Shown: piece by piece, positions 1 through 64,000 of the stretch | How the letters are laid out: every line of letters starts with the position of its first letter | Numbering within the stretch: position 1 is the first letter of the stretch | Origin: Candidatus Moraniibacteriota bacterium | GTDB taxonomy: Bacteria > Patescibacteriota > Minisyncoccia > Moranbacterales > GWC2-37-73 | DNA: 64,000 nt | Reading direction: 5' to 3' | Assembly (NCBI GenBank): GCA_003507445.1 | Contig: DNVR01000004.1 | Coordinates: 28,243-92,242, forward strand | The notes under the pieces: model-generated | What the model was told of the DNA's origin: nothing | The model's database searches: none | Seen by the model: only the letters and a program-made list of their open reading frames with translations | Made by a program: the position numbers and the translations under genes

Positions 1-24
1 ATAAAAGAATTTAAAACCGACAAA

Positions 25-1467
25 ATGTCTGTGCCGGCACTTTTTTTTATGAATCAAAATCTTTTGCCAGAAGAAGAAACATTCTCTCAAGTGGAAGACA
101 TTGCTTCAAATAAAGACACTTTTTTTAGAAGCACCGTCGCTATGCCAGATGTTTGTTCCAAACCAGGAAGAAAAAATGCTGCTGGCACAACAATCGCCAG
201 TGAAAAATATATTCTCCCTCAAGTTAACGACTCTGATCCCAATTGTGGAATGCGACTTGTCAAAACAAATCTCAGCGATGAAAACATTTCGCCGGAAGAA
301 ATTCACACACTATTTCAAAAATTGGTAGAGGTTGTTCCCACCAAAAAATTTGTCGGCACAAAAGTTCCTTTCAATGTCGTGGTGGACATCTGCCGCCAAG
401 GCACAAAGGCCATCATCAAACATCTTGGAATTACCACCAAAAATGAATTGGAAAACACCCAAAGTGGAGGAAATTTTTTTGAAAAAGAAATGACCCCGCA
501 AGATATTTTTGATGTCATCCCGAAACTATATTTAAACTTTGCAAAATATCGACTGGGTGTTCTTGGCGCAGCCGGCAATCACTTTCTTGACTTGATGAAA
601 GTTGGAGACATTGTTGATGCTGAGATGGCAGAGAAATTTGGAATTAAAAAGGGCCAATATCTTTTTATGATTCACACCGGAAGTGGCATTCTTGGTCAAT
701 ACACAATGTATACTCACACAGCCAAAAAAGCTGAACATCTTTCACAAGCCATTATGGTTGCGCTTGGTCGCCTTACATTCAGTTCTCGCAAAAAAAATGT
801 TTACAAAAAAATGCAGGAAAAAATAAAATTGCATATGACCAAGGATGATTCACTTTTGAAATATGATGCCAATGGAGAAGACGGCGAAATGTATATGAAC
901 GCCCGCGCTGCTGCAAGCAATTTCGGGACAGCCAACCGAGCCGTCATCACGCACAACATTTCGCAGGCTATCAAAAAAATATTGGGTCGCGACCCTGAAA
1001 TGGATTTAATTTATGACCTGCCGCACATTTCCATTACCAAAGAAGAGCACTTCGGAAAAGATGTGATGATTCATCGTTCCAACACTTCGCGCGCCTTTGG
1101 TCCTGCAAAAATGTCGCACCATCCGACTTACAAAGAAACAGGAGAACCAGCATTCATCCCATCTTCAATGAGTACTGATGCATACATCTGCGTCGGCACC
1201 GACAGAAACGACCAGAGTTTTTATTCTGCACCGCACGGAACTGGCAAAGGAAAAAACAACAATGAAAAAAGCATCTCGAACAAAGAAGAACTTTTTGCCA
1301 AAATGGAAGAAAAAGGTGTCCGACTTTACAACGCCCAGTCTTCAATCGTCATCAACCAAGACAGCGCCAGATATAAAAATATCGATGAAGTGATTAAAGG
1401 AGTTGAAGCCAATGGCGTCGCACACATTGTCGCCAAGATGCAACCAGTGGCAGTGATAATGTACTAA
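25..1467 (+). CDS. rtcB: RtcB-family RNA ligase (divergent)
   Basis: 480-aa ORF starting at ATG 25. Motifs occur in RtcB order: DSDPNCGMRL (D..CG metal site), AAGNHFLDL (GNHF), HTGSGILG (HSGSRG-like), THN, and PHGTGK near the C-terminus (HGAGR-like His site). Confidence 0.6.
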   Translation: MSVPALFFMNQNLLPEEETFSQVEDIASNKDTFFRSTVAMPDVCSKPGRKNAAGTTIASEKYILPQVNDSDPNCGMRLVKTNLSDENISPEEIHTLFQKLVEVVPTKKFVGTKVPFNVVVDICRQGTKAIIKHLGITTKNELENTQSGGNFFEKEMTPQDIFDVIPKLYLNFAKYRLGVLGAAGNHFLDLMKVGDIVDAEMAEKFGIKKGQYLFMIHTGSGILGQYTMYTHTAKKAEHLSQAIMVALGRLTFSSRKKNVYKKMQEKIKLHMTKDDSLLKYDANGEDGEMYMNARAAASNFGTANRAVITHNISQAIKKILGRDPEMDLIYDLPHISITKEEHFGKDVMIHRSNTSRAFGPAKMSHHPTYKETGEPAFIPSSMSTDAYICVGTDRNDQSFYSAPHGTGKGKNNNEKSISNKEELFAKMEEKGVRLYNAQSSIVINQDSARYKNIDEVIKGVEANGVAHIVAKMQPVAVIMY

Positions 1468-1559
1468 ATAGTAAAAAGTTATAAAGTTTATAAAGTTTAT
1501 AAAGTAAATACAAAAACACTTTATGAACCTTAAGAACTTTATGAACCTTATAAACTTTT
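1468..1559. repeat. AT-rich imperfect palindrome of TTTATAAAG / CTTTATGAAC units upstream of tmk
   Basis: The sequence is aagttataaagtttataaagtttataaagtaaatac ... actttatgaaccttaagaactttatgaaccttataaactttt. The same motif in gene-sense orientation lies upstream of wzm (60455-60503). Related arrays are at 24181-24236 and 61461-61579. Confidence 0.5.
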
Positions 1560-2153
1560 GTGAAAATAATTTCAATCTCAGGCTTGGATGGTTCGGGAAA
1601 ATCAACTCAAATAGAATTGCTGAAAAATTATCTTGAAAAACAAGGTAAAAAAGTTTTTTATTTTCACGCTGTCCAGTTTTCAATCGCCAATAAATATAAC
1701 CGACAACTCACAACAAACAACTCACAACAAACAAAGTCTGTGACCGAGGCTGGTTGGCTGCAAATCCAACTTCGCAAAGTTGCGCTGCGCATTGATTTGC
1801 TGCGTTTTGTTTTGCTACGTAACAAGCTACGTAACTCCGGCTACGACTACATTCTTTCCGACCGCTATTTCTACGACAATATAATTAATATTGCATATTT
1901 AGAATCCAAACTTTCAACTTTCAACTTTCAACTTTCAACTGAATTCATACCTGCTCCCGATTTCGCTTTTTACCTCAACACCGACCCGAACGAAATCATC
2001 AAGCGTGACCGCGTGCCAGATCAAGGAATGGAATATTTAAACAAGAAAAAAGCGCTTCTCGACCAAGCAGCAACTGTCTGGAATTTAAAAATAATTGATG
2101 GCAATAGAAACAAGGAAGAAATATTTAGCATTATAAAATCCCAGATAGCATAA
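1560..2153 (+). CDS. tmk: thymidylate kinase-like P-loop kinase with in-frame low-complexity inserts
   Basis: GTG start. P-loop ISGLDGSGKSTQ and LSDRYFYDNIINIAYL (DRY...AYQ-like) resemble dTMP kinase. The region between them carries tandem nucleotide repeats (caactcacaacaaa x2, ttgctgcg repeats, and (ctttcaa)x4 at 1911-1938). Confidence 0.5.
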   Translation: MKIISISGLDGSGKSTQIELLKNYLEKQGKKVFYFHAVQFSIANKYNRQLTTNNSQQTKSVTEAGWLQIQLRKVALRIDLLRFVLLRNKLRNSGYDYILSDRYFYDNIINIAYLESKLSTFNFQLSTEFIPAPDFAFYLNTDPNEIIKRDRVPDQGMEYLNKKKALLDQAATVWNLKIIDGNRNKEEIFSIIKSQIA

Positions 2154-2287
2154 ATAATTTCAAATTAAAAATTACAAATATCAAATAAATTTCAAATTTC
2201 TTAATGATAAAAATATTTTTTAATAAATTAAATATTTAGTCATTTATTTGAAATTTTAATTTTGACATTTGAAATTTTTCATCTTCG

Positions 2288-3817
2288 ATGACCTCAAAAA
2301 ATCTCGCCAAATCAACCCTCTGGCTGATTGCCAGTGAAATAATCTTCAACCTTTCTGGATACGTCATCCACTCTTTTGTGGGGCGCATTTTGGGACCAGC
2401 GGATTATGGTCGCTATGGATTGGTTGTGACAATGACCACGATGATTATAATTTTGATCGGCAACGGCATCCCAACCGCGATGGCAAAATATATCAGCGAG
2501 ATTTTTGAAACCAACCCGCGCCTCGTGCTTGTTATTAAGAGAAAGGCACTAATCTTGCAAACCATTCTTATTGGCTCAATCACTGTTGTCTTCTTTTTCT
2601 GCGCGCCACTAATTGCTTGGGCACTGGGTGATCCAACACTGACACCACTATTCCGCATCTCAACCCTTATAATCCCAGCTTTTGCTGCCGCATCCTTCTA
2701 TTTTTCCTTCTATACAGCCCTGCATAAGTTCAATGTCCAATCAATTCTTAAAACCCTGCGCTCTATCTTAAAGGTAGTGGCCATTGTGGGCCTAGCATAC
2801 GCTTTTGGAGTGCCAGGATCGATTGTGGGATATGCCCTAGCCGCATTAAGCGTCTTTATAATCGCCTTTTCTCTTGACCAGCTCAAATATACCAAAGAGA
2901 TTAAAAAGGCCGCCAAGATGCAAAATTTGAGCCTACAGACTGAATTTGAGACCAAAAAACTGCTTAACTACGCTTGGCAAGTCATATTGTTCTTTTTGGC
3001 TTATGAACTCCTCATCAGCATCGATTTATACCTCGTAAAAGGCATCCTGCATAATGATCATCTAACTGGAATTTATAACGCTGCCCTAACCGTTGGACGC
3101 ATCCCATATTACATTTTTTATGCGCTCACGATAATGCTTTTGCCAGTGGTTTCAAAAAGCACTTCTCAAAATGACAGCGTCAAAACCAATCAAATTATTC
3201 AACACTCCCTGCGTCTGATGTTAATCTTTTTGATTCCAGCTGTAATTTTGATGGCGCAATTTTCTGCTCCAATAATCAAACTTTTTTATTCCGCCAAATA
3301 TCTTGATGCAGCATATCCAATGTCGATCTTGGCATATGGCGTGGGATTTCTCACTATTTTTTATGTAATGAGCTTTGTGGCTAACGGCGCCGGCAAAACA
3401 AAGATTCCAATGTGGATTTCAATCTTCGGTGTCATTCTCAACACCATTCTTAATGTGATTTTGATCAAAAAATATGCCCTTGCTGGAAGCGCCATCGCAA
3501 CATCCATCACTTCTTTCGTGGTAATGCTCGCAATTTTATATTACATTCAAAAAGATTTCGGAACATTGATTAAAATTAAAAGCTTGCTCAAAATGATTTT
3601 TGCCGGAATTATTATGTACCTTGCTTCCCTGTTTTTCTCACAAGGCACATTTATTTTCTTGCTTTGGTCTGTCGCACTTCTCTCACTTTATCTTTTCATT
3701 TTAATTTTACTAAAAGAAATCACACTAACAGATTTTGAATATTTAAAAAGTATCATCTCCAAGAAAAAGAAAACCGAAATTCAAGAAGAACTTTCCGGCA
3801 ACGAACCAAGCGCATAG
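2288..3817 (+). CDS. MOP-superfamily polysaccharide flippase (Wzx / Polysacc_synt-like)
   Basis: 509 aa with about 12-14 predicted TM helices. The N-terminus WLIASEIIFNLSGYVIHSFVGRILGPADYGRYGLVVTM is typical of Wzx-type O-unit flippases. Confidence 0.6.
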   Translation: MTSKNLAKSTLWLIASEIIFNLSGYVIHSFVGRILGPADYGRYGLVVTMTTMIIILIGNGIPTAMAKYISEIFETNPRLVLVIKRKALILQTILIGSITVVFFFCAPLIAWALGDPTLTPLFRISTLIIPAFAAASFYFSFYTALHKFNVQSILKTLRSILKVVAIVGLAYAFGVPGSIVGYALAALSVFIIAFSLDQLKYTKEIKKAAKMQNLSLQTEFETKKLLNYAWQVILFFLAYELLISIDLYLVKGILHNDHLTGIYNAALTVGRIPYYIFYALTIMLLPVVSKSTSQNDSVKTNQIIQHSLRLMLIFLIPAVILMAQFSAPIIKLFYSAKYLDAAYPMSILAYGVGFLTIFYVMSFVANGAGKTKIPMWISIFGVILNTILNVILIKKYALAGSAIATSITSFVVMLAILYYIQKDFGTLIKIKSLLKMIFAGIIMYLASLFFSQGTFIFLLWSVALLSLYLFILILLKEITLTDFEYLKSIISKKKKTEIQEELSGNEPSA

Positions 3818-3862
3818 GCCATAAAACATATAACATATAGCATATAACAAAAAATGCATTCC

Positions 3863-3892
3863 AAAAAAGACTCGTGGGTGAGTCTTTTTTGT
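3863..3892. terminator. bidirectional rho-independent terminator
   Basis: An A-run is followed by stem AAAGACTC / GAGTCTTT (loop GTGGGT) and then TTTTTT. It lies between convergent genes 2288..3817(+) and 3910..4581(-). Confidence 0.6.
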
Positions 3893-3909
3893 TATCATCA
3901 AAATGCAAA

Positions 3910-4581
3910 TTAAAATCCGAAAGGTTTTGAGTCAGAAAGAAATGGTAACATTAGAACTGGATCATTTTTTGGAAAAACAGGAACCACTTCAGTCACTTCT
4001 GCTTTTATTTCTTCTTTAACATCAGGAGTAACAACAACCGAAGGCGGAACTATTTCTTTTGGCTCTTCGATAGGTGCAGAAATTGGTGCGGATTGTTCAA
4101 CTGGCTGAATCTTTTTCTCGACAACTGGCGGAGCAGCTTTTTTTGCAGCAATAACTTTCCTGTCTGAAACAACGGTAACTTTATTGCTAAAATCATTCAA
4201 AGTCACAATGATAGTTTCTCCAGGATGCGCAACTATTGGGCCACTGCTCAAAATCTTTTTTCCTCCCTTAGTAGTTTTGTTTTGTTCGTCTATTCCTCCC
4301 TTAAAAGCTTTTACCACATATGTAGCATCCTTTGGATCATCAAACATTCCAGTTTTTCCATTTTCCCATTCAACAACTTTCCCATCTTTATACAAAACAG
4401 CTTTATATCTGTCTTTTGAGCCATTTGCTATTATTGAATATCTGATAATTGTTCCACCGTGAGACAAAACCCACTGCTTGCTTTTGGCACCATCGCCCCA
4501 CCAAGAATCAGCCGTAGCATTTGGAATTGAAGAAAAAAAGAATGCGAACACGAAAGTTAATATTATATAGCTGTTTTTCAT
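3910..4581 (-). CDS. secreted hypothetical protein (signal peptide; Pro/Val/Glu-rich C-terminal linker)
   Basis: 223 aa. The N-terminal hydrophobic signal is MKNSYIILTFVFAFFFSSIPNATA. The C-terminus is low-complexity PPVVEKKIQPVEQSAPISAPIEEPKEIVPP. I recognised no catalytic motif. Confidence 0.5.
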   Translation of the reverse strand: MKNSYIILTFVFAFFFSSIPNATADSWWGDGAKSKQWVLSHGGTIIRYSIIANGSKDRYKAVLYKDGKVVEWENGKTGMFDDPKDATYVVKAFKGGIDEQNKTTKGGKKILSSGPIVAHPGETIIVTLNDFSNKVTVVSDRKVIAAKKAAPPVVEKKIQPVEQSAPISAPIEEPKEIVPPSVVVTPDVKEEIKAEVTEVVPVFPKNDPVLMLPFLSDSKPFGF

Positions 4582-4658
4582 AATAGTGTATTCATCCTAA
4601 TTACATAGAAATATACACTACAACTAACAAAAACTTTCAAAAAACAACTTGGGGGGGT

Positions 4659-6842
4659 TTATTTCTCTGTTTTGTTTTTGATTGATATCTCCTTGACCAA
4701 GGCGCCACCCTTTGCTTTTTCATTAAGCATAATTTCCTTGCCAGATGAATCAAAAAGTTCAAACTTAATTTTGTTTATTCCTGCTGCCAAAACAAACGAC
4801 ACATTTTCAGTTTTAAAATCAGCTGCGAGATTAATCTCTTTTCTTTTTCCATCCGGCAAAACAATTACCATTTTATAATTTTCTGGAGATTTGGCTTCAA
4901 TATCAAGTGACGCGCTAATTTGATCTTTTCCCATATTGAAAATTTCCAATTCAGCTCCACTGCCGAGCTTTCTTGCAAAATATTCTTCCCCCCTAGGTTC
5001 AGTAGCCAATGAAAGTTGTCCGTTGTCGGTGTTTAATTTAACATAATATCCCGAAGGTTGTTTGACTGAAACATTATACGCCACCAGATATTCGTCTTCA
5101 TACACACCATCAAGTTCAATATATTTTCTTATAAACTCATCGGTATTTTTGCGCATCTTGTCATCAGTATATTTTTTGCTGATTGTTATATATTTAACGT
5201 TGTAATAATTTAAGATGTCAGTAGCATTTGCAAAATTATCAGTTCGCAAAATATCTTCCGCCTCTTTTGTTTCCGGATTATTGCCCTTGGGCAGCGTATA
5301 CAACAATTGCTTTAGAATCGGAGTAGTTTGTTGAAAATCAAACTGTCCTTCATTTTTTCTTGCCAAAGGCATCCCATCCAGCGACTGTTTGTTGTGAGCA
5401 TTATTTGTAAGCATTTTATAACTGGCAAAGTCATAATCAGTGCTACCGGGAATTTCCAAAATTTTAAAGGAGCCTTGCTCACTGGCAAGACGATCATAAA
5501 AAGGAGAATGATCAAGTGACATTGTCTTAAGCGGTCCTACCCAAAACTCCAACATAACAACAAAAACGATCACACCGACAAAATTTTTCTTCCAAAAATT
5601 TTCTTTCATTTTTGGTTGCAAATATTTAATTGCAAAGGAAGTTACAATTGCCAAAGCCAACATTGCAAACATAAAAAGTCTGCCAGTCACGCGAATATTT
5701 TCATAAAAAGGCAAAAATTTATACACCAAATAATACGGCAAAGGAAAATCGAAATTGAAAAGTTTGAACCCAGGACCCCATGCAAAAATATACATTACCA
5801 AAAAAGTTATCAACCATAATTTTAAACCTTGCTCTTCTGCTTTTTCCAAAACCAGCTTATTCTTCCTGCGCAATTTTTGCCAAGCGAAAACAGCCAACAA
5901 AATTAACGTTGAAAGTCCAACAAAATATGAATCTCTCCAATCAGCAGAAATTTTCACGGTTTTTCTAAGCCATTCATTTATTTCAGGCCAAATTGAATGG
6001 AAAGCTGGTAGCAAAAGTGGCTCCCAAGCATTCATAGCATATTTTTTTGCCGCGCCCATCCCCGGATCCAAAAAATTATTTTCCGATGTTGCCACTTTGA
6101 GCAAGTCGCCAAAAACAAAGAAAACAACGAGGGCAAAGAAAAACAATGAGCTTCCCAAATATATCCATAATTTTTTATTTTTAAGCAATTCTTTGTCTTG
6201 CCAAATTCGCACGAATATCAAAGTCAAGAAAAACAGTAGCGAAAAAGCAAGCATTTGATGTTCCGAGATGGCCAACATAAAAAGAAAAAACAAAAACAAG
6301 AGATAATCTTTAAATTTAAATTTATCCAAAAATTTAAGCAGGAACAAAGCAGCAAATGGAATCCATTGCTGCTGCATTGAGCCAAGATGCACGGCCACTG
6401 TTTGATAATAATGAAAAGGAGCAAAAGCAAAAAGCACTCCAGCCACCAAGGAAGCACCTCTTCTTTTGGTAAAATAATATGCCAAAAGATATGCACCCAA
6501 CCCACTCAAAACATAGCTCAGAAAAAACATCGTATTATAAACCGCATACTTATTCAAAAACAAACTCAAAAAAGCATACGGAGAATACGTTCCAAGATCG
6601 CTCAAAAGCAATTTTCCTTGCGCAAAAAAATCCAAACCGACAAGAGCTTTTGAATGAAGTTCGATGTTAGAAAATGCCTGATATGCATCTCCATCGCCAT
6701 TGGGAACCTGAGAAGAAAAATGAATTCCCAGCGGAAAAGTAAACAAAAAAGTAAGCATCAAAAAAAACACAGTCGCAACAATAGTCGGATGTTGCTCCAT
6801 CAGATTTCTAATCCTGCTGAAATATTTTTCTAATTTAATCAT
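4659..6842 (-). CDS. large polytopic membrane protein, putative GT-C-fold glycosyltransferase (YfhO-like) with C-terminal extracytoplasmic domain
   Basis: 727 aa. The N-terminal 450 aa carry many TM helices and a conserved-looking first loop (PNGDGDAYQAF). The C-terminal 250 aa is a soluble beta-rich domain. This architecture is shared with neighbouring GT-C genes. Confidence 0.4.
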   Translation of the reverse strand: MIKLEKYFSRIRNLMEQHPTIVATVFFLMLTFLFTFPLGIHFSSQVPNGDGDAYQAFSNIELHSKALVGLDFFAQGKLLLSDLGTYSPYAFLSLFLNKYAVYNTMFFLSYVLSGLGAYLLAYYFTKRRGASLVAGVLFAFAPFHYYQTVAVHLGSMQQQWIPFAALFLLKFLDKFKFKDYLLFLFFLFMLAISEHQMLAFSLLFFLTLIFVRIWQDKELLKNKKLWIYLGSSLFFFALVVFFVFGDLLKVATSENNFLDPGMGAAKKYAMNAWEPLLLPAFHSIWPEINEWLRKTVKISADWRDSYFVGLSTLILLAVFAWQKLRRKNKLVLEKAEEQGLKLWLITFLVMYIFAWGPGFKLFNFDFPLPYYLVYKFLPFYENIRVTGRLFMFAMLALAIVTSFAIKYLQPKMKENFWKKNFVGVIVFVVMLEFWVGPLKTMSLDHSPFYDRLASEQGSFKILEIPGSTDYDFASYKMLTNNAHNKQSLDGMPLARKNEGQFDFQQTTPILKQLLYTLPKGNNPETKEAEDILRTDNFANATDILNYYNVKYITISKKYTDDKMRKNTDEFIRKYIELDGVYEDEYLVAYNVSVKQPSGYYVKLNTDNGQLSLATEPRGEEYFARKLGSGAELEIFNMGKDQISASLDIEAKSPENYKMVIVLPDGKRKEINLAADFKTENVSFVLAAGINKIKFELFDSSGKEIMLNEKAKGGALVKEISIKNKTEK

Positions 6843-6882
6843 TATTGTGAATTGTGAATTGTAAGTTATTAGTTGTCAGTTG

Positions 6883-8631
6883 TTAGTTATTAGTTTTCTT
6901 GAAAACATCCTTCCAATATAAACGCTGGTGTGTTTGTATTGAAATGTCATCTTCATCCTCCAAGATTGGCTCATTCTTTTTTTCAACAACAACCGCCTCT
7001 TCAGTCTTCTCTCTTTTCATTTTATAAATCGCAATGTCCCCAGCGTTTCCAGTTTTTTCAAAATCTCCCAAGATCATCAACTTATCCATTTCATATGTTT
7101 GCTTACTAATCGCAAAATAGCAACCTTTTTTTTCAAAATCTATTTTTTTGGCGAAACTATACGGTCGTTGTTTTCCGTTCAATTTAAAAGCCCATTCAAA
7201 AACATCTTGAAATTCCTGACTTTGCTTTGGTAAATAATAATAGATCGCTCCCCCTTGGCATTCCTTGGACATAATTTTCGCTGTTTTTTCAATCATACCC
7301 CAAGTCCACCAAGCGTCATCTTTTTTAACTTTCAAAATAACAGTGTTTTTAGCATTAAGTGCTCCGCGCTGAGCTCTAGCAAATTCATTAAGCCACAAAA
7401 GAGAGGCTGTCAAATTTCCTGCCAGCATCAAAAGCGCCAAAATAACCACGCTTATTTTTTTTGTTTTTTCAAAAGAACTCTTCCAACGCCACAATAATCC
7501 CAGATGCAAAAACGGCAAAAACATCAGCGGCAAGAAAAATCTTGGCTTGTCTATTTCATAGGCCAAGGGAAAATAAAGCAGAAAAAAAGTTGCCGTCCAA
7601 ACTAAAATAACAAACAGGAAATCTTTCTTTTGCTTTTCTTTTTCTTGGCGCAAAAGCAAAACATTAAGCACTGTTCCGCCAAATAATAATAGGGTGCCAA
7701 GATAATGCAAAATCTTCAAAGACCCCATATAACCAAAAGCTATTCTGAAATAATATTCTCCGAAATAATAAAATTCCCTGCCAATATTCTGCCAAGCAGT
7801 GTGGTCTGAAGTTTTACTGCCAATTGACTTGAAAAACAAATCGAGATTGTCCCCCTTACTCAAAACGTCGCTTACGATTACAGGTATATAAAAAAACAAA
7901 ACTGTCGCAAGAAAGACAACCAAATTTATCCAGCCAACTTTTTGCCAAAAATTTTTATACCTGAAAATCAAAAAAACTGCTGCAAAAATTCCCAGTGCCA
8001 CCATGCTGGTAAAATGCAATTGTGAAGCTATTGCAAAAGCAGTTCCCAATAGCAAAAACCATTGCCATTTTTTTCTTTCGCTATCAGAAAAAATACGCAG
8101 CCAAGCATACAAAAAGAGCAAGACAAAAAACGGGATTGAATTTGGATTCCAAGCAAAACGCGAATATTCAAAAGCCAAAAAACAAAAAGAAAACAATGTT
8201 GTTGAAATCAAACTAACTTTCTCAGAAAAATACAAACGCATCAAAAAGAAAAATAGTGGAATTGCCAGCAATGAAAAAAGCAGATTAGGCAAGGCCAAGA
8301 CTGCCGGCTCAATGGAACCAAAAATTGCCGCACTAGCCGATTGAAAATAATAAAAAAGCGGACCGAGCCTTAGCATTGTTCCACCCGCTCGCGGTCCAAG
8401 CAGTGGCAATTCTCCAAAACCATTTTCAAAAGATCTCGCTGACATCACCGCATCTCTGATTTGATCACCTTTAAGTAGCATTCCACCTGAAAAATCCCAA
8501 ACACGAAGTCCAATCGCAAAGAAAATTGCAACACAAAAAAACCAATACTTGTACTTATTTAAAAATGAAAATATTTTTTGCATATTAATTATTTTCTTCG
8601 GTTTCGGTTTCAATAATTTCCACCACTTCAT
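6883..8631 (-). CDS. GT-C fold glycosyltransferase, ArnT/PMT-like (GT39/GT83 family)
   Basis: 582 aa. The first extracytoplasmic loop GDQIRDA...LPLLGPRAGGT, the multi-TM core and the C-terminal soluble domain match polyprenyl-phosphate-sugar dependent transferases. A plausible alternative start is the internal ATG at 8583 (MQKIFSF), which would remove the 47-nt overlap with the upstream paralog. Confidence 0.65.
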   Translation of the reverse strand: MKWWKLLKPKPKKIINMQKIFSFLNKYKYWFFCVAIFFAIGLRVWDFSGGMLLKGDQIRDAVMSARSFENGFGELPLLGPRAGGTMLRLGPLFYYFQSASAAIFGSIEPAVLALPNLLFSLLAIPLFFFLMRLYFSEKVSLISTTLFSFCFLAFEYSRFAWNPNSIPFFVLLFLYAWLRIFSDSERKKWQWFLLLGTAFAIASQLHFTSMVALGIFAAVFLIFRYKNFWQKVGWINLVVFLATVLFFYIPVIVSDVLSKGDNLDLFFKSIGSKTSDHTAWQNIGREFYYFGEYYFRIAFGYMGSLKILHYLGTLLLFGGTVLNVLLLRQEKEKQKKDFLFVILVWTATFFLLYFPLAYEIDKPRFFLPLMFLPFLHLGLLWRWKSSFEKTKKISVVILALLMLAGNLTASLLWLNEFARAQRGALNAKNTVILKVKKDDAWWTWGMIEKTAKIMSKECQGGAIYYYLPKQSQEFQDVFEWAFKLNGKQRPYSFAKKIDFEKKGCYFAISKQTYEMDKLMILGDFEKTGNAGDIAIYKMKREKTEEAVVVEKKNEPILEDEDDISIQTHQRLYWKDVFKKTNN

Positions 8632-10414
8632 CCTTTTCTCCTAAGTCAAAAACATCTCTCCAAAAAACTCTGTCACTCTTGCTTTTGGTTTTATTTTGAA
8701 CCAAGAGCTCCTCTGTTTTTTTAATTTTCATATCAAGCATTTGAACCTCAAAAATAGTAATCTGTCCTATTTTTTCAACTTCCAAAACATTATATTTAAC
8801 ACCGAATTTCATTGAAAAATCATTATACCCCGATTCTGGATCAGTGCCAGTAGGAATGATTGCAAAAAATTGCGCTCCAACTACAGCCTCCTTACCAATA
8901 ACGCTGAATCGCAAATCTTCTCCACCCTTTTGACCCAAAAGAAATTTTATTGGAGAAACGTGCTCTGGTTTCACATAATAATAAATCTTTGCACCTTGCT
9001 TATGTCTTTCAAGCATAAAATCAACAGCTTTTTGCAATTGCCCTAATGTTACTCCGTCTTTAGTTTTCAAAATCAAAGTTCTCTTGATTTTGGTGTCCCC
9101 TTGCTGCGAAAGTTGTTGTTCTTTGAACCACGCCAATGTTCCCTTCATATTCCAAAAAACAATTACCACAGCAAACAGCAAGCTTAACAAAAGACCCTTT
9201 TTGCCGAATTTTTGTTGCAACAGTTTTAACAAAAAACCAAACAGCACAAATGGAACAGCAAATACAACAATAAAGAAACGCGGACGAATTTGAAATGAAA
9301 CAGGTATTGATAAAACAAAAAATACTGCCATCCAAGCAATAATAAGAAATAGAAAATCTTTTTTATTCTTATCCTTATCCTTCAAATTTAGCAATTCAAA
9401 AACAGCAAATCCCAGTCCAACTAGCATTAAAAATATTACCAACGTTGCTGGAATTACATTTTCTTCATCAAAACCGTCCCCACTGACGCACTGCGAAGTT
9501 GAAAGCAAACAATAATATTTAAAACTCTCGCTGACATTTTTATTAACCTTGCTCAAAAGAGGTTTCTTCTCAGGCTTGCTACCAAGCGCCTGCACAAAAT
9601 TTCTGGAATTTTCTCCGTCGCGGTATATGTCACTGATAATCATCGGCGCAGACACAAAAAGAAAAACGCTCAAAGCCAACCCTCCAAAAATTGCAAATGA
9701 CTTCAGTTTTGTTTTTGAAAAATATTTTTTCCAATTTTCTTTTTTCCAAACTTCCCAATACCAAAGAATCATCAAGCCGGAAATACCGAGCAAACTGAAG
9801 AATCCAAAAAAATGTAGCTGTGCGCCAACCCCAAGCGCAAATGACCAAAGTGCAATCCACCATAAACTTTTTTTGAAATCATCCTCTTTGAAAAATCGGA
9901 GCAGTCCGTAAAAAGCTAGGATAAAAAAGAACGGCAAGGGATTTGGATTCCAAGAAAAACGTGAGTATTGAATAACAAGAAACGAAAAAGCATACATTGC
10001 AGTGATTAAAAAGGAATTAAACCTGCTGAAATATAAACGCAAAAAAACAAAGAGTAGCGGGATCACAGCAATTGCAAAAAAAAGATCAGGATATGCATTT
10101 GACATAGGCAAATTTCCACCAGACAAAACTCCTGCAACATATTGCATATAATAATAAGCTGGACCCAAACGCAAATAACCATCAACCTCAGTTGCTCCTG
10201 CGCGTGGCCCCAAAAGTGGCAAATATCCTGCCCCATTTTCCAAGGCGCTACTAATCAAAAGAGCATCGCGCGATTGATCCATTTTGAAATAAAGCCAATC
10301 TTCGAATTTATACGTTCTAAGTGCAAATGACACAGACATTAGCAAAAACAAACCCAGCATTATCCAAAGAGTTTTCTTTTTAAGTTTTCTAAAATTAAAT
10401 TTATTTTTTATCAT
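8585..10414 (-). CDS. GT-C fold glycosyltransferase, ArnT/PMT-like (tandem paralog)
   Basis: 609 aa. It shares MDQSRDALL...LPLLGPRAGAT, YSRFSWNPNP and LHFF motifs with 6883..8631, and has the same TM core plus C-terminal domain architecture. Confidence 0.65.
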   Translation of the reverse strand: MIKNKFNFRKLKKKTLWIMLGLFLLMSVSFALRTYKFEDWLYFKMDQSRDALLISSALENGAGYLPLLGPRAGATEVDGYLRLGPAYYYMQYVAGVLSGGNLPMSNAYPDLFFAIAVIPLLFVFLRLYFSRFNSFLITAMYAFSFLVIQYSRFSWNPNPLPFFFILAFYGLLRFFKEDDFKKSLWWIALWSFALGVGAQLHFFGFFSLLGISGLMILWYWEVWKKENWKKYFSKTKLKSFAIFGGLALSVFLFVSAPMIISDIYRDGENSRNFVQALGSKPEKKPLLSKVNKNVSESFKYYCLLSTSQCVSGDGFDEENVIPATLVIFLMLVGLGFAVFELLNLKDKDKNKKDFLFLIIAWMAVFFVLSIPVSFQIRPRFFIVVFAVPFVLFGFLLKLLQQKFGKKGLLLSLLFAVVIVFWNMKGTLAWFKEQQLSQQGDTKIKRTLILKTKDGVTLGQLQKAVDFMLERHKQGAKIYYYVKPEHVSPIKFLLGQKGGEDLRFSVIGKEAVVGAQFFAIIPTGTDPESGYNDFSMKFGVKYNVLEVEKIGQITIFEVQMLDMKIKKTEELLVQNKTKSKSDRVFWRDVFDLGEKDEVVEIIETETEENN

Positions 10415-11193
10415 TTTTGTATATTTATAATCTTAAAATTTGGCACATCCTTTTCAAGCGTTAGAGATTTTATTATTTGATATTCAATACCATTTACTGT
10501 TTTTGAAAAATCAACAGTATGATAATGACCGGAAAAAACATACTTCACGTTTCCTGCTTCTTCAATGATTTTTTGAAATTCGTCGTACACAGGATGCCTT
10601 TTTTCCAAATCAGACTCACTATAAATAGGATGATGCATTGCTATTATGATATCCTTTTCAGTTTTAAGTGTTTCTTTTAGCCATAATGTTTGCTCCGAGG
10701 AAATTCCCCCAGTATTAGTAGGGTCTATTTCCGAACTATCTAAAACAATTATTCGCCAAGAACCTTTATCCACAAAATAATAATATTTGCCTTTCAAACC
10801 AAAATTTCGCATTACATTAGTTTTTTCTCTATCATGATTTCCCTTAACCCAAATAACCTCAACTTTATTTTCATTGGCAATTTTAACCAAGGTATCGGCA
10901 TATTGATTTTTCCCATTATTAGTATTGTCGCCAATCGCTAGTACGAAATCAACCTTTTCTTTTTTCATTTCAAGCAATGTTTTCAGGAAAAGCTTTTTGT
11001 ATTCCCGCGGAAAACCATAATCCACACCATCAATATTAAATCTGGTTTTTTCATTGCCAGCATGAATATCCGTAACCAGCCCTATCTTATAATCAGATTT
11101 TTCTGTTCTTTTATTGTTCAAAAAAACTATCAATGCTATCAAAAAAAAGCCCAGTAAAAGCCAAATTATTGTCCTTTTGAATTGTTTTGGCAT
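10411..11193 (-). CDS. membrane-anchored metallophosphoesterase (calcineurin-like)
   Basis: 260 aa with an N-terminal TM anchor. Motifs present are GLVTDIHAG, GDNTNNG, VKGNHD and GHYH. Confidence 0.7.
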   Translation of the reverse strand: MPKQFKRTIIWLLLGFFLIALIVFLNNKRTEKSDYKIGLVTDIHAGNEKTRFNIDGVDYGFPREYKKLFLKTLLEMKKEKVDFVLAIGDNTNNGKNQYADTLVKIANENKVEVIWVKGNHDREKTNVMRNFGLKGKYYYFVDKGSWRIIVLDSSEIDPTNTGGISSEQTLWLKETLKTEKDIIIAMHHPIYSESDLEKRHPVYDEFQKIIEEAGNVKYVFSGHYHTVDFSKTVNGIEYQIIKSLTLEKDVPNFKIINIQK

Positions 11194-11538
11194 TACATTT
11201 ACTATTAAACAAATATGATGTAATTATATCTCCTAATTAGCAAAAAAACAACCCTCGAAAGAGCTTTCAAAAAACAAAGTTTTGTGCTAGGCTTGGACTA
11301 GTTAAAATATATCATACGCAATATACGGTTTTAAAAAAATAGCTTTGAAATTTTTGTTTGCCTGTTTTCTTTTTGGCCAATTATTGCGACAGCAATTCTT
11401 TGAGTTGGCGGCCATAGTCTTGGGTCAAAAACGTGCTCAAAAAGGAAATAGGCAAACAAAAATTAAGGGCTGCATTTAAAGCCATACAATGAACACAACC
11501 CCTTAAAATATAATAAAAATACTTTCAATACTATTTAT

Positions 11539-13347
11539 ATGTACAAAAAAATATTCGTACCAGCTATCATTTTATTGGTCTTAGGAACAAATCTCTTTTT
11601 AGGACTAACCAGGCTTGAAAATTATTCAGCGGTAGATGAACCCTATTGGACTTATGGCAGAACTTCCAAGTTTTGGGAATCAGTCAAAGATGCAAATTGG
11701 AGCAAAACTGACGTCAACGATAAACCAGGAATCACAGTGGCAATCCTGTCTGGCTTTGGACTGTTAAAATATGACCCAATATTATACAAAAATCTTCGCG
11801 AAAAACCAAAGACAGACGAGCAACTAATGATCATAAACGACATTAATTTTTATTTCCGTCTGCCAATCTTTCTTTTTACTTTAGCAATGCTCCCACTCTT
11901 TTACTTTTTTCTAAAAAAACTTTTTGGCAAAACAATTGCACTGATCTCATTTGTTCTGATCGGTTTTTCTCCAGTTTTATTAGGCGTTTCCCTTATAATA
12001 AACCCCGATTCCCTGCTTTGGATTTTTATGCCACTTTCACTTTTGGCTTATTTTATTTTCCTGAAAGAAAAAAATCTGAATTATCTTTTAGTAAGTGGTG
12101 TTTTTCTGGGCTTTTCCCTGCTTACTAAATATGTTTCAAACCTTCTGATTATTTTTTATCTGCTATTGCCATTTTCTGAATATATTTTTTCCAATGAAAA
12201 TAAGGAACCGCTCAGGGCATATTTCAAACGTGCGATTATTGATTATCTGACTTTGATTTTCTTTGCAACTTTCATTTATTTTATTTTCTTTCCAGCTACT
12301 TGGATTAACTTAGAAAAATTATTAGAAGGAACTTTTCTTAGTAAAGCCTTTGAATCAACTTGGCCAATCTTTGCAGCTTTCTTTATTTTTCTTGGTCTAG
12401 ATTGGCTCGTATTAAAAAGCAAAGTTACCGGATGGATTCTGGAAAAAATATCACGTTTCAAGAACATATTATTTATTGGTCTTTCTGTTTTCTTTGTTTT
12501 GATTATTATTTTTACCCTTTTTGATACTTATCTTGGAATGCGTCCATTTGATTTTCCAACAATTGCCGCTTCACCAAAAAATTCACAGAGTAACCCATTG
12601 CTTGCAATGAAATCTGTTGGTAACATTGTGACCGATTTTTATGGATTGATTTTTAGCATTTCCCCACTAGCTCTTTTTGGTCTTCTTTTTGGAGTTGCTT
12701 CCATTGTTATAAAGAAGAAATTTTCTTATTCCCGAATTAACCTAACTGTTTTTTATTTAGCATCTCTTATTGTTTTTTATTATCTCGCCTCAACTGTCAA
12801 TCACGTTGTTGCCACTGTCCGTTATCAAATTGCTCTATATCCTTTGGCTTTTATTATCGCCGCTATCGGTATTTATAAATTTTTAGAATTTTTAAAATTA
12901 ACAGAGCCGAAACACAAAGCAATCGCCATTGGAGCAACTGCTGTTTTTTCATTAATTGGAATTTTTGCCAGTAACCCACATTTCCTAACCTACTCATCCT
13001 CACTGCTTCCTGATGCTTATATTGCCAATTACAAAGGAATGGGTGACGGGAGTTATGAAGCCGGACAATATTTAAATACCCTGCCCAATGCTCGTGAAAT
13101 AAATGTTTGGTCAGACAAAGGAGCTGTGTGCGCAGTTTTTGTCGGCAAATGCTACACGGGATACAACGCCAAAGAATTAAAGACTGTTGACTTCAAATAT
13201 TATGTTGTTTCGACTGACAGAGAATCTAAATTTTCAGCGCGTCTAGATTTCAGAAAAGCTTATGATTCTGAAAGTTTTGAGCACATTACTATTTTAGACA
13301 ACAGACCAAACAACTTCGTGAAAGTAGTAGCCGCAGACAAGTTATAA
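11539..13347 (+). CDS. GT-C fold glycosyltransferase (GT39/PMT-like)
   Basis: 602 aa. An early loop AVDEPYWTYG carries the DE motif. The protein is polytopic with a C-terminal soluble domain. Confidence 0.6.
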   Translation: MYKKIFVPAIILLVLGTNLFLGLTRLENYSAVDEPYWTYGRTSKFWESVKDANWSKTDVNDKPGITVAILSGFGLLKYDPILYKNLREKPKTDEQLMIINDINFYFRLPIFLFTLAMLPLFYFFLKKLFGKTIALISFVLIGFSPVLLGVSLIINPDSLLWIFMPLSLLAYFIFLKEKNLNYLLVSGVFLGFSLLTKYVSNLLIIFYLLLPFSEYIFSNENKEPLRAYFKRAIIDYLTLIFFATFIYFIFFPATWINLEKLLEGTFLSKAFESTWPIFAAFFIFLGLDWLVLKSKVTGWILEKISRFKNILFIGLSVFFVLIIIFTLFDTYLGMRPFDFPTIAASPKNSQSNPLLAMKSVGNIVTDFYGLIFSISPLALFGLLFGVASIVIKKKFSYSRINLTVFYLASLIVFYYLASTVNHVVATVRYQIALYPLAFIIAAIGIYKFLEFLKLTEPKHKAIAIGATAVFSLIGIFASNPHFLTYSSSLLPDAYIANYKGMGDGSYEAGQYLNTLPNAREINVWSDKGAVCAVFVGKCYTGYNAKELKTVDFKYYVVSTDRESKFSARLDFRKAYDSESFEHITILDNRPNNFVKVVAADKL

Positions 13348-13377
13348 AACAAGTTTCCGCACTTAATTACTTCCACT

Positions 13378-13496
13378 ATGTCATTCTGAGCGTAGAGAAT
13401 CTGACTGAAAGGAAGATGAACGAAGTCGAAGAATCTGGGCCCAGATCTTTCGACTTCATTTCGACCTATTGGTCTCAATTCCGCTCAAGATGACAT
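13378..13496. repeat. 119-nt nested palindromic element (MITE/REP-like)
   Basis: Outer inverted repeats atgtcattctgagcg / cgctcaagatgacat. The inner near-perfect 36-bp palindrome gaagtcgaagaatctGGGCCCagatctttcgacttc is GC-rich relative to its flanks. Confidence 0.5.
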
Positions 13497-13524
13497 TTAC
13501 TAAGTTAACTTAGTATAATAAATA

Positions 13525-13560
13525 AAAAATTACCTCGATTACATATCGAGGTAATTTTTA
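13525..13560. terminator. bidirectional rho-independent terminator
   Basis: Stem AATTACCTCGAT / ATCGAGGTAATT with loop TACAT, flanked by an A-run and a T-run. It lies between convergent genes 11539..13347(+) and 13571..14632(-). Confidence 0.6.
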
Positions 13561-13570
13561 TTATTTCTTT

Positions 13571-14632
13571 TTATTTTACCACCGTATAATAAGATTTTTT
13601 TGATTTCTTGTTAGTTTTAGTGTCCAAGGCGTACCAATTATATTTACCGGGAGACTTGCCAACAATTTTATTTTTTACAGAAAATTTCCCATTTTTATCA
13701 GTTACAGTCTTTTTTGCTAATTCATAGCTACCATCTGCTTTGGAAAAAAACAATTGTACCTCACTTTTCTTTGAGAAATTACTTCCGCTTTGTTTCAAGA
13801 CAACTCCATTTTTTGCCTTAGCTCTTGAAATCTTGACCGTTCTTGGGTCCCCAGAATTATATGAAATGGATTTTGCTTTGGTATAATTAACAGAATAATT
13901 GTCCAAATCAACAATGCCATACGATCTGTTTTCATTTTTTTTGTTCAGTGGCTGAAGTATTTTATATTTCACACCATTAAATTCTGTTTCATAATTTTCA
14001 TGAAAATGACCAAACAAAACCAGCTTAACATTCCCACTTGTGCTTACAATGTTTTCAAATTCCTTATACCTGTCGAGCAAAAGACGCCCCTCACTGCTTC
14101 TTGAGAAAATTGGAATGTGCATAGAAATCACAACATCATTCGAAGTCAAAAGAGCTTGCTTTAACCAATCAATTTGTTCCTGCGGCAAATCGCCATAAAA
14201 ATCATTATAGATGGAAGTATTATCCAGAACAATTATCCTTGTGTTTTCATAGTCTTTGTAAAAATAAGTGCTGCCAAATTTTTTCATTGCATCCTTTTTA
14301 TCATGATTTCCCTTGACCCAAATCATATTCATTTTATATTTTTTTGCGATCTTCTTCATCTCATCGACATATTTTTTTTCGCCAAGATTAAGCATATCCC
14401 CACTGACTATAACCGTATTGATTGACTTCTTTTTCATTTCACTCAAAACACTATTGAGTGATTCTGCATATTTTTTTGGTTCTTGAATGTTCCCAACCTT
14501 ACTGTCCTCATTTCTGACACTCGCACTTCCCGCGTGAATATCAGAAATCCAACCTACACTTTTTGCATAGCTAAATTGCGGAAACAAAAGAAAAACCAAG
14601 GATAATAACAGAAATAATTTTACTTTTTTCAT
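13571..14632 (-). CDS. secreted metallophosphoesterase with C-terminal beta-rich extension
   Basis: 353 aa with a signal peptide. Motifs GWISDIHAG, GDMLNLG, VKGNHD and GHFH are present. It is a paralog of 10411..11193. Confidence 0.7.
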   Translation of the reverse strand: MKKVKLFLLLSLVFLLFPQFSYAKSVGWISDIHAGSASVRNEDSKVGNIQEPKKYAESLNSVLSEMKKKSINTVIVSGDMLNLGEKKYVDEMKKIAKKYKMNMIWVKGNHDKKDAMKKFGSTYFYKDYENTRIIVLDNTSIYNDFYGDLPQEQIDWLKQALLTSNDVVISMHIPIFSRSSEGRLLLDRYKEFENIVSTSGNVKLVLFGHFHENYETEFNGVKYKILQPLNKKNENRSYGIVDLDNYSVNYTKAKSISYNSGDPRTVKISRAKAKNGVVLKQSGSNFSKKSEVQLFFSKADGSYELAKKTVTDKNGKFSVKNKIVGKSPGKYNWYALDTKTNKKSKKSYYTVVK

Positions 14633-14722
14633 TGATTATTAATTTAAAAAATAATGATTAATTAAGTTTTTTTATTATATCACCCTTTAACGCAAAAGCA
14701 TACTGTACCATTTAGTATTGCT

Positions 14723-15658
14723 TTAATTCTTTTTGCTTCTCAAATACGCTGGTAGCGCAGCAAAACTGACAATCATCTGCAAAACTCTACTAAGAAGTGC
14801 TACGGTAACAACTGCTGATGCAGAAACCCCGAAAAAACCAAAAAATGTTACATATCCCCACTCCTTAAGACCAATATTATTTATACTGATTGGCAAAGCA
14901 GAAATTATGCTTATAAGAAAAATGACTGAAAGATATTGCATTATTCCAACCGTTATTCCAAGTCCGGAAAAAAGAACCCAATTAACCAACGCCAACCCAA
15001 CAAAACTAAACAAAACAGAAATTCCAATCGCTTTGAGATACACATTGTCCTGTCTATAATGTACGAGTTCCTGAGCAAAATCTTGAATAATTTTTGGAAA
15101 TTTAACCGCAATTTTTTTCCAGAATGAAAATCTAGTCAACACCCCAAAAAGAATAATTCCATGCATTGCAATAAGCACACCAATAATTGCCAATCGAAGT
15201 TCCGGATATTTCGAAATCTCGCTCCATTGAAAAATCGCAACCACTCCCGTAAGCAACATTACCGCAAAAAGCCCCGTTATACGATCAAAAACCACGCTTG
15301 AGCTAACTGCAGAATATTTCTGAGTTTCTTTACCAACCTGATACGCACGATAAGTATCCCCTCCGATTGTGGAAGGCATAAAATTATTAATAAAAGCTCC
15401 CGTCAGATAAAGTTGGAAACTTTTTTTCAAACTAATGGAAATATCTTTGTGTGCAAGTAGCATCTTCCATTTCCAAGCTGAAATCATCATTCCCAAGAGA
15501 AGCACAGCGACATACAAAACAATATAGCCCAAAGAAATTTTTGAAGCATACACAAAAACTTCCTGCCACTCAATTTTAAAAACAAGCCAAATAACAAAGG
15601 CCGAGCTAACGATTAACTTCAAAACAAACTTTAATATTTTTTTATAATCAACTTTCAT
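14723..15658 (-). CDS. flippase-like domain membrane protein (UPF0104 / LPG-synthase TM family)
   Basis: 311 aa with about 8 TM helices and the motif FMPSTIGGDTYRAYQ. Such proteins commonly sit next to glycosyltransferases. Confidence 0.5.
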   Translation of the reverse strand: MKVDYKKILKFVLKLIVSSAFVIWLVFKIEWQEVFVYASKISLGYIVLYVAVLLLGMMISAWKWKMLLAHKDISISLKKSFQLYLTGAFINNFMPSTIGGDTYRAYQVGKETQKYSAVSSSVVFDRITGLFAVMLLTGVVAIFQWSEISKYPELRLAIIGVLIAMHGIILFGVLTRFSFWKKIAVKFPKIIQDFAQELVHYRQDNVYLKAIGISVLFSFVGLALVNWVLFSGLGITVGIMQYLSVIFLISIISALPISINNIGLKEWGYVTFFGFFGVSASAVVTVALLSRVLQMIVSFAALPAYLRSKKN

Positions 15659-16806
15659 TTATTTGATGTCTTTTTATAAAGTTCAACGTACTCGTCAGCC
15701 ACTTTTCCCCAACTCAAAGTTTGAGCTAGTTTTCGACTTTCTAAACTCATTGCTTTTTCCAATTCAGGATTTAAAATTAATTTTTCAATTTTTTCAGCCA
15801 AATCATTTGAATCCTTCATCCTAACAACCAACCCATTTACATTATTAGTAAGAAGTTCTTTGGTGCCACCTGTGTCAGTTGCAACCACAGGCAAGCCAAC
15901 AGCCAACGCTTCAAGCATCACATTACTCATTCCTTCATTAAGAGAAGGAAGCACAAAGATATTGGCTCGCTGATAATATGCAAGCACATTTTCATGAGCG
16001 ATTGCCCCTGCAAACTCAACTTTATCTTCAATACCAAGACTCCAAACCAAATCTTCGAGTGATTTTTTTTCATTACCATCACCCACGATTAATAATCTTA
16101 ATTGGTCATACCTTCCGGAAAGAGTTTCAAAAGCTTGAATCAAAAAACGAATACCTTTTCTCGGTGTAACACGTGAAACGCAAATAATTGTAAAGTGTTC
16201 AGGATTACGCATGCTTAAGTCAGCAACAAATTCCTCGATATCAACACCATTATAAATAACACCTATTTCTTTTTTTGTTTCAGATTTTAAAGCTAATTCT
16301 TTAAGTCCCTGACTATTAGCAACAACAAAAGTGGCGCCTTTCCATATTCTCAAAATAGTTGGCGTGATCCACCTATAAAGTCCAACAAAACGTTCGCTAT
16401 AGCCGGGAACATCGCTGCCACGAAGTGAAATAATGTATGGCAATTTAAATTCCCATTTTAAAAGCATTGAGATTGCTCCACATGGCACCGAAAAAAATGA
16501 ATGTGTAAGGTTATAATTATTTTTCTTGGCAAGTTTACGTGCAAACCAATAAGCATTCCATGTGTATAAAATTAAATCTTTTTTTGTTTGATAATGAATG
16601 TTGTCAGCATTCTTGCCGATCGGGAGTCGATGAATATTAATATTTTCTCCCATTTTTAAAAGATGATATTTTTCATCGACTGAAGCCGTCACAAAATCAA
16701 CCTGAACTTCCGGATTTTTAGCATATTCGCGCAACAAATAAAAAGAAGCATTTCCCGCTCCCCCACCCAACGGTGGAAATTCATAATTGAAAAAAAGTAT
16801 CTTCAT
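15655..16806 (-). CDS. GT4-family glycosyltransferase
   Basis: 383 aa. N-terminal FPPLGGGAGNASFYL and C-terminal EGMSNVMLEALAVGLPVVATDTGG (the E-x7-E region) are present. Confidence 0.75.
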   Translation of the reverse strand: MKILFFNYEFPPLGGGAGNASFYLLREYAKNPEVQVDFVTASVDEKYHLLKMGENINIHRLPIGKNADNIHYQTKKDLILYTWNAYWFARKLAKKNNYNLTHSFFSVPCGAISMLLKWEFKLPYIISLRGSDVPGYSERFVGLYRWITPTILRIWKGATFVVANSQGLKELALKSETKKEIGVIYNGVDIEEFVADLSMRNPEHFTIICVSRVTPRKGIRFLIQAFETLSGRYDQLRLLIVGDGNEKKSLEDLVWSLGIEDKVEFAGAIAHENVLAYYQRANIFVLPSLNEGMSNVMLEALAVGLPVVATDTGGTKELLTNNVNGLVVRMKDSNDLAEKIEKLILNPELEKAMSLESRKLAQTLSWGKVADEYVELYKKTSNK

Positions 16807-16813
16807 TTATCAT

Positions 16814-16900
16814 GTAGCATATAACATGTAACAGAAATACAAATGCAAGCGAACCTGCAAAAAATCTTTTGTTATATGCTATATGTTTTATGTTATATGA
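16814..16900. repeat. AT-rich inverted-repeat element (CATATAACATATAGCATATAACA family)
   Basis: 12-bp perfect arms tagcatataaca (16816-16827) and tgttatatgcta (16871-16882), separated by 43 nt. The same core motif occurs at 3825-3850 and 22720-22797. Confidence 0.5.
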
Positions 16901-16952
16901 GTTTATTCTACCACCTTTTCTCCGCTTTCTCAAGGCCAAAATGGCGCCCATA

Positions 16953-16981
16953 TTGACACGTTGCCCGTTTAGGTGTATAAT
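16953..16981 (+). promoter_or_regulatory. sigma70-type promoter, perfect consensus TTGACA-17-TATAAT
   Basis: TTGACA at 16953-16958, a 17-nt spacer, then TATAAT at 16976-16981. It lies 55 nt upstream of ATG 17036, which has a GGGGG Shine-Dalgarno at 17023-17028. Confidence 0.6.
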
Positions 16982-17035
16982 AGCTGAAATACCAAAAAGT
17001 GCCCACAGCACTTTAAAAATCTAGGGGGTAGAACA

Positions 17036-17392
17036 ATGCCACAGTCGCTTAGCAATGCAAGGATGACCAGAATTAATACAAGATCAGTTTTAATGTTGGT
17101 ATCTGCAGTTATTGGTAAATTTTTGGAAGACAATCCTGATTTTAATTTAGGAATCAGTCTCCATATTTTATCAAACAATCCCAATATAAAAGCCAGGGAC
17201 AACGACCACGCACAGCGACTTATGTTGGAAATGCTTCAAGTGGAGGCACTTTTGGATGAGAATGTTCAAAAGAAAGTAGAGAAATTTATACTTAAAACCT
17301 ACCCAAGAGTAAGAGAAATCACCATTCAAGCATCAGAAACACACATAAACGCTGTGTGCTTAATTACTGCAACTCCAAAATTACAGTATTGA
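17036..17392 (+). CDS. hypothetical protein (118 aa)
   Basis: Strong SD, a consensus promoter upstream, and visibly higher GC than its neighbours. No recognisable motif. Confidence 0.45.
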   Translation: MPQSLSNARMTRINTRSVLMLVSAVIGKFLEDNPDFNLGISLHILSNNPNIKARDNDHAQRLMLEMLQVEALLDENVQKKVEKFILKTYPRVREITIQASETHINAVCLITATPKLQY

Positions 17393-17405
17393 AAGGAGTA
17401 ACACC

Positions 17406-17693
17406 ATGTCTTTAAGGACAACAGATTTATTTTTTCAAAACGAGGATCTGTTCGATGCAGTCACGCTTCTCGGCCACATTGAAACCGAGCTAAAAAAAAC
17501 CTTCAACAAAAAAACATTGCGGGCCAAGATCGAACTCAGAACCTTTCCAAATGGCCCCGTAAAACTGTATGTAAAACGCGAACTTGAAAGGTTTGGCTGG
17601 GCCGCGGTTCACTTTTCAGTTGAAAACGACAAGGAGTTCGTGAACATGACCGCGGACTTCACAATCGAGGAGCAAAAACTCTATCTCTCATAA
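17406..17693 (+). CDS. hypothetical protein (95 aa)
   Basis: AAAGGAG SD at 17391-17397. It is translationally coupled to 17036..17392, has higher GC than its neighbours, and is followed by a strong terminator. Confidence 0.45.
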   Translation: MSLRTTDLFFQNEDLFDAVTLLGHIETELKKTFNKKTLRAKIELRTFPNGPVKLYVKRELERFGWAAVHFSVENDKEFVNMTADFTIEEQKLYLS

Positions 17694-17718
17694 AGACGGC
17701 TTCAACGTTCCAAAAAAA

Positions 17719-17754
17719 CAAAGACTTAGCAGAAACATGCTAAGTCTTTTTTAT
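17719..17754. terminator. bidirectional rho-independent terminator
   Basis: Stem AAGACTTAGCA / TGCTAAGTCTT with loop GAAACA, an A-run upstream and TTTTTT downstream. It lies between 17406..17693(+) and 17794..19119(-). Confidence 0.65.
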
Positions 17755-17793
17755 TTGCATTTTTCTAAGAAGCTAACGCCTAAAAAGCTAGCT

Positions 17794-19119
17794 TCAACGT
17801 CCTATCGATTTATAATCAAACCCCATCTCTTTCATTTTCTTGGGTTCATACAAGAGTCTGCCATCAAAAATCATTGGAGTTTTCAAAAGTTTTTTAATCT
17901 CATCAAAATCTGGTGTGCGGAATTCTTTCCATTCAGTAATAATAAGCATCGCATCAGCATCTTTAATCGCATCATATTTGTTTTCAAAATATGTAATGCT
18001 TGGATTTTCTCCAAAATATTCCTCACGCTGCGCCATTTTCATTGCTTCTGGATCATGTGCTTGAATTTTTGCTCCCCTTTTGATGAGTTCATTGATAATA
18101 GTAAGCGCTGAAGATTCGCGCATGTCATCAGTGCCGGCCTTAAAAGCCAATCCCCAAACACCAAAAACTTTTCCGATTAAATCTTCGCCCAAAGCATCAA
18201 CAACTATCTGTGACAAAACGAATTTCTGTTTGTCATTTGTTTTTAATGTTTGCATAAGCATCTCAGCATCATATCCAAAATCCTTGGCTGTTTTTACAAG
18301 CGCTTTTACATCTTTTGGAAAACAAGATCCACCAAACCCAGGACCAGCATACATAAACGGTTCGCCGATGCGCGGATCAGCGCCCATTGCCTTTCTAACG
18401 TGATCAAAATCAGCGCCAGCTTTTGAGCAGATGTTTGCTAATTCATTGTTCACAGAAATTTTGGCGGCCAAAAAACAATTTGAAGCATATTTTACAATCT
18501 CGGCTGTTTTTGGATCCATTGAAAAGAAACGTCCTTCACGTCTCATGAACGGTTCATATAGTTCGCGCATTGTTTCAATAACTTCTGCCGAGTCTGCTCC
18601 AATAACAATACGACTAGGCTCTAAGAAATCCTTGACCGCAGTTCCTTGCGCCAAAAATTCAGGATTACTAACAACAGAAAAAGGAATTTCAACCCCTCTT
18701 TTTTTAAGCTCTTGGGAAATATTTTTAGAAACTTTTTCAGCAGTTCCAACCGGCACAGTTGATTTGTCCACAATAATGAGCTCGTGATCCATCATTTGTC
18801 CAATTGAAGTTGCCACGCCAAGCACGTGAGAAAGGTCGGCGCTGCCATCTTCATTAGGAGGCGTTCCTACGGCGATAAAAAGAATGTCACATTTTTTAAG
18901 AGTGTCTTGCAGATCAGTCGTGAATGAAAGGGTTTTATTTTTCAAATTTCGCTCCACTAACTCATCCAAACCTTTCTCGTGAAGTGGAACTTTGCCAGAA
19001 GAAAACTGATCAACTTTTTTTTGATCATTGTCCACGCAAATCACCGTGTTTCCCATCTCTGCAAAACAAGCTCCCGTCACACTCCCAACATATCCCGTCC
19101 CAATAACTCCAATTTTCAT
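17794..19119 (-). CDS. ugd: UDP-glucose 6-dehydrogenase family nucleotide-sugar dehydrogenase
   Basis: 441 aa. N-terminal Rossmann motif MKIGVIGTGYVGSV, and GFGGSCFPKDV carrying the catalytic Cys, are present. Confidence 0.85.
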   Translation of the reverse strand: MKIGVIGTGYVGSVTGACFAEMGNTVICVDNDQKKVDQFSSGKVPLHEKGLDELVERNLKNKTLSFTTDLQDTLKKCDILFIAVGTPPNEDGSADLSHVLGVATSIGQMMDHELIIVDKSTVPVGTAEKVSKNISQELKKRGVEIPFSVVSNPEFLAQGTAVKDFLEPSRIVIGADSAEVIETMRELYEPFMRREGRFFSMDPKTAEIVKYASNCFLAAKISVNNELANICSKAGADFDHVRKAMGADPRIGEPFMYAGPGFGGSCFPKDVKALVKTAKDFGYDAEMLMQTLKTNDKQKFVLSQIVVDALGEDLIGKVFGVWGLAFKAGTDDMRESSALTIINELIKRGAKIQAHDPEAMKMAQREEYFGENPSITYFENKYDAIKDADAMLIITEWKEFRTPDFDEIKKLLKTPMIFDGRLLYEPKKMKEMGFDYKSIGR

Positions 19120-19159
19120 AATTTAAAATATTATACTAATTATATAAATTGCATACTCG

Positions 19160-19480
19160 CATTTTGCATTCCGCATTCCCTTTGCACCATATGAAGTACG
19201 TAGGCAAAAAACGAGTGATGAGCCATTCAAAGTCTCTTTCCTTATTCCTCCTCTCCTTAGATAAGGAGAGGATTGAGGTGAGGTTTGAGCAAAGCCTCGC
19301 TCCACCTCTCTGTCCCGATTCCGTATCGGGACATCTCTCCTGTCCAGGAGAGAATGATATGGAGGAAAACTTTTCTTTGAAGAACGAAGTTTTTGCCACA
19401 GTATCTTCATCAGGTGCGAGTTTTCTTTGCTCCACGTTTCTTTTGCGGAAAAAGAAATGTGGAAATGAGTTTGAATCCGT
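19160..19480. ncRNA. candidate structured noncoding element (unassigned)
   Basis: A 380-nt gap between the GT2 stop (19507) and the ugd start (19119). It is GC-richer than its flanks and packed with perfect hairpins: CCTCTCCTTA/TAAGGAGAGG, GTCCCGAT/ATCGGGAC, CTCTCCTG/CAGGAGAG and CACGTTTCTT/AAGAAATGTG. The overlapping ORFs are low-complexity with no SD. Confidence 0.2.
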
Positions 19481-19506
19481 TGATATTGCTAATGAATTCA
19501 AAGAAA

Positions 19507-20448
19507 TTAGCTTTGACTAATTTCTTTGATATTGTAATTCATCCTCTTTTGTCCTTTGTAATAATTCTTGAGCATAATATCGGCCAAAAGTCCGAACACA
19601 AAAAGTTGGATTCCGACAAGCACTAAGAAAATTCCCACCAATGGCCAGATTTTTTCTGAAAGTGATGCACCAAAGAAAATTTTCTCAACTACCATCCACA
19701 AAAGAACCACCGTTCCTACAAATGAAACAACGATTCCCGTTCCACCAAAAAGATGCAGCGGCCTGTTGGAATATTTGCGCCAAAACCAAATTGAAATCAT
19801 ATCCACAAAGCCCTTCATCCCACGCTTCCAGTTATATTTGGTCACGCCGTGCACGCGAGGATAATGATTTACCTTCACTTCGCCAATCTTATATCCCTGA
19901 AGCTCCAACAATGCTGGCATAAAACGATGCATTTCTCCAAAAAGATCCACATCTTCAAAACAATTTCTTTTGTATGCCTTCAAAGAGCAACCACTATCGT
20001 GAATTGTATCTTGAATTAAAATTTTTCGCAGCAAGTTAGCAGTACGCGAAAATATTTTTTTGCTTAAAGAATCTTTTCTCTTAAAACGCCAACCAGAAAC
20101 AACATCAAATCCTTCTTTCATTTTTTCCAAGAGAAGCCCGATGTCAGCAGGATCATTTTGCAAATCTCCATCCATTGTGATCACAACTTCTCCTTGTGCC
20201 TGTTTTATTCCAGCATCAAAAGCTGCGGTTTGTCCAAAATTTTTACGAAACTTGATTAAAGTAAGAGGAGTCAAGCCTTGGGCATTTTTAATTGTCTCAT
20301 CCTTAGAACCATCATCAATAAAAATAATTTCAAATGGCTTCCCCAGCTTTTCACAGGCATCCAAAATACGCTTGTGTAATTCTCTCACATTTCCTTCTTC
20401 ATTATAAAGTGGCACGACAACTGAGATAAACGGTTTTTGACCTTCCAT
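19507..20448 (-). CDS. GT2 polyprenyl-phosphate glycosyltransferase (DPM1/ArnC/GtrB-like) with C-terminal TM helices
   Basis: 313 aa. N-terminal GT-A signature ISVVVPLYNEEGN, IFIDDGSKD and TMDGDLQ (DXD) are present. Two C-terminal TM helices are typical of ArnC/GtrB-type lipid-phosphate sugar synthases. Confidence 0.75.
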   Translation of the reverse strand: MEGQKPFISVVVPLYNEEGNVRELHKRILDACEKLGKPFEIIFIDDGSKDETIKNAQGLTPLTLIKFRKNFGQTAAFDAGIKQAQGEVVITMDGDLQNDPADIGLLLEKMKEGFDVVSGWRFKRKDSLSKKIFSRTANLLRKILIQDTIHDSGCSLKAYKRNCFEDVDLFGEMHRFMPALLELQGYKIGEVKVNHYPRVHGVTKYNWKRGMKGFVDMISIWFWRKYSNRPLHLFGGTGIVVSFVGTVVLLWMVVEKIFFGASLSEKIWPLVGIFLVLVGIQLFVFGLLADIMLKNYYKGQKRMNYNIKEISQS

Positions 20449-20596
20449 AATTGTTTGATTTATTCAATATTTACCTATCCAGTATAACGTATTTTAGTTT
20501 TATGAGCAATATCCGCAGTTGTTGCTTTTCTTGAAAAAGGGTATAATAACAATGTTGAAATTTCTTTCAGCATTAAACATTAAAAAAATAAAAACA

Positions 20597-21022
20597 ATGA
20601 AGAAAAAACTCGTGGCAATTGCCCTTATGGTTGCATTTGCTTTCCCAGTGACGTTTGTTAGTGCAAACGAAACGACAACAACAACCGAAACAACCACGCA
20701 AGCAAAAAAACAACAACGACTCGCAGCAAACAAAGCTCGTCAGGCAGAAAGATTGGCAGCAATCAAAGCCAAACAAGAAGCAAAAAGATTAGCGCAAATT
20801 GCAAAAAAAGCCGCTCTTTTGAAAAAGCAGGAAGAAAAAAGATTAGCACAGCAAATCAAAAAAGCTGAGCGATTGAAAAAACAAGAAGCAAAAAGACTAG
20901 CAAAGGAAGCTAAAATTGCAGAAAGACAAAAAATCAAAGCAGAAAAACTTGCAGCAAAGGAAGCTAAAAAAGCAGCAAGATTAGCAGCGAAAGCATTGAG
21001 ATTATCTCAAAAAGTACAATAG
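20597..21022 (+). CDS. secreted Lys/Ala-rich repeat (coiled-coil) protein
   Basis: Signal peptide MKKKLVAIALMVAFAFPVTFVSA, followed by repeats of the K(K/Q)QE(A/E)KRLA type. The track start 20519 is probably upstream of the true start; I chose ATG 20597. Confidence 0.5.
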   Translation: MKKKLVAIALMVAFAFPVTFVSANETTTTTETTTQAKKQQRLAANKARQAERLAAIKAKQEAKRLAQIAKKAALLKKQEEKRLAQQIKKAERLKKQEAKRLAKEAKIAERQKIKAEKLAAKEAKKAARLAAKALRLSQKVQ

Positions 21023-21052
21023 TAACAACGCAAAAAATAACATAGCAAAAAC

Positions 21053-21092
21053 TTCAAAAAACTGCTACACTTACTCTGTAGCAGTTTTTATA
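21053..21092 (+). terminator. rho-independent terminator
   Basis: Stem ACTGCTACA / TGTAGCAGT with loop CTTACTC, followed by a T-run, downstream of the 21022 stop. Confidence 0.6.
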
Positions 21093-21101
21093 ATCCGTGT
21101 T

Positions 21102-21175
21102 GTGTCATTCCCTTGAAAAAGGGAATCTAGGTCCGCATTTAAACCTGGATTCCCGCCTCCGCGGGAATGACAAAG
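21102..21175. repeat. GC-rich nested-hairpin element (gtcattccc...gggaatgac family)
   Basis: tgtcattcccttgaaaaagggaat ... attcccgcctccgcgggaatgaca. The outer termini pair and two internal hairpins are present. Related copies are at 24138-24178, 32893-32985 and 62792-62882. Confidence 0.55.
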
Positions 21176-21180
21176 TGGAA

Positions 21181-22677
21181 ATGATTAAATTGATTCAGTA
21201 TAAAAAAATGATATCAAAAACAAAAATAATCACACTAATAATTTTTTTCTCATTCCTGATAACGCCACTAACCGAGGTGCGCGCTTCTCTTTCTGATGAC
21301 GCCAATGCTTATGAAAAATATCCGCTATACAGCAAATATGAAAAAAAACAAAAATACGACAAATACAAAAAATTCCTGAAAGCCAAAGAGCAATCAGGTC
21401 TCGACACTGAAGCCAAAAGAGTTCAAGCCAAGGATGGCTATGCCAAATATAAACTTTATTTAAAAGACAAAGCAAAAAACAGAGCCTACGCAGTCTATCT
21501 TTCCCAATATAATGCCTACAAAAAATATAAAAAATATTCTGATTACAAGAAATATAAAAAATACAAGAAATACAACAAGAAAGAATACGACAAATACAAA
21601 AAATACGGTTCCCAAAGTTATAAGGACGGATACAATCGATACAAAGTTTTTATGGCTGACATTGATAATGTTACTACCAACCGAGGCCCAGAAATTAAAG
21701 TAGGGCTTTGGAGTTCAAATACGACCGATCTTGCTGCCAATCCGTTCAAAATAACAGCCAACAAAGCTTTCCGCGTAACAAATTGCGCAGGAACCGTTGT
21801 TGCTCCTTCAATTGCAATCGGACAAAATGTCAGAGTTTCATATGCAGGAGATGGAATCTTAAATGCATACAATTCAGATCCTTTGATTTTGGCCAACGCT
21901 AATGTTGGGGATAAAATTTGTTTTGATGCAGTTGACGGAAACAATTTGGATATGATTTTTGATGTTAACAGACCGCTTCTTTATGATGGCGATTCAGGAT
22001 CAGGATATGATCAATATAGAGGCAAGATTAAAATTCAGCACAGTCTTGATCCTAATCTTCCAAATGATGGAAATGCAAATTGCAGTTTGTATCAAGATGC
22101 AACTTTCCCAGCTTGGGATCCGGAAAATGCTTGCCGACGAGTTTGGGTAATCAACGAATTGCCACTGGAATTGTATTTATGGGGTTATGGAGAAATGAGC
22201 ACCGGTGGAATTGAGCATTTGGCAAAAACAATGATGGTCGCCGCTCGCTCATATGCTCGTTGGTGGGTTGAATATGCCACCAAGTGGGATATGGCTGGTT
22301 TCGATTTGATTGCCAGCCCTGTTAATCAAATTTACAACGGATATGACTATGAACTGACACATTCATTCATTCCAGATGCAGCGCAAAAAACCAATGGAAT
22401 TATAATGAAATATGGCAGCGACATTGTTTTGGGTGCATATTGCAGCAACACCGACGGTCGAACCAAAAGCGCGCTAGAAGCTTGGGGACTTTCAAATCAT
22501 CCATATTTGCAATCAGTAGCAGATCCATATGGCGCAATTTCCAACCCTAGCGCTGGCAATCATATGGTTGGACTTTCAGCCAACGGAGCAAGAGTTCTTG
22601 CCAGCGATCATTCTTGGCAATGGACCCGCATCCTCAGCTACTACTATTCCGGTATAAACATCGTCAAAGAATACTAA
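21181..22677 (+). CDS. SpoIID/LytB-domain protein with Lys/Tyr-rich N-terminal low-complexity region
   Basis: Signal peptide, then KY-rich repeats (YKKYKKYSDYKKYKKYKKYNKKEYDKYKKY). The C-terminal domain carries LELYLWGYGEMSTGGIEHLAKTMMVAARSYA and GNHMVGLSANGARVLAS...ILSYYYSG, matching SpoIID signatures. The track start 21097 translates the upstream repeat element; I chose ATG 21181, with 21208 as an alternative. Confidence 0.7.
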   Translation: MIKLIQYKKMISKTKIITLIIFFSFLITPLTEVRASLSDDANAYEKYPLYSKYEKKQKYDKYKKFLKAKEQSGLDTEAKRVQAKDGYAKYKLYLKDKAKNRAYAVYLSQYNAYKKYKKYSDYKKYKKYKKYNKKEYDKYKKYGSQSYKDGYNRYKVFMADIDNVTTNRGPEIKVGLWSSNTTDLAANPFKITANKAFRVTNCAGTVVAPSIAIGQNVRVSYAGDGILNAYNSDPLILANANVGDKICFDAVDGNNLDMIFDVNRPLLYDGDSGSGYDQYRGKIKIQHSLDPNLPNDGNANCSLYQDATFPAWDPENACRRVWVINELPLELYLWGYGEMSTGGIEHLAKTMMVAARSYARWWVEYATKWDMAGFDLIASPVNQIYNGYDYELTHSFIPDAAQKTNGIIMKYGSDIVLGAYCSNTDGRTKSALEAWGLSNHPYLQSVADPYGAISNPSAGNHMVGLSANGARVLASDHSWQWTRILSYYYSGINIVKEY

Positions 22678-22719
22678 TTTCATATAATTCGCAACATACA
22701 ACCAACAACTCACAACATA

Positions 22720-22797
22720 CAACATATAACATATAGCATATAACATACAAAAAAACGAGATTGTTTTTAGTTGGTATTTCTGTTATATGCTATATGC
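22720..22797. repeat. AT-rich inverted-repeat element (same family as 16814-16900)
   Basis: 16-bp perfect arms catatagcatataaca (22730-22745) and tgttatatgctatatg (22781-22796), with a 35-nt spacer. It is preceded by an acaacatacaac-type simple repeat. Confidence 0.5.
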
Positions 22798-22800
22798 TCC

Positions 22801-23403
22801 ATGAAAATTATGTCTCTTCCCCCTAAAGCCCCTCTTATCATCTTCGGTCTGGCTATTGTCATTCTTTCTGTTTTGGCGTTTCCTGTTTTGAAATCTCGCT
22901 ATTTTTCTGCTGAGCAAAAAAATGAGGCCAATGAAATTATCTCAGAAGAAACAACGACTCCTGAATCTCTTGACGAAACAAGCGAAGCTGAATTTGAAGA
23001 TGATGAAACAATTGATCTTGAAGAAGAAGACGAAACTGACGATATTTCAGATGATCTTGAAGACGAAGATATTGACGAAGAAGACTTGGATGACACACTC
23101 ATCATTGAAGATAACAGTTTTTTGGAAATTTTATCCTCCGATTGCAAAAATGGTTGCAAGGATTTTGAAGAAGCCGAAGACATTCAATATTGCAAACAAT
23201 ATTGTGGTCTTGTCAGCACGCCGAAAACATCCGACGGCTGCAACAAATTTGAAGACTTGGAAAGAGACTATTGTTTCAAAGAAGAAGCGATTGAAAAAAG
23301 AGACGGTAAAATCTGCAACGAAATCCAGGATGATGGCATCAAAAAATCCTGCTTCAATCGCATTACCGAAGACATCCTAGACGCACCACAATCAGCAGAG
23401 TAA
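22801..23403 (+). CDS. membrane-anchored acidic protein with Cys-rich C-terminal domain (hypothetical)
   Basis: One TM helix (LIIFGLAIVILSVLAF), a D/E-rich linker, and a C-terminus with 8 Cys. The start was moved to ATG 22801 because 22771-22800 is the repeat arm. Confidence 0.45.
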   Translation: MKIMSLPPKAPLIIFGLAIVILSVLAFPVLKSRYFSAEQKNEANEIISEETTTPESLDETSEAEFEDDETIDLEEEDETDDISDDLEDEDIDEEDLDDTLIIEDNSFLEILSSDCKNGCKDFEEAEDIQYCKQYCGLVSTPKTSDGCNKFEDLERDYCFKEEAIEKRDGKICNEIQDDGIKKSCFNRITEDILDAPQSAE

Positions 23404-23451
23404 GGCATACAAAATCTTGCTTTTCTTTTATCTGTAAGTTAAAGTTAATCA

Positions 23452-24135
23452 ATGGAAACAATTTCAAAAAAAATTTTCGTCCTTATCCCCGCTTTCAATG
23501 AAGAAACGGTTATTCGCGAAGTGATAACTGAAATCAGAAAGGCTGGATATGAAAATATTATTGTTGTTGACGATGGCAGCGCAGACAACACGCAAATTGC
23601 AGCCCAAAAAGAAATTGGCGTGATTTCACTGCGCCATTCCATCAATCGAGGCAAAGGAGCTGCAGTCAAAACAGGCATCGAGGCTGCCAAAATGCTTGGG
23701 GCTGACATTGTGGTTACTATTGACGGCGACGGACAACATAATCCTGATGATATTGCAAAAATGCTAGAGCTCATTGAGCAAGGAAACGATGTGGTGCTCG
23801 GATCGCGACTCAAAAATCCAAAAGGAATGCCTCTTTGGAAAATCGCTGCCAATCATTTCGGTAATTTTTGCACTTGGGCTATTTATGGACTCTGGGTCAC
23901 AGATAGTCAATCCGGTTTTCGCGCTTATTCCAAAAAAGCACTTGAATTAATAGATACCAAAACTGATCGCTACGAATATGACAGCGAAGTCATTAGAGAA
24001 ATTTATAGAAACAAGCTAAAGTTTATTGAAACACCTATTGAGGTTCGATACACAGAATATTCAATGAATAAAGTTCATAAAATGAATCTGAAAAACGGAT
24101 TCAAAACCTTGATCAAGATGATGATATCCGGATAA
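23452..24135 (+). CDS. GT2 glycosyltransferase, DPM1-like (soluble form)
   Basis: 227 aa with IFVLIPAFNEE, VVDDGSAD and TIDGDGQH (DXD). It has no C-terminal TM helices. Confidence 0.75.
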   Translation: METISKKIFVLIPAFNEETVIREVITEIRKAGYENIIVVDDGSADNTQIAAQKEIGVISLRHSINRGKGAAVKTGIEAAKMLGADIVVTIDGDGQHNPDDIAKMLELIEQGNDVVLGSRLKNPKGMPLWKIAANHFGNFCTWAIYGLWVTDSQSGFRAYSKKALELIDTKTDRYEYDSEVIREIYRNKLKFIETPIEVRYTEYSMNKVHKMNLKNGFKTLIKMMISG

Positions 24136-24137
24136 AT

Positions 24138-24178
24138 CCCCCACTTGTCATTCCCGCGGAGGCGGGAATCCAGACCTG
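24138..24178. repeat. truncated copy of GC-rich element (reverse orientation of 21102-21175 right half)
   Basis: tgtcattcccgcggaggcgggaatccag is identical to the reverse complement of 21147-21174. Confidence 0.5.
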
Positions 24179-24236
24179 TATTAAATTTAATAAACTTTAT
24201 AACTTTACAACTTTAAACTTTATAACTTCTACCTAT

Positions 24237-24593
24237 ATGGAACTAGTTTTTTTCTTCAGAATTGCAATGACCGCTGTGGCTTGCGGCTTTTTGTTTAACG
24301 CTTGGTTAAAATTTATCCGCCGCGAAAATTCTCAGACCATTTTCAAGCTTTTTGCCAACAATTTAATTTGGATCGGAATTATTGTTTTTTCACTTTTTCC
24401 ACAAGCAACTCATAACATCTCTCAAAAACTCGGTTTCGGGGAGAGCCTCAACACATTTATATTTATCGGTTTTGTTGTTGTTTTTATGATTATTTTTAAA
24501 ATAATCACAATGATTGAACGCATTGAAAAAAACATCTCAGAAATGGTTCGGAACGAAAGTTTAAACCCAATCAAAAACAATCAACCAAAATGA
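24237..24593 (+). CDS. DUF2304-like small membrane protein
   Basis: 118 aa with 3-4 TM helices, located immediately downstream of a DPM1-like GT2. This is the characteristic context for DUF2304. Confidence 0.5.
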   Translation: MELVFFFRIAMTAVACGFLFNAWLKFIRRENSQTIFKLFANNLIWIGIIVFSLFPQATHNISQKLGFGESLNTFIFIGFVVVFMIIFKIITMIERIEKNISEMVRNESLNPIKNNQPK

Positions 24594-25645
24594 CTAGCGA
24601 AAACAACCAGCGAATTGCGGTTTTGATTTTGGGATATAATGATGAAAACAATCTTATTGAAGCTATTGATTCATCCCTAAATCAAACTTACGAAAATTTC
24701 AATGTTATATACATCGACAACGCATCCACCGATGCGTCTTTGTCTATTGTGAAAAAAAATTATCCCAATCTTGAAACAATTGCGTACGAAAAAAATCTGG
24801 GCTATGCCGGCGCTTATGCGAAAGTTTTAAAAGAAACGTTTAAAAAAAATTATGACGCCGCCGTGCTCCTTAACTCAGATGTTATTGTGGACAAAAATTG
24901 GCTCAAGGAGCTTGTCGCCTCGGCCTATGTCAGCGAAGAAATTGCCATCGCTCAACCAAAAATATTTTTGGCCGGCGAAAACAAAGACTTGGCCAACACT
25001 TTTGGAAATAAGATAAATTATCTCGGTTTTGGTTTTTGCGGACACTACAAAAAAACAGACAGCGATGAATTTAACAACGACCAAGAAATTGTTTCTGCCA
25101 GCGGTGCCAGTTTGCTTGTCAAAAAAGAAGCGTATGAAAAAATCGGGGGCTTGGATGAAAAATTCTTTGCATATCTTGAAGATCAAGATCTTTCTTGGCG
25201 CGCGCAAATGTTGGGATATAAAATTATGCTTTCTGCCAAATCAAAAATGTGGCACAAATATGTCTTTGCCAAAAACGCCCGCAATAATTGGAAATTTTTC
25301 ACTTTAGAGCGAAATCGACTCTATTTTCTGTTCAAAAATTATTCCGCCAAAACTCTGTTTTTGCTTGCCCCAATGTTTTTCGTGATGGAAATCGGGATTT
25401 TGGCTGATTCCCTCTCCAAGGGCTATTTCTTTGATAAAATTCGGTCCTACAAGGCTTTTTTATCCAATTTTGGTCAAATATACCGGTCTCGCCAAATCGT
25501 TCAGCAATGCCGCCAATTGCCCGACAGTGAGCTTTTCAAGAAGCTTAATCCAACAGTAGAATTTGAAGAAATAAACTCCCCCGCCCTTCGTCTAGCAAAC
25601 ATATTATTAAAAACATATTACAATTTAATCAAACCATTTATTTAA
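24590..25645 (+). CDS. GT2 glycosyltransferase (rhamnosyl/galactofuranosyl-transferase-like)
   Basis: 351 aa with IAVLILGYNDENN, YIDNASTD and LEDQDL (DXD-like). A 4-nt ATGA overlap with the upstream gene indicates translational coupling. Confidence 0.7.
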   Translation: MTSENNQRIAVLILGYNDENNLIEAIDSSLNQTYENFNVIYIDNASTDASLSIVKKNYPNLETIAYEKNLGYAGAYAKVLKETFKKNYDAAVLLNSDVIVDKNWLKELVASAYVSEEIAIAQPKIFLAGENKDLANTFGNKINYLGFGFCGHYKKTDSDEFNNDQEIVSASGASLLVKKEAYEKIGGLDEKFFAYLEDQDLSWRAQMLGYKIMLSAKSKMWHKYVFAKNARNNWKFFTLERNRLYFLFKNYSAKTLFLLAPMFFVMEIGILADSLSKGYFFDKIRSYKAFLSNFGQIYRSRQIVQQCRQLPDSELFKKLNPTVEFEEINSPALRLANILLKTYYNLIKPFI

Positions 25646-25712
25646 TAAATTATTCATTAAATCATTAGGATTTGATTAAAAATTTAAAATTTAAAATTTA
25701 AAATTACCTATT

Positions 25713-26090
25713 ATGTTCTACGTCATCCTCTACACCATCTTATTTTCACTTGTCACGGTCATTTCAATTTTACTGACCGGTTCACGCTCTTTCATCAGCG
25801 GTTCCAATTTAACTCCAATGGCAATTATCAAAATGCTTTTTGATTGGCATTTTCTTTTGGGAGCCACTTTCGCTTTTGCAGCAAGATTATTTTTTATTAT
25901 GATCAACAACAGCCTACTCAAAATTCCAGACCTTGCAGGCAGTTCAACCACAGTCACAACCTTCATCACATCAATTGCAATGGTTTTTGTTATAATCGCC
26001 AATTATTACTTTTTAGGCGAAAAAATAAACACTACCCAAGGCGTGGGAGTGTTTGTAATTTTGTTTGGAATTTTTCTAATAACTCGCTAA
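25713..26090 (+). CDS. small 4-TM SMR/EamA-like membrane protein (ArnE/GtrA-type flippase candidate)
   Basis: 125 aa with four hydrophobic segments. Its size and context match lipid-linked sugar flippase subunits. Confidence 0.45.
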   Translation: MFYVILYTILFSLVTVISILLTGSRSFISGSNLTPMAIIKMLFDWHFLLGATFAFAARLFFIMINNSLLKIPDLAGSSTTVTTFITSIAMVFVIIANYYFLGEKINTTQGVGVFVILFGIFLITR

Positions 26091-27415
26091 TATCGAATTA
26101 TAAAATTTTTACTCCAGTCAAGAAACAAAATAATCATACTTATAATTGGAAACACACTGTAAACCAACAGGTGTTTTTTTATTTCAATTCCACTGTCCAA
26201 TCTTATTTTGTTTATCAAAATAACCAAAAATACCGAGCAAACAAAAAGCACTCTGTTGGCTGAAGCATACATCGTTGGAGACACCCACATTAAAAGCATA
26301 GTAGAAATTCCTGCTGAAAAAATCAAAGCATTCATAATCTTTTTTTCATCGATTTTTATCAGAGAATAAATCAGCACTATCAAATACAAGCTCCAAAAAA
26401 CATACAGTGCAGGATTGTCTATGGTTTTACTTTTGCCAAAATCAAAAAGCAAATCATCAAAATTTTTCAAACCCTTAATCAAAACCAACCCGATTGGAAA
26501 AGCAACTAGCAATTCTAGAACATAATTTCTTTTCCCAAATTTTTTGAAATAAGCGTAGCAAGTTGAAATTCCAAGCAAAGCAAGCAAATACCATTGCTGC
26601 GAAAATAATTTTGTGAAAAGCCAAACCACATTTCTTTCCAAACGCGTCATCATTGATATTTCATTAAAATCAGGATACCATCTTCCAATTTCAGCGTGAT
26701 AACGAATTGAATTTCCCGGTGCCAAAAAAACTACCAAAAGCAATGCGACCACAAGAGACAGAAAGATGTAGACTTCCTTGGGAACATTTACTTTTTTTAT
26801 TTTTGCCCAAACAATAAACAAAACGGAGAATGCCAACAAAATCAAACCTATTTGCTCATTTGCTAAAACTGCAAAAACAACAGCTCCGCCATATATATAG
26901 TGCATATACAATCTTTTTTCTCTTTCTTGTCTAAAGAATATATCTGCCAAAGGAATCAAAGCAAAAAGTCCGGTAGCCGCAGGCCACAAATAATTAGGTG
27001 CTCCGTGAAAAGCAAAAGTTGAACTCGTAAGGACGCGATGACCAATAAGACCAAGCGTCGCAAGCACAAACAAAAAATCAACAATGCCAACCTTCTTTTT
27101 AAAAATCCTATTTATCGAATATGCAAGCAAAAAAATCATCAGGACATTCAAAAATTTCCAGATGTTAAGATTCATCTTAACCAAAAAATATATCGCCGAT
27201 TCTGCCCCAATCCTGCTACTCCAAGTATTATATCTTTCAATAATAAATCCGGTATAACTCATGCTCTGAGCTTTTTCAAGAAAAATTGTATCATCAGAAT
27301 TAGGAACTAAAATTATCGGTTTTTGAAAAAGAAAAATAGCAATGCCTAAGAAAACCAAAACCAAAAAATTAACGGTTACTATTTTTTTAAACATTCCAAA
27401 ATTTAATTTCGACAT
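26087..27415 (-). CDS. polytopic membrane protein, unknown (Wzy/EpsG-like polymerase or GT-C candidate)
   Basis: 442 aa with at least 10 TM helices and no soluble domain. I recognised no specific motif. Confidence 0.35.
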   Translation of the reverse strand: MSKLNFGMFKKIVTVNFLVLVFLGIAIFLFQKPIILVPNSDDTIFLEKAQSMSYTGFIIERYNTWSSRIGAESAIYFLVKMNLNIWKFLNVLMIFLLAYSINRIFKKKVGIVDFLFVLATLGLIGHRVLTSSTFAFHGAPNYLWPAATGLFALIPLADIFFRQEREKRLYMHYIYGGAVVFAVLANEQIGLILLAFSVLFIVWAKIKKVNVPKEVYIFLSLVVALLLVVFLAPGNSIRYHAEIGRWYPDFNEISMMTRLERNVVWLFTKLFSQQWYLLALLGISTCYAYFKKFGKRNYVLELLVAFPIGLVLIKGLKNFDDLLFDFGKSKTIDNPALYVFWSLYLIVLIYSLIKIDEKKIMNALIFSAGISTMLLMWVSPTMYASANRVLFVCSVFLVILINKIRLDSGIEIKKHLLVYSVFPIISMIILFLDWSKNFIIRY

Positions 27416-27443
27416 GATTATTTCAAATTAATTAAATAAAACA

Positions 27444-29759
27444 CTAGTTAATAATTGTTGATGAATATTCATAGATTGGTTGAGCGTCAAAACTTCCGTT
27501 TGAAAATTTTCCAACACCGACAGTTTTTGCAGTTTTTTCATCACCGGCATTTAATTGAACACAAAAATTTTTATCCTTTGCATCGAGAGCTTTTTCGAAA
27601 TATGCTTTTGCCGTTCTTTTTTCTCCTTTTTTATTAACAATATCTTCTTTTTTAATAATAACCGATGCTACTTTTTCTGTTGATTTTTCCAAACAATCCC
27701 CTTTAAACATTTCCAGTAAAACATCACTACTAACATCTTTTTTTGCATTCACCTGCAACTTTAAAGAAATTCCTGCCAAGAAATCATCTTTTGAATAAAA
27801 TGAAAAACTCACAGGCAAAACAATTCTTTCTGTCTTTTCTTTGCTTTCTTCTTTTTCATATTCATAAACAGGATTTGCTTCTTTTTTTAATTTAAGCAAA
27901 TAATTATCCCCCACCGTTTCTAATTTTTCATAATCATCGATAGTAAACATATTGCAATCAGTGCATTGAGCACTTTCATTAGCATTGAAATATATTAAGG
28001 TATGATTTTGATCCTGCTTAAGCCAAATAGGATAATCATCAACGCTGCTATAAGAAAAGTTAAGTTCAGAATATTTTCCCGAATGCTTAGTGACAAGAGA
28101 ATCAGTTCGAGGCCAAATACCACTATAAGCAAAAGCCCACAAAACATTTTTGTTTGGTCCCATTATAAAAATTTTTCCATCTTGCAAAAGATTGCTATGT
28201 TTATTTTTTATCACATCGAGCAATTTCATTTGCTCAGCCGATAGTTCCGGTGCTTTTTCATTATTTAAAATTATCTGAACATTTTTTTCCATTAACGGAA
28301 AAAAGTTAAAACCGACTTCGAAAATTTTACCAATACCAAACGCTAACAAAAACAAAAATGCAATCACGGTCAACTGTTTTTTAAAAATCCTAAAAACACT
28401 CCAATCTTTTTTGATAATTTTCCCTAAAAACATTTTTAAAAAATTATATTTTTCTTCAAAAAACATCAGTGCCAAAACCCAGACTGACGGCACAACTAAA
28501 TATAAAACTTTCATTGCTGTGTAATGCGAAACAAGCACACCGTTTTTATATAAAACTGCCAGTATCAAAGCAAATATTGCTACGCCACCAAAAAATGCGG
28601 TAACAAATTTTTTATCATCAGAATTTTTATTCCAATCACGCAACAATGAAAAAAATTGCCAAACTGCAAAAGGTGCTATCAAAAGAGCATCTGACAAAAG
28701 CTGACCCTGAAATGCGACTCCTCCATCGGAACTTGAGTATTGAAACATATTAAACTTGAACAAAATCAAAATATAACCAGCACAAAAAATAAATCCAACT
28801 ACCAAGGGCGATACTGCTTTCAAAAATTTTTGCAAAAAATTATTAGCTTCCAAGTTCGACAATAAAAATCTAATCCCCACGAAAGCCAAAGCTACAGGCA
28901 GCCAATAAAAATAAGTTGTAATCATTGCTCCAAAAATAATCGCGGGCACAAAAAAAGATTCTTTCTTTTGCAAATACGCTTCATAGGTATCAGCAAACGC
29001 CACCAAAAACAAAAGTCCCAACAATTGCGTTGAATGCGAAGTGGCAACCAAGTTAAAAAAAGAACCCAACAATATTATTATGCCCAAAGCTGCTAAAGTA
29101 ACCTTTTCTTTTATTATCTTTCTGGTATAAATCATCAGAATAAAATAACCCGACAATATCGCATAACAAAAAGCATTAAAAACCTGCAGAGTCATTGCTG
29201 AATTTTTAGGATCAAGCAATGTTTCCAAAAAAGCAAATGCAGCCGTAGCCCCAGGAAAATATGTTTCATTATGTTTTGGTGCAATCGTTGCATCGCCCGA
29301 AGCTTCTTCGACCAAATTTTTTCCAAAAACAACCATTCTGCCATTTTTGGCGGTGTCACTCATATACAAAAAATGCGTCCCACTGTCAGGCGTAGAATAT
29401 CGCGGAACATTCAAATCCCAATGAAAATATGAGCTTGCGAAAAGAAACGATATAAAAACAATGACAATCGAAAATGCATATGCACTTTTGTTTTTCCAAT
29501 AAGCCAACTTGGCTTTTTCAACAATATTTTCTTTTCGAAAAAAGGCTGCCAACAAAAATATTGCTGCAAACAAAGCAATCCAATGCCAACGTCCAATCGA
29601 AAAATCAAACAGCCAATTCAAATTGAACATTCCAATCACTGCAATTGCAAAAACCAAAACGGACATTTTGAAAATTAGCAGTGCATCACGCTCACGCAAA
29701 ATCGCAAAAGCTGCCAAAAAAGCAACAAAAAACAGCAGCAGAGAAATAATTACATTCAT
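27444..29759 (-). CDS. large polytopic membrane protein with C-terminal extracytoplasmic domain (GT-C candidate)
   Basis: 771 aa. The first 470 aa are multi-TM and the C-terminal 300 aa are soluble. This architecture parallels 4659..6842 and 39148..41148. Confidence 0.4.
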   Translation of the reverse strand: MNVIISLLLFFVAFLAAFAILRERDALLIFKMSVLVFAIAVIGMFNLNWLFDFSIGRWHWIALFAAIFLLAAFFRKENIVEKAKLAYWKNKSAYAFSIVIVFISFLFASSYFHWDLNVPRYSTPDSGTHFLYMSDTAKNGRMVVFGKNLVEEASGDATIAPKHNETYFPGATAAFAFLETLLDPKNSAMTLQVFNAFCYAILSGYFILMIYTRKIIKEKVTLAALGIIILLGSFFNLVATSHSTQLLGLLFLVAFADTYEAYLQKKESFFVPAIIFGAMITTYFYWLPVALAFVGIRFLLSNLEANNFLQKFLKAVSPLVVGFIFCAGYILILFKFNMFQYSSSDGGVAFQGQLLSDALLIAPFAVWQFFSLLRDWNKNSDDKKFVTAFFGGVAIFALILAVLYKNGVLVSHYTAMKVLYLVVPSVWVLALMFFEEKYNFLKMFLGKIIKKDWSVFRIFKKQLTVIAFLFLLAFGIGKIFEVGFNFFPLMEKNVQIILNNEKAPELSAEQMKLLDVIKNKHSNLLQDGKIFIMGPNKNVLWAFAYSGIWPRTDSLVTKHSGKYSELNFSYSSVDDYPIWLKQDQNHTLIYFNANESAQCTDCNMFTIDDYEKLETVGDNYLLKLKKEANPVYEYEKEESKEKTERIVLPVSFSFYSKDDFLAGISLKLQVNAKKDVSSDVLLEMFKGDCLEKSTEKVASVIIKKEDIVNKKGEKRTAKAYFEKALDAKDKNFCVQLNAGDEKTAKTVGVGKFSNGSFDAQPIYEYSSTIIN

Positions 29760-29779
29760 AATGATTTATTAATACCCTT

Positions 29780-31198
29780 TTATTTTTGACTGTTAATATA
29801 TTGTTCGTAAACAGGGTTGCCAGGATGTTTTACTTTGTCATATTGATTAAGATATATCGCTTTGAACACAAAAAAGAAAATAACAACCACAAAAGTCACA
29901 AACAACAAATTGAGATTTTTCTTGACCCATTGAAATTTGAAACTAAATTTGGCCTTATAAAACGTAAAGATTAAAAGAGGCACAATTGCCAAGAAATATC
30001 TTCCTTGCACACCGGAAACTTTTTCTGCTCCGATCTTACTCCATCCCAAGTAAAGAGCCAGATAAATGAGCGTGAAATTCATCAAAAATACCGTCAGCAT
30101 AATTGCTCGTTGACGAAAAGACAATCCAACTTCTTCATCGGTATTTTTAATAAAAATAAGACCGCCAAAAAAAGTCAGCACATACAGCCAACTTTCAAAT
30201 GACGCTCCATTTCCAACCTTGAAAATCATTCCTTCCAGATGAGGAACAAACCCGCTTGCGCCATAATATGAGTCAAACACTGCATACAAAAAATGAAACG
30301 GTGCAAAAATAACAAACTTCATTTGCTCGGCAGGATTTGTCCAATCGGGCGGTGCAATATCCTTAAAAATAGAACGAATAACCAAAAGAAAAGCCGCATT
30401 GATTGCAACGAAGCCCAAGGTGGTCAGCCAATAATTTCTTTTATTTTTGAATTTACTCATTGGCAAAATGAAAATCAAAAAGGACAAAGCAAAATATCCC
30501 AATTTAACATTCAATCCGAAAAGAGACAGAGCCAAAAGCAAAACAAGATTTTTTTTGGTCAAAAAATTTTCCCTTTCCATCGCCAATTTCAAAATATATG
30601 CCAAAAATACTGCCGCAAAAGCAATTGCAACACCATCATAGCTCAGCGACGCAAACTGACGAATTGTCATTGGCAAAAGTCCCACAATCAAGAAAATTAT
30701 TTTTCCAAACGGAACAATCTTAATCGCCCAATAAAACAAAGCTATCGATAAAAGCAATGTTAGGACACGCGCCAAATAAAACGAAGCCAGCGCCGAAAGC
30801 CCAGCTCCCTGTCCCAATTTCAAACCTGCTGCTTGAGAAATATATCCAAACGGAGTTGATGGACAATTAGCTCCACCAATGACACCTTTTTCAGCATTAT
30901 CACTTTCAAACAATTTTTCTTTCAGCTTTGCCACTACAATCTTTTTTTCTTTAATACCATCGTATTTAATTGGCTTAATCTGATCAGGCAAAACTGTTGC
31001 AGTCAAGGGAATTTCGTCTTTTCCAGTGCAATACAAATATCCCTCCGCGATTGACCAAGCTTTCCAATAATGTGCGTGTTCATCTGGCACCCCAGCAAAA
31101 GGTGGATTAACAAAGGCCATCAACAAGCCAAAAGACAACGCCAAAGACAAATACAAGTTTTCCTTTTTCGCCAAAAAGTTTCGTAATTTCAATTTCAT
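29780..31198 (-). CDS. DUF2142-like GT-C membrane protein
   Basis: 472 aa. An N-terminal loop AGVPDEHAHYWKAW carries the DE motif. The protein is polytopic. Confidence 0.45.
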   Translation of the reverse strand: MKLKLRNFLAKKENLYLSLALSFGLLMAFVNPPFAGVPDEHAHYWKAWSIAEGYLYCTGKDEIPLTATVLPDQIKPIKYDGIKEKKIVVAKLKEKLFESDNAEKGVIGGANCPSTPFGYISQAAGLKLGQGAGLSALASFYLARVLTLLLSIALFYWAIKIVPFGKIIFLIVGLLPMTIRQFASLSYDGVAIAFAAVFLAYILKLAMERENFLTKKNLVLLLALSLFGLNVKLGYFALSFLIFILPMSKFKNKRNYWLTTLGFVAINAAFLLVIRSIFKDIAPPDWTNPAEQMKFVIFAPFHFLYAVFDSYYGASGFVPHLEGMIFKVGNGASFESWLYVLTFFGGLIFIKNTDEEVGLSFRQRAIMLTVFLMNFTLIYLALYLGWSKIGAEKVSGVQGRYFLAIVPLLIFTFYKAKFSFKFQWVKKNLNLLFVTFVVVIFFFVFKAIYLNQYDKVKHPGNPVYEQYINSQK

Positions 31199-31330
31199 TT
31201 TGTTGTTTAAATGATATTATTTTTTAATAATATCACATTAAAACCCCTTTTACTAGCCAACAAAACAACTAAAATATGGCTGCATAAAACTATCACTAGA
31301 CATCTAAAATATGGGTGCTATACTTTTTAT

Positions 31331-31522
31331 ATGAGAATAACTAAATGTGACATTTGCAAAAAAACAATCAAACGAGGAACTGAACGCCTCGATTTAAGTT
31401 ATAGCAATATTAAGACTTTTGCTTCTTTTGAACTTTGCACTATTTGCAGTGTTCCGATAATAAAATTTTTGCAGGATAAAAAGCTAATCAAAATTGAAGA
31501 AAACAAAAAAGATGAAAAATAA
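31331..31522 (+). CDS. small zinc-ribbon protein (CxxC...CxxC), hypothetical
   Basis: 63 aa, MRITKCDICKK...ELCTICSV. I chose the internal ATG of track ORF 31211..31522. Confidence 0.35.
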   Translation: MRITKCDICKKTIKRGTERLDLSYSNIKTFASFELCTICSVPIIKFLQDKKLIKIEENKKDEK

Positions 31523-31907
31523 CAATCAACTTAATAAAGAAATTACACTTAGCGCTATAGCTGAACTTATTGAAGCTAGTGCAAAGAAAACCTCTGCGGC
31601 ATTGGAAGCTAAGATTGAAGCTAGTGCAAAGAAAACCATAGAAACACTAGAAGCAAAAATTGAACAGTCTGCTGAAAATTTAGCAACGATGACCCAAAAT
31701 CAATTTCTGGAAATAGATGCACGATTTGATAGTGTAGACAAAAGATTTGATAGTGTAGACAAAAGATTAGATAACGTTGAAATAAGATTAGCAGGTGTTG
31801 AAATGAAAGTTGACCGTATTGAAGGTGAAATTATCAAGAAAGTTGACACGGTTAAATATAACACAACCAAATATCGCGTAAAAAAACTGGAAGAAAAATT
31901 CGCATAA
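31512..31907 (+). CDS. coiled-coil protein with RFDSVDKR repeats (hypothetical)
   Basis: The track start 31494 is TTG; the first ATG is at 31512. Heptad-rich sequence includes tandem RFDSVDKRFDSVDKRLDNVEIRLAGVE. It is a paralog of 32223..32645. Confidence 0.5.
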   Translation: MKNNNQLNKEITLSAIAELIEASAKKTSAALEAKIEASAKKTIETLEAKIEQSAENLATMTQNQFLEIDARFDSVDKRFDSVDKRLDNVEIRLAGVEMKVDRIEGEIIKKVDTVKYNTTKYRVKKLEEKFA

Positions 31908-31934
31908 AAAACATCCATACACAACGAAACTAAC

Positions 31935-31962
31935 AAAAAACTGGCATAGTACCAGTTTTTTG
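31935..31962 (+). terminator. weak rho-independent terminator
   Basis: AAAAAACTGG catagta CCAGTTTTTT, a 5-bp stem flanked by A6/T6. Confidence 0.4.
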
Positions 31963-32070
31963 ATGCTCAAATTCCCTTCCACATCCACTGGTGAGTATTA
32001 ACCAGTCAATACTCACCCCATATCTAATATATTAGCCTTATTTAAGCCATATATAGACGCTTTTTGGTAT

Positions 32071-32166
32071 ACTCAAATTCCCGTCCCCATCCATATATTA
32101 ATTAAAGGATGTGATAATGTTTTAACTCAAAAGAGACATTCCTGCCGAGAACGGTCCTCGGCAAGT
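32071..32166. repeat. composite repeat copy A (AT palindrome catccatatattaattaaaggatg + GC hairpin ccgagaacggtcctcgg)
   Basis: It shares both modules, and the linker ttttaactcaaaagRgacattcct, with copies at 32691-32856 and 33204-33293. Confidence 0.5.
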
Positions 32167-32173
32167 TTACCCA

Positions 32174-32207
32174 TCAAAAAAATCAGAACTTAGTTCTGAT
32201 TTTTTCC
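32174..32207. terminator. bidirectional rho-independent terminator
   Basis: AAAAAA ATCAGAAC tta GTTCTGAT TTTTT, located 15 nt beyond the stop of the minus-strand gene 32223..32645. Confidence 0.6.
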
Positions 32208-32222
32208 TTCCATGTATTGATT

Positions 32223-32645
32223 TTATTGAGTTGCGAAAGTTGCTTTTTCCAATTTAAATATCCGCTTTTCATGTTTATCTATAACCTCTTTCTCAGCTTT
32301 ATTATCAAGTTTTTCTTTTATTTCCTTAACATCACTCTGTGTATCTTTTATGTCGATTTTCATTTCAACGATATTTGCTTTAACATAATCCATATCTTCA
32401 ATCAAAAAATTAACATTCTCTTCAACACCACCAAGTCTAATATCAAATCTTTCAAATTTTTCTTTCAAATCAGAAACTTCCGATTTAACTTCATTCAATC
32501 CTCTTTTTACATCATCCAACCCCTCGCCAAAAACCTTAAAATCTCCTCGAATTTCTTCAAGAATTGCAACGACTTGATCCTTTGGCATTGAATCTTTTTT
32601 TGTTTCTTGTTTTTTTCCCATAAATTTATTATAACATCGAGCCAA
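32223..32645 (-). CDS. coiled-coil protein (paralog of 31512..31907), hypothetical
   Basis: The track start 32645 is TTG. ATG at 32621 (MGKKQETKK) is favoured because a TTGACG-16-TATAAT promoter ends 6 nt upstream, giving a leaderless mRNA. It shares the RFD..RL.GVE motif with its paralog. Confidence 0.5.
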   Translation of the reverse strand: MARCYNKFMGKKQETKKDSMPKDQVVAILEEIRGDFKVFGEGLDDVKRGLNEVKSEVSDLKEKFERFDIRLGGVEENVNFLIEDMDYVKANIVEMKIDIKDTQSDVKEIKEKLDNKAEKEVIDKHEKRIFKLEKATFATQ

Positions 32646-32655
32646 CTTTCGTCAA
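32628..32655 (-). promoter_or_regulatory. sigma70-like promoter (TTGACG-16-TATAAT), leaderless start
   Basis: Minus-strand reading is ttgacg aaagttggctcgatgt tataat aaattt ATG. Confidence 0.45.
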
Positions 32656-32690
32656 ATACTTCCACCTACGCTCTACCTACAATAAAACCA

Positions 32691-32856
32691 CGTCCATATA
32701 TTAATTAATTGATGTGAGGTATTTTTAATTAACCATTCCTGCCGAGTACGGTCCTTGGTGAGAATCCACATATGCGGCGCCACTAGCTGACGACCGCACA
32801 GAAGTGGCGCCAAATAGATTATGTGTGCCTAGACTGCCGAGGACCGTCCTCGGTGG
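32691..32856. repeat. composite repeat copy B (AT palindrome + two GC hairpins + extra GGCGCCACT...AGTGGCGCC hairpin)
   Basis: cgtccatatattaattaattgatgtg; ccattcctgccgagtacggtccttgg; gactgccgaggaccgtcctcgg. Confidence 0.5.
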
Positions 32857-32892
32857 ATTAATCTTATCGAATTAACTGAAATAGCAGTACAT

Positions 32893-32985
32893 TGTCATCC
32901 TCAGCTTGCCGTGCCCGCCTATGGAGGGACTGGGGATCCAGAGTGATGCCTGGCCATGGATTCCCTTTTTCAAGGGAATGACAAA
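32893..32985. repeat. GC-rich nested-hairpin element (gtcat...gggaatgac family)
   Basis: tgtcatcctcagcttgccgtgcccgcctatggagggactggggatccagagtgatgcctggccatggattccctttttcaagggaatgacaaa. It is about 90% identical to 62792-62882, and its 3' hairpin equals the reverse complement of 21104-21126. Confidence 0.55.
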
Positions 32986-33203
32986 CTACTATAGATTCAG
33001 TTATTTTGGTATTATTAAAATCATTTAGTGTCAACTTCGCTGTACATCATTATTGTATTCAGTGTCAAGTATAATTTACACTGATTTTTATTTGCAGTAT
33101 ATTACCCTGTCTTAGCTCTTTTTTCATCTTTTTTATTGTTTTCCATTTTTATTATTTATGATGATATTATATCACTTCTTTATTTTATTAACAAGATAAA
33201 CAA

Positions 33204-33293
33204 AACACATCCATATATTAATTAATGGATGTGTTTTGTTTTAATTCATTTTAACTCAAAAGGGACATTCCTACCGAGGACCGTCCTCGGTGG
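33204..33293. repeat. composite repeat copy C (11-bp-arm palindrome aacacatccat...atggatgtgtt + GC hairpin ccgaggaccgtcctcgg)
   Basis: The hairpin ends 4 nt before the stop of minus-strand gene 33295..34449. Confidence 0.5.
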
Positions 33294-33294
33294 T

Positions 33295-34449
33295 TTACTC
33301 CTTATTAATAACTTTTTCCAAAAGATTGATTGAATGATTCCAAGTCCAATTTTTTACTGTCTTATAGCCACCTTCAATTAATTTATTCTTCAATTCCCTA
33401 TCATTTATCAACTGCTGGATGGCTTTTTTTGCACCCTCCACATCCCCCTGTTCAACAACGAGTGCATTTTCACCGTCAACAATATATTCGTCATAGCCAG
33501 TCACTTTTCCAACCACCACAGCACAGCCACAAGCCATTGCTTCCATAGGTGGACCAAAAAATCCTTCAATTCTACTCATCTTAAGAAAAATATCGCAAGA
33601 TGAATAAATTTCATTCATTTTATCAAATGGTACGTTTTCAAAAAACTTATCGTATTTCCAATTACTTTTAGGTTTTCCATTGTTACTCACAATCCAAAGT
33701 TCGCAGTCCAAATCCTTTACTGCATTATATGCATCTTCCATACCCTTGTATGGAACATCTATTGAGCCTTCAAGTAAAATTCTAGGCTTTTCTGTTTTAA
33801 CTATTAATGGCTTTGTTTTATAAAACAAATTTTCATCCAATCCATTGGGAACATAATAAGATTCTTTACCACAATCATTTTTTAACCATTTCTGAATCCA
33901 AAGTGCTTCAGTCATATACTCCAAGGGAAGTGAATATGTTTTCTTTATAATACTGCAAAGATCTTCATTATCTGAAAAAAATCTGCTCTCATCTGATTGC
34001 ACAAAATATATTTTTCTTCTTGTTTGAGCCATATCAACAGTAAATGCAGTGCTATATGCAGTTGCAATCAAAATATCAATCTCGCCACTTTTTAATATTT
34101 CTTTTGTTTTATTAAATGGCAAAATTTCAATTTCTTGATCAGGAAACCAACTTGCATCATTTTTATTTGTGAGAGAAAGAATTTTTACATCATATCCCCT
34201 CTTTTTTAATCTATTTGCGTGTTGAAAAATTACCGCAATACCTCCAGAAATTTTTACACCAGGAACAAGATAATAAATTTTCTGCTCTTTACCAGTTTTA
34301 TTTTTAACAGTATTAATAATGGATTTTCTGTTCTCATTAAATTTTTTCCATCTAGAATATTCTCCATCAAAAAAGAAACGGGTTTTAATTGTTTTGCTAT
34401 TTATATATAAATAGCACTTTTTAAAAAATAATATTGAAAATGAATCCAT
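33295..34449 (-). CDS. GT4-family glycosyltransferase
   Basis: 384 aa. The C-terminal domain IEGFFGPPMEAMACGCAVVVG is the GT4 E-x7-E region. Confidence 0.65.
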   Translation of the reverse strand: MDSFSILFFKKCYLYINSKTIKTRFFFDGEYSRWKKFNENRKSIINTVKNKTGKEQKIYYLVPGVKISGGIAVIFQHANRLKKRGYDVKILSLTNKNDASWFPDQEIEILPFNKTKEILKSGEIDILIATAYSTAFTVDMAQTRRKIYFVQSDESRFFSDNEDLCSIIKKTYSLPLEYMTEALWIQKWLKNDCGKESYYVPNGLDENLFYKTKPLIVKTEKPRILLEGSIDVPYKGMEDAYNAVKDLDCELWIVSNNGKPKSNWKYDKFFENVPFDKMNEIYSSCDIFLKMSRIEGFFGPPMEAMACGCAVVVGKVTGYDEYIVDGENALVVEQGDVEGAKKAIQQLINDRELKNKLIEGGYKTVKNWTWNHSINLLEKVINKE

Positions 34450-34634
34450 ACGCTACATATTAGCAAATTGAATAATTAGCACCCTATTAAAAGTATAAAT
34501 TGTATTAAAGATAAACACAACACATGTTAATGCTAGCAATATTGCCAGCAATTGCTTTTTTAATCAAAATATTTTATTATTATATATGTTTCAAACAAAC
34601 TAAGCTACTTTTTTATATATAATATCACTACAAT

Positions 34635-35558
34635 ATGACTGTTATTATTCACGGATCCAATTCAACAAAGAACGCGAAAAAAGCTGCGAAAAAAAATAGT
34701 TTACCAATATTTAAAGCAAAAATGATTTCATTTTCAAATTCAGAATTTAAAATAACCATTGATGGAAAAGTAAAGAACAAAAAATGTATAATAATCCAGT
34801 CTCTTTGCAATCCTACTAATGATAGCATTATTGAGCTTTTTTTTATTATTAATGCGTTAAAAAAAGAAGGTGCCACCTTAGTTAATCTGATAATTCCTTA
34901 TTTTGGATATGCTCGTCAACACAAACAATATCTAAGAGGAGAATGTGTATCATTTGAGGTTTTAGCTACCTGTTTTTTAAGCTTAGGTGTAAAAAAAATA
35001 ACAACCTTTGATGTTCACGATAACAATTCAATTAAAAATTTTTCATTGCCAATAAAAAATATCTCACTACTTCCCTATTTATCAAAAAAAATAAAACCAT
35101 TACTTTTTAAAAAATTCCCCAATTTTAACATTGTAGTTGCCTCACCAGACAAAGGAGGCTTAGCACGAGCCACTCTTTTCAATAAGGCACTAACAAAAAA
35201 TAATACCAGAGTTGTATTTGTAGAAAAAAAACGAAATTACAAAAAAGCTCATGACTCAAGGGCTGTGCTTATCAATGGTGAAGTTTTAAATAAAAATGTA
35301 CTTTTAGTTGATGATATATCTACTAGTGGTGGGACAATAATAAATGCAGCTAACATATGCTTACAAAACGGAGCAAAAAGCGTTTCTGCATTAATAATAC
35401 ATGCCGATTTAGCCATTGGCACAGCTAAAAAACTTCAAGAATCAACGCTTAAGTATATTTTTATTTCAGATACAATCGAAAAACCAATCGAGAATTTAAA
35501 AGGATTTAACAAGTTTACCACAATCCCTATTGGTAATTTTTTTGAGCATATGTTATAA
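34635..35558 (+). CDS. prs: ribose-phosphate pyrophosphokinase (PRPP synthetase), divergent cluster-embedded paralog
   Basis: 307 aa with IIPYFGYARQHKQ (PYfgYARQDR), FDVHDNN (DLHA), VVASPDKGGLARA and LLVDDISTSGGT (PRPP-binding loop), all in canonical order. Confidence 0.75.
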   Translation: MTVIIHGSNSTKNAKKAAKKNSLPIFKAKMISFSNSEFKITIDGKVKNKKCIIIQSLCNPTNDSIIELFFIINALKKEGATLVNLIIPYFGYARQHKQYLRGECVSFEVLATCFLSLGVKKITTFDVHDNNSIKNFSLPIKNISLLPYLSKKIKPLLFKKFPNFNIVVASPDKGGLARATLFNKALTKNNTRVVFVEKKRNYKKAHDSRAVLINGEVLNKNVLLVDDISTSGGTIINAANICLQNGAKSVSALIIHADLAIGTAKKLQESTLKYIFISDTIEKPIENLKGFNKFTTIPIGNFFEHML

Positions 35559-35579
35559 TCTATCAGTATTAATGCAATA

Positions 35580-36467
35580 ATGTGCTCAATCACTATGAAG
35601 AAATTACAATCTTACCTATCACTTATGAGACCAAAACAATGGGTAAAGAATTTATTAATATTTTTACCACTTTTTTTTGGTTTAAAACTTGGGAATATTG
35701 AATATCTCAGCGAAACAACAATCGCATTTGTACTTTTTTCAATGGTGGCCAGTAGCATCTATATTTTTAATGATATTAAAGACGTTGAAGAAGATAGGAG
35801 GCATTATGCAAAGAAAAAAAGGCCAATCGCTTCCTGTCTAATTAGTATACCTCAGGCATATGTCACAATGGCTATATTACTGATAGTGGGATGTTTTTTT
35901 GCGTTACTGGTTGATATTAGAATAGCCCAGTTTATGATTGCATATTTCATATTAAATATATTATATACGATCAAATTAAAAAGAATATCAATTATAGACA
36001 CATTTGTGATTGCTATTGGTTTTGTTATAAGGCTCTATATAGGATCAATTACAGCCCATGTAACATTATCTATGTGGATAGTACTTATGACATTTCTGCT
36101 TGCAATTTTCCTGGCCTTATCAAAAAGAAAAGATGACATTATTATCTTTGAAAATACCGGCAAAGAAACTAGAAAAAATATCCACGGCTATACTGTTGAA
36201 TTTCTAAATCTTTCAATGGTTATAATGGCTTCGATTGTTATGGTTTCATATATAATGTACACAACATCAGCAAGCACCATATTGATGAGACATGGTGATA
36301 AATTATATTTAACTGCCATATTCGTATTATTAGGGATAATGCGCTACATGCAAATAAATATAGTGACCGACGAAAGCAAAACTCCCACGGAAATTCTATA
36401 CGCAGATAAAACTATCCAATTTTCCATAATTGGCTGGATTATGGCTTTATTTTTTATAATGTATTAA
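35580..36467 (+). CDS. UbiA-superfamily polyprenyl-phosphate 5-phosphoribosyltransferase-like (DPPR synthase-like)
   Basis: 295 aa with about 8 TM helices. N-terminal RPKQWVKN and the Asp-rich motif NDIKDVEEDRRHYAKKKRPIASC match the NDxxDxxxDR...K.RP(I/L)A signature of the decaprenyl-phosphate phosphoribosyltransferase (Rv3806c/UbiA) clade. It lies directly after prs. Confidence 0.65.
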   Translation: MCSITMKKLQSYLSLMRPKQWVKNLLIFLPLFFGLKLGNIEYLSETTIAFVLFSMVASSIYIFNDIKDVEEDRRHYAKKKRPIASCLISIPQAYVTMAILLIVGCFFALLVDIRIAQFMIAYFILNILYTIKLKRISIIDTFVIAIGFVIRLYIGSITAHVTLSMWIVLMTFLLAIFLALSKRKDDIIIFENTGKETRKNIHGYTVEFLNLSMVIMASIVMVSYIMYTTSASTILMRHGDKLYLTAIFVLLGIMRYMQINIVTDESKTPTEILYADKTIQFSIIGWIMALFFIMY

Positions 36468-36469
36468 AG

Positions 36470-36919
36470 ATGTTAGCAACAAATAAACAAATACTAGAAA
36501 TATCCAATTCAATTATTATATTAGATATTGACGGAACAATTGTTTCTGATAGCGAATATCACATTGAAGAAGATATACTAGAATTAATAAGCGATTTAAA
36601 AAAAGAAAATACACTTTACCTGTGCTCGAATTCCAAAGATAGCAAAAGAAATACAAAAATAGCGGAAATACTTAATGTCCCACTCATCAATTCACCTCAC
36701 AAAAAACCCAACAAGGCTATTATAGACTACATTAACAACGAAGAAAAAAAGAATATCATTGTCATCGGAGATAAATTCTTAACTGATGGAATTTTTAGTA
36801 AAAACATAAACGCTAAATTCATAAAGGTCAGGAGAATTTCTAATCAAAAAGAAAGATTCATAATAAAGCTGATAAATATAATTGATGATATTGCCTACGC
36901 TATATGGAAAATGATGTAA
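36470..36919 (+). CDS. HAD-superfamily phosphatase (small, DxDxT)
   Basis: 149 aa with ILDIDGTIV (motif I) and VIGDKFLTDG (motif IV-like). Its position suggests dephosphorylation of the 5-phosphoribosyl-polyprenyl phosphate. Confidence 0.5.
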   Translation: MLATNKQILEISNSIIILDIDGTIVSDSEYHIEEDILELISDLKKENTLYLCSNSKDSKRNTKIAEILNVPLINSPHKKPNKAIIDYINNEEKKNIIVIGDKFLTDGIFSKNINAKFIKVRRISNQKERFIIKLINIIDDIAYAIWKMM

Positions 36920-38061
36920 AAAAAATATTAATAGCGCTTTATTACTACCATCCATATGTTAGTGGGGTTTCTGTTTATGCAAAAAGACTAGCTGAGGGTC
37001 TTGCGGCTAATGGATTCGATGTAACTATACTAACAACTCAGTTTAAAAAAAGATTACCAGCTCAAGAAACAATAAACGGTGTAAATATTGTTCGATGTCC
37101 AGTTTTATTTAAATTAGGAAAAGGAGTTATATCTCCATTTTTTTTACTTAAAATAATCTCGTTTTCAAAAAATTATAACATAGTAAACATGCATCTGCCA
37201 TTAGCAGAATCTGGTATTGCATCATTATTTATTCCTAAACAAAAAATGATTACAACATACCATTGTGATATTAATTTAGGTAAAAAAATTATTTCCAAAT
37301 TTATTGAAAAACTTTCTTTTATTTCGATGCATATAGCATTGAAAAGATCACGAGCTATTATTACACAAAATATCGATTATTTTTTACACTCCAAAATGGC
37401 TACTTACACAGAAAAAGCAGTAGAAATAATACCTCCTATTTTCACAGAAGAATACACTAGGGATGATAATATTGAATTCTTAAAAAATAAGTTTGATTTA
37501 AAAAATGAATTTATTATTGGCTTTGTTGGCAGAATAGTTTATGAAAAAGGAATAAAATACCTCCTTGAGTCAATTGAGTATTTAATACCACATATATCAA
37601 AATTCAAGATTGTACTCGCAGGAGATTATAAAAATGTTGCAGGAGGAAGTGTTAAAAATGAACTTGATAGTTTCATAAAAAAATATCCTAACAAAGTTAT
37701 TTTTACTGGATTTCTTTCGGATGAGGAGATGATTCCATTCTATTCATTAATTAATGTCTTAGTTCTCCCAAGTATCGATCCCCTTGAAGCCTTTGGTATG
37801 GTGCAAGTTGAAGCAATGTCATGTGGAACGCCCGTTATCGCAAGTAATCTCCCTGGCGTTAATTCTATCATAAAAAAAACAGGTTTCGGATTTATTAGCG
37901 AACCCGGTAACCCTAAAGATATTGCAGAAAAAATTATAAAAGTATATAAAAAAGAATACACATCAATTGGGTTCAAAAAAGAAGAATGGGATGCAAAAAA
38001 TGTAATAAAAAAATATTCTACAATTTTTATTCAAGGTACCCTAAAAGAAAAAAATAAATAA
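36904..38061 (+). CDS. GT4-family glycosyltransferase
   Basis: 385 aa with PSIDPLEAFGMVQVEAMSCGTPVIASNLPG (E-x7-E). A 16-nt overlap with the upstream gene. Confidence 0.7.
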   Translation: MENDVKKILIALYYYHPYVSGVSVYAKRLAEGLAANGFDVTILTTQFKKRLPAQETINGVNIVRCPVLFKLGKGVISPFFLLKIISFSKNYNIVNMHLPLAESGIASLFIPKQKMITTYHCDINLGKKIISKFIEKLSFISMHIALKRSRAIITQNIDYFLHSKMATYTEKAVEIIPPIFTEEYTRDDNIEFLKNKFDLKNEFIIGFVGRIVYEKGIKYLLESIEYLIPHISKFKIVLAGDYKNVAGGSVKNELDSFIKKYPNKVIFTGFLSDEEMIPFYSLINVLVLPSIDPLEAFGMVQVEAMSCGTPVIASNLPGVNSIIKKTGFGFISEPGNPKDIAEKIIKVYKKEYTSIGFKKEEWDAKNVIKKYSTIFIQGTLKEKNK

Positions 38062-38086
38062 TCTATTTATAGTTATTAATAAAAAA

Positions 38087-38779
38087 ATGAATAACAAAAA
38101 ATACGACAGCGATTACTTCAAAAAAAATAGCCAGAGCGATGACCGACTTGCTCTTTATTTTTTTTCAGACATTTTAAAAAAATATTTTAAAAGTGGTAAA
38201 ATTCTTGAATATGGTTGTGGGACAGGATTTTTTATTAAAAAATTTACAGCTAAAAAATACGAAAAAAGTGCTTTTGATATCTCAGAATATGCCATGAATC
38301 AAACAAGAGAAAATAATTCTGATGTTTTAATATTAAAAGATCCATGGAAACAGACACTGGATAATTCATTAGATTGTATTGCTTCTTTACATGTTTTAGA
38401 ACATATTAGCAATCCAAGTGAAACTCTCAGTAATTTCAATACTAAATTAAAAAGCGGTGGCATACTTTTTTTTATTGTTCCAAATACAAGCTCTATGGGC
38501 AGGAAATTAAAAAGAAAAATATGGTTTGGATATAGGGATGAAACACATATTTCTCTTTTAAATCCAACTGAGTGGCGAAGAAAAACAACTGAAGCTAATT
38601 TTGAAATTATAAAAATTGGAACGGATGGACTTTGGGATATTCCTTATTTCAAAACAATACCAATATTTATTCAAAAGCTCATATTTTATCCTACGGCAGC
38701 AATACAGATATGGACAAAGAGTATTTTTCTGCCCCTGTTTTTAGGTGAAAATTTAATAATTATTGCTAAAAAATTATGA
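38087..38779 (+). CDS. class I SAM-dependent methyltransferase
   Basis: 230 aa. ILEYGCGTGFF is the GxGxG SAM motif I. Confidence 0.65.
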   Translation: MNNKKYDSDYFKKNSQSDDRLALYFFSDILKKYFKSGKILEYGCGTGFFIKKFTAKKYEKSAFDISEYAMNQTRENNSDVLILKDPWKQTLDNSLDCIASLHVLEHISNPSETLSNFNTKLKSGGILFFIVPNTSSMGRKLKRKIWFGYRDETHISLLNPTEWRRKTTEANFEIIKIGTDGLWDIPYFKTIPIFIQKLIFYPTAAIQIWTKSIFLPLFLGENLIIIAKKL

Positions 38780-39135
38780 ACACATTTCTGCTCTTTGCAA
38801 CTGGTATAATCCTTGGTTCTTTTGGCGGTGTTTTATTGAAAGCTGGATCAAAAAATATCCTCTTTTCTGGAACTATAACAAAAGAATTACTCCTAAGCTT
38901 ATTACTTAATTGGAAAATATTTCTTGGTCTTATTTGCTACTTTATACCAGCAATTATATGGATATTTCTCCTAAGAAAATATCCACTGAGTTTTGTACAA
39001 CCAATCCTGGCATTAACCTACGTTATAACACCAATTCTCGCAATTTTAATACTTAAAGAAGGAATACCACCAGCAAGATGGCTTGGAATAATTATAATTA
39101 TTATTGGTGTTTTTATTATATCAAAAACACAATAA
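38776..39135 (+). CDS. SMR/EamA-like 4-TM small membrane protein (ArnE/ArnF-like lipid-linked sugar flippase candidate)
   Basis: 119 aa with four TM helices. Motifs GGVLLKAGSK and FVQPILALTYVITPILAILILKE resemble ArnE/ArnF. A 4-nt ATGA overlap with the methyltransferase gene. Confidence 0.55.
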   Translation: MNTFLLFATGIILGSFGGVLLKAGSKNILFSGTITKELLLSLLLNWKIFLGLICYFIPAIIWIFLLRKYPLSFVQPILALTYVITPILAILILKEGIPPARWLGIIIIIIGVFIISKTQ

Positions 39136-39147
39136 AATGATCGACTA

Positions 39148-41148
39148 TTAACGATGTTTAAATAAAATCATTGAGTATTTACTATTAATAGAGTTTTCAC
39201 TTTCAAATACAATCTCATATTCTCCGCTCATATTTTCCAATAAAAATTTAGAATAAACAGAGTTCTTATAAACGAGTATGTTTTTTGGAGACATACTTTT
39301 TACTTTGTTTATCCACTCTCGCTGCTCTTCTATTGATAATGTACTAAGTTGAGCTGGACCACCTGGCCATCTATCATTTTTTGTTCCCGGAAGAAATTCC
39401 ACTACATTACTATATTTCCTATTCCATAATAATCCATGATAAGTGTTAACATTCCATACTAAAACATCATTTTTACCACTATTATCACGAATAAATTTAA
39501 TAATGTCTGGCATGGGATAACTATCATATCCCATTGTATTTTTTTCAAGTGCAAGAGATGACCTTGTCTTCCAAGATATCCCAGCACTGTCCAACGACCC
39601 TATCCATCCCAAACTTTTTTTCATATAAGAAAAAGGCACTAGCAACGTCATCATACATACCAACATGATAAAAAATCTAATTTTTTTTATATTTGAACCG
39701 ACTACAAATTGTTGAAAAAACGCCACGGCTATAATTATAGCAAGAGCAAACATTGGAATACCATATCGTGGCAAGAAGAAACCTGGGATGAGAAAGGAAG
39801 CAAAAAAAGCTACCGACAATATTTTAAACCATTTTTTTTTAGTAAAAAAAACATACACTGAATAAAAAAATGCAAAGAAAACAGCTACCACAATAAACAC
39901 CAGCCCTGTAGAACCAAATGAATCAGCATTTAAAGGATTAAGTATGTCAATCCAGGAAGCATAATATCTTTGAAAATATCCCATTTTAGAAACGACTCCC
40001 ATGGTACTATTTCCACCAATTCCAAAATCTCCTGAATCAACAATTCCATTAAAAAAATTAACATTAAATATCTTCAACCCTAGTGGATATATAGGATTAT
40101 CATATAAAAACCAATTTTTTATATACTGCAAATTAGCTAAAAATACGATTAGAAGGAAAAGAAAACCTTTTTTTGTATATATAATTGTTATTATTTTCCT
40201 TAAAAAATTATTGCGATTATTAACATAAATAAGCTTTGCAAAAAATAAAACGCCTAGATATAAAAACACCGTAATGGGAATTTTTATTATTGATGCCAAA
40301 GCTATTGCCAAAGCTACAAATATTAAATTTCTCTGAATATTTTCTTTTTTAAGAGGGGTTAAAAAAGCAATCATAGCTATAATTGAAGCAGCATAGTCAA
40401 TGTCAATATATCCTGTAGTTGAAAGTAAAAAAAAGATAGGCATTGAAATAAATATGCCAATTGCATACAAAGACCAAGCCTGAGAGATACCACTTCTCCT
40501 TGCTAATACGTATATTGCAGTTAATAACTGTAGACCAAATATAAACTGAACTCCATTAAATAACAGGTCTGAATTTGTAAGCTGCAATGTCCAATACCAT
40601 ATTATTTCCGCACCTTTTGGATAAAGATAAGTCCAAGGTAAATCACTATCAATTTTACCCAAAACACCATCTTGATATGGTTGGACTGCCATAGGAATAT
40701 GATACGAAAGAACATCAGAACCACCATTTGGATTTAAAAAAATTGCAAATAAAAAATAGCATACTAACACAAGCGCCATAAGCAACACAAAAATCCTTGT
40801 TACTAAATCCATTTTTTTAAATATTATAACGACTGCTTTACTGACTTCAAAAAAGGATTCTCTCCATGCAACCACCTTATTTTTTATTGGTGAAGCAAAA
40901 ACAAAAAGACTAACCGCAACGACATGAAAAAGCCATAGATAATGTAATGGTTTTATAATTGGAAATTGAGACAAAATAAATACTTCTGATATTATAAAAA
41001 GAAAACTAAACAAAAATGCTGCTAAAAATCTTTCCGATAATAAAAATTCCCTATTTTTTCCCATAACAACAACGACATTCCAAAAAACAACAAACGCGGA
41101 TGCAAGTGTCAAGAAAAATAAAACGATATTTATAAATTCTATGGTCAT
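39148..41148 (-). CDS. large GT-C-fold polytopic membrane glycosyltransferase candidate with C-terminal soluble domain
   Basis: 666 aa. The first 500 aa are multi-TM and the C-terminal 160 aa are soluble. It converges on the prs-ubiA-HAD-GT4-MTase-SMR operon. Confidence 0.45.
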   Translation of the reverse strand: MTIEFINIVLFFLTLASAFVVFWNVVVVMGKNREFLLSERFLAAFLFSFLFIISEVFILSQFPIIKPLHYLWLFHVVAVSLFVFASPIKNKVVAWRESFFEVSKAVVIIFKKMDLVTRIFVLLMALVLVCYFLFAIFLNPNGGSDVLSYHIPMAVQPYQDGVLGKIDSDLPWTYLYPKGAEIIWYWTLQLTNSDLLFNGVQFIFGLQLLTAIYVLARRSGISQAWSLYAIGIFISMPIFFLLSTTGYIDIDYAASIIAMIAFLTPLKKENIQRNLIFVALAIALASIIKIPITVFLYLGVLFFAKLIYVNNRNNFLRKIITIIYTKKGFLFLLIVFLANLQYIKNWFLYDNPIYPLGLKIFNVNFFNGIVDSGDFGIGGNSTMGVVSKMGYFQRYYASWIDILNPLNADSFGSTGLVFIVVAVFFAFFYSVYVFFTKKKWFKILSVAFFASFLIPGFFLPRYGIPMFALAIIIAVAFFQQFVVGSNIKKIRFFIMLVCMMTLLVPFSYMKKSLGWIGSLDSAGISWKTRSSLALEKNTMGYDSYPMPDIIKFIRDNSGKNDVLVWNVNTYHGLLWNRKYSNVVEFLPGTKNDRWPGGPAQLSTLSIEEQREWINKVKSMSPKNILVYKNSVYSKFLLENMSGEYEIVFESENSINSKYSMILFKHR

Positions 41149-41169
41149 TTTATTATTAATTATAATTTA

Positions 41170-42579
41170 TTATTTTTTCAATGATGGAAATATTTTAATA
41201 AAACGACTTCTTAATTCATCTTGATTTGCATTTGATTCTAGCAATATTTTCAAGTCAGCGACCACCTCATTTATATCCATCGGACATTCTTCATGATTTT
41301 TTAGTTGAAAAACATTATCAATTTCAGTTTTAACTAAGTTTCCCATTTCTTTTTCTGTAAATAGCTCCTCGATCATTTTTTCACCATCCTTAAGACCTAT
41401 AATATTAATTTCAACATCCTCATCTGGAATTAAATTCTTTGTTCTGATTAAACAAAGTGCTGCTTCATATATATTAATTAATTCTCCCATATCAAGGATG
41501 TAAATTTCACCATGATTATCACGTGCAATACTAGTTACAACAAGTTGTGCAGCTTCACGAATTGACATAAAAAAACGTCGTACATCTTTATGAGTCACTG
41601 TTATTAATCGATTCTCTCTAATCTGGCGTTCAAACAAAGGCAATACTGAGCCATTTGAATTAATGACATTTCCAAAGCGTACAATATTAAATTTTGTCTT
41701 TGAATCTCCAATACATTTAATGTAATATTCTGCTAACTTCTTTGTTGATCCCATAATGCTGGTTGGATTAACAACTTTGTCAGTTGAAATAAAAATAAAA
41801 TTCTTTATCTCATTTTCAATTGCAGCATCAACCACATTTTTTGTGCCTATCACATTGTTCATTATGGCTTCATCAATATTATCCTCCATCAAATATACAT
41901 GTTTATACGCTGCTGCATGAAAAATAAAATCTGGCTGTTCTTCTTTGATAATGCTACTCATTTTCTCACGATTTAAAATACTGCCAATCACGAGTCTATA
42001 TTTCTCTTTCGGAATATTTTTTTCTTTTAAATTTTGATCGATATTAAAAATAAGATATTCCGAATTATCATAAACAACAACTTTTTTGACACCAAGGTCA
42101 ATAAGTTGTCGAACAATTTCACTTCCAATTGAACCAGCTCCTCCAGTTATAAAAACTATTTTATTATTATAAAATTCTTTAAGCTTTTCAACATTTTGTT
42201 TCAAAAATGGCCTTCCAAGAAAATCTTCTAGAGCGAAATCTTTCACGTCAGCATACTTAACATCATTTTGCCCTATGACATGTTGTGAGCGTGGAACCAA
42301 TCTAATTTTAGTCCTGTTCTTAAGACTATTTAAGAGAATTTTCCTCATCAATTCTCCATCAGCTGAAGGAATTGCAATAATTATCTCATCAATTTTGTAG
42401 ATTTTACTTATTTTTGATAATTCCTCTATTTTTCCAATAACATTCAAACCAATCTCCACTAACTCTTGATCATCAACAAAGCCAATAATCTTAGCATCAT
42501 TAACATTTTTTTCTATATCTTCTTTTAACAACTTGCCGGCTATCCCAGCACCCACAATAAGAATATTTCTATAGTCCAT
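41170..42579 (-). CDS. UDP-N-acetylhexosamine 4,6-dehydratase, CapD/PglF/WbpM-like (soluble form)
   Basis: 469 aa. An N-terminal Rossmann-like linker domain (ILIVGAGIAG) is followed by the SDR catalytic domain IVFITGGAGSIGSEI with HAAAYKHV (YxxxK). Confidence 0.75.
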   Translation of the reverse strand: MDYRNILIVGAGIAGKLLKEDIEKNVNDAKIIGFVDDQELVEIGLNVIGKIEELSKISKIYKIDEIIIAIPSADGELMRKILLNSLKNRTKIRLVPRSQHVIGQNDVKYADVKDFALEDFLGRPFLKQNVEKLKEFYNNKIVFITGGAGSIGSEIVRQLIDLGVKKVVVYDNSEYLIFNIDQNLKEKNIPKEKYRLVIGSILNREKMSSIIKEEQPDFIFHAAAYKHVYLMEDNIDEAIMNNVIGTKNVVDAAIENEIKNFIFISTDKVVNPTSIMGSTKKLAEYYIKCIGDSKTKFNIVRFGNVINSNGSVLPLFERQIRENRLITVTHKDVRRFFMSIREAAQLVVTSIARDNHGEIYILDMGELINIYEAALCLIRTKNLIPDEDVEINIIGLKDGEKMIEELFTEKEMGNLVKTEIDNVFQLKNHEECPMDINEVVADLKILLESNANQDELRSRFIKIFPSLKK

Positions 42580-42584
42580 ATAAG

Positions 42585-43433
42585 TTATATATTTAAATAT
42601 TTTTTAATTACATCCGAATTTTTTTCATAAAAAAATGCAGTCTTTTTTAAGCCCTCTTCCATAGAAATCAGTTTAACTTTTTCAAGCAAAACATTATTTC
42701 CCAATGGGCATAGATTATTTTCCGTATTTTTCTTATCAATAATTTCAATCTCTTTTATAAAAACTTTTTTCTTACAAATTTCAAGCAAATCACCAATTGA
42801 AATAAGTTTTCCAGTTGCCAAATCTGTTTTACCATAAAAATCATTTTCAATAACCGAGCGCACAAACTTTGCCATATCTTCTGCGTATATAAAATCTCTT
42901 TTAGCACTCATATCATTTATTTCAATTGGTATATTATTTTGGTAATTAAACAAAATATTTGCAATTAGACTTCCTTGTTTATATGGAATCTGAAATTTTC
43001 CATAAATGTTAAATAATCTTAAAATCGTTAGATTGATATTATTTTTTTCACAATAATCCTCATAAAACTTTTCTAATATAATTTTTCTTTTAGCATACGG
43101 TGATTCTGAATTTGCATAAATGACCGCGGAAGAAAATAGGATGAGATGACTGTTTTTTAAAAATCCAATATTTTCAATTAGTTTTAATTCTTCTTTCTCA
43201 AATTCATCATCTAAAACTTGATTATCGATGAGATGAACATAGGCATCAAATTTTTTAAGATTTTTATCTTTATATGCATTTCCCTCAATAAAAACATCTT
43301 TTCTACCTGAACCGAAGACGGATTCTTCTATGCCTAAAGAATAGCAAGAAAAAACATCAGATAATTCAGCTGCGATATTTCTACCAATGAAACCCTCCCC
43401 ACCCAGGATTAAAATTTTCTTTTTATTATTCAT
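42585..43433 (-). CDS. NAD(P)-dependent epimerase/reductase, SDR family (short)
   Basis: 282 aa with ILILGGEGFIGRNI (Rossmann) and SPYAKRK (YxxxK). Confidence 0.55.
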   Translation of the reverse strand: MNNKKKILILGGEGFIGRNIAAELSDVFSCYSLGIEESVFGSGRKDVFIEGNAYKDKNLKKFDAYVHLIDNQVLDDEFEKEELKLIENIGFLKNSHLILFSSAVIYANSESPYAKRKIILEKFYEDYCEKNNINLTILRLFNIYGKFQIPYKQGSLIANILFNYQNNIPIEINDMSAKRDFIYAEDMAKFVRSVIENDFYGKTDLATGKLISIGDLLEICKKKVFIKEIEIIDKKNTENNLCPLGNNVLLEKVKLISMEEGLKKTAFFYEKNSDVIKKYLNI

Positions 43434-46400
43434 TTATATTTTCATACAAATTTTTATATTTATCAGCAAGAATTTCAATAGAGAAGTTTTCCTCCACTGA
43501 TTTTCTGGCATTTTTAGAAATTTTCTCTAAAATTTCCTTTTGTGATAAAACATACTCAATTTTTTCAACAAGTTCACTTGGGGAATTAGGTTGCATTAAA
43601 AATCCAGTCTCTGCATCTTTTATTGCATCACTAACACCACCAACATCAGAAGCAATAACACAAACACCCATAGCCATAGCCTCCACATTTGAAAGAGGAA
43701 AACCTTCAGCTTTAGATGGTAACACAAAAATATCGGCGGTGCTCAAATAACAAGGTATATCAGCTTGATAACCCAAATAACTTAGGTTTTTGTCTCCAAA
43801 TTCATTAATTGTTTTTTCAATTTCCATTCGCATTGGGCCATCTCCAATGACAAAGAATTTTATATTAACACCATTGTCCAAGACTTTCTTTGCAGCTTCA
43901 ACAAAAATATCTGGATTTTTTTCTGGCGAAAGCCTGCCCATAAAATATACAGCTATGTCATCCTTATTGATGTTTAGTTTTTCACGCTCAGCTAATCGAT
44001 CATACAAAACTGGATTGAATTTCCCATTACAATCAATGCCATTATAAATAACTATTTTTTCCTTACTACTTATTGCTGATTGTTCATCATAAGCCTTCAA
44101 GACTTTCGTATTATCAGTTGTATATATATCAATAAAATCAGCATATTTAATTGAATTATTAAAGTGATCAGCAACAACGTTAAATACCGTACTTATAACT
44201 TTCAATCTTGGAAATCTCTTTCTCAGATCTGGAAGCATTTCATAAAAACTGCTGTTATGAACAATATGGAGCACATCGATTTTCCTGCTTTCAATATAAT
44301 TAGCAACAAAGTTAAAATATTCTTCTTCTCTTAGAAATAAATTTGGCAAATGATAAATATTATTAGTAACTTCTTTGAATTTATATTCCCATTCATTTTC
44401 ACTTTTAAGTCCAGTTATGATTGAGATATTGAAATCATTTTTTATTTTTGAACAATAGTTATATACAAGAGTTTCAGCCCCACCAAAAGTAAGCCAGGGC
44501 ATCAAAATAAGAACGTTTTTCTTTTCTTTTTTCCCTTGAAGATACTCCTTTGAATTTTTAAGATTAACAAACTGACTATTATCCTCGAAAATATTTCTCT
44601 GCATAATCCAATTTTCCTTAAGCTCTTTAATCCTCTTTAAGTATCTAGGATGTAATTTTTTTATTTTTTCAATATTTTCATCTCTTTTTTTCTTATCATC
44701 AATATAGCGAGATTCTACAGCTCTACGATAATTGAATACTGGCTCAGGGAAAAGTCTTGCTTTCGATCCATTTTCCACAAGATTAATCCAAAACTCCCAA
44801 TCTTCAAAACCAATACCGCGCTTGTACCCACCACTCTTCTCCCATACACTTTTCCTGAATACAGAGGCAGTTGTTATGATATTTGAAGAATACAAAAGCT
44901 GTGGATCAAATTCTGGCTCTTCGAAAATTCTTTCTTCAATGCCAAAAAAATTCATGTGTGAATATACAATATCAATATCAGGATTAGATTCCAACACAAC
45001 AAGCATTTTTTCCAAATAAGTAGGAGCGATAATATCATCAGAATCTAAGCATAGGATGTATTTTCCTTTTGCCTTAATGATTCCATTGTTTCTGCCCGCA
45101 GCCACACCCTGATTTTCCTGCGTAATCTTAATAATTTTTGGATGATTTATTTTTTCAAATACAATATTACTCTCAGCATCGGTTGAACCATCATTAACAA
45201 TGATGTATTCAAAGTTTTGAAACGTTTGGCCAAGCACACTCTCCACTGTTTCACCAAGGGTTTTTCCATGATTAAAAAATGGTGTAACAACTGAAATAAG
45301 TATCCCTTCCCATTTTTCATTTTTTACTTTTTTAGCCAAAACGCGATATCTTCTTGGTAAATATGGTCTAATAACTGAACGAATTTCCTCGCTTAAATAT
45401 TTTTTTGCTAAACAAACAATGCGTCCCTCTATTTTATTTCTTAATGATCTAAAACTATACACCACATTCCTTAGTATATATCTCAATTTAATTGCTGGTG
45501 TTACAACTCTTGAATGATACAGGTCATGAAGCTCATCTGACTGTTTCTGTATAATGAGTTCATTTTTTTGAATAACAATATCTTTTTTAACAATATCTTT
45601 TTTAAATTCATTATTGTCAATTAAACATTCGCTCAAAATTTCCGACATATTATTTGGAAATTTTAACAATATTTCATTTATCATCCCTGATTTTTCTTTT
45701 TTGTCTATTTCAATAATAACATTTAACAGATAATTCACGTGATAAGAAATTATCTGCCTATATTCCAAGTTTTTTCCAAAAAGTTTCAACAACTCAAAAT
45801 ACATAGCAATGAAAGAAACACCGTGTTTTTTAAACAACCCCTCTTTATTGCCATGAGAATCCCACCATATTCCGCCAGAATGTCTTCTATAAGCAGACAT
45901 AGTCTTATCTATAAATCCAATTTTTCCAAATTTTGCATGATAGAGATGTAAGTACCAGTCACCAGGAACAATATTGATTTTTGGTAAATCTTTATAATTC
46001 TGCCTTCGATACATCACCGACATCGTTGGTATAAAATTATTTTTTAACAAAGACAATGTTGTTAATTCTGGAAGATCAACGGCTCTTGGGTATATAGATT
46101 TCGCACCTTCTTTATTTTCAAAAAAAATCTTTACCGAATGAAAGCACACGGCATAATCCAGATTTTTATCCAAAAAATCAACTTGCAATTGCAATTTATT
46201 TTCATCAATAAAAAAATCATCCCCATCGCAAATTACTATGTATTTCCCATTAGCACAACGGAGCGTATCAAAAAAGTTTTCCGTTGTTCCAATATTTTTT
46301 TCTCTAAATATTGGCTTAATTACATTTGGATATTTTTTTTCAAATTCTTTTATAATTTCTCTTGTTTTATCAGTAGAACAATCTTCACCAATAATTATTT

Positions 46401-46509
46401 CGAAATCAAAATTTGCTTTTTGCATTATAAAACTTTCCAGTGTTTGCTGGATAAATTTTTCATGATTATACGCCACACAAACTATGGAAACTATTGGCTT
46501 ATTACTCAT
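43426..46509 (-). CDS. tri-domain GT2-GT2-GT4 fusion glycosyltransferase
   Basis: 1027 aa. Domain 1 has IVSIVCVAYNHEKF...IIGEDCSTD...CDGDD. Domain 2 has ISVVTPFFNHGKT...IIVNDGSTD...LDSDD. Domain 3 has NVLILMPWLTFGGAE ... KAEGFPLSNVEAMAMGVCVIASDVGG (GT4). Confidence 0.7.
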   Translation of the reverse strand: MSNKPIVSIVCVAYNHEKFIQQTLESFIMQKANFDFEIIIGEDCSTDKTREIIKEFEKKYPNVIKPIFREKNIGTTENFFDTLRCANGKYIVICDGDDFFIDENKLQLQVDFLDKNLDYAVCFHSVKIFFENKEGAKSIYPRAVDLPELTTLSLLKNNFIPTMSVMYRRQNYKDLPKINIVPGDWYLHLYHAKFGKIGFIDKTMSAYRRHSGGIWWDSHGNKEGLFKKHGVSFIAMYFELLKLFGKNLEYRQIISYHVNYLLNVIIEIDKKEKSGMINEILLKFPNNMSEILSECLIDNNEFKKDIVKKDIVIQKNELIIQKQSDELHDLYHSRVVTPAIKLRYILRNVVYSFRSLRNKIEGRIVCLAKKYLSEEIRSVIRPYLPRRYRVLAKKVKNEKWEGILISVVTPFFNHGKTLGETVESVLGQTFQNFEYIIVNDGSTDAESNIVFEKINHPKIIKITQENQGVAAGRNNGIIKAKGKYILCLDSDDIIAPTYLEKMLVVLESNPDIDIVYSHMNFFGIEERIFEEPEFDPQLLYSSNIITTASVFRKSVWEKSGGYKRGIGFEDWEFWINLVENGSKARLFPEPVFNYRRAVESRYIDDKKKRDENIEKIKKLHPRYLKRIKELKENWIMQRNIFEDNSQFVNLKNSKEYLQGKKEKKNVLILMPWLTFGGAETLVYNYCSKIKNDFNISIITGLKSENEWEYKFKEVTNNIYHLPNLFLREEEYFNFVANYIESRKIDVLHIVHNSSFYEMLPDLRKRFPRLKVISTVFNVVADHFNNSIKYADFIDIYTTDNTKVLKAYDEQSAISSKEKIVIYNGIDCNGKFNPVLYDRLAEREKLNINKDDIAVYFMGRLSPEKNPDIFVEAAKKVLDNGVNIKFFVIGDGPMRMEIEKTINEFGDKNLSYLGYQADIPCYLSTADIFVLPSKAEGFPLSNVEAMAMGVCVIASDVGGVSDAIKDAETGFLMQPNSPSELVEKIEYVLSQKEILEKISKNARKSVEENFSIEILADKYKNLYENINE

Positions 46510-46519
46510 ATTTTTTTAA

Positions 46520-47779
46520 TTATAAACATTCCATGCCATCTAGATCAAACACGGGAATTTTTAAATTTTTAAAGACAATATTTCTTTCAGAAAATGAATC
46601 ATCTATAAATATTGACTCGGGTTTAATAAACCCAAATTTATGTTCATCATTTTCAATATGAATAATTTCAGCAAATAACTCTTTGGATATCTTACAATAT
46701 TCTAAGCTTTTATATATATCTCCCGAGTGTTTTGTTATTAGAAATACTGATTTATTTTTATTTAAACATCTATATATAAAAGCAATAACACTTACATTAA
46801 CATTTCCATTTTTTAATACCAATGTATCATCAAAATCAATATACACATTTTTATAAGATATATCCATCTTATATTTAGCACTTAAAGACCTATCAATCTC
46901 AATATTAAAATCATTTAACAATATAGAAACATTAACATCCATGAGATCATACAAGCTTAATAATGGTAGATTTACACCTCGCACCCTGGACAGAGACATT
47001 GTCCCAGCAACACGTGGAGAAATTTCCAGCAATACCAATTTACCATCTGCACGCTCTTTGAGTTGAAAAAACCAAACACCCCTAAACACCAACGTACTAT
47101 TTATCTTATTTGCTATTTCTAAAAATATCTCATTATTCTCTAATCGAGAATTTACACTAATACCATTTGATACGCGAACCCTCTCCCTACCTTGAGCAAA
47201 AAGTAAAACGCCTTCTTTGTTTGTAAAGCAATCAATGGTATATTCTTTGCCTGGTAAATATTCCAACAGCATTAGTGATGCATCTCTCCTTATTGAAAAC
47301 CTAACTTCTTCAATATTATTAGCTTTAAAAGTGCCCTTTGACCCCTGTCCGATATTGGGTTTCAAAAATATTGGGAATTTTAAATTATCTTCAATATTGA
47401 AAACGATGGGCGTGTCTATTATATTTTTAAATAATTCGTATGTATCTTTTTTTGATCTACAAATTTTACATGTCTTAAATGGAGAAGTTACTACAATTGC
47501 ACCTATTCTTTCTTGATTTTGTGAAAGATTCAAAACAACACTATCATGAGCAGGAAAAATAAAGTCAATTTTATACTTTTTTACAACTTCACAAATAGCA
47601 TCGATAAAATTATCATCCTCTACAAATGGAATTTTTGATATATAATTTTCATAAACAAAAAGACCATGGTCATCCACTGAGGATGCACCATACAAATTAA
47701 AGTCTTTTGAAAATTCCAACGACCTTCCTATTTCTAGCCCAATTTCACTTCCACATGGGAAAACTAATACATTTTTCAT
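46520..47779 (-). CDS. ATP-grasp domain protein with C-terminal HAD-like domain
   Basis: 419 aa with FPIFLKPNIGQGSKGTFKA (ATP-grasp central domain) and LLEISPRVAGT. The C-terminal VYIDFDDTLVLKNG is DxDxT. Confidence 0.55.
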   Translation of the reverse strand: MKNVLVFPCGSEIGLEIGRSLEFSKDFNLYGASSVDDHGLFVYENYISKIPFVEDDNFIDAICEVVKKYKIDFIFPAHDSVVLNLSQNQERIGAIVVTSPFKTCKICRSKKDTYELFKNIIDTPIVFNIEDNLKFPIFLKPNIGQGSKGTFKANNIEEVRFSIRRDASLMLLEYLPGKEYTIDCFTNKEGVLLFAQGRERVRVSNGISVNSRLENNEIFLEIANKINSTLVFRGVWFFQLKERADGKLVLLEISPRVAGTMSLSRVRGVNLPLLSLYDLMDVNVSILLNDFNIEIDRSLSAKYKMDISYKNVYIDFDDTLVLKNGNVNVSVIAFIYRCLNKNKSVFLITKHSGDIYKSLEYCKISKELFAEIIHIENDEHKFGFIKPESIFIDDSFSERNIVFKNLKIPVFDLDGMECL

Positions 47780-47788
47780 TAATTTGTT

Positions 47789-49327
47789 TTATTTTTTAAA
47801 TAAATCGCCAAGATTATTTACAACAATAGCAGGAAATGCATCTTGAGATATTTTTTCTAAATCTATCCTATTGGTTTCTCCTGATAAAACACAAACAAAA
47901 TCTATCCCAGCATTATCAGCAAGCCTTTTATCAGTATGCAGCCTGTCACCTACAATTGCCAACTTTTCTTTACCGTATTTTTTTATTTGTTTTTCAATTA
48001 ACGAAACCGATGGCTTCCCTAATATCATTTGAGGATAAAATCCGTTTGTTTTTTCTATAAGTGCCATTATTGAACCAATATCTGGAATTGGACCATTTTC
48101 ACTTGGGCAAAAGGAGTCTGAGTGAGTAGCAATATAATCTACTCCTTTTTTATTTAACAAAATAACCGCTTTTTTCAATTTATCATAAGTAATTTCATCA
48201 TCATAAGTTAAAATAACTGCTTGATTTCTATTTAAATCATATTCGATTGATACCCCAGGTAATTCTTTTTTAATGAATGATTTTACTTGTTTATTTGCAA
48301 TTAAATATAAAGATGTATACCGCATTGTCTTAATATAATCAATCAACGAAAAAAGTGGTGTGGTAATCTGATTTTCACTAACAGAAATACCAAACTTAGA
48401 TAATTTTTTAATGTAATCATTAGGAACTTTTGAAGTATTATTAGTTAAATAATAGAAATCAAAAATGTTGTCATTCTCTCTTACAAAATTTACAGCACCT
48501 TCTATCGAAGTATTTCCTATACAAAGAGTGCCATCTATATCGCAAATAAAAGCTTTTTTAGCTCCATAATTAAATCTGGAAAAAATTTTATCCGCTACTG
48601 ATAAATCATCTAGATTATCAATTTCAACCCAATTATATTTCCTTACATCAAAAGGCAGAACATTAACAATTCTAAATAAAACAGGGAATGAAACTTCTGT
48701 CCACTGATTTAAGTCCTTCTTGATCTCAATAAATTCACCAATTATTTTTAACAATAACTTTGCAGATTGGTAGCTATATTTATATAAATCTACTGAAACA
48801 CCTGCCGACTTAGAAGGTGAAATATTTTTAGAAATATCTACTATGTTTCCAGATTCAGAAAGTTCAATTTTCATTGATTCCTCTATATATACTCCCCTTT
48901 TTATAGCAATTGCATTATCTAGACCACAGTTTACGAATTCGTATATTAATTTTTCATCATAAACACAATCAGCGTTATTTATAAATAATGTATCGAATTT
49001 AGATTTACCTTCATTTATATATTTTAACGCAATGTATAGAGAATACATATTATTAGTAGTTCTATAATTACTATTTTCCAAAATCTTAACTTTTGGATAT
49101 TTAAAATTAATATATTCATTTATCTTATCAGAAAAATATCCTGCAACAATTACAATATCTTCTTCTCTTAGCCCAGCTTTTAGGTATCCATCTATTTGAT
49201 ATTCTATTATTGATTTTCCACCCACGCACACTAAAGACTTTGGCTTAATATCCGTAATTGGTGCAAGCCTACTTCCAATACCCGCAGCAAGAATTATCAC
49301 TTTTTTATAATCTTTCATCTTTGACAT
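47789..49327 (-). CDS. bifunctional sugar/alcohol-phosphate nucleotidyltransferase (LicC/GCD1-like) + HAD-IIA phosphatase
   Basis: 512 aa. The N-terminus VIILAAGIGSRLAPIT is a nucleotidyltransferase G-loop. The C-terminal half carries FICDIDGTLC ... GKPS ... VGDRLHTDKRLADNAG, which are HAD-IIA motifs. Confidence 0.65.
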   Translation of the reverse strand: MSKMKDYKKVIILAAGIGSRLAPITDIKPKSLVCVGGKSIIEYQIDGYLKAGLREEDIVIVAGYFSDKINEYINFKYPKVKILENSNYRTTNNMYSLYIALKYINEGKSKFDTLFINNADCVYDEKLIYEFVNCGLDNAIAIKRGVYIEESMKIELSESGNIVDISKNISPSKSAGVSVDLYKYSYQSAKLLLKIIGEFIEIKKDLNQWTEVSFPVLFRIVNVLPFDVRKYNWVEIDNLDDLSVADKIFSRFNYGAKKAFICDIDGTLCIGNTSIEGAVNFVRENDNIFDFYYLTNNTSKVPNDYIKKLSKFGISVSENQITTPLFSLIDYIKTMRYTSLYLIANKQVKSFIKKELPGVSIEYDLNRNQAVILTYDDEITYDKLKKAVILLNKKGVDYIATHSDSFCPSENGPIPDIGSIMALIEKTNGFYPQMILGKPSVSLIEKQIKKYGKEKLAIVGDRLHTDKRLADNAGIDFVCVLSGETNRIDLEKISQDAFPAIVVNNLGDLFKK

Positions 49328-50589
49328 ATATTTGTATGATATCTTATTAACTCCACAACTCTCTCACTATTATCGCCATCAATATGCTCATAAAATAGCT
49401 GCCTAGCGAGCTTATATTGAACTGTGTTTATTTGAATATTTTTTTTAAGCTCATCTTCAACTGAATTCAAAATATCCTCAAATTTCGATAAAATTGGACC
49501 AGGAAACACCGTGCCCATATCATAAAGTAACCCGCGTTGCTTTTCTTCGTAATGTTTTTTATCGTATGCAAAGCTAAAAACTGGTTTATTTACATACAAG
49601 GCATCCAAAAAAAGCGAAGAATAGTCCGTAATAAAAATATCAGAAAATCTAACAACTAAACCAGCTTCATCAATAACTGATTGTCCTAAATCAAAAATAT
49701 ACTCGTTATCAATAAATTTTTCAATATTACACAATTCGGAACTATTTCTATAATAATGAAGACGTACTCCCAAAACAGCATTGTTTCTTTTTAAAAAATT
49801 TACCATTTTTTTTATCTCATCGTCTGAAAATTGATAGTAGACAGATCCAGAGACTGCAACCTCTTTATACGTTGGAGCATAAATGATTAATTTTTTATCG
49901 CCTTTTATTTGTAAAATTTTATCACTTTGAGTTTTGTAATTTTGAGAAAGGAGCTCCAACGCCTTAACTAAATAGTCGTTTCTAGGAAGTCCTGTTATCC
50001 AAATATTCTGGGGCTTAATCGGATAAAAACAAGCACCCATAGCATAGCTGTCGATTGAAGAAGACGCGATCAATCCAGTATAAAAACTTCTCTCTTTTTT
50101 TATTTCTGATACATTTTCCCCAATTTCAGAAGGAGAAAGATGCTGAATTTTTTTCAATGGTATACCATGCCAAAGGTTAACAATGATTCTTTTCTTAAGA
50201 TTCATTTTTATCACGTTATGATTCCATCTTTCTGAAAAATTCATAAACACAGTATGGTCGCACAAAACAACACCTGACTGCAAAAGAAGCATCAAACCTT
50301 TAGCAGAAAACATATTAACTATTTCAGTGTTTTCATAGTTATCAATATTTAAATCTATTTCATCTGAAATAGTAAAGATAATTTTTTTAATACTAATATT
50401 ATTCTTAACAAATTCAAAAACACCCCTCGTGTTCCCCATGAATTTACCTCTTTCTATGAGATGACAAGGAAAGGCCCAGTAATTATTTTTTTTAGGCCAA
50501 AAATAATCAAGTATTCTAAATACTAAGAGTAAAAAGGGGATTTTAATTTCATTTTTTATTATCATGCTATATCCAGATTTAACAAACAT
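49315..50589 (-). CDS. CDP-glycerol/polyol-phosphate transferase, TagF/TagB family
   Basis: 424 aa with NLWHGIPLKKI and LIIYAPTYKE (YAPTFR motif), characteristic of teichoic-acid-type glycerophosphotransferases. Confidence 0.65.
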   Translation of the reverse strand: MFVKSGYSMIIKNEIKIPFLLLVFRILDYFWPKKNNYWAFPCHLIERGKFMGNTRGVFEFVKNNISIKKIIFTISDEIDLNIDNYENTEIVNMFSAKGLMLLLQSGVVLCDHTVFMNFSERWNHNVIKMNLKKRIIVNLWHGIPLKKIQHLSPSEIGENVSEIKKERSFYTGLIASSSIDSYAMGACFYPIKPQNIWITGLPRNDYLVKALELLSQNYKTQSDKILQIKGDKKLIIYAPTYKEVAVSGSVYYQFSDDEIKKMVNFLKRNNAVLGVRLHYYRNSSELCNIEKFIDNEYIFDLGQSVIDEAGLVVRFSDIFITDYSSLFLDALYVNKPVFSFAYDKKHYEEKQRGLLYDMGTVFPGPILSKFEDILNSVEDELKKNIQINTVQYKLARQLFYEHIDGDNSERVVELIRYHTNICQR

Positions 50590-51683
50590 TCATTTATTGT
50601 CGCACATATTATTTCAATATTTTTCATCTCCAGTCCATAATACAGCGGTAAACATAAAATCCTTAACGAGATATCCTCTGAAACTGGACAATGTTGTTGA
50701 TTCTTGAGATATGTAAGAGTGTTTAAAGATGGATAAAAATATCGCCTAGGATAGATATTTTTATCATTTAATTTTTTCATTAAATGCAATGTTTCAACTT
50801 CATCTTTCAAAACGATAGGATAATAGGAATAATTATATTCCACCTCACATGGAATCATCATTTTGTTAACCACGTCGGATAATAAGTAATCGTAAGTCTC
50901 GGCGATTTCTTTTCTTGATTTTATTATTTTTTCAACATATTTCAAATTGCACAATCCCATTGCCGCTTGAAATTCCGATGCTTTTGCGTTTATTCCCAAA
51001 CAAATGTATTTGTCGTCATGATGCCCAAATCTTCTTGTAAGCTCAATTTTTTCACTAATTTTTTTTTCTTTTGCTATAATACAGCCACCCTCAATCGTGT
51101 GAAACAATTTTGTTGCATGAAAACTACACGTTGAAATATCTCCATAACTCAACAATGATTTACCTTTATAATTAACACCAAAAGCATGTGCACCATCATA
51201 AATAACCTTCAAATTATACCTCTTCGCAATTGATTCAATTTTTTCAATATCACAAGGGATTCCAAAAACATGAACTGCCAGAATTGCTTTGGTATTTTTC
51301 GTTATCGCTTTTTCTATTTTTTCAGCATCAATGCAAAAATTATCAGAATTAATGTCAACGAAAACTGGAGTACATCTCTCCCATAATATCGCTGAAGTTG
51401 TGGCAACATATGAAAATGGCGTAGTAATGATCTCTCCCTCAACTATATCTAGAGCATTTAGCGCCAATTGAATAGCAATTGTTCCATTTGAAACAATATG
51501 CATATCCTTTACCTTTAAATATTTTTTCACCTTTTCTTCAAGCTCATTCAGTAGCATTCCTTGATTAGTTAGGTGGCAAGAATCCCAAATACTATCTAAA
51601 TATTTCTGATATTTAGACATTGGGGGAAGAAAAGATTTGGTTACATAAATATTTTTCATTTTATTACAATATTTTTCATCCAT
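50562..51683 (-). CDS. DegT/DnrJ/EryC1-family PLP-dependent sugar aminotransferase
   Basis: 373 aa with SNGTIAIQLAL and SFHATKLFHTIEGG, which carries the PLP Lys. It follows the ABC ATPase gene directly. An alternative start is 51659. Confidence 0.8.
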   Translation of the reverse strand: MDEKYCNKMKNIYVTKSFLPPMSKYQKYLDSIWDSCHLTNQGMLLNELEEKVKKYLKVKDMHIVSNGTIAIQLALNALDIVEGEIITTPFSYVATTSAILWERCTPVFVDINSDNFCIDAEKIEKAITKNTKAILAVHVFGIPCDIEKIESIAKRYNLKVIYDGAHAFGVNYKGKSLLSYGDISTCSFHATKLFHTIEGGCIIAKEKKISEKIELTRRFGHHDDKYICLGINAKASEFQAAMGLCNLKYVEKIIKSRKEIAETYDYLLSDVVNKMMIPCEVEYNYSYYPIVLKDEVETLHLMKKLNDKNIYPRRYFYPSLNTLTYLKNQQHCPVSEDISLRILCLPLYYGLEMKNIEIICATINECLLNLDIA

Positions 51684-52919
51684 TTAACTGTTCCATGAGT
51701 GTTTAATATCACAAAAACCTCTGTAGCTATTTTTTATTCCACTTGAATATATCTTTAATACCTTGTAACTCAATTTAAGATCATAAGGGTTTATTTCAAT
51801 ATCCTTCCAGCATCCAACATTGATAATGTATTCCCCTTTCAAAATTGGCAAATCATTAAAGTGTAGCACGATACTATTTTTAGTTTTATCTACATCTATA
51901 TTATCCATTTGTGTATTATACCCAAAAATTTGACCTCCAGATACCGCATGTAAACCTATTCCAAAATTAAGCTCTTTAATTTCACCATGAATCTCAAAGT
52001 CAATTTTAATATCCAATTCATCACCAGTTTCGAAAACACTTTTATCTTTACCATTTTTATCTAAAAATTCCACTCCCGTAATTTCAACAATTTTATTAGA
52101 ATTAGATTTATCAACTTTACCAAAAACAACAACTTTCTTTTCTTTTTCTGCTTGTTCATCGCTAATTCTTTTTTCTTCATCTGACATATTTTCATAAACA
52201 TATTCATTAGCCACATCAATAGCTTTCCCTATTTTCAATATTTTTCCGTTTCGAAGAAGCATCGCTCGATCGCAATATTTTTCAACAACCAGGGTATCAT
52301 GTGTCACCAAGATCACAGTTTTGCCTTGATTTTTGTATTTTGTAAATTCTCTAATACATTTTGACTGGAAATTATTATCGCCCACTGCCAGCACTTCATC
52401 CATCAGCAGAATCTCGCGGTTGGCGTGAATGGAAACGGAAAAAGCCAGGCGGACTTGCATACCGGAGGAATAATTTTTGAGTTTTTGATCAATAAAACGT
52501 TCCAGTTCAGAAAATTTCACAATTGAATCAAATTTCTTGTCAATTTCTTTTTTGGTCAGACCCAAAACCGTGGCATTAAGATACACATTGTCGCGACCAC
52601 TTAGTTCTGGATTAAAACCAATTCCCAATTCCAAAAACGGCGAAATCCGCCCATCAATTTCCACACTCCCCTTGTCAGTCTGATAAATCCCAGCCAGAAT
52701 TTTCAATAGCGTGCTTTTCCCACTCCCATTTCGCCCAATAATCCCAAAAAATTCCCCCTTCTTCACCTCAAAGCTAACGTCATCCAACGCCTTAAATTCC
52801 TCATAGCCCTTATTGCGGCTAAATGCGCTCACGGCTGCGCCACGCAAAGAAGACACCTTCTCATGAGGAATTTTGAAGGTCTTTGAGACGTTTTTGACGC
52901 TGATTGCTATATCATTCAT
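51684..52919 (-). CDS. wzt: ABC transporter ATP-binding protein, Wzt/TagH-like with C-terminal extra domain
   Basis: 411 aa with Walker A GRNGSGKST, signature YSSGMQVRLAF and Walker B LLMDEVLAVGD. A beta-rich C-terminal domain of about 150 aa resembles the Wzt carbohydrate-binding domain. Confidence 0.8.
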   Translation of the reverse strand: MNDIAISVKNVSKTFKIPHEKVSSLRGAAVSAFSRNKGYEEFKALDDVSFEVKKGEFFGIIGRNGSGKSTLLKILAGIYQTDKGSVEIDGRISPFLELGIGFNPELSGRDNVYLNATVLGLTKKEIDKKFDSIVKFSELERFIDQKLKNYSSGMQVRLAFSVSIHANREILLMDEVLAVGDNNFQSKCIREFTKYKNQGKTVILVTHDTLVVEKYCDRAMLLRNGKILKIGKAIDVANEYVYENMSDEEKRISDEQAEKEKKVVVFGKVDKSNSNKIVEITGVEFLDKNGKDKSVFETGDELDIKIDFEIHGEIKELNFGIGLHAVSGGQIFGYNTQMDNIDVDKTKNSIVLHFNDLPILKGEYIINVGCWKDIEINPYDLKLSYKVLKIYSSGIKNSYRGFCDIKHSWNS

Positions 52920-52987
52920 TGAAGTTGTTCGGTTAATGAGTTAACGCGTTAACGAGTTTGCTAGACTCATCTTACGAGTTAAAGGGT

Positions 52988-53377
52988 TTATTTTTTGATA
53001 AATTCTTTGTTTTGCTTTTTCTCAACTAAATATGCTATAAATTTTCCAATCTGAGCTGACAATATTTCCAACTCTTTATTTGTTTTTTCGAATTCAAACT
53101 CAGTAATATATTTTATTGCAAATGCTATGTGAAGTTGATTTCTAACCTCTCCTGCAGAACCTTTCGCGATTCTTAAAAAACGCGCGAACTCATTATTGTT
53201 GTTTTTCTCAAATCCTTCTACTATGTTAGAACTAACGGAAACAATAGCTCTCCTTATTTGATCGCGCAATCCAAAATCTCTAGCAAAATCTTTTTCTGAC
53301 GTATAATCGTAAATTACTTTTGTTATTCTTAAACTATCCTTCCAAATATTCAATTCTTCAAATTTTTGTATTTTCAT
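52988..53377 (-). CDS. four-helix-bundle protein (TIGR02436 / Avd-like, so-called 23S rRNA intervening-sequence protein)
   Basis: 129 aa. KIQKFEELNIWKDSLRITKVIY ... ARFLRIAKGSAGEV is typical of this family. It is flanked by 11-bp perfect inverted repeats gttaacgagtt (52948-52958) and aactcgttaac (53378-53388), plus GTTAACGCGTTAAC palindromes. Confidence 0.7.
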   Translation of the reverse strand: MKIQKFEELNIWKDSLRITKVIYDYTSEKDFARDFGLRDQIRRAIVSVSSNIVEGFEKNNNNEFARFLRIAKGSAGEVRNQLHIAFAIKYITEFEFEKTNKELEILSAQIGKFIAYLVEKKQNKEFIKK

Positions 53378-53544
53378 AACTCGTTAACCCGTCAACACGT
53401 TAACTAAATAATAAATAAACTTTGGACTTCCTTAGTCATTGGAAATTTAGATTTAGGATTTTATGGTTATTCTTGACGCTAATGGCAATATTATCTTCCA
53501 TCTAAATATTGTAGCTTATTTTTTAATTCCATTCCAGCTTTTTC

Positions 53545-54585
53545 CTATTTTTCAATATTTTTAAATTTATAGTAAGTCGCTTTTCCATTTCCCTGTTTTT
53601 CAATAATATTCAAAGCTATCAGCTTTCTAAAATCAAGATTTCTTGTTGGCTTTGCCCTATCAATCAATTTTGCATAGTCACGATCACTGATAAAGCCATG
53701 TTTTTCAATATATGCGATAATTTTTTTATGATAAGACTTCAACTCATTTTCTGGAGATGCAGTTTCTTGGTTCAGTTGCTTTTCAACCCTAAGCAGCTCA
53801 TCAATGATTCCATCCGTAAAATATTCAAGCCAAGAAGTGAAGTCTATGTCATTTTTAATGTCATAATAGTTGCCAAGTAAACCAACTTCTTGAAAATATT
53901 TGCTCACATTTTGATTGTAATAATTTTCAAAACTGAAAAGATTGAACGTGTTGAGACCCATCTTGGCAAGCAACACCTTTGTTGCCAAGCGGGCAGTTCG
54001 TCCATTTCCATCAATGAAGGGATGAATGATGACAAATTGTTTATGAAAAATACCCGCCAAAATCAATGGATCGATTTTATTTTCATTTTTAATCACATAT
54101 TCAAAAATTTCATTCATCAATTTTGGCACTTCCAAATGTTCAGGCGGAAGATAGACCGTTTGACGAGTTTTTGGATTGTTGACAAAAACTGGCTCCTGCC
54201 TCAATTTCCCTGACCTATTTTTTTCAATCAAATCCTGAGTGACAGTTTTTTGAATTTTCAAAATCAAAGACAAGTCGAAAATCTGCTTTTCATCGGCAAT
54301 CAATTCATTCAATTCAATCAATGCCTTATTGTAGTTCAAAACTTCTTTTTCACTGTCGCGAATATGTTCGGGCTTATTTTTCAAAATCCTCTTTACGTCA
54401 GTGAGCGGCAATGGATTACCCTCAATACTCGTGGAAGAAAAAGCTGATATTTCTCTTGCTCTTTTTTCCAGTTCAGCCAGAATTACGCCAGAAAAACTCC
54501 GACTGTTCAGGCCAGTGACTATTTCCGTTATTCTTTTAATATTGGCCAATAACTGACCAGAAATGATATATTTTGGATGAAACAT
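53545..54585 (-). CDS. Fic/DOC-family protein (AMPylator-type, class II with N-terminal inhibitory motif)
   Basis: The core motif HPFIDGNGRTARL (HPFx[DE]GNGR) is present. The N-terminal STSIEGN matches the (S/T)xxxE(G/N) inhibitory helix, and a C-terminal winged-helix-like domain follows. The track start 54591 is TTG; the first ATG is at 54585. Confidence 0.85.
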   Translation of the reverse strand: MFHPKYIISGQLLANIKRITEIVTGLNSRSFSGVILAELEKRAREISAFSSTSIEGNPLPLTDVKRILKNKPEHIRDSEKEVLNYNKALIELNELIADEKQIFDLSLILKIQKTVTQDLIEKNRSGKLRQEPVFVNNPKTRQTVYLPPEHLEVPKLMNEIFEYVIKNENKIDPLILAGIFHKQFVIIHPFIDGNGRTARLATKVLLAKMGLNTFNLFSFENYYNQNVSKYFQEVGLLGNYYDIKNDIDFTSWLEYFTDGIIDELLRVEKQLNQETASPENELKSYHKKIIAYIEKHGFISDRDYAKLIDRAKPTRNLDFRKLIALNIIEKQGNGKATYYKFKNIEK

Positions 54586-54599
54586 TAGCAATTTTTAAA

Positions 54600-54790
54600 T
54601 CATGTTATATAGACTTATTATAGACGATTGATAGACGATTGTCAACCCCACATATCCCCGCCAGAATTTTCAAAAGGGTTGATTTTCCACTCCCTTTTCG
54701 CCCAATAATCCCCTGCCTACCAAACAAGCAGACAAAAAATTCCCCTTCTTTATACTGTTAAATCCTCGCCATAGCTTGTTCTGGAAATTT
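54600..54790 (-). pseudogene. relic fragment of a second wzt-like ABC ATPase gene (Walker A region only)
   Basis: The minus strand encodes GIIGRKGSGKSTLLKILAGI, about 85% nt-identical to wzt 52690-52760. A 21-nt insertion and a frameshift follow, with a stop shortly after. The fic promoter is embedded in it. Confidence 0.5.
54617..54645 (-). promoter_or_regulatory. sigma70 promoter, perfect consensus TTGACA-17-TATAAT driving fic
   Basis: Minus strand reads ttgaca atcgtctatcaatcgtc tataat. The -35 is at 54640-54645 and the -10 at 54617-54622, about 31 nt upstream of ATG 54585. Confidence 0.55.
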
Positions 54791-54828
54791 TGCTTGATTT
54801 TGTTTGATATGGCATCATATTAACCTTA

Positions 54829-55422
54829 TCATATAACAAAAAACAGCACTTTGCAATCCGAGGCAAAGAAAAAAGGAAGAACGAAAATTCGTTCTCCCTT
54901 GTATTTACTCTCCAAAAATACCCTGCTTACTACCTTCGCGGCACCTCCTCGATGATGATTTTTTTTATGTTTTTTTTGTATTTCTTCGTTGGCATCATCA
55001 CGAACAGAAATGGCTTCAAGAATTCGAGATCTGCCAGAAGAACTCATGCTCCACAAAGAAATTCGAAGTGCATTCAGTTCAACTTTTTTACCGTCCTTGA
55101 AAATCTCCTTGAGTAGTAGTATGAACTCCTCCAGTGATTCTTTCAATATCTCCATATCGATTTTTGGATCTGATATGGAAATTTTCTCAACAAGTAGTTG
55201 AAGCAGCTCTTTGAGATTTTGAATCTTTGGCGAATCCTGTACCCTATTGATCTTATTTTGATCTGTCAGGGATGAAGGAAATGCATCGGGGTTGAATTTG
55301 TACGAATTAACATCGCCTGTTTGCGGTGCAAACCCTTTTTCTCCCGGCACTAAACCCTGAGCACTACGAAGCGTTAAATCCTCTCTTGTTGACAAGTGAA
55401 CGTTCTGATTTGGCACTGACAT
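54829..55422 (-). CDS. hypothetical protein (GC-richer than window average)
   Basis: 197 aa with no recognisable domain. It is about 40% GC by eye versus about 31% for its surroundings. Confidence 0.35.
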   Translation of the reverse strand: MSVPNQNVHLSTREDLTLRSAQGLVPGEKGFAPQTGDVNSYKFNPDAFPSSLTDQNKINRVQDSPKIQNLKELLQLLVEKISISDPKIDMEILKESLEEFILLLKEIFKDGKKVELNALRISLWSMSSSGRSRILEAISVRDDANEEIQKKHKKNHHRGGAAKVVSRVFLESKYKGERIFVLPFFFASDCKVLFFVI

Positions 55423-55590
55423 TGCTTTTCTCCTTTTTTCAGTTTATTTTTCTGCAATTCTGCAGAGTTCTTGGCAGATTTCTTGTTGTTAAAACTACCA
55501 ACTTACCATCCCTTTTTATACAGCATTTTCAAGAACCTGTCAATAGCAAAAAAGGCAGGTTGAATAATTCAAACAAAAACAATTCTTGTC

Positions 55591-55989
55591 TTATTTGTTT
55601 TTCTTCAATTTTCGGGAAGTCAAAATTATTTGAACAAGGCTAATGATGACGAAGAGTGCTGAAGAGAAAAATGCTACGGTTCCCTTTTCAATTGGGAAAA
55701 TGAAATTATGCGAATATGAAGGTGATATCAAAATTACCAGCATTGAAAGCGGAACCCAGATGCGAGCAAAACGCCACCAGGATTGGAAAATTTTATCCTG
55801 CATTGGGTATGTGATGAGAGAGAAGATAAAAAGAGTAATTGTTGGGAAAAAAACAAATGCCACTGAATCGTCATGCGATCTGCTGCAGATTAAATTTATC
55901 AAACAAAGACCTTTCACTGAAATAGTTATCGCAACACTAAAAATTATTGCCCCGCAAACACTAAGAAATAATACTCTTTTTTTTGTCAT
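55591..55989 (-). CDS. small membrane protein (3-4 TM), hypothetical
   Basis: 132 aa and hydrophobic, located immediately downstream of the giant secreted protein gene. Confidence 0.4.
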   Translation of the reverse strand: MTKKRVLFLSVCGAIIFSVAITISVKGLCLINLICSRSHDDSVAFVFFPTITLFIFSLITYPMQDKIFQSWWRFARIWVPLSMLVILISPSYSHNFIFPIEKGTVAFFSSALFVIISLVQIILTSRKLKKNK

Positions 55990-56014
55990 ATATTTATATC
56001 AATATTTATTAAAG

Positions 56015-59000
56015 TTAATAATTTATTTTAATAATACCTTTTTCTGTTAGTATACTCGGAATTATCATTCCTGTCATTTTTTTCCAAACTGGACGACGGT
56101 CGGCATTGTCATCCCTATCATCATCACCAATTTCATTTGGTTTTTCCATAAACCAAGTTTGATTTTTGTTTGGAAAATAATGAGATTCCAATGACATTGA
56201 CTCGGTGCTCAAATGTGAAGCAAAGAGCAAAAACTTTTTTCTTCTCCAATCTTGCAACCACTTGTATTGCAAATTTCCATTAGAAATTTCTGTCTTGTTT
56301 CCATCGTATGAAATTGAAGAAAGTGACAAATCAATTCTCCTGCTTTTGTCCTTTTTCTTTTCCCAAACAATTTCAGTCTTGTGCCCTGCCTCATCTGTCA
56401 AAGTTGCAGTGTCAATGATTTTCTTTTCTTTTTTCTTTTGAAGCCATCCCCAATTCCAAAATTTGTTTTTCTTGCTACTTTGCTTATTATCAATAAAAAC
56501 AATCTGCTCTTTTATTTCAACTGAAACATTTTGAGAAAGATTGTCGCTTCCAATAACATCAAGTTCTTGAGTTTTTGCATTGAAAATAAGTTTGGCTTCG
56601 GGTGCAGTTTTATCTATCTTAACTGCAACTTTTTGAGCTTCTTCAGTATTTCCTTGTTTATCAGTAGAAAAATATTGAATTTCAAAAACACCTTCTGCAG
56701 TTAAAGTGATAGAATCCGAATATACCTTCCAAGTTTTGCCATCATCCAATGAAAATTCCGTTTTTTCAAGACCACTACCTTCATCATTGTCTTTTGCAGA
56801 CAGTGAAATTTTGACATCACTTATATACCAATCATTGTTTCCATGTGTGCCTTCAATGGAACTTGTAGTAACAGGAGGAGATTGATCAAGAGTCACAATC
56901 TCTCCAATTTTCGGTTTCAAATCAAAATCAATAGTACCATTTCCATCTTCATCAATTTCAAGATTTGAAGCGCTTTGCAGATCATCTGCAACATTAAAGG
57001 TTACTTTTGTTTCAGGAGTTACTGGCATATCTTTAAATGTCACTTTACCCAGACTCTCATCACCCCTAAATTCTTCAACCGCAAATGTGAAAGTTCCCGT
57101 GTCATAACCTTTCATTTTTATTTTGCTTGAAATATTTTCGTTTGTGAAAATATATTTTACATCCCCAAATTGTTTGAAATATGTTCCGGGGATTTGCTCT
57201 TTAATTTCTCCATCAGGATTTATGCCAGTGCAATTTTCTTCATTATCATTATCACACAATTCGAATGATAGCGGCGAATGGAGAGAATATTGAAGACGTT
57301 TCTCATCTGACGCTGATGGAACTTCTGACGAAAAATATTCATAATCAGAAATTGGCTTGGCTTTGTTACCAATATTATCTGCGATAAAAGAATTGAGTTC
57401 TGGAATTTCAAGAATATTGGCATGTTCAGCATTTCTTAATAAAAAAATATTATAAGAATCGAGATCAAACCAATATTTCTCCACACCACTCATCCACAAT
57501 GCACTTGGCGTGACCACTGTTCCATCGCCATCAATTGTAAATTTGAAATCAGGATCCAAAACATCAGCCCCGCTGAAACAAGAGCCAGCATCACAATATC
57601 GTGTTTTCTCGACACTATAATCAATGCCACTAAGCGTAGCTGGCACGCCCCAACCTGCAATCTGAATAACCTTCACTCCTTCAGGAACATTCCAAGAATC
57701 CAAACTATTATGCGTATTTTTCGAATTTTCCAACAAATTAACATTTGATCTGGCAGGAATATCAACATCAGAATTTACTGCAAGAACTTTACGAAAATCA
57801 TCTCTTAAAAAGTCCATCAACCCTTCATTGGAATTAATTTCGCCACTATAATTATCTTTCAAATCAGAAAGCAAACCGGTATTAAATTTAACGACTGGCG
57901 TTTGAACTTTTGAAAAATATTCATTTGAAGGCAACAGATTGTACGCCCCTGGCATATTTTCTCCCAAACTTCTTGCTGTTTTGGTGCTTAATACTGGAAA
58001 CAAATTTTGTTTCTCCCCGTGAAGAAGAGCGGCAATTGCTGCTGGCGTGCCGACCTGAGGCACTGCCACGAAAATTATTTTGTCCACAAGATTTTTTGCT
58101 TCCTCACTTCCCAGTTTTTGCATCAGGGCTTTTGCAACCAATCCCCCATTTGAATGCGCCACAATGGTCACTTTTCCTGTTTTGGATGATGACGCCAAGC
58201 GTCTGAGTTCAGAAATTGTATACGGGGAATCAGTTTCCTTATTATATGAAATATTATCGCCATCTTTTTTACCGCTTGTCAAAACATCATTAAGCGAAAG
58301 TCGCCAATCATACGGAGCAGCAATCCAATCATTAATCATCTTGTCTTTGTTTTTCAAATCATTCATTTTTGCAATAAAAGATTTGTAATAATTTATTTGT
58401 CCCACAGGAAGAATATTAGTTTCGTCCAATACATCGCGTGTGTAGATGTCATATTCGTCAGTACTTTCTCCTTCCTTGTTCAAAAAAAGTTTTTCGACAT
58501 CAGCATTGCGATTTGGCTCCCACAATTGATTCTCACAATTTACCAGCAAACAACTTGGATCATCTTTGGCATAAAGTCGGCTCGCCTTAAGACCCGGCAA
58601 AAACAAAACGTTGGATGCATAATCAACGCCGAATTTGGATGGGCTAAATCCATTCAAAACATAATCCCCTTTAATAATTTCTCCACCTATATCATAATTA
58701 GGTTTTTGTCTTGGTCCAACGGAATTGCCATACCAATTATTTTCCAATTTGGCTATATTTTTATTATGAATATATTCTTTCGTATTTATATCATATCTAC
58801 TTGATGAAGAAATCAAAGCAGTATTTTGAAGATTACCCTCAAAATTGGAGCTCACAATTTCAATCAAATCTCCACGATTATTCTCGTAATAATAATTACC
58901 AACAACCACGTCAGCATATTTGTTATTCAAAAAATCGGAATTTTCTATCCGCACTTTTCCACTTCCAAACTCCACTGCAGGATTTTCTCTTATTATTCGT

Positions 59001-59563
59001 GGTGCTTCCTGTGCTTTGGCAGTTTGAACAAAAGATTTAAAAATATTGAAAGATGTTACACTGGAACAAATTTCAATATCCTCATAATCATACGACCCCA
59101 TATTCTCAATTTTCACATAATTAAAAATTGAGGATTCATTACCTTCATAAAATGACTCGTCGTAAAAACCCACCACTCCACGTGGAGCTGAGGTACAAAA
59201 TTCATAATACATTTTTTCATTTTCAGAATATTGGGAATAATCAGGATTAGCTTTCGTAAATATAATCGGCTCATCTTTGGTTCCTTGAGCCACAATTCTT
59301 CCATACAAGACTTCCAAATCCAAAATCTCCACGCGTGTACCTTTTTCAATCGTAACAGTAGCGCCATCAACAATCACAACTGGTTTCCATATATCATTAT
59401 ATGTAACAGTTCCTCGCCAAGTCACATCTTCATTAATAACAATATAGTTGTCATAATCATCCCAAATATTATCCTCCGAAATTGGAAAATTAGCACTAGC
59501 ACATCTTGGGAAAAAAGCTGAAACAACCAGCACAACAAAAACATACTGTAATATTTTTATCAT
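56015..59563 (-). CDS. giant secreted protein with alpha/beta-hydrolase (lipase/LCAT/PGAP1-like GxSxG) domain and beta-rich flanking domains
   Basis: 1182 aa with a signal peptide MIKILQYVFVVLVVSAFFPRCASA. The central VTIVAHSNGGLVAKAL is a nucleophile elbow (AHSxGG). Long beta-rich N-terminal and C-terminal regions flank it. Confidence 0.6.
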   Translation of the reverse strand: MIKILQYVFVVLVVSAFFPRCASANFPISEDNIWDDYDNYIVINEDVTWRGTVTYNDIWKPVVIVDGATVTIEKGTRVEILDLEVLYGRIVAQGTKDEPIIFTKANPDYSQYSENEKMYYEFCTSAPRGVVGFYDESFYEGNESSIFNYVKIENMGSYDYEDIEICSSVTSFNIFKSFVQTAKAQEAPRIIRENPAVEFGSGKVRIENSDFLNNKYADVVVGNYYYENNRGDLIEIVSSNFEGNLQNTALISSSSRYDINTKEYIHNKNIAKLENNWYGNSVGPRQKPNYDIGGEIIKGDYVLNGFSPSKFGVDYASNVLFLPGLKASRLYAKDDPSCLLVNCENQLWEPNRNADVEKLFLNKEGESTDEYDIYTRDVLDETNILPVGQINYYKSFIAKMNDLKNKDKMINDWIAAPYDWRLSLNDVLTSGKKDGDNISYNKETDSPYTISELRRLASSSKTGKVTIVAHSNGGLVAKALMQKLGSEEAKNLVDKIIFVAVPQVGTPAAIAALLHGEKQNLFPVLSTKTARSLGENMPGAYNLLPSNEYFSKVQTPVVKFNTGLLSDLKDNYSGEINSNEGLMDFLRDDFRKVLAVNSDVDIPARSNVNLLENSKNTHNSLDSWNVPEGVKVIQIAGWGVPATLSGIDYSVEKTRYCDAGSCFSGADVLDPDFKFTIDGDGTVVTPSALWMSGVEKYWFDLDSYNIFLLRNAEHANILEIPELNSFIADNIGNKAKPISDYEYFSSEVPSASDEKRLQYSLHSPLSFELCDNDNEENCTGINPDGEIKEQIPGTYFKQFGDVKYIFTNENISSKIKMKGYDTGTFTFAVEEFRGDESLGKVTFKDMPVTPETKVTFNVADDLQSASNLEIDEDGNGTIDFDLKPKIGEIVTLDQSPPVTTSSIEGTHGNNDWYISDVKISLSAKDNDEGSGLEKTEFSLDDGKTWKVYSDSITLTAEGVFEIQYFSTDKQGNTEEAQKVAVKIDKTAPEAKLIFNAKTQELDVIGSDNLSQNVSVEIKEQIVFIDNKQSSKKNKFWNWGWLQKKKEKKIIDTATLTDEAGHKTEIVWEKKKDKSRRIDLSLSSISYDGNKTEISNGNLQYKWLQDWRRKKFLLFASHLSTESMSLESHYFPNKNQTWFMEKPNEIGDDDRDDNADRRPVWKKMTGMIIPSILTEKGIIKINY

Positions 59564-59608
59564 ATTTGTTTATTTAAATATATTATTATTAATTTTATTG
59601 ATATTATA

Positions 59609-59652
59609 CCAACAAACAAAAAGTTCGTAAAGTTATAAACCTTACGAACTTT
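59609..59652 (-). terminator. rho-independent terminator for wzm
   Basis: Plus strand reads aagttcgtaaag ttataaac cttacgaactt (12/11-bp stem). On the minus strand it is followed by TTTTTGTTTGTT, 25 nt after the wzm stop. Confidence 0.6.
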
Positions 59653-59675
59653 TTAACTTTCGACTTTTGACTGTT

Positions 59676-60452
59676 TTAGATTTCTTCCGCAACCTTGGGA
59701 ATAAATTTTCGATATGAAAATATGCTTAGGGCGAAAGCGCCAAAAACGATGGCGATGAACACGGTGTATTGCGAAAGGCTGGCGAAATGATTGTTGATGA
59801 GTGATTCCTTGGTAAAGTGAATAATAAATGCCAAGGGATTAAGTAGAATAAATTTATGATATGCTGCCGGCAAAGTTACTAAGGGATAAATAATCGGCGA
59901 CGCGTACAAAATTATCATCAATAAAACTTCCCAAATCATCGCCAGGTCGCGAAATTTAACATACAGCGGTGCAGTGATGAGTGAAAAAGAAAGAACGATA
60001 ATATATATGAAAACAGAAAACATTAAAAACAAAAGAACTGCTGGAATGCTCGGCATGAAACCTTTAAGCGCAAAGAAAAAAACAATCACAACAAGGTTCA
60101 TCAAAAATATCAAAGTTGCATTAATTGTAGAAGCAATAATAATCGTCCAACGTGGCACATAAATTTTGGTCACAAGTTGAGCTTTTGATAAAAGTGAACT
60201 CATTCCTGCTGTCGTTCCTTCAGAGAAAAAATAAAACATCATAAGCGCAACCAACAACTGCAACGAATATGTGCTCATTCCGGTTCCACGAGGATTAAAC
60301 ATTGAAGAAAAAACAAAATTCATCACCGCAAAAGTAAGCAATGGCTTGAGCAGCGCCCACAAATATCCCAAAACACTTCCGTGATAACGAAGTTTAAAAT
60401 CAGTTTTCGCTAAAGCCCAAATCAGCTCCTTATAATTTTCGTGTTGTTTCAT
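59676..60452 (-). CDS. wzm: ABC-2 type polysaccharide/teichoic-acid export permease (Wzm/TagG-like)
   Basis: 258 aa with 6 TM helices. The N-terminus ELIWALAKTDFKLRYHGSVLGYLWALLKPLL is the canonical ABC-2 permease start. Confidence 0.8.
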   Translation of the reverse strand: MKQHENYKELIWALAKTDFKLRYHGSVLGYLWALLKPLLTFAVMNFVFSSMFNPRGTGMSTYSLQLLVALMMFYFFSEGTTAGMSSLLSKAQLVTKIYVPRWTIIIASTINATLIFLMNLVVIVFFFALKGFMPSIPAVLLFLMFSVFIYIIVLSFSLITAPLYVKFRDLAMIWEVLLMIILYASPIIYPLVTLPAAYHKFILLNPLAFIIHFTKESLINNHFASLSQYTVFIAIVFGAFALSIFSYRKFIPKVAEEI

Positions 60453-60503
60453 ATGATGTATGTATTTTACTTTATAAACTTTATGAACTTGTAACTTTAT
60501 AAC

Positions 60504-61460
60504 TTAATAAAGATTTTTGTTTTCTTGATACCAAGCGATAAATCGCTCCATCCCTTCTTCAATTTTTACTTTTGGATCATAGCCGAGAAGTTTTCGGGAT
60601 TTTGTGAGGTCAGCGTTGGTAATTAAAACATCTCCTGGTTGCATTGGATATTCCTTAATGTTAGCCTTTTTGCCAAGAATTTTTTCTACTGTGGAGATAA
60701 AATAACTAAGATCAACGGTGTTAGAATTTCCAAGGTTAAAAATTTCATATCCAAAAATCTTATCGACTGCAGCCACTACCCCATCAACCAAATCATCAAT
60801 AAAAGTATAATCTCTTCGAGTTGAACCATCCCCAAAACGCTTAACCTCAAAGCCTTCGTCAATCAATTTTGTGGCTAAAAATGGAAACATATCAGGCCGT
60901 CCACCGGGCCCGTAGACCGTAAAGGGACGTACGACATTTACGTTGAGGTCATATAAATGGTGGTATGTGTACCCTAGAAGCTCTGTGGCCTTCTTGGTGG
61001 CTGCATAGGGTGAAATGGGACAATCTACCACCTCATTTTCGGAAAATGGCACTTTTGAAGAGTTTCCATACACCGAAGACGAACTGAATAACACAAAATT
61101 TTCAATCTTAAATTCCTTAGCTAAATGCAAAAGATTAAGCGTGCCTTTCACATTTGTGTCTTCATATATGAAAGGATTTTCAATGCTTGGACGCACTCCA
61201 GCTCTGGCTGCTGCATGCACGACTCGCTGGATATTTTCTTTTTCAAAAACAGATTTTAAAAATTCATAGTCCGTGATACTTCCACGATATAATGAATAAT
61301 TTGGATTATCTGCAAATTGAGCAACATTAAGCTCTTTTATTTTTGGAGAATAATAATCATTAAATTCATCGACGCAGACAACAGAGTCTCCGCGCTCTAA
61401 TAATTTTTTTGTAACATTGCTGCCAATAAAGCCAGCGCCACCAGTAACTAGAATTCGCAT
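60504..61460 (-). CDS. UDP-glucuronate 4-epimerase-like NAD-dependent epimerase (extended SDR)
   Basis: 318 aa with MRILVTGGAGFIGSN and SPYAATKKATE (YxxxK). Overall it resembles Cap1J/WbpP/GalE-type epimerases, and ugd is in the same window. Confidence 0.7.
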   Translation of the reverse strand: MRILVTGGAGFIGSNVTKKLLERGDSVVCVDEFNDYYSPKIKELNVAQFADNPNYSLYRGSITDYEFLKSVFEKENIQRVVHAAARAGVRPSIENPFIYEDTNVKGTLNLLHLAKEFKIENFVLFSSSSVYGNSSKVPFSENEVVDCPISPYAATKKATELLGYTYHHLYDLNVNVVRPFTVYGPGGRPDMFPFLATKLIDEGFEVKRFGDGSTRRDYTFIDDLVDGVVAAVDKIFGYEIFNLGNSNTVDLSYFISTVEKILGKKANIKEYPMQPGDVLITNADLTKSRKLLGYDPKVKIEEGMERFIAWYQENKNLY

Positions 61461-61579
61461 ACTGCAATTTTAAATTTTAAATTTGAAATTTTAAATCAAT
61501 TTTTAAATTCTAAATAAATAATTTTTAAACATTTTTTATTCAGATTTCATTTCAAATTTTAAATTTAGCCTTTAAAATT

Positions 61580-62776
61580 TTAATCCTTCTTTTGTAACTT
61601 GGATCTTAAATAATCATAATATTCCTCACTATGACTATTTTTTGTTGTGTAATCACACAAGGCTTTTTCGCGGGCTTTTTCCCCCATTGATTTTCGCAGC
61701 TCTGAATTTTCAATTAACGTGGAAAGTTTTTCTATCCACTCTTCTTTGTGATCAGCTAGAAAACCATTCTCTCCATCATTAATTGCTCCAGAAAAAGTTT
61801 GGTTACGTAAGGCAACCACTGGAACTTCCAAGAGTCCCGCTTCAGAGAATTTCAATTCTGATTTTCCAACACTAAATTCATCTTTCTCTAGAGGCGCCAA
61901 AATAATATCGCAATAAAAAATATTTTCAAAATGTTTTTTTCGAGGAACAAAGGTGCAACGAATAATTCTTCTGGCAAATTTTGCAAATTTTTCTTCCAAT
62001 TCCAGGGGTCCAGCTAAAAATATTTCAACTTGTGGATATTTTTCCAAAATTTCAACCAAAGCATCGGAAATCGTGGCAAAATCTTTATTATGTCCAATAG
62101 TGCCGCTAAAATATCCAATACGAATTTTACTTCTTTGGTTTTTTTCCTGTCTGTTATTTTGCAAAAGATGATCTGCGATATCTAGCCACTGATTGGAAAG
62201 CTTATTAGTTGTAACAAAAACTTTTTTTCCATATTCTTCCAGCTTTGAAGCTATAAATTTTGTGCTAGTTGTACAAACCTTCACATACGAGTCCATCAAA
62301 ATTTCTTCTCCAATGCCTTTTTTATATTGTTTCTTTTCAAAAAAAGACATGTTTTTATAATGATCAGTTTGATGTACATATTTTATATCAAAAACCATAT
62401 CATCGGTATCAAAAATAATTTCCTTCTGCTGCTTTTTTATATTTTTGATTAATTTAGCAATTGCCGATGTATGCAGCGTACGGCTAAAAATAAAAATTTT
62501 AAATTTTTTGTAAAAACTTGGAAGAAACGGATTGTCCTGCATAGTGACAGATACATTAAAACCGTGCGTTCGGAGCTCCTCGGCTTGATTGTGCGCACGA
62601 TAAAGAGCGCTATCACCCACCCCAGCAGTAATAAAAAGAATATCACCAGATTTAACACTGAGAATATTTTTTATATATGCCTGAAGAAAATCCAAAATTC
62701 TTTTTCCACCTCTCAATATTCCATCCCGCTGAATTGTTTTAAAAGCTTTTCCAGCTTTAATAAGTAATAATTTCAT
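61580..62776 (-). CDS. GT4-family glycosyltransferase
   Basis: 398 aa. The C-terminal EKDEFSVGKSELKFSEAGLLEVPVVA resembles the GT4 E-x7-E region. Confidence 0.6.
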   Translation of the reverse strand: MKLLLIKAGKAFKTIQRDGILRGGKRILDFLQAYIKNILSVKSGDILFITAGVGDSALYRAHNQAEELRTHGFNVSVTMQDNPFLPSFYKKFKIFIFSRTLHTSAIAKLIKNIKKQQKEIIFDTDDMVFDIKYVHQTDHYKNMSFFEKKQYKKGIGEEILMDSYVKVCTTSTKFIASKLEEYGKKVFVTTNKLSNQWLDIADHLLQNNRQEKNQRSKIRIGYFSGTIGHNKDFATISDALVEILEKYPQVEIFLAGPLELEEKFAKFARRIIRCTFVPRKKHFENIFYCDIILAPLEKDEFSVGKSELKFSEAGLLEVPVVALRNQTFSGAINDGENGFLADHKEEWIEKLSTLIENSELRKSMGEKAREKALCDYTTKNSHSEEYYDYLRSKLQKKD

Positions 62777-62791
62777 ATAACTTTGTATTTT

Positions 62792-62882
62792 ATCATCCTC
62801 AGCTTGCCGTGCCCGCCTCTGGAGGGACTGAGGATCCAGAGTGGTGCCTAGCCCTGGATTCCCGTTTTCACGGGAATGACAT
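62792..62882. repeat. GC-rich nested-hairpin element (near-identical to 32893-32985)
   Basis: atcatcctcagcttgccgtgcccgcctctggagggactgaggatccagagtggtgcctagccctggattcccgttttcacgggaatgacat, located between two GT4 genes. Confidence 0.55.
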
Positions 62883-62915
62883 GCTATGCATATTCTGTTA
62901 ATTTAGCTTAACAAA

Positions 62916-64000
62916 CTATTTCATTAAATCGTTTTTCAAATATATTTCTTCGATTTTTTGTGCTGAAATATCCCAGCTGAATTTTTTTATCTGTTCTCTA
63001 TTTAATTGTCCTTTGAATGCAATCTTTTGTGACTCGCTTGCAAGTGAGAGAATGCTGTCGGCTAAATTTTGAGAAGAAATTTCTTTTGAATATTCTCCGC
63101 CTTCACCCAAGTATGCTCGATTATTTGGACGATCAAAACAAACCACACCAAGACCTGCTGCCATATATTGCAAAATTTTTCCACTAGCTTGAAGCGTCAT
63201 TGAGTCTTTTGGATCTACGCCAATATCACTAGCCATTAACACCTTTGGCAAATCAAAATAGTTGAGCGGGCTTATTATACGCACATCTTCTGATAATCTA
63301 TTTACTTTCACAAATTTTGTCACATCCTCAACTGGAAATCCCGCAATTACAAAATATACATTGCCATTTTTTTCAAGCACTTTTGGAATCGCATCCATCA
63401 AATATTCAATGCCTTTGTTGAAAATCAGTGCTCCGGTATACGTTATGATTGTTTTTTCAGCTGGTAATTCAAATTCGCGCTTAAGCTGCTCTTTATTTGA
63501 AAAATTTTCGTAGCAAGCAAGATTGACGCCATCTAAAACAGTTGCCACGCTGTGATCTGCACGAATTTTTGAAATATCTTTAGTGTTTTCCTCGCTGCTT
63601 GAAAATGCAGCGTCTCCCAAATTATCAATCCATTTTTCAATTTCAAAAAATATTTTTTTGAGAATTCCACCTTTCAGATAACTATGCGATGCCATTTCTT
63701 TGGTAAGACTTCCGTGAAAATCTGCGACCAATTTCATTTTTCTCCAAAAAAGAGCTTTTTTCACAATCCAACCAATCAAAACTCCTTCGTGCAAATGCCC
63801 GTGAATAACATCCGGCTTTTGAGTGCGCGCCAAATAAAAGGCTTTTCGAATAAGCATAATATCAAGAAAAATCTTTTGCCAATCAGGTCCTGCTTCCAAT
63901 TTTTTATACCAAAAAAGAAGCCTCCTGATGCGACGAACGTCAATGTTGGTTTCGACATCCGAATGAATATCCCTTCCAATATGATACGTTGCTATCGTAA
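62916..64000 (-). CDS. GT4-family glycosyltransferase (5' end beyond window)
   Basis: The frame stays open upstream of the track start (63899) to the window edge (…TIATYHIGRDIHSDVETN…). DVIHGHLHEG and ASGKILQYMAAGLGVVCFD are present. The gene is partial. Confidence 0.6.
   Translation of the reverse strand, partial: TIATYHIGRDIHSDVETNIDVRRIRRLLFWYKKLEAGPDWQKIFLDIMLIRKAFYLARTQKPDVIHGHLHEGVLIGWIVKKALFWRKMKLVADFHGSLTKEMASHSYLKGGILKKIFFEIEKWIDNLGDAAFSSSEENTKDISKIRADHSVATVLDGVNLACYENFSNKEQLKREFELPAEKTIITYTGALIFNKGIEYLMDAIPKVLEKNGNVYFVIAGFPVEDVTKFVKVNRLSEDVRIISPLNYFDLPKVLMASDIGVDPKDSMTLQASGKILQYMAAGLGVVCFDRPNNRAYLGEGGEYSKEISSQNLADSILSLASESQKIAFKGQLNREQIKKFSWDISAQKIEEIYLKNDLMK

Follow-up and report, generated by a model that had tools for sequence, protein, structure and literature searches.

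A predicted exported LCAT-family hydrolase and a four-helix membrane protein form a conserved two-gene module in Patescibacteria

What an exported enzyme of a tiny, host-dependent Moranbacteria bacterium acts upon, and which protein it acts with, are the questions raised by a 1182-residue multidomain protein encoded on the minus strand at 56015..59563 of a 64,000-nucleotide stretch of contig DNVR01000004.1, the whole of which we call the window. An earlier note on this DNA had described a secreted, lipase-like "giant" protein, possibly of an episymbiont lineage. The lineage, as a candidate, was borne out, the protein being 100% identical to one from a Candidatus Moranbacteria MAG; its length is as described, yet lies near the family median of 1114 residues. 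As detailed below, the gene almost certainly encodes an alpha/beta-hydrolase of the LCAT family within a conserved two-gene module, the second gene of which is absent from the earlier note.

The catalytic core is a domain of ~430 residues of the LCAT/LPLA2-like alpha/beta-hydrolase kind (residues 316–745; 57329..58618, minus strand, as for all parts of the enzyme gene given below). It carries the motifs FLPGLKASRLY (oxyanion region), AAPYDWR, AHSNGG (469–474), VPQVGTP (within the VAVPQVGTP at 499–507 that had been pointed out before), GWGVPAT, DGDGTVV and EHANILE. The Pfam profile LCAT (PF02450) matches residues 379–690 over profile positions 56–358 of 392, scoring 63.8 bits (cutoff, 21), and exceeds this cutoff in all 41 homologs compared, among which the LCAT-family motifs are kept. 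The PGAP1 profile (PF07819) was found at E ≤ 1e-3 in 18/41 homologs and stays below its cutoff in the enzyme itself (20.1 versus 24.3 bits, residues 458–509 only). The lipase-like reading given previously is supported and can be narrowed to LCAT. Searching the PDB with the enzyme sequence returned a chance match only (ferredoxin-NADP reductase, E 0.26), and a profile search yielded weak matches only, with 4r1d at E 0.0015, so that a comparison of folds was needed. The 12 best Foldseek matches of an AF2 model (pLDDT 84.2) in the PDB are all LPLA2 or LCAT structures, with E values from 8e-15 to 1e-8 and TM scores relative to the target of 0.62–0.72, and the closest bacterial structure is Tle4. 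The alpha/beta-hydrolase fold expected around the GxSxG was thereby found, and AHSNGG forms the proposed nucleophile elbow in the model, in which Ser471 is placed between strand 465–470 and helix 473–484 with a local pLDDT of ~90.

Ser471 (codon 58151..58153) is accordingly the predicted nucleophile, with Asp680 of DGDGTVV (codon 57524..57526) as predicted triad acid and His714 of EHANILE (codon 57422..57424) as predicted base. These three residues, together with PG323–324 and Y418-D419-W420-R421, are invariant in 41/41 homologs. In LPLA2, the triad is Ser165/Asp327/His359 (PMC6027918); a profile alignment to approximate LPLA2/LCAT sequences tentatively places Asp680 on the LPLA2 DGDGTV motif, the motifs being aligned with weak scores. 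LPLA2 and LCAT work through an acyl-Ser intermediate, catalyze lipase as well as transacylase reactions, and possess membrane-binding and cap domains (PMC6027918). The relationship is distant: the enzyme shares only 15–19% identity with LPLA2 (PLA2G15) and LCAT, members of PF02450, a family to which PDAT and plant LCAT-like phospholipases belong as well, and it is bacterial, from Patescibacteria, whereas they are eukaryotic. Following the PG motif, the enzyme has Leu/Ile like ordinary lipases, where LPLA2 has Asp and LCAT has Cys (motif alignment, PMC6027918). For ApoA-I, the activator of LCAT, no counterpart is known for the enzyme, whose activity is predicted.

Unlike in LPLA2 and LCAT, the catalytic domain is preceded by a beta-helix and followed by ~440 residues of Ig-like/OmpL47-type domains. 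The earlier description of about 450 beta-rich residues on each side thus holds for the C-terminal flank (746–1182), whereas the N-terminal one comprises only ~290 residues (25–315), making the protein asymmetric. This N-terminal flank (58619..59491) has the fold of a right-handed parallel beta-helix of the pectate-lyase-like type; it differs among family members and may serve in binding or targeting. Residues 746–900 (56864..57328) form an all-beta, Ig-like sandwich in the model, with Foldseek matches to SiiE BIg, PKD, intimin and S-layer Sap domains. The following residues 901–988 (56600..56863) constitute an OmpL47-type beta-barrel/Ig-like surface domain, identified by NCBIfam NF047446 (60.4 bits versus a cutoff of 40; residues 913–983, profile 1–68 of 68). 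The C-terminal domain (989–1182; 56018..56599), all-beta according to the secondary structure of the model, has no family match, is matched in 58/81 family ORFs, is kept in many variants and is the last remnant of the enzyme in decayed loci. The termini of the enzyme are variable across the family.

Residues 1–24 (59492..59563) resemble a signal peptide. The N-terminus, MIKILQYVFVVLVVSAFFPRCASA followed by NF, combines a basic n-region (K3), a hydrophobic stretch at 4–18 and A-S-A at 22–24, and lacks a lipobox; applying the usual features by hand (n-region, h-region, AxA within ~30 residues, no lipobox), it reads as a Sec signal peptide of the SPase I type, in agreement with the signal peptide noted before. 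An equivalent hydrophobic segment is found in 41/41 aligned homologs, and the AF2 model displays a low-confidence helix at residues 3–17. The only other TM-like segment is a buried core strand (496–514). A lipoprotein N-terminus was considered and dropped because the FPRC that ends in Cys21 is no lipobox; a C-terminal anchor was likewise rejected because the C-terminus has no hydrophobic segment, and a C-terminal TM segment is present in 0/41 aligned homologs. The beta-helix and Ig-like domains, which resemble those of surface proteins, likewise favour export. If exported by Sec and with no recognizable wall or membrane anchor, the enzyme might diffuse away from the cell.

The gene may have its own start of transcription. 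Upstream of it, a terminator-like hairpin of 18 pairs followed by a T-run (59617..59655, minus strand) lies after the ABC-2 permease (wzm-like) gene, and a promoter-like site, TTTACG-17-TATAAT with a TG extension and 10/12 consensus matches, is located at 59603..59631 (minus strand); both are consensus matches only. The TATAAT had been said to overlap the wzm terminator. It is the -35 hexamer that sits within the 3' arm of the hairpin, whereas the TATAAT lies just past the stem.

The second gene of the module (55591..55989, minus strand) starts 25 nt past the enzyme stop codon and encodes a 132-residue orphan membrane protein with four helices, a constant companion that sets the enzyme apart from LPLA2 and LCAT. 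Its termini are rich in K/R and a topology with both ends inside is predicted, leaving outward loops of ~13–15 residues; helix 3 carries the conserved motif IFxxWW(K/R)FAxxW. The partner has no match in Pfam, NCBIfam, PHROG or PADLOC. Across its family, NCBIfam searches gave noise only (e.g., SLATT_4 at E 0.036 in one homolog), and 0/28 members match any PHROG, holin families included. Foldseek against the PDB returned nothing significant, the best hit being a fragment of the WzxE flippase at E 0.7, which is not evidence. Neither enzyme nor partner was matched by the PADLOC models of anti-phage defence.

The partner gene is the only conserved neighbour of the enzyme gene, being located directly downstream in 71–72 of 80 species loci at a median distance of ~11 nt, with some of the 72 pairs overlapping. 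At the single apparent miss in pairing (L040), a divergent multi-TM ORF occupies the partner position. Searching reciprocally from the partner, the enzyme or a remnant of it was found upstream in essentially all informative loci, including short contigs, in which the C-terminal part of the enzyme is still present; the seemingly different upstream protein at L169 is a truncated LCAT-like gene. At least 557 enzyme matches were found among GTDB species genomes, with several paralogous pairs per genome, and the distribution among relatives, which had been put forward as a check, thus proved wide within Patescibacteria. On these grounds of gene order, enzyme and partner are a two-gene operon conserved across Patescibacteria. 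The catalytic domain had no tblastn match in 50,697 phage records, and in plasmids only distant relatives (≤25% identity) were found in Bacillus, Microvirga and Streptomyces; hence, the family is not obviously phage- or plasmid-borne. No RNA family was identified within the window via Rfam.

The evolution of the pair provides hints to its function. Partner genes are arranged in tandem arrays of 2–4 at 8 loci, and intact copies remain where the enzyme gene has been deleted or truncated (L132/L133 and L169). The partner diverges faster than the enzyme (28% versus 45% mean identity), and its family comprises 1,403 clusters at 50% identity. Divergence of the two proteins is correlated (r = 0.71, Mantel p ~0.001), which shared ancestry of adjacent genes alone predicts. 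Judged from sequence, the arrays, the fast divergence, the orphans beside decayed enzymes and the variable enzyme termini would be immunity-like traits.

Taking these data together, we regard it as probable that the enzyme is exported and catalytically active and that, as a lipid hydrolase/acyltransferase of the LCAT family, it acts on membranes outside the cell together with a cognate membrane partner. What we infer beyond this concerns the lipid substrate, the target cell, the choice between phospholipase and acyltransferase chemistry, and the role of the partner. The enzyme would be exported via Sec to the surface or the outside and, with the predicted triad Ser471-Asp680-His714 and the oxyanion region FLPGL, would bind a membrane surface as LPLA2 and LCAT do and transfer an acyl chain of a glycerophospholipid to Ser471. 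Passing the chain on to water would amount to phospholipase A activity, releasing lysolipid and fatty acid; passing it to a lipid alcohol would be a transacylation independent of CoA or ACP. In principle, esters other than lipids are conceivable substrates of LCAT-fold enzymes as well. Beta-helix and Ig-like/OmpL47 domains would serve as variable binding modules that hold the enzyme on the surface of its own or of a target cell. Action on host or partner membranes, one of two roles suggested earlier, appears to be the best reading, and the membrane attacked would likely belong to a host or to a neighbouring bacterium. As Patescibacteria are reported to have no lipid synthesis, the reaction products might open the host envelope, provide acyl lipids or lysolipids, or do both.

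The partner would reside as a cognate four-helix protein in the producer's own membrane. Its most likely role, which we put forward tentatively, is an immunity-like protection of that membrane from the producer's own or a sibling's enzyme; docking the enzyme or receiving its product is a plausible alternative that we hold with less confidence. Known systems resemble the pair in part. Tle4 (TplE; PDB 4r1d, the Tle4-Tli4 complex) is a PGAP1-like phospholipase effector of Pseudomonas aeruginosa that is delivered by a T6SS into the Gram-negative periplasm, whereas the enzyme has an ordinary signal peptide and its lineage is generally taken to be monoderm; VgrG/PAAR neighbours of a T6SS and a periplasmic Tli are absent from the window and the 80 loci. 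Tli4 inhibits as a soluble protein of the periplasm, in contrast to the four-helix partner, and among the known immunity proteins against phospholipases (Tli), which inhibit either in soluble form or as lipoproteins, none has four TM helices. The short outward loops of the partner would, moreover, offer only a small inhibitory surface. Immunity proteins of pore-forming colicins, and TsaI, which is paired with the S. aureus T7SS toxin TspA, are small, multi-pass and encoded directly downstream of the toxin; polytopic immunity proteins of this kind often occur in tandem arrays and are kept as orphans. The partner is alike in being small, multi-pass and encoded downstream, and in its arrays and orphans, yet no likeness in sequence or fold to these proteins was detected, and colicins and TspA insert into membranes whereas the enzyme is predicted to work at their interface. 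In Pseudomonas and Burkholderia, family I lipases need for their activity a membrane-anchored protein, Lif/LipH, encoded after the lipase in the same operon. The partner shares with Lif/LipH the membrane anchorage and the position directly after a secreted lipase gene; however, Lif consists of one TM helix and a periplasmic chaperone domain of ~300 residues, whereas the partner is almost entirely embedded, with loops of ≤15 residues.

Among other explanations, a pure interbacterial toxin-immunity pair, in which the phospholipase is a weapon against competitors or the host, the four-helix protein is solely its immunity protein and lipid nutrition plays no part, survives best, even if we judge it rather unlikely. 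Arrays, orphan partners by decayed enzymes and faster partner evolution would all fit, as would the variable terminal domains, the several paralogous pairs per genome and Tle4 as the closest bacterial structure. Against it, the enzyme would be delivered by an ordinary signal peptide instead of a toxin-delivery system and has no recognizable toxin-trafficking domain, and the partner falls outside every known immunity family searched. This explanation overlaps heavily with the preferred reading of a membrane-active lipid enzyme with a cognate partner and differs from it in purpose only.

A further explanation, which we consider doubtful, is that the partner is a membrane dock or acceptor that tethers the cleaved and otherwise anchorless enzyme, or receives or flips its product, for a lipid import independent of ACP and CoA. 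The signal peptide without an anchor, an obligate and tight coupling as for a complex, the C-terminal domain being the last part of the enzyme that decayed loci retain beside the partner gene, and CPR bacteria having no ACP-dependent lipid synthesis would be in line with this. Orphan partners and tandem arrays are hard to reconcile with a simple dock, however; the outward loops are very short, and no significant likeness of the partner to transporters or flippases in fold or family was seen. It is improbable that the protein is an adhesin whose beta-helix and Ig-like domains mediate attachment, with a hydrolase domain that is degenerate and structural or that cleaves an ester other than a lipid, for instance a polyester or an O-acetylated glycan.

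Exporter genes are indeed adjacent in the window, as stated before (ABC-2 permease, 59676..60452; Wzt-type ATPase, 51684..52919), yet this does not extend to the family, since wzm lies within 4 kb in just 5/80 related loci and wzt in 3/80. The least probable explanation, an envelope-glycopolymer enzyme that adds acyl groups to, or removes them from, lipid-linked glycans or teichoic-acid-like polymers that leave the cell via Wzm/Wzt, draws on wzm/wzt, glycosyltransferases and a CDP-glycerol glycerophosphotransferase alongside the gene in the window, as in the two closest orthologous contexts, and is opposed by these low counts, by more distant orthologs sitting among unrelated genes, by the enzyme's own promoter-like site past the terminator and by a position relative to wzm that differs between relatives. 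The suggested remodelling of the lipid-linked glycans made by the locus is not supported. With the module near wzm/wzt in the three closest Moranbacteria genomes, a local envelope-related role is possible in that clade.

We found no literature description of the enzyme-partner module, and none linking LCAT-family enzymes to CPR beyond a passing count. In that survey (Wang et al. 2019, G3, PMC6686919), PDAT homologs were detected in 42/8282 bacterial proteomes, 38 of which were "small genome-sized unclassified bacteria", and were considered solely for a possible role in triacylglycerol storage; the export signal, the domain architecture, the partner gene and the lipid dependence of CPR were not part of it. 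Very probably these homologs belong to the same family as the enzyme. A protein family regarded as mainly eukaryotic includes a bacterial branch that is large and has an architecture of its own, and the partner defines a new orphan family of membrane proteins with immunity-like genomics.

Much of bacterial diversity consists of Patescibacteria (CPR), for which an absence of fatty-acid and phospholipid synthesis is reported; lipidomics showed an enrichment of lysolipids in cell fractions of CPR size, and it was suggested that lipids, lysolipids above all, are taken from other, neighbouring bacteria (PMC7242380). Catalysts of the LCAT/LPLA2 kind generate lysolipids and shift acyl chains with no need for CoA or ACP. 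Since an exported enzyme of this kind is abundant in a lipid-dependent group, the module is a cloneable candidate for attack on host membranes, lipid scavenging or both. A bolder and unlikely proposal is that enzyme and partner are the missing, CoA/ACP-free lipid-acquisition machine of Paceibacteria-type Patescibacteria, in which acyl chains would be taken from host phospholipids, so that fatty acids and lysolipids are set free to be taken up, or, in another branch, be transferred onto acceptor lipids that the partner would present in the symbiont membrane. If true, it would explain how these bacteria construct membranes without fatty-acid synthesis, as well as the enrichment of lysolipids.

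The open reading frame proposed in the earlier note at 56015..59563 was recovered with exactly these coordinates, on the minus strand, and encodes a protein of 1182 aa that carries the AHSNGG motif at residues 469-474 and VAVPQVGTP at residues 499-507. Pfam LCAT (PF02450) matches residues 379-690 with 63.8 bits (cutoff 21); DUF7379, PGAP1 and other alpha/beta-hydrolase families of Pfam hit the nucleophile region only, below their cutoffs. Membership of the PGAP1/Tle4 family was rejected by profile score, and a T6SS context is absent. In the full-length AlphaFold2 model (mean pLDDT 84.2), Ser471 sits between strand 465-470 and helix 473-484 in a nucleophile elbow. Foldseek comparison with the PDB returned lysosomal phospholipase A2 (LPLA2) or LCAT as all of the top 12 matches, LPLA2 being the best (E 8.3e-15, with target-relative TM of 0.71-0.72) and the LCAT matches extending to E 1.3e-8 (TM 0.62-0.65), followed in the ranking by Ig-like, adhesin and S-layer domains. 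Given the elbow and these matches, the alpha/beta-hydrolase fold suspected around the GxSxG is indeed present in the model. Among 41 aligned homologs (34-78% identical), S471, D680 (in DGDGTVV) and H714 are invariant, as are P323-G324 (FLPGLxxSxLY) and Y418-D419-W420-R421, and the catalytic domain is the best-conserved part of the protein. AHSxG and DGDGTV fall in register with LPLA2/LCAT in a profile alignment to approximate reference sequences, which gives weak scores and serves as a lead. Invariance, secondary-structure context and motif correspondence hence predict a Ser471-Asp680-His714 triad, while profile score, the geometry of the elbow and the fold as a whole place the putative enzyme in the LCAT family.

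The protein can be divided, all on the minus strand, into a putative signal peptide (residues 1-24; 59492-59563), a beta-helix domain (residues 25-315; 58619-59491), the LCAT/LPLA2-like hydrolase domain (residues 316-745; 57329-58618), an Ig-like region (residues 746-900; 56864-57328), an OmpL47-type domain (residues 901-988; 56600-56863) and, at the C-terminus, an all-beta domain without assignment to a family (residues 989-1182; 56018-56599). Flanks of about 450 aa on both sides had been expected; they measure ~290 aa N-terminally and ~440 aa C-terminally. The OmpL47-type beta-barrel match covers residues 913-983 with 60.4 bits (NCBIfam, cutoff 40). The N-terminus, MIKILQYVFVVLVVSAFFPRCASA followed by NF, combines a basic residue, a hydrophobic core and A-S-A at residues 22-24, and is the only TM-like segment besides the buried core strand 496-514. 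An equivalent N-terminal hydrophobic segment is found in 41/41 aligned family members, many with AxA-type ends, and a C-terminal hydrophobic anchor in none of the 41. Upstream of the gene, a terminator-like hairpin of 18 pairs plus a T-run (59655..59617, minus strand) overlaps a TG-extended, promoter-like TTTACG-17-TATAAT (59631..59603, minus strand), whose -35 hexamer lies within the 3' arm of the hairpin. At the level of a consensus match, the gene thus has its own promoter overlapping the wzm terminator, as claimed.

A hypothetical protein from a Candidatus Moranbacteria MAG matches the enzyme with 100% identity, and more than 1,300 of 8,000 candidates scored are significant homologs; those bearing names belong almost exclusively to Moranbacteria, Parcubacteria, Paceibacterota or Kaiserbacteria. 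A scan of one genome per GTDB species yielded at least 557 stretches with relatives of the enzyme, of which the best 80 loci were examined. Their titles name Moranbacteria, Kaiserbacteria, Lloydbacteria, Zambryskibacteria, Paceibacterota and Minisyncoccia, plus doubtful labels, and several of these genomes hold two to three enzyme paralogs. The labels ‘uncultured Bdellovibrionales’, ‘Nitrospira sp.’ and ‘Candidatus Fimivivens’ (related loci L009, L011, L012, L014, L017 and others; L057; L029) stand on Moranbacteria-like loci with enzyme and partner at 34-54% identity, and probably reflect taxonomic mislabelling or mis-binning.

Clustering of flanking ORFs in these best 80 of at least 557 stretches revealed a single conserved neighbor, a small membrane protein encoded directly downstream and always on the same strand in 71 loci; in the window it is the 132-aa product of 55591..55989 (minus strand), 25 nt behind the enzyme stop codon. 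Enzyme loci without the partner gene are mostly contig ends. Median spacing between enzyme and partner genes is ~11 nt, and several pairs overlap by 3-10 nt. Likewise, the contigs of five relatives all carry a 125-138-aa gene without Pfam match directly after the enzyme gene, and the encoded proteins are mutually homologous. The next commonest real neighbor, in 9 of the 80 loci, is a PaaX-like gene, a putative regulator of ~190-210 aa with a PaaX_M domain; such a gene also recurs beside the lipase module at L005 4301..4933, L006 7139..7750 and L007 12159..12719. The adjacency to exporter genes stressed in the earlier note holds for the window and, among the contigs of the five relatives, for those of the closer Moranbacteria only, but wzm lies within 4 kb in only 5 of the 80 loci and wzt in 3.

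When metagenome contigs were searched reciprocally from the partner, 50 of the 64 informative loci had the catalytic domain just upstream. By the full-length profile, the remaining 14 comprised eight enzyme C-terminal parts on short contigs, two overlapping full genes, one divergent relative, one disrupted gene, and two loci (one sequence in two samples) with an 82-codon C-terminal enzyme remnant beside an intact partner gene. The clear partner-family member P0154 (profile E 2e-35) is preceded by a 504-aa protein with a BNR-propeller and Big_2 N-terminus, the product of a truncated LCAT-like gene that stops just after FLPGIEASRLY...WEP. At L040, the single enzyme locus lacking a partner HMM match, a divergent multi-TM ORF of 163 aa lies 33 nt downstream. 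As linkage in 71 of 80 loci, the reciprocal search and the resolution of these exceptions agree, the pairing holds in essentially every assessable locus. At L101 (2832..4989), an enzyme gene is apparently interrupted, with an ORF, transposase/HTH-like at its N-terminus by eye, running into sequence that matches enzyme profile positions 784-911; an insertion sequence may have disrupted the gene. The genome of a 50%-identical relative encodes in the same cluster a second, shorter LCAT-family paralog (L005 6967..9171, 734 aa), followed by a 146-aa gene without partner-HMM match, which could be a more divergent pair.

The partner model (pLDDT 81.8, pTM 0.71) contains four helices at residues 3-26, 42-60, 65-88 and 102-131, the third carrying the conserved motif IFxxWW(K/R)FAxxW. 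Because both termini are rich in Lys/Arg, the positive-inside rule would put them both inside (N-in/C-in) and leave two short loops facing outward. A conserved sequence of the predicted outer loop reads SPSYxHNWxFPIEKG. Pfam, NCBIfam, PHROG and PADLOC gave zero matches, and a fold search nothing significant (best E 0.7). Searched with the partner profile, 1.84 billion cluster representatives yielded 1,403 family members, 561 of them at E<=1e-10. Almost all stand alone at a length of 125-145 aa, and a few are tandem fusions, such as P0270 (271 aa) and P0322 (276 aa), each of two partner units. Two to four tandem partner genes follow one enzyme gene in eight loci; L084 (3991..6827) has four in a row. 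Intact partner genes are kept beside decayed enzyme genes. The partner diverges faster than the enzyme catalytic domain (mean identity 28% versus 45%), their distance matrices correlate (r = 0.71, Mantel p ~0.001), and paralogous pairs within one genome show parallel divergence.

In the window, the enzyme gene is preceded by a wzm-like ABC-2 permease gene (59676..60452), an epimerase and glycosyltransferases. Downstream follow the 132-aa ORF, a 197-aa ORF, a Fic protein, a 23S-rRNA-IVP-family protein and a Wzt-type ATPase (51684..52919), so that ~6.7 kb separate permease and ATPase. The 197-aa ORF (54829..55422, minus strand), a gene also in public annotations of this contig, has no Pfam or PADLOC match and no homologs in the 80 related loci. 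The Fic-domain protein (53545..54591, minus strand; Pfam Fic 72.6 bits) strongly matches the PADLOC SoFic anti-phage defence model over nearly its full length (E 5.4e-46). Genes of the four-helix-bundle 23S_rRNA_IVP family lie beside wzt in three Moranbacteria genomes (window 52988..53377, minus strand; L005 10551..10910; L006 13652..14002). Since the order in L006 is lipase module, wzm, IVP and wzt, the region 51684..60452 has been rearranged or has received insertions. A stretch at ~34000..52000 with a G+C of 0.28-0.30, compared with 0.33-0.40 across most of the remaining window, spans a glycosyltransferase, CDP-glycerol glycerophosphotransferase and aminotransferase cluster and looks like a glycan-biosynthesis island.

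In LPLA2 and LCAT, membrane-binding and cap domains supplement an alpha/beta-hydrolase. With their Ser-Asp-His triad, these enzymes take an acyl group from a glycerophospholipid as an acyl-serine intermediate and transfer it either to water, acting as phospholipase A, or to a lipophilic alcohol, acting as transacylase (PMC6027918). By analogy, the enzyme would be exported by Sec, be kept on a surface by its beta-helix and Ig-like modules, and act on a membrane outside the producer's cytoplasm. For the partner, we favor self-protection, since gene arrays, retained orphans, a faster pace of evolution and polymorphism of the enzyme termini all typify toxin-immunity loci, and since the closest bacterial structure is that of Tle4, a toxin encoded next to an immunity gene. 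As the main alternative, the partner would dock an otherwise anchorless enzyme or receive its products. The immunity-like role and this one need not exclude each other; in Enterobacter Tle/Tli, the immunity protein is reported to be needed also for phospholipase activation (bioRxiv 10.1101/2023.03.28.534661).

Bacterial PF02450 proteins are not new, as some homologs are already tagged ‘lipase/acyltransferase domain-containing protein’ or ‘pimeloyl-ACP methyl ester carboxylesterase’ and most PDAT homologs counted by a 2019 survey came from ‘small genome-sized unclassified bacteria’ (PMC6686919). To the extent covered by our literature searches, four points are new: the multidomain architecture of an exported enzyme, how large its family is in Patescibacteria, the obligate family of 4-TM partners whose genomics are immunity-like, and the tie to the question, still open, of how CPR bacteria acquire lipids. 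The source organism's group is reported to lack lipid biosynthesis, and for the CPR predator Vampirococcus, a secreted phospholipase with a double role has been proposed (PMC8080830). On these grounds, the most economical reading is that the enzyme would attack the membrane of a host or neighbor, yielding lysolipids and acyl chains.
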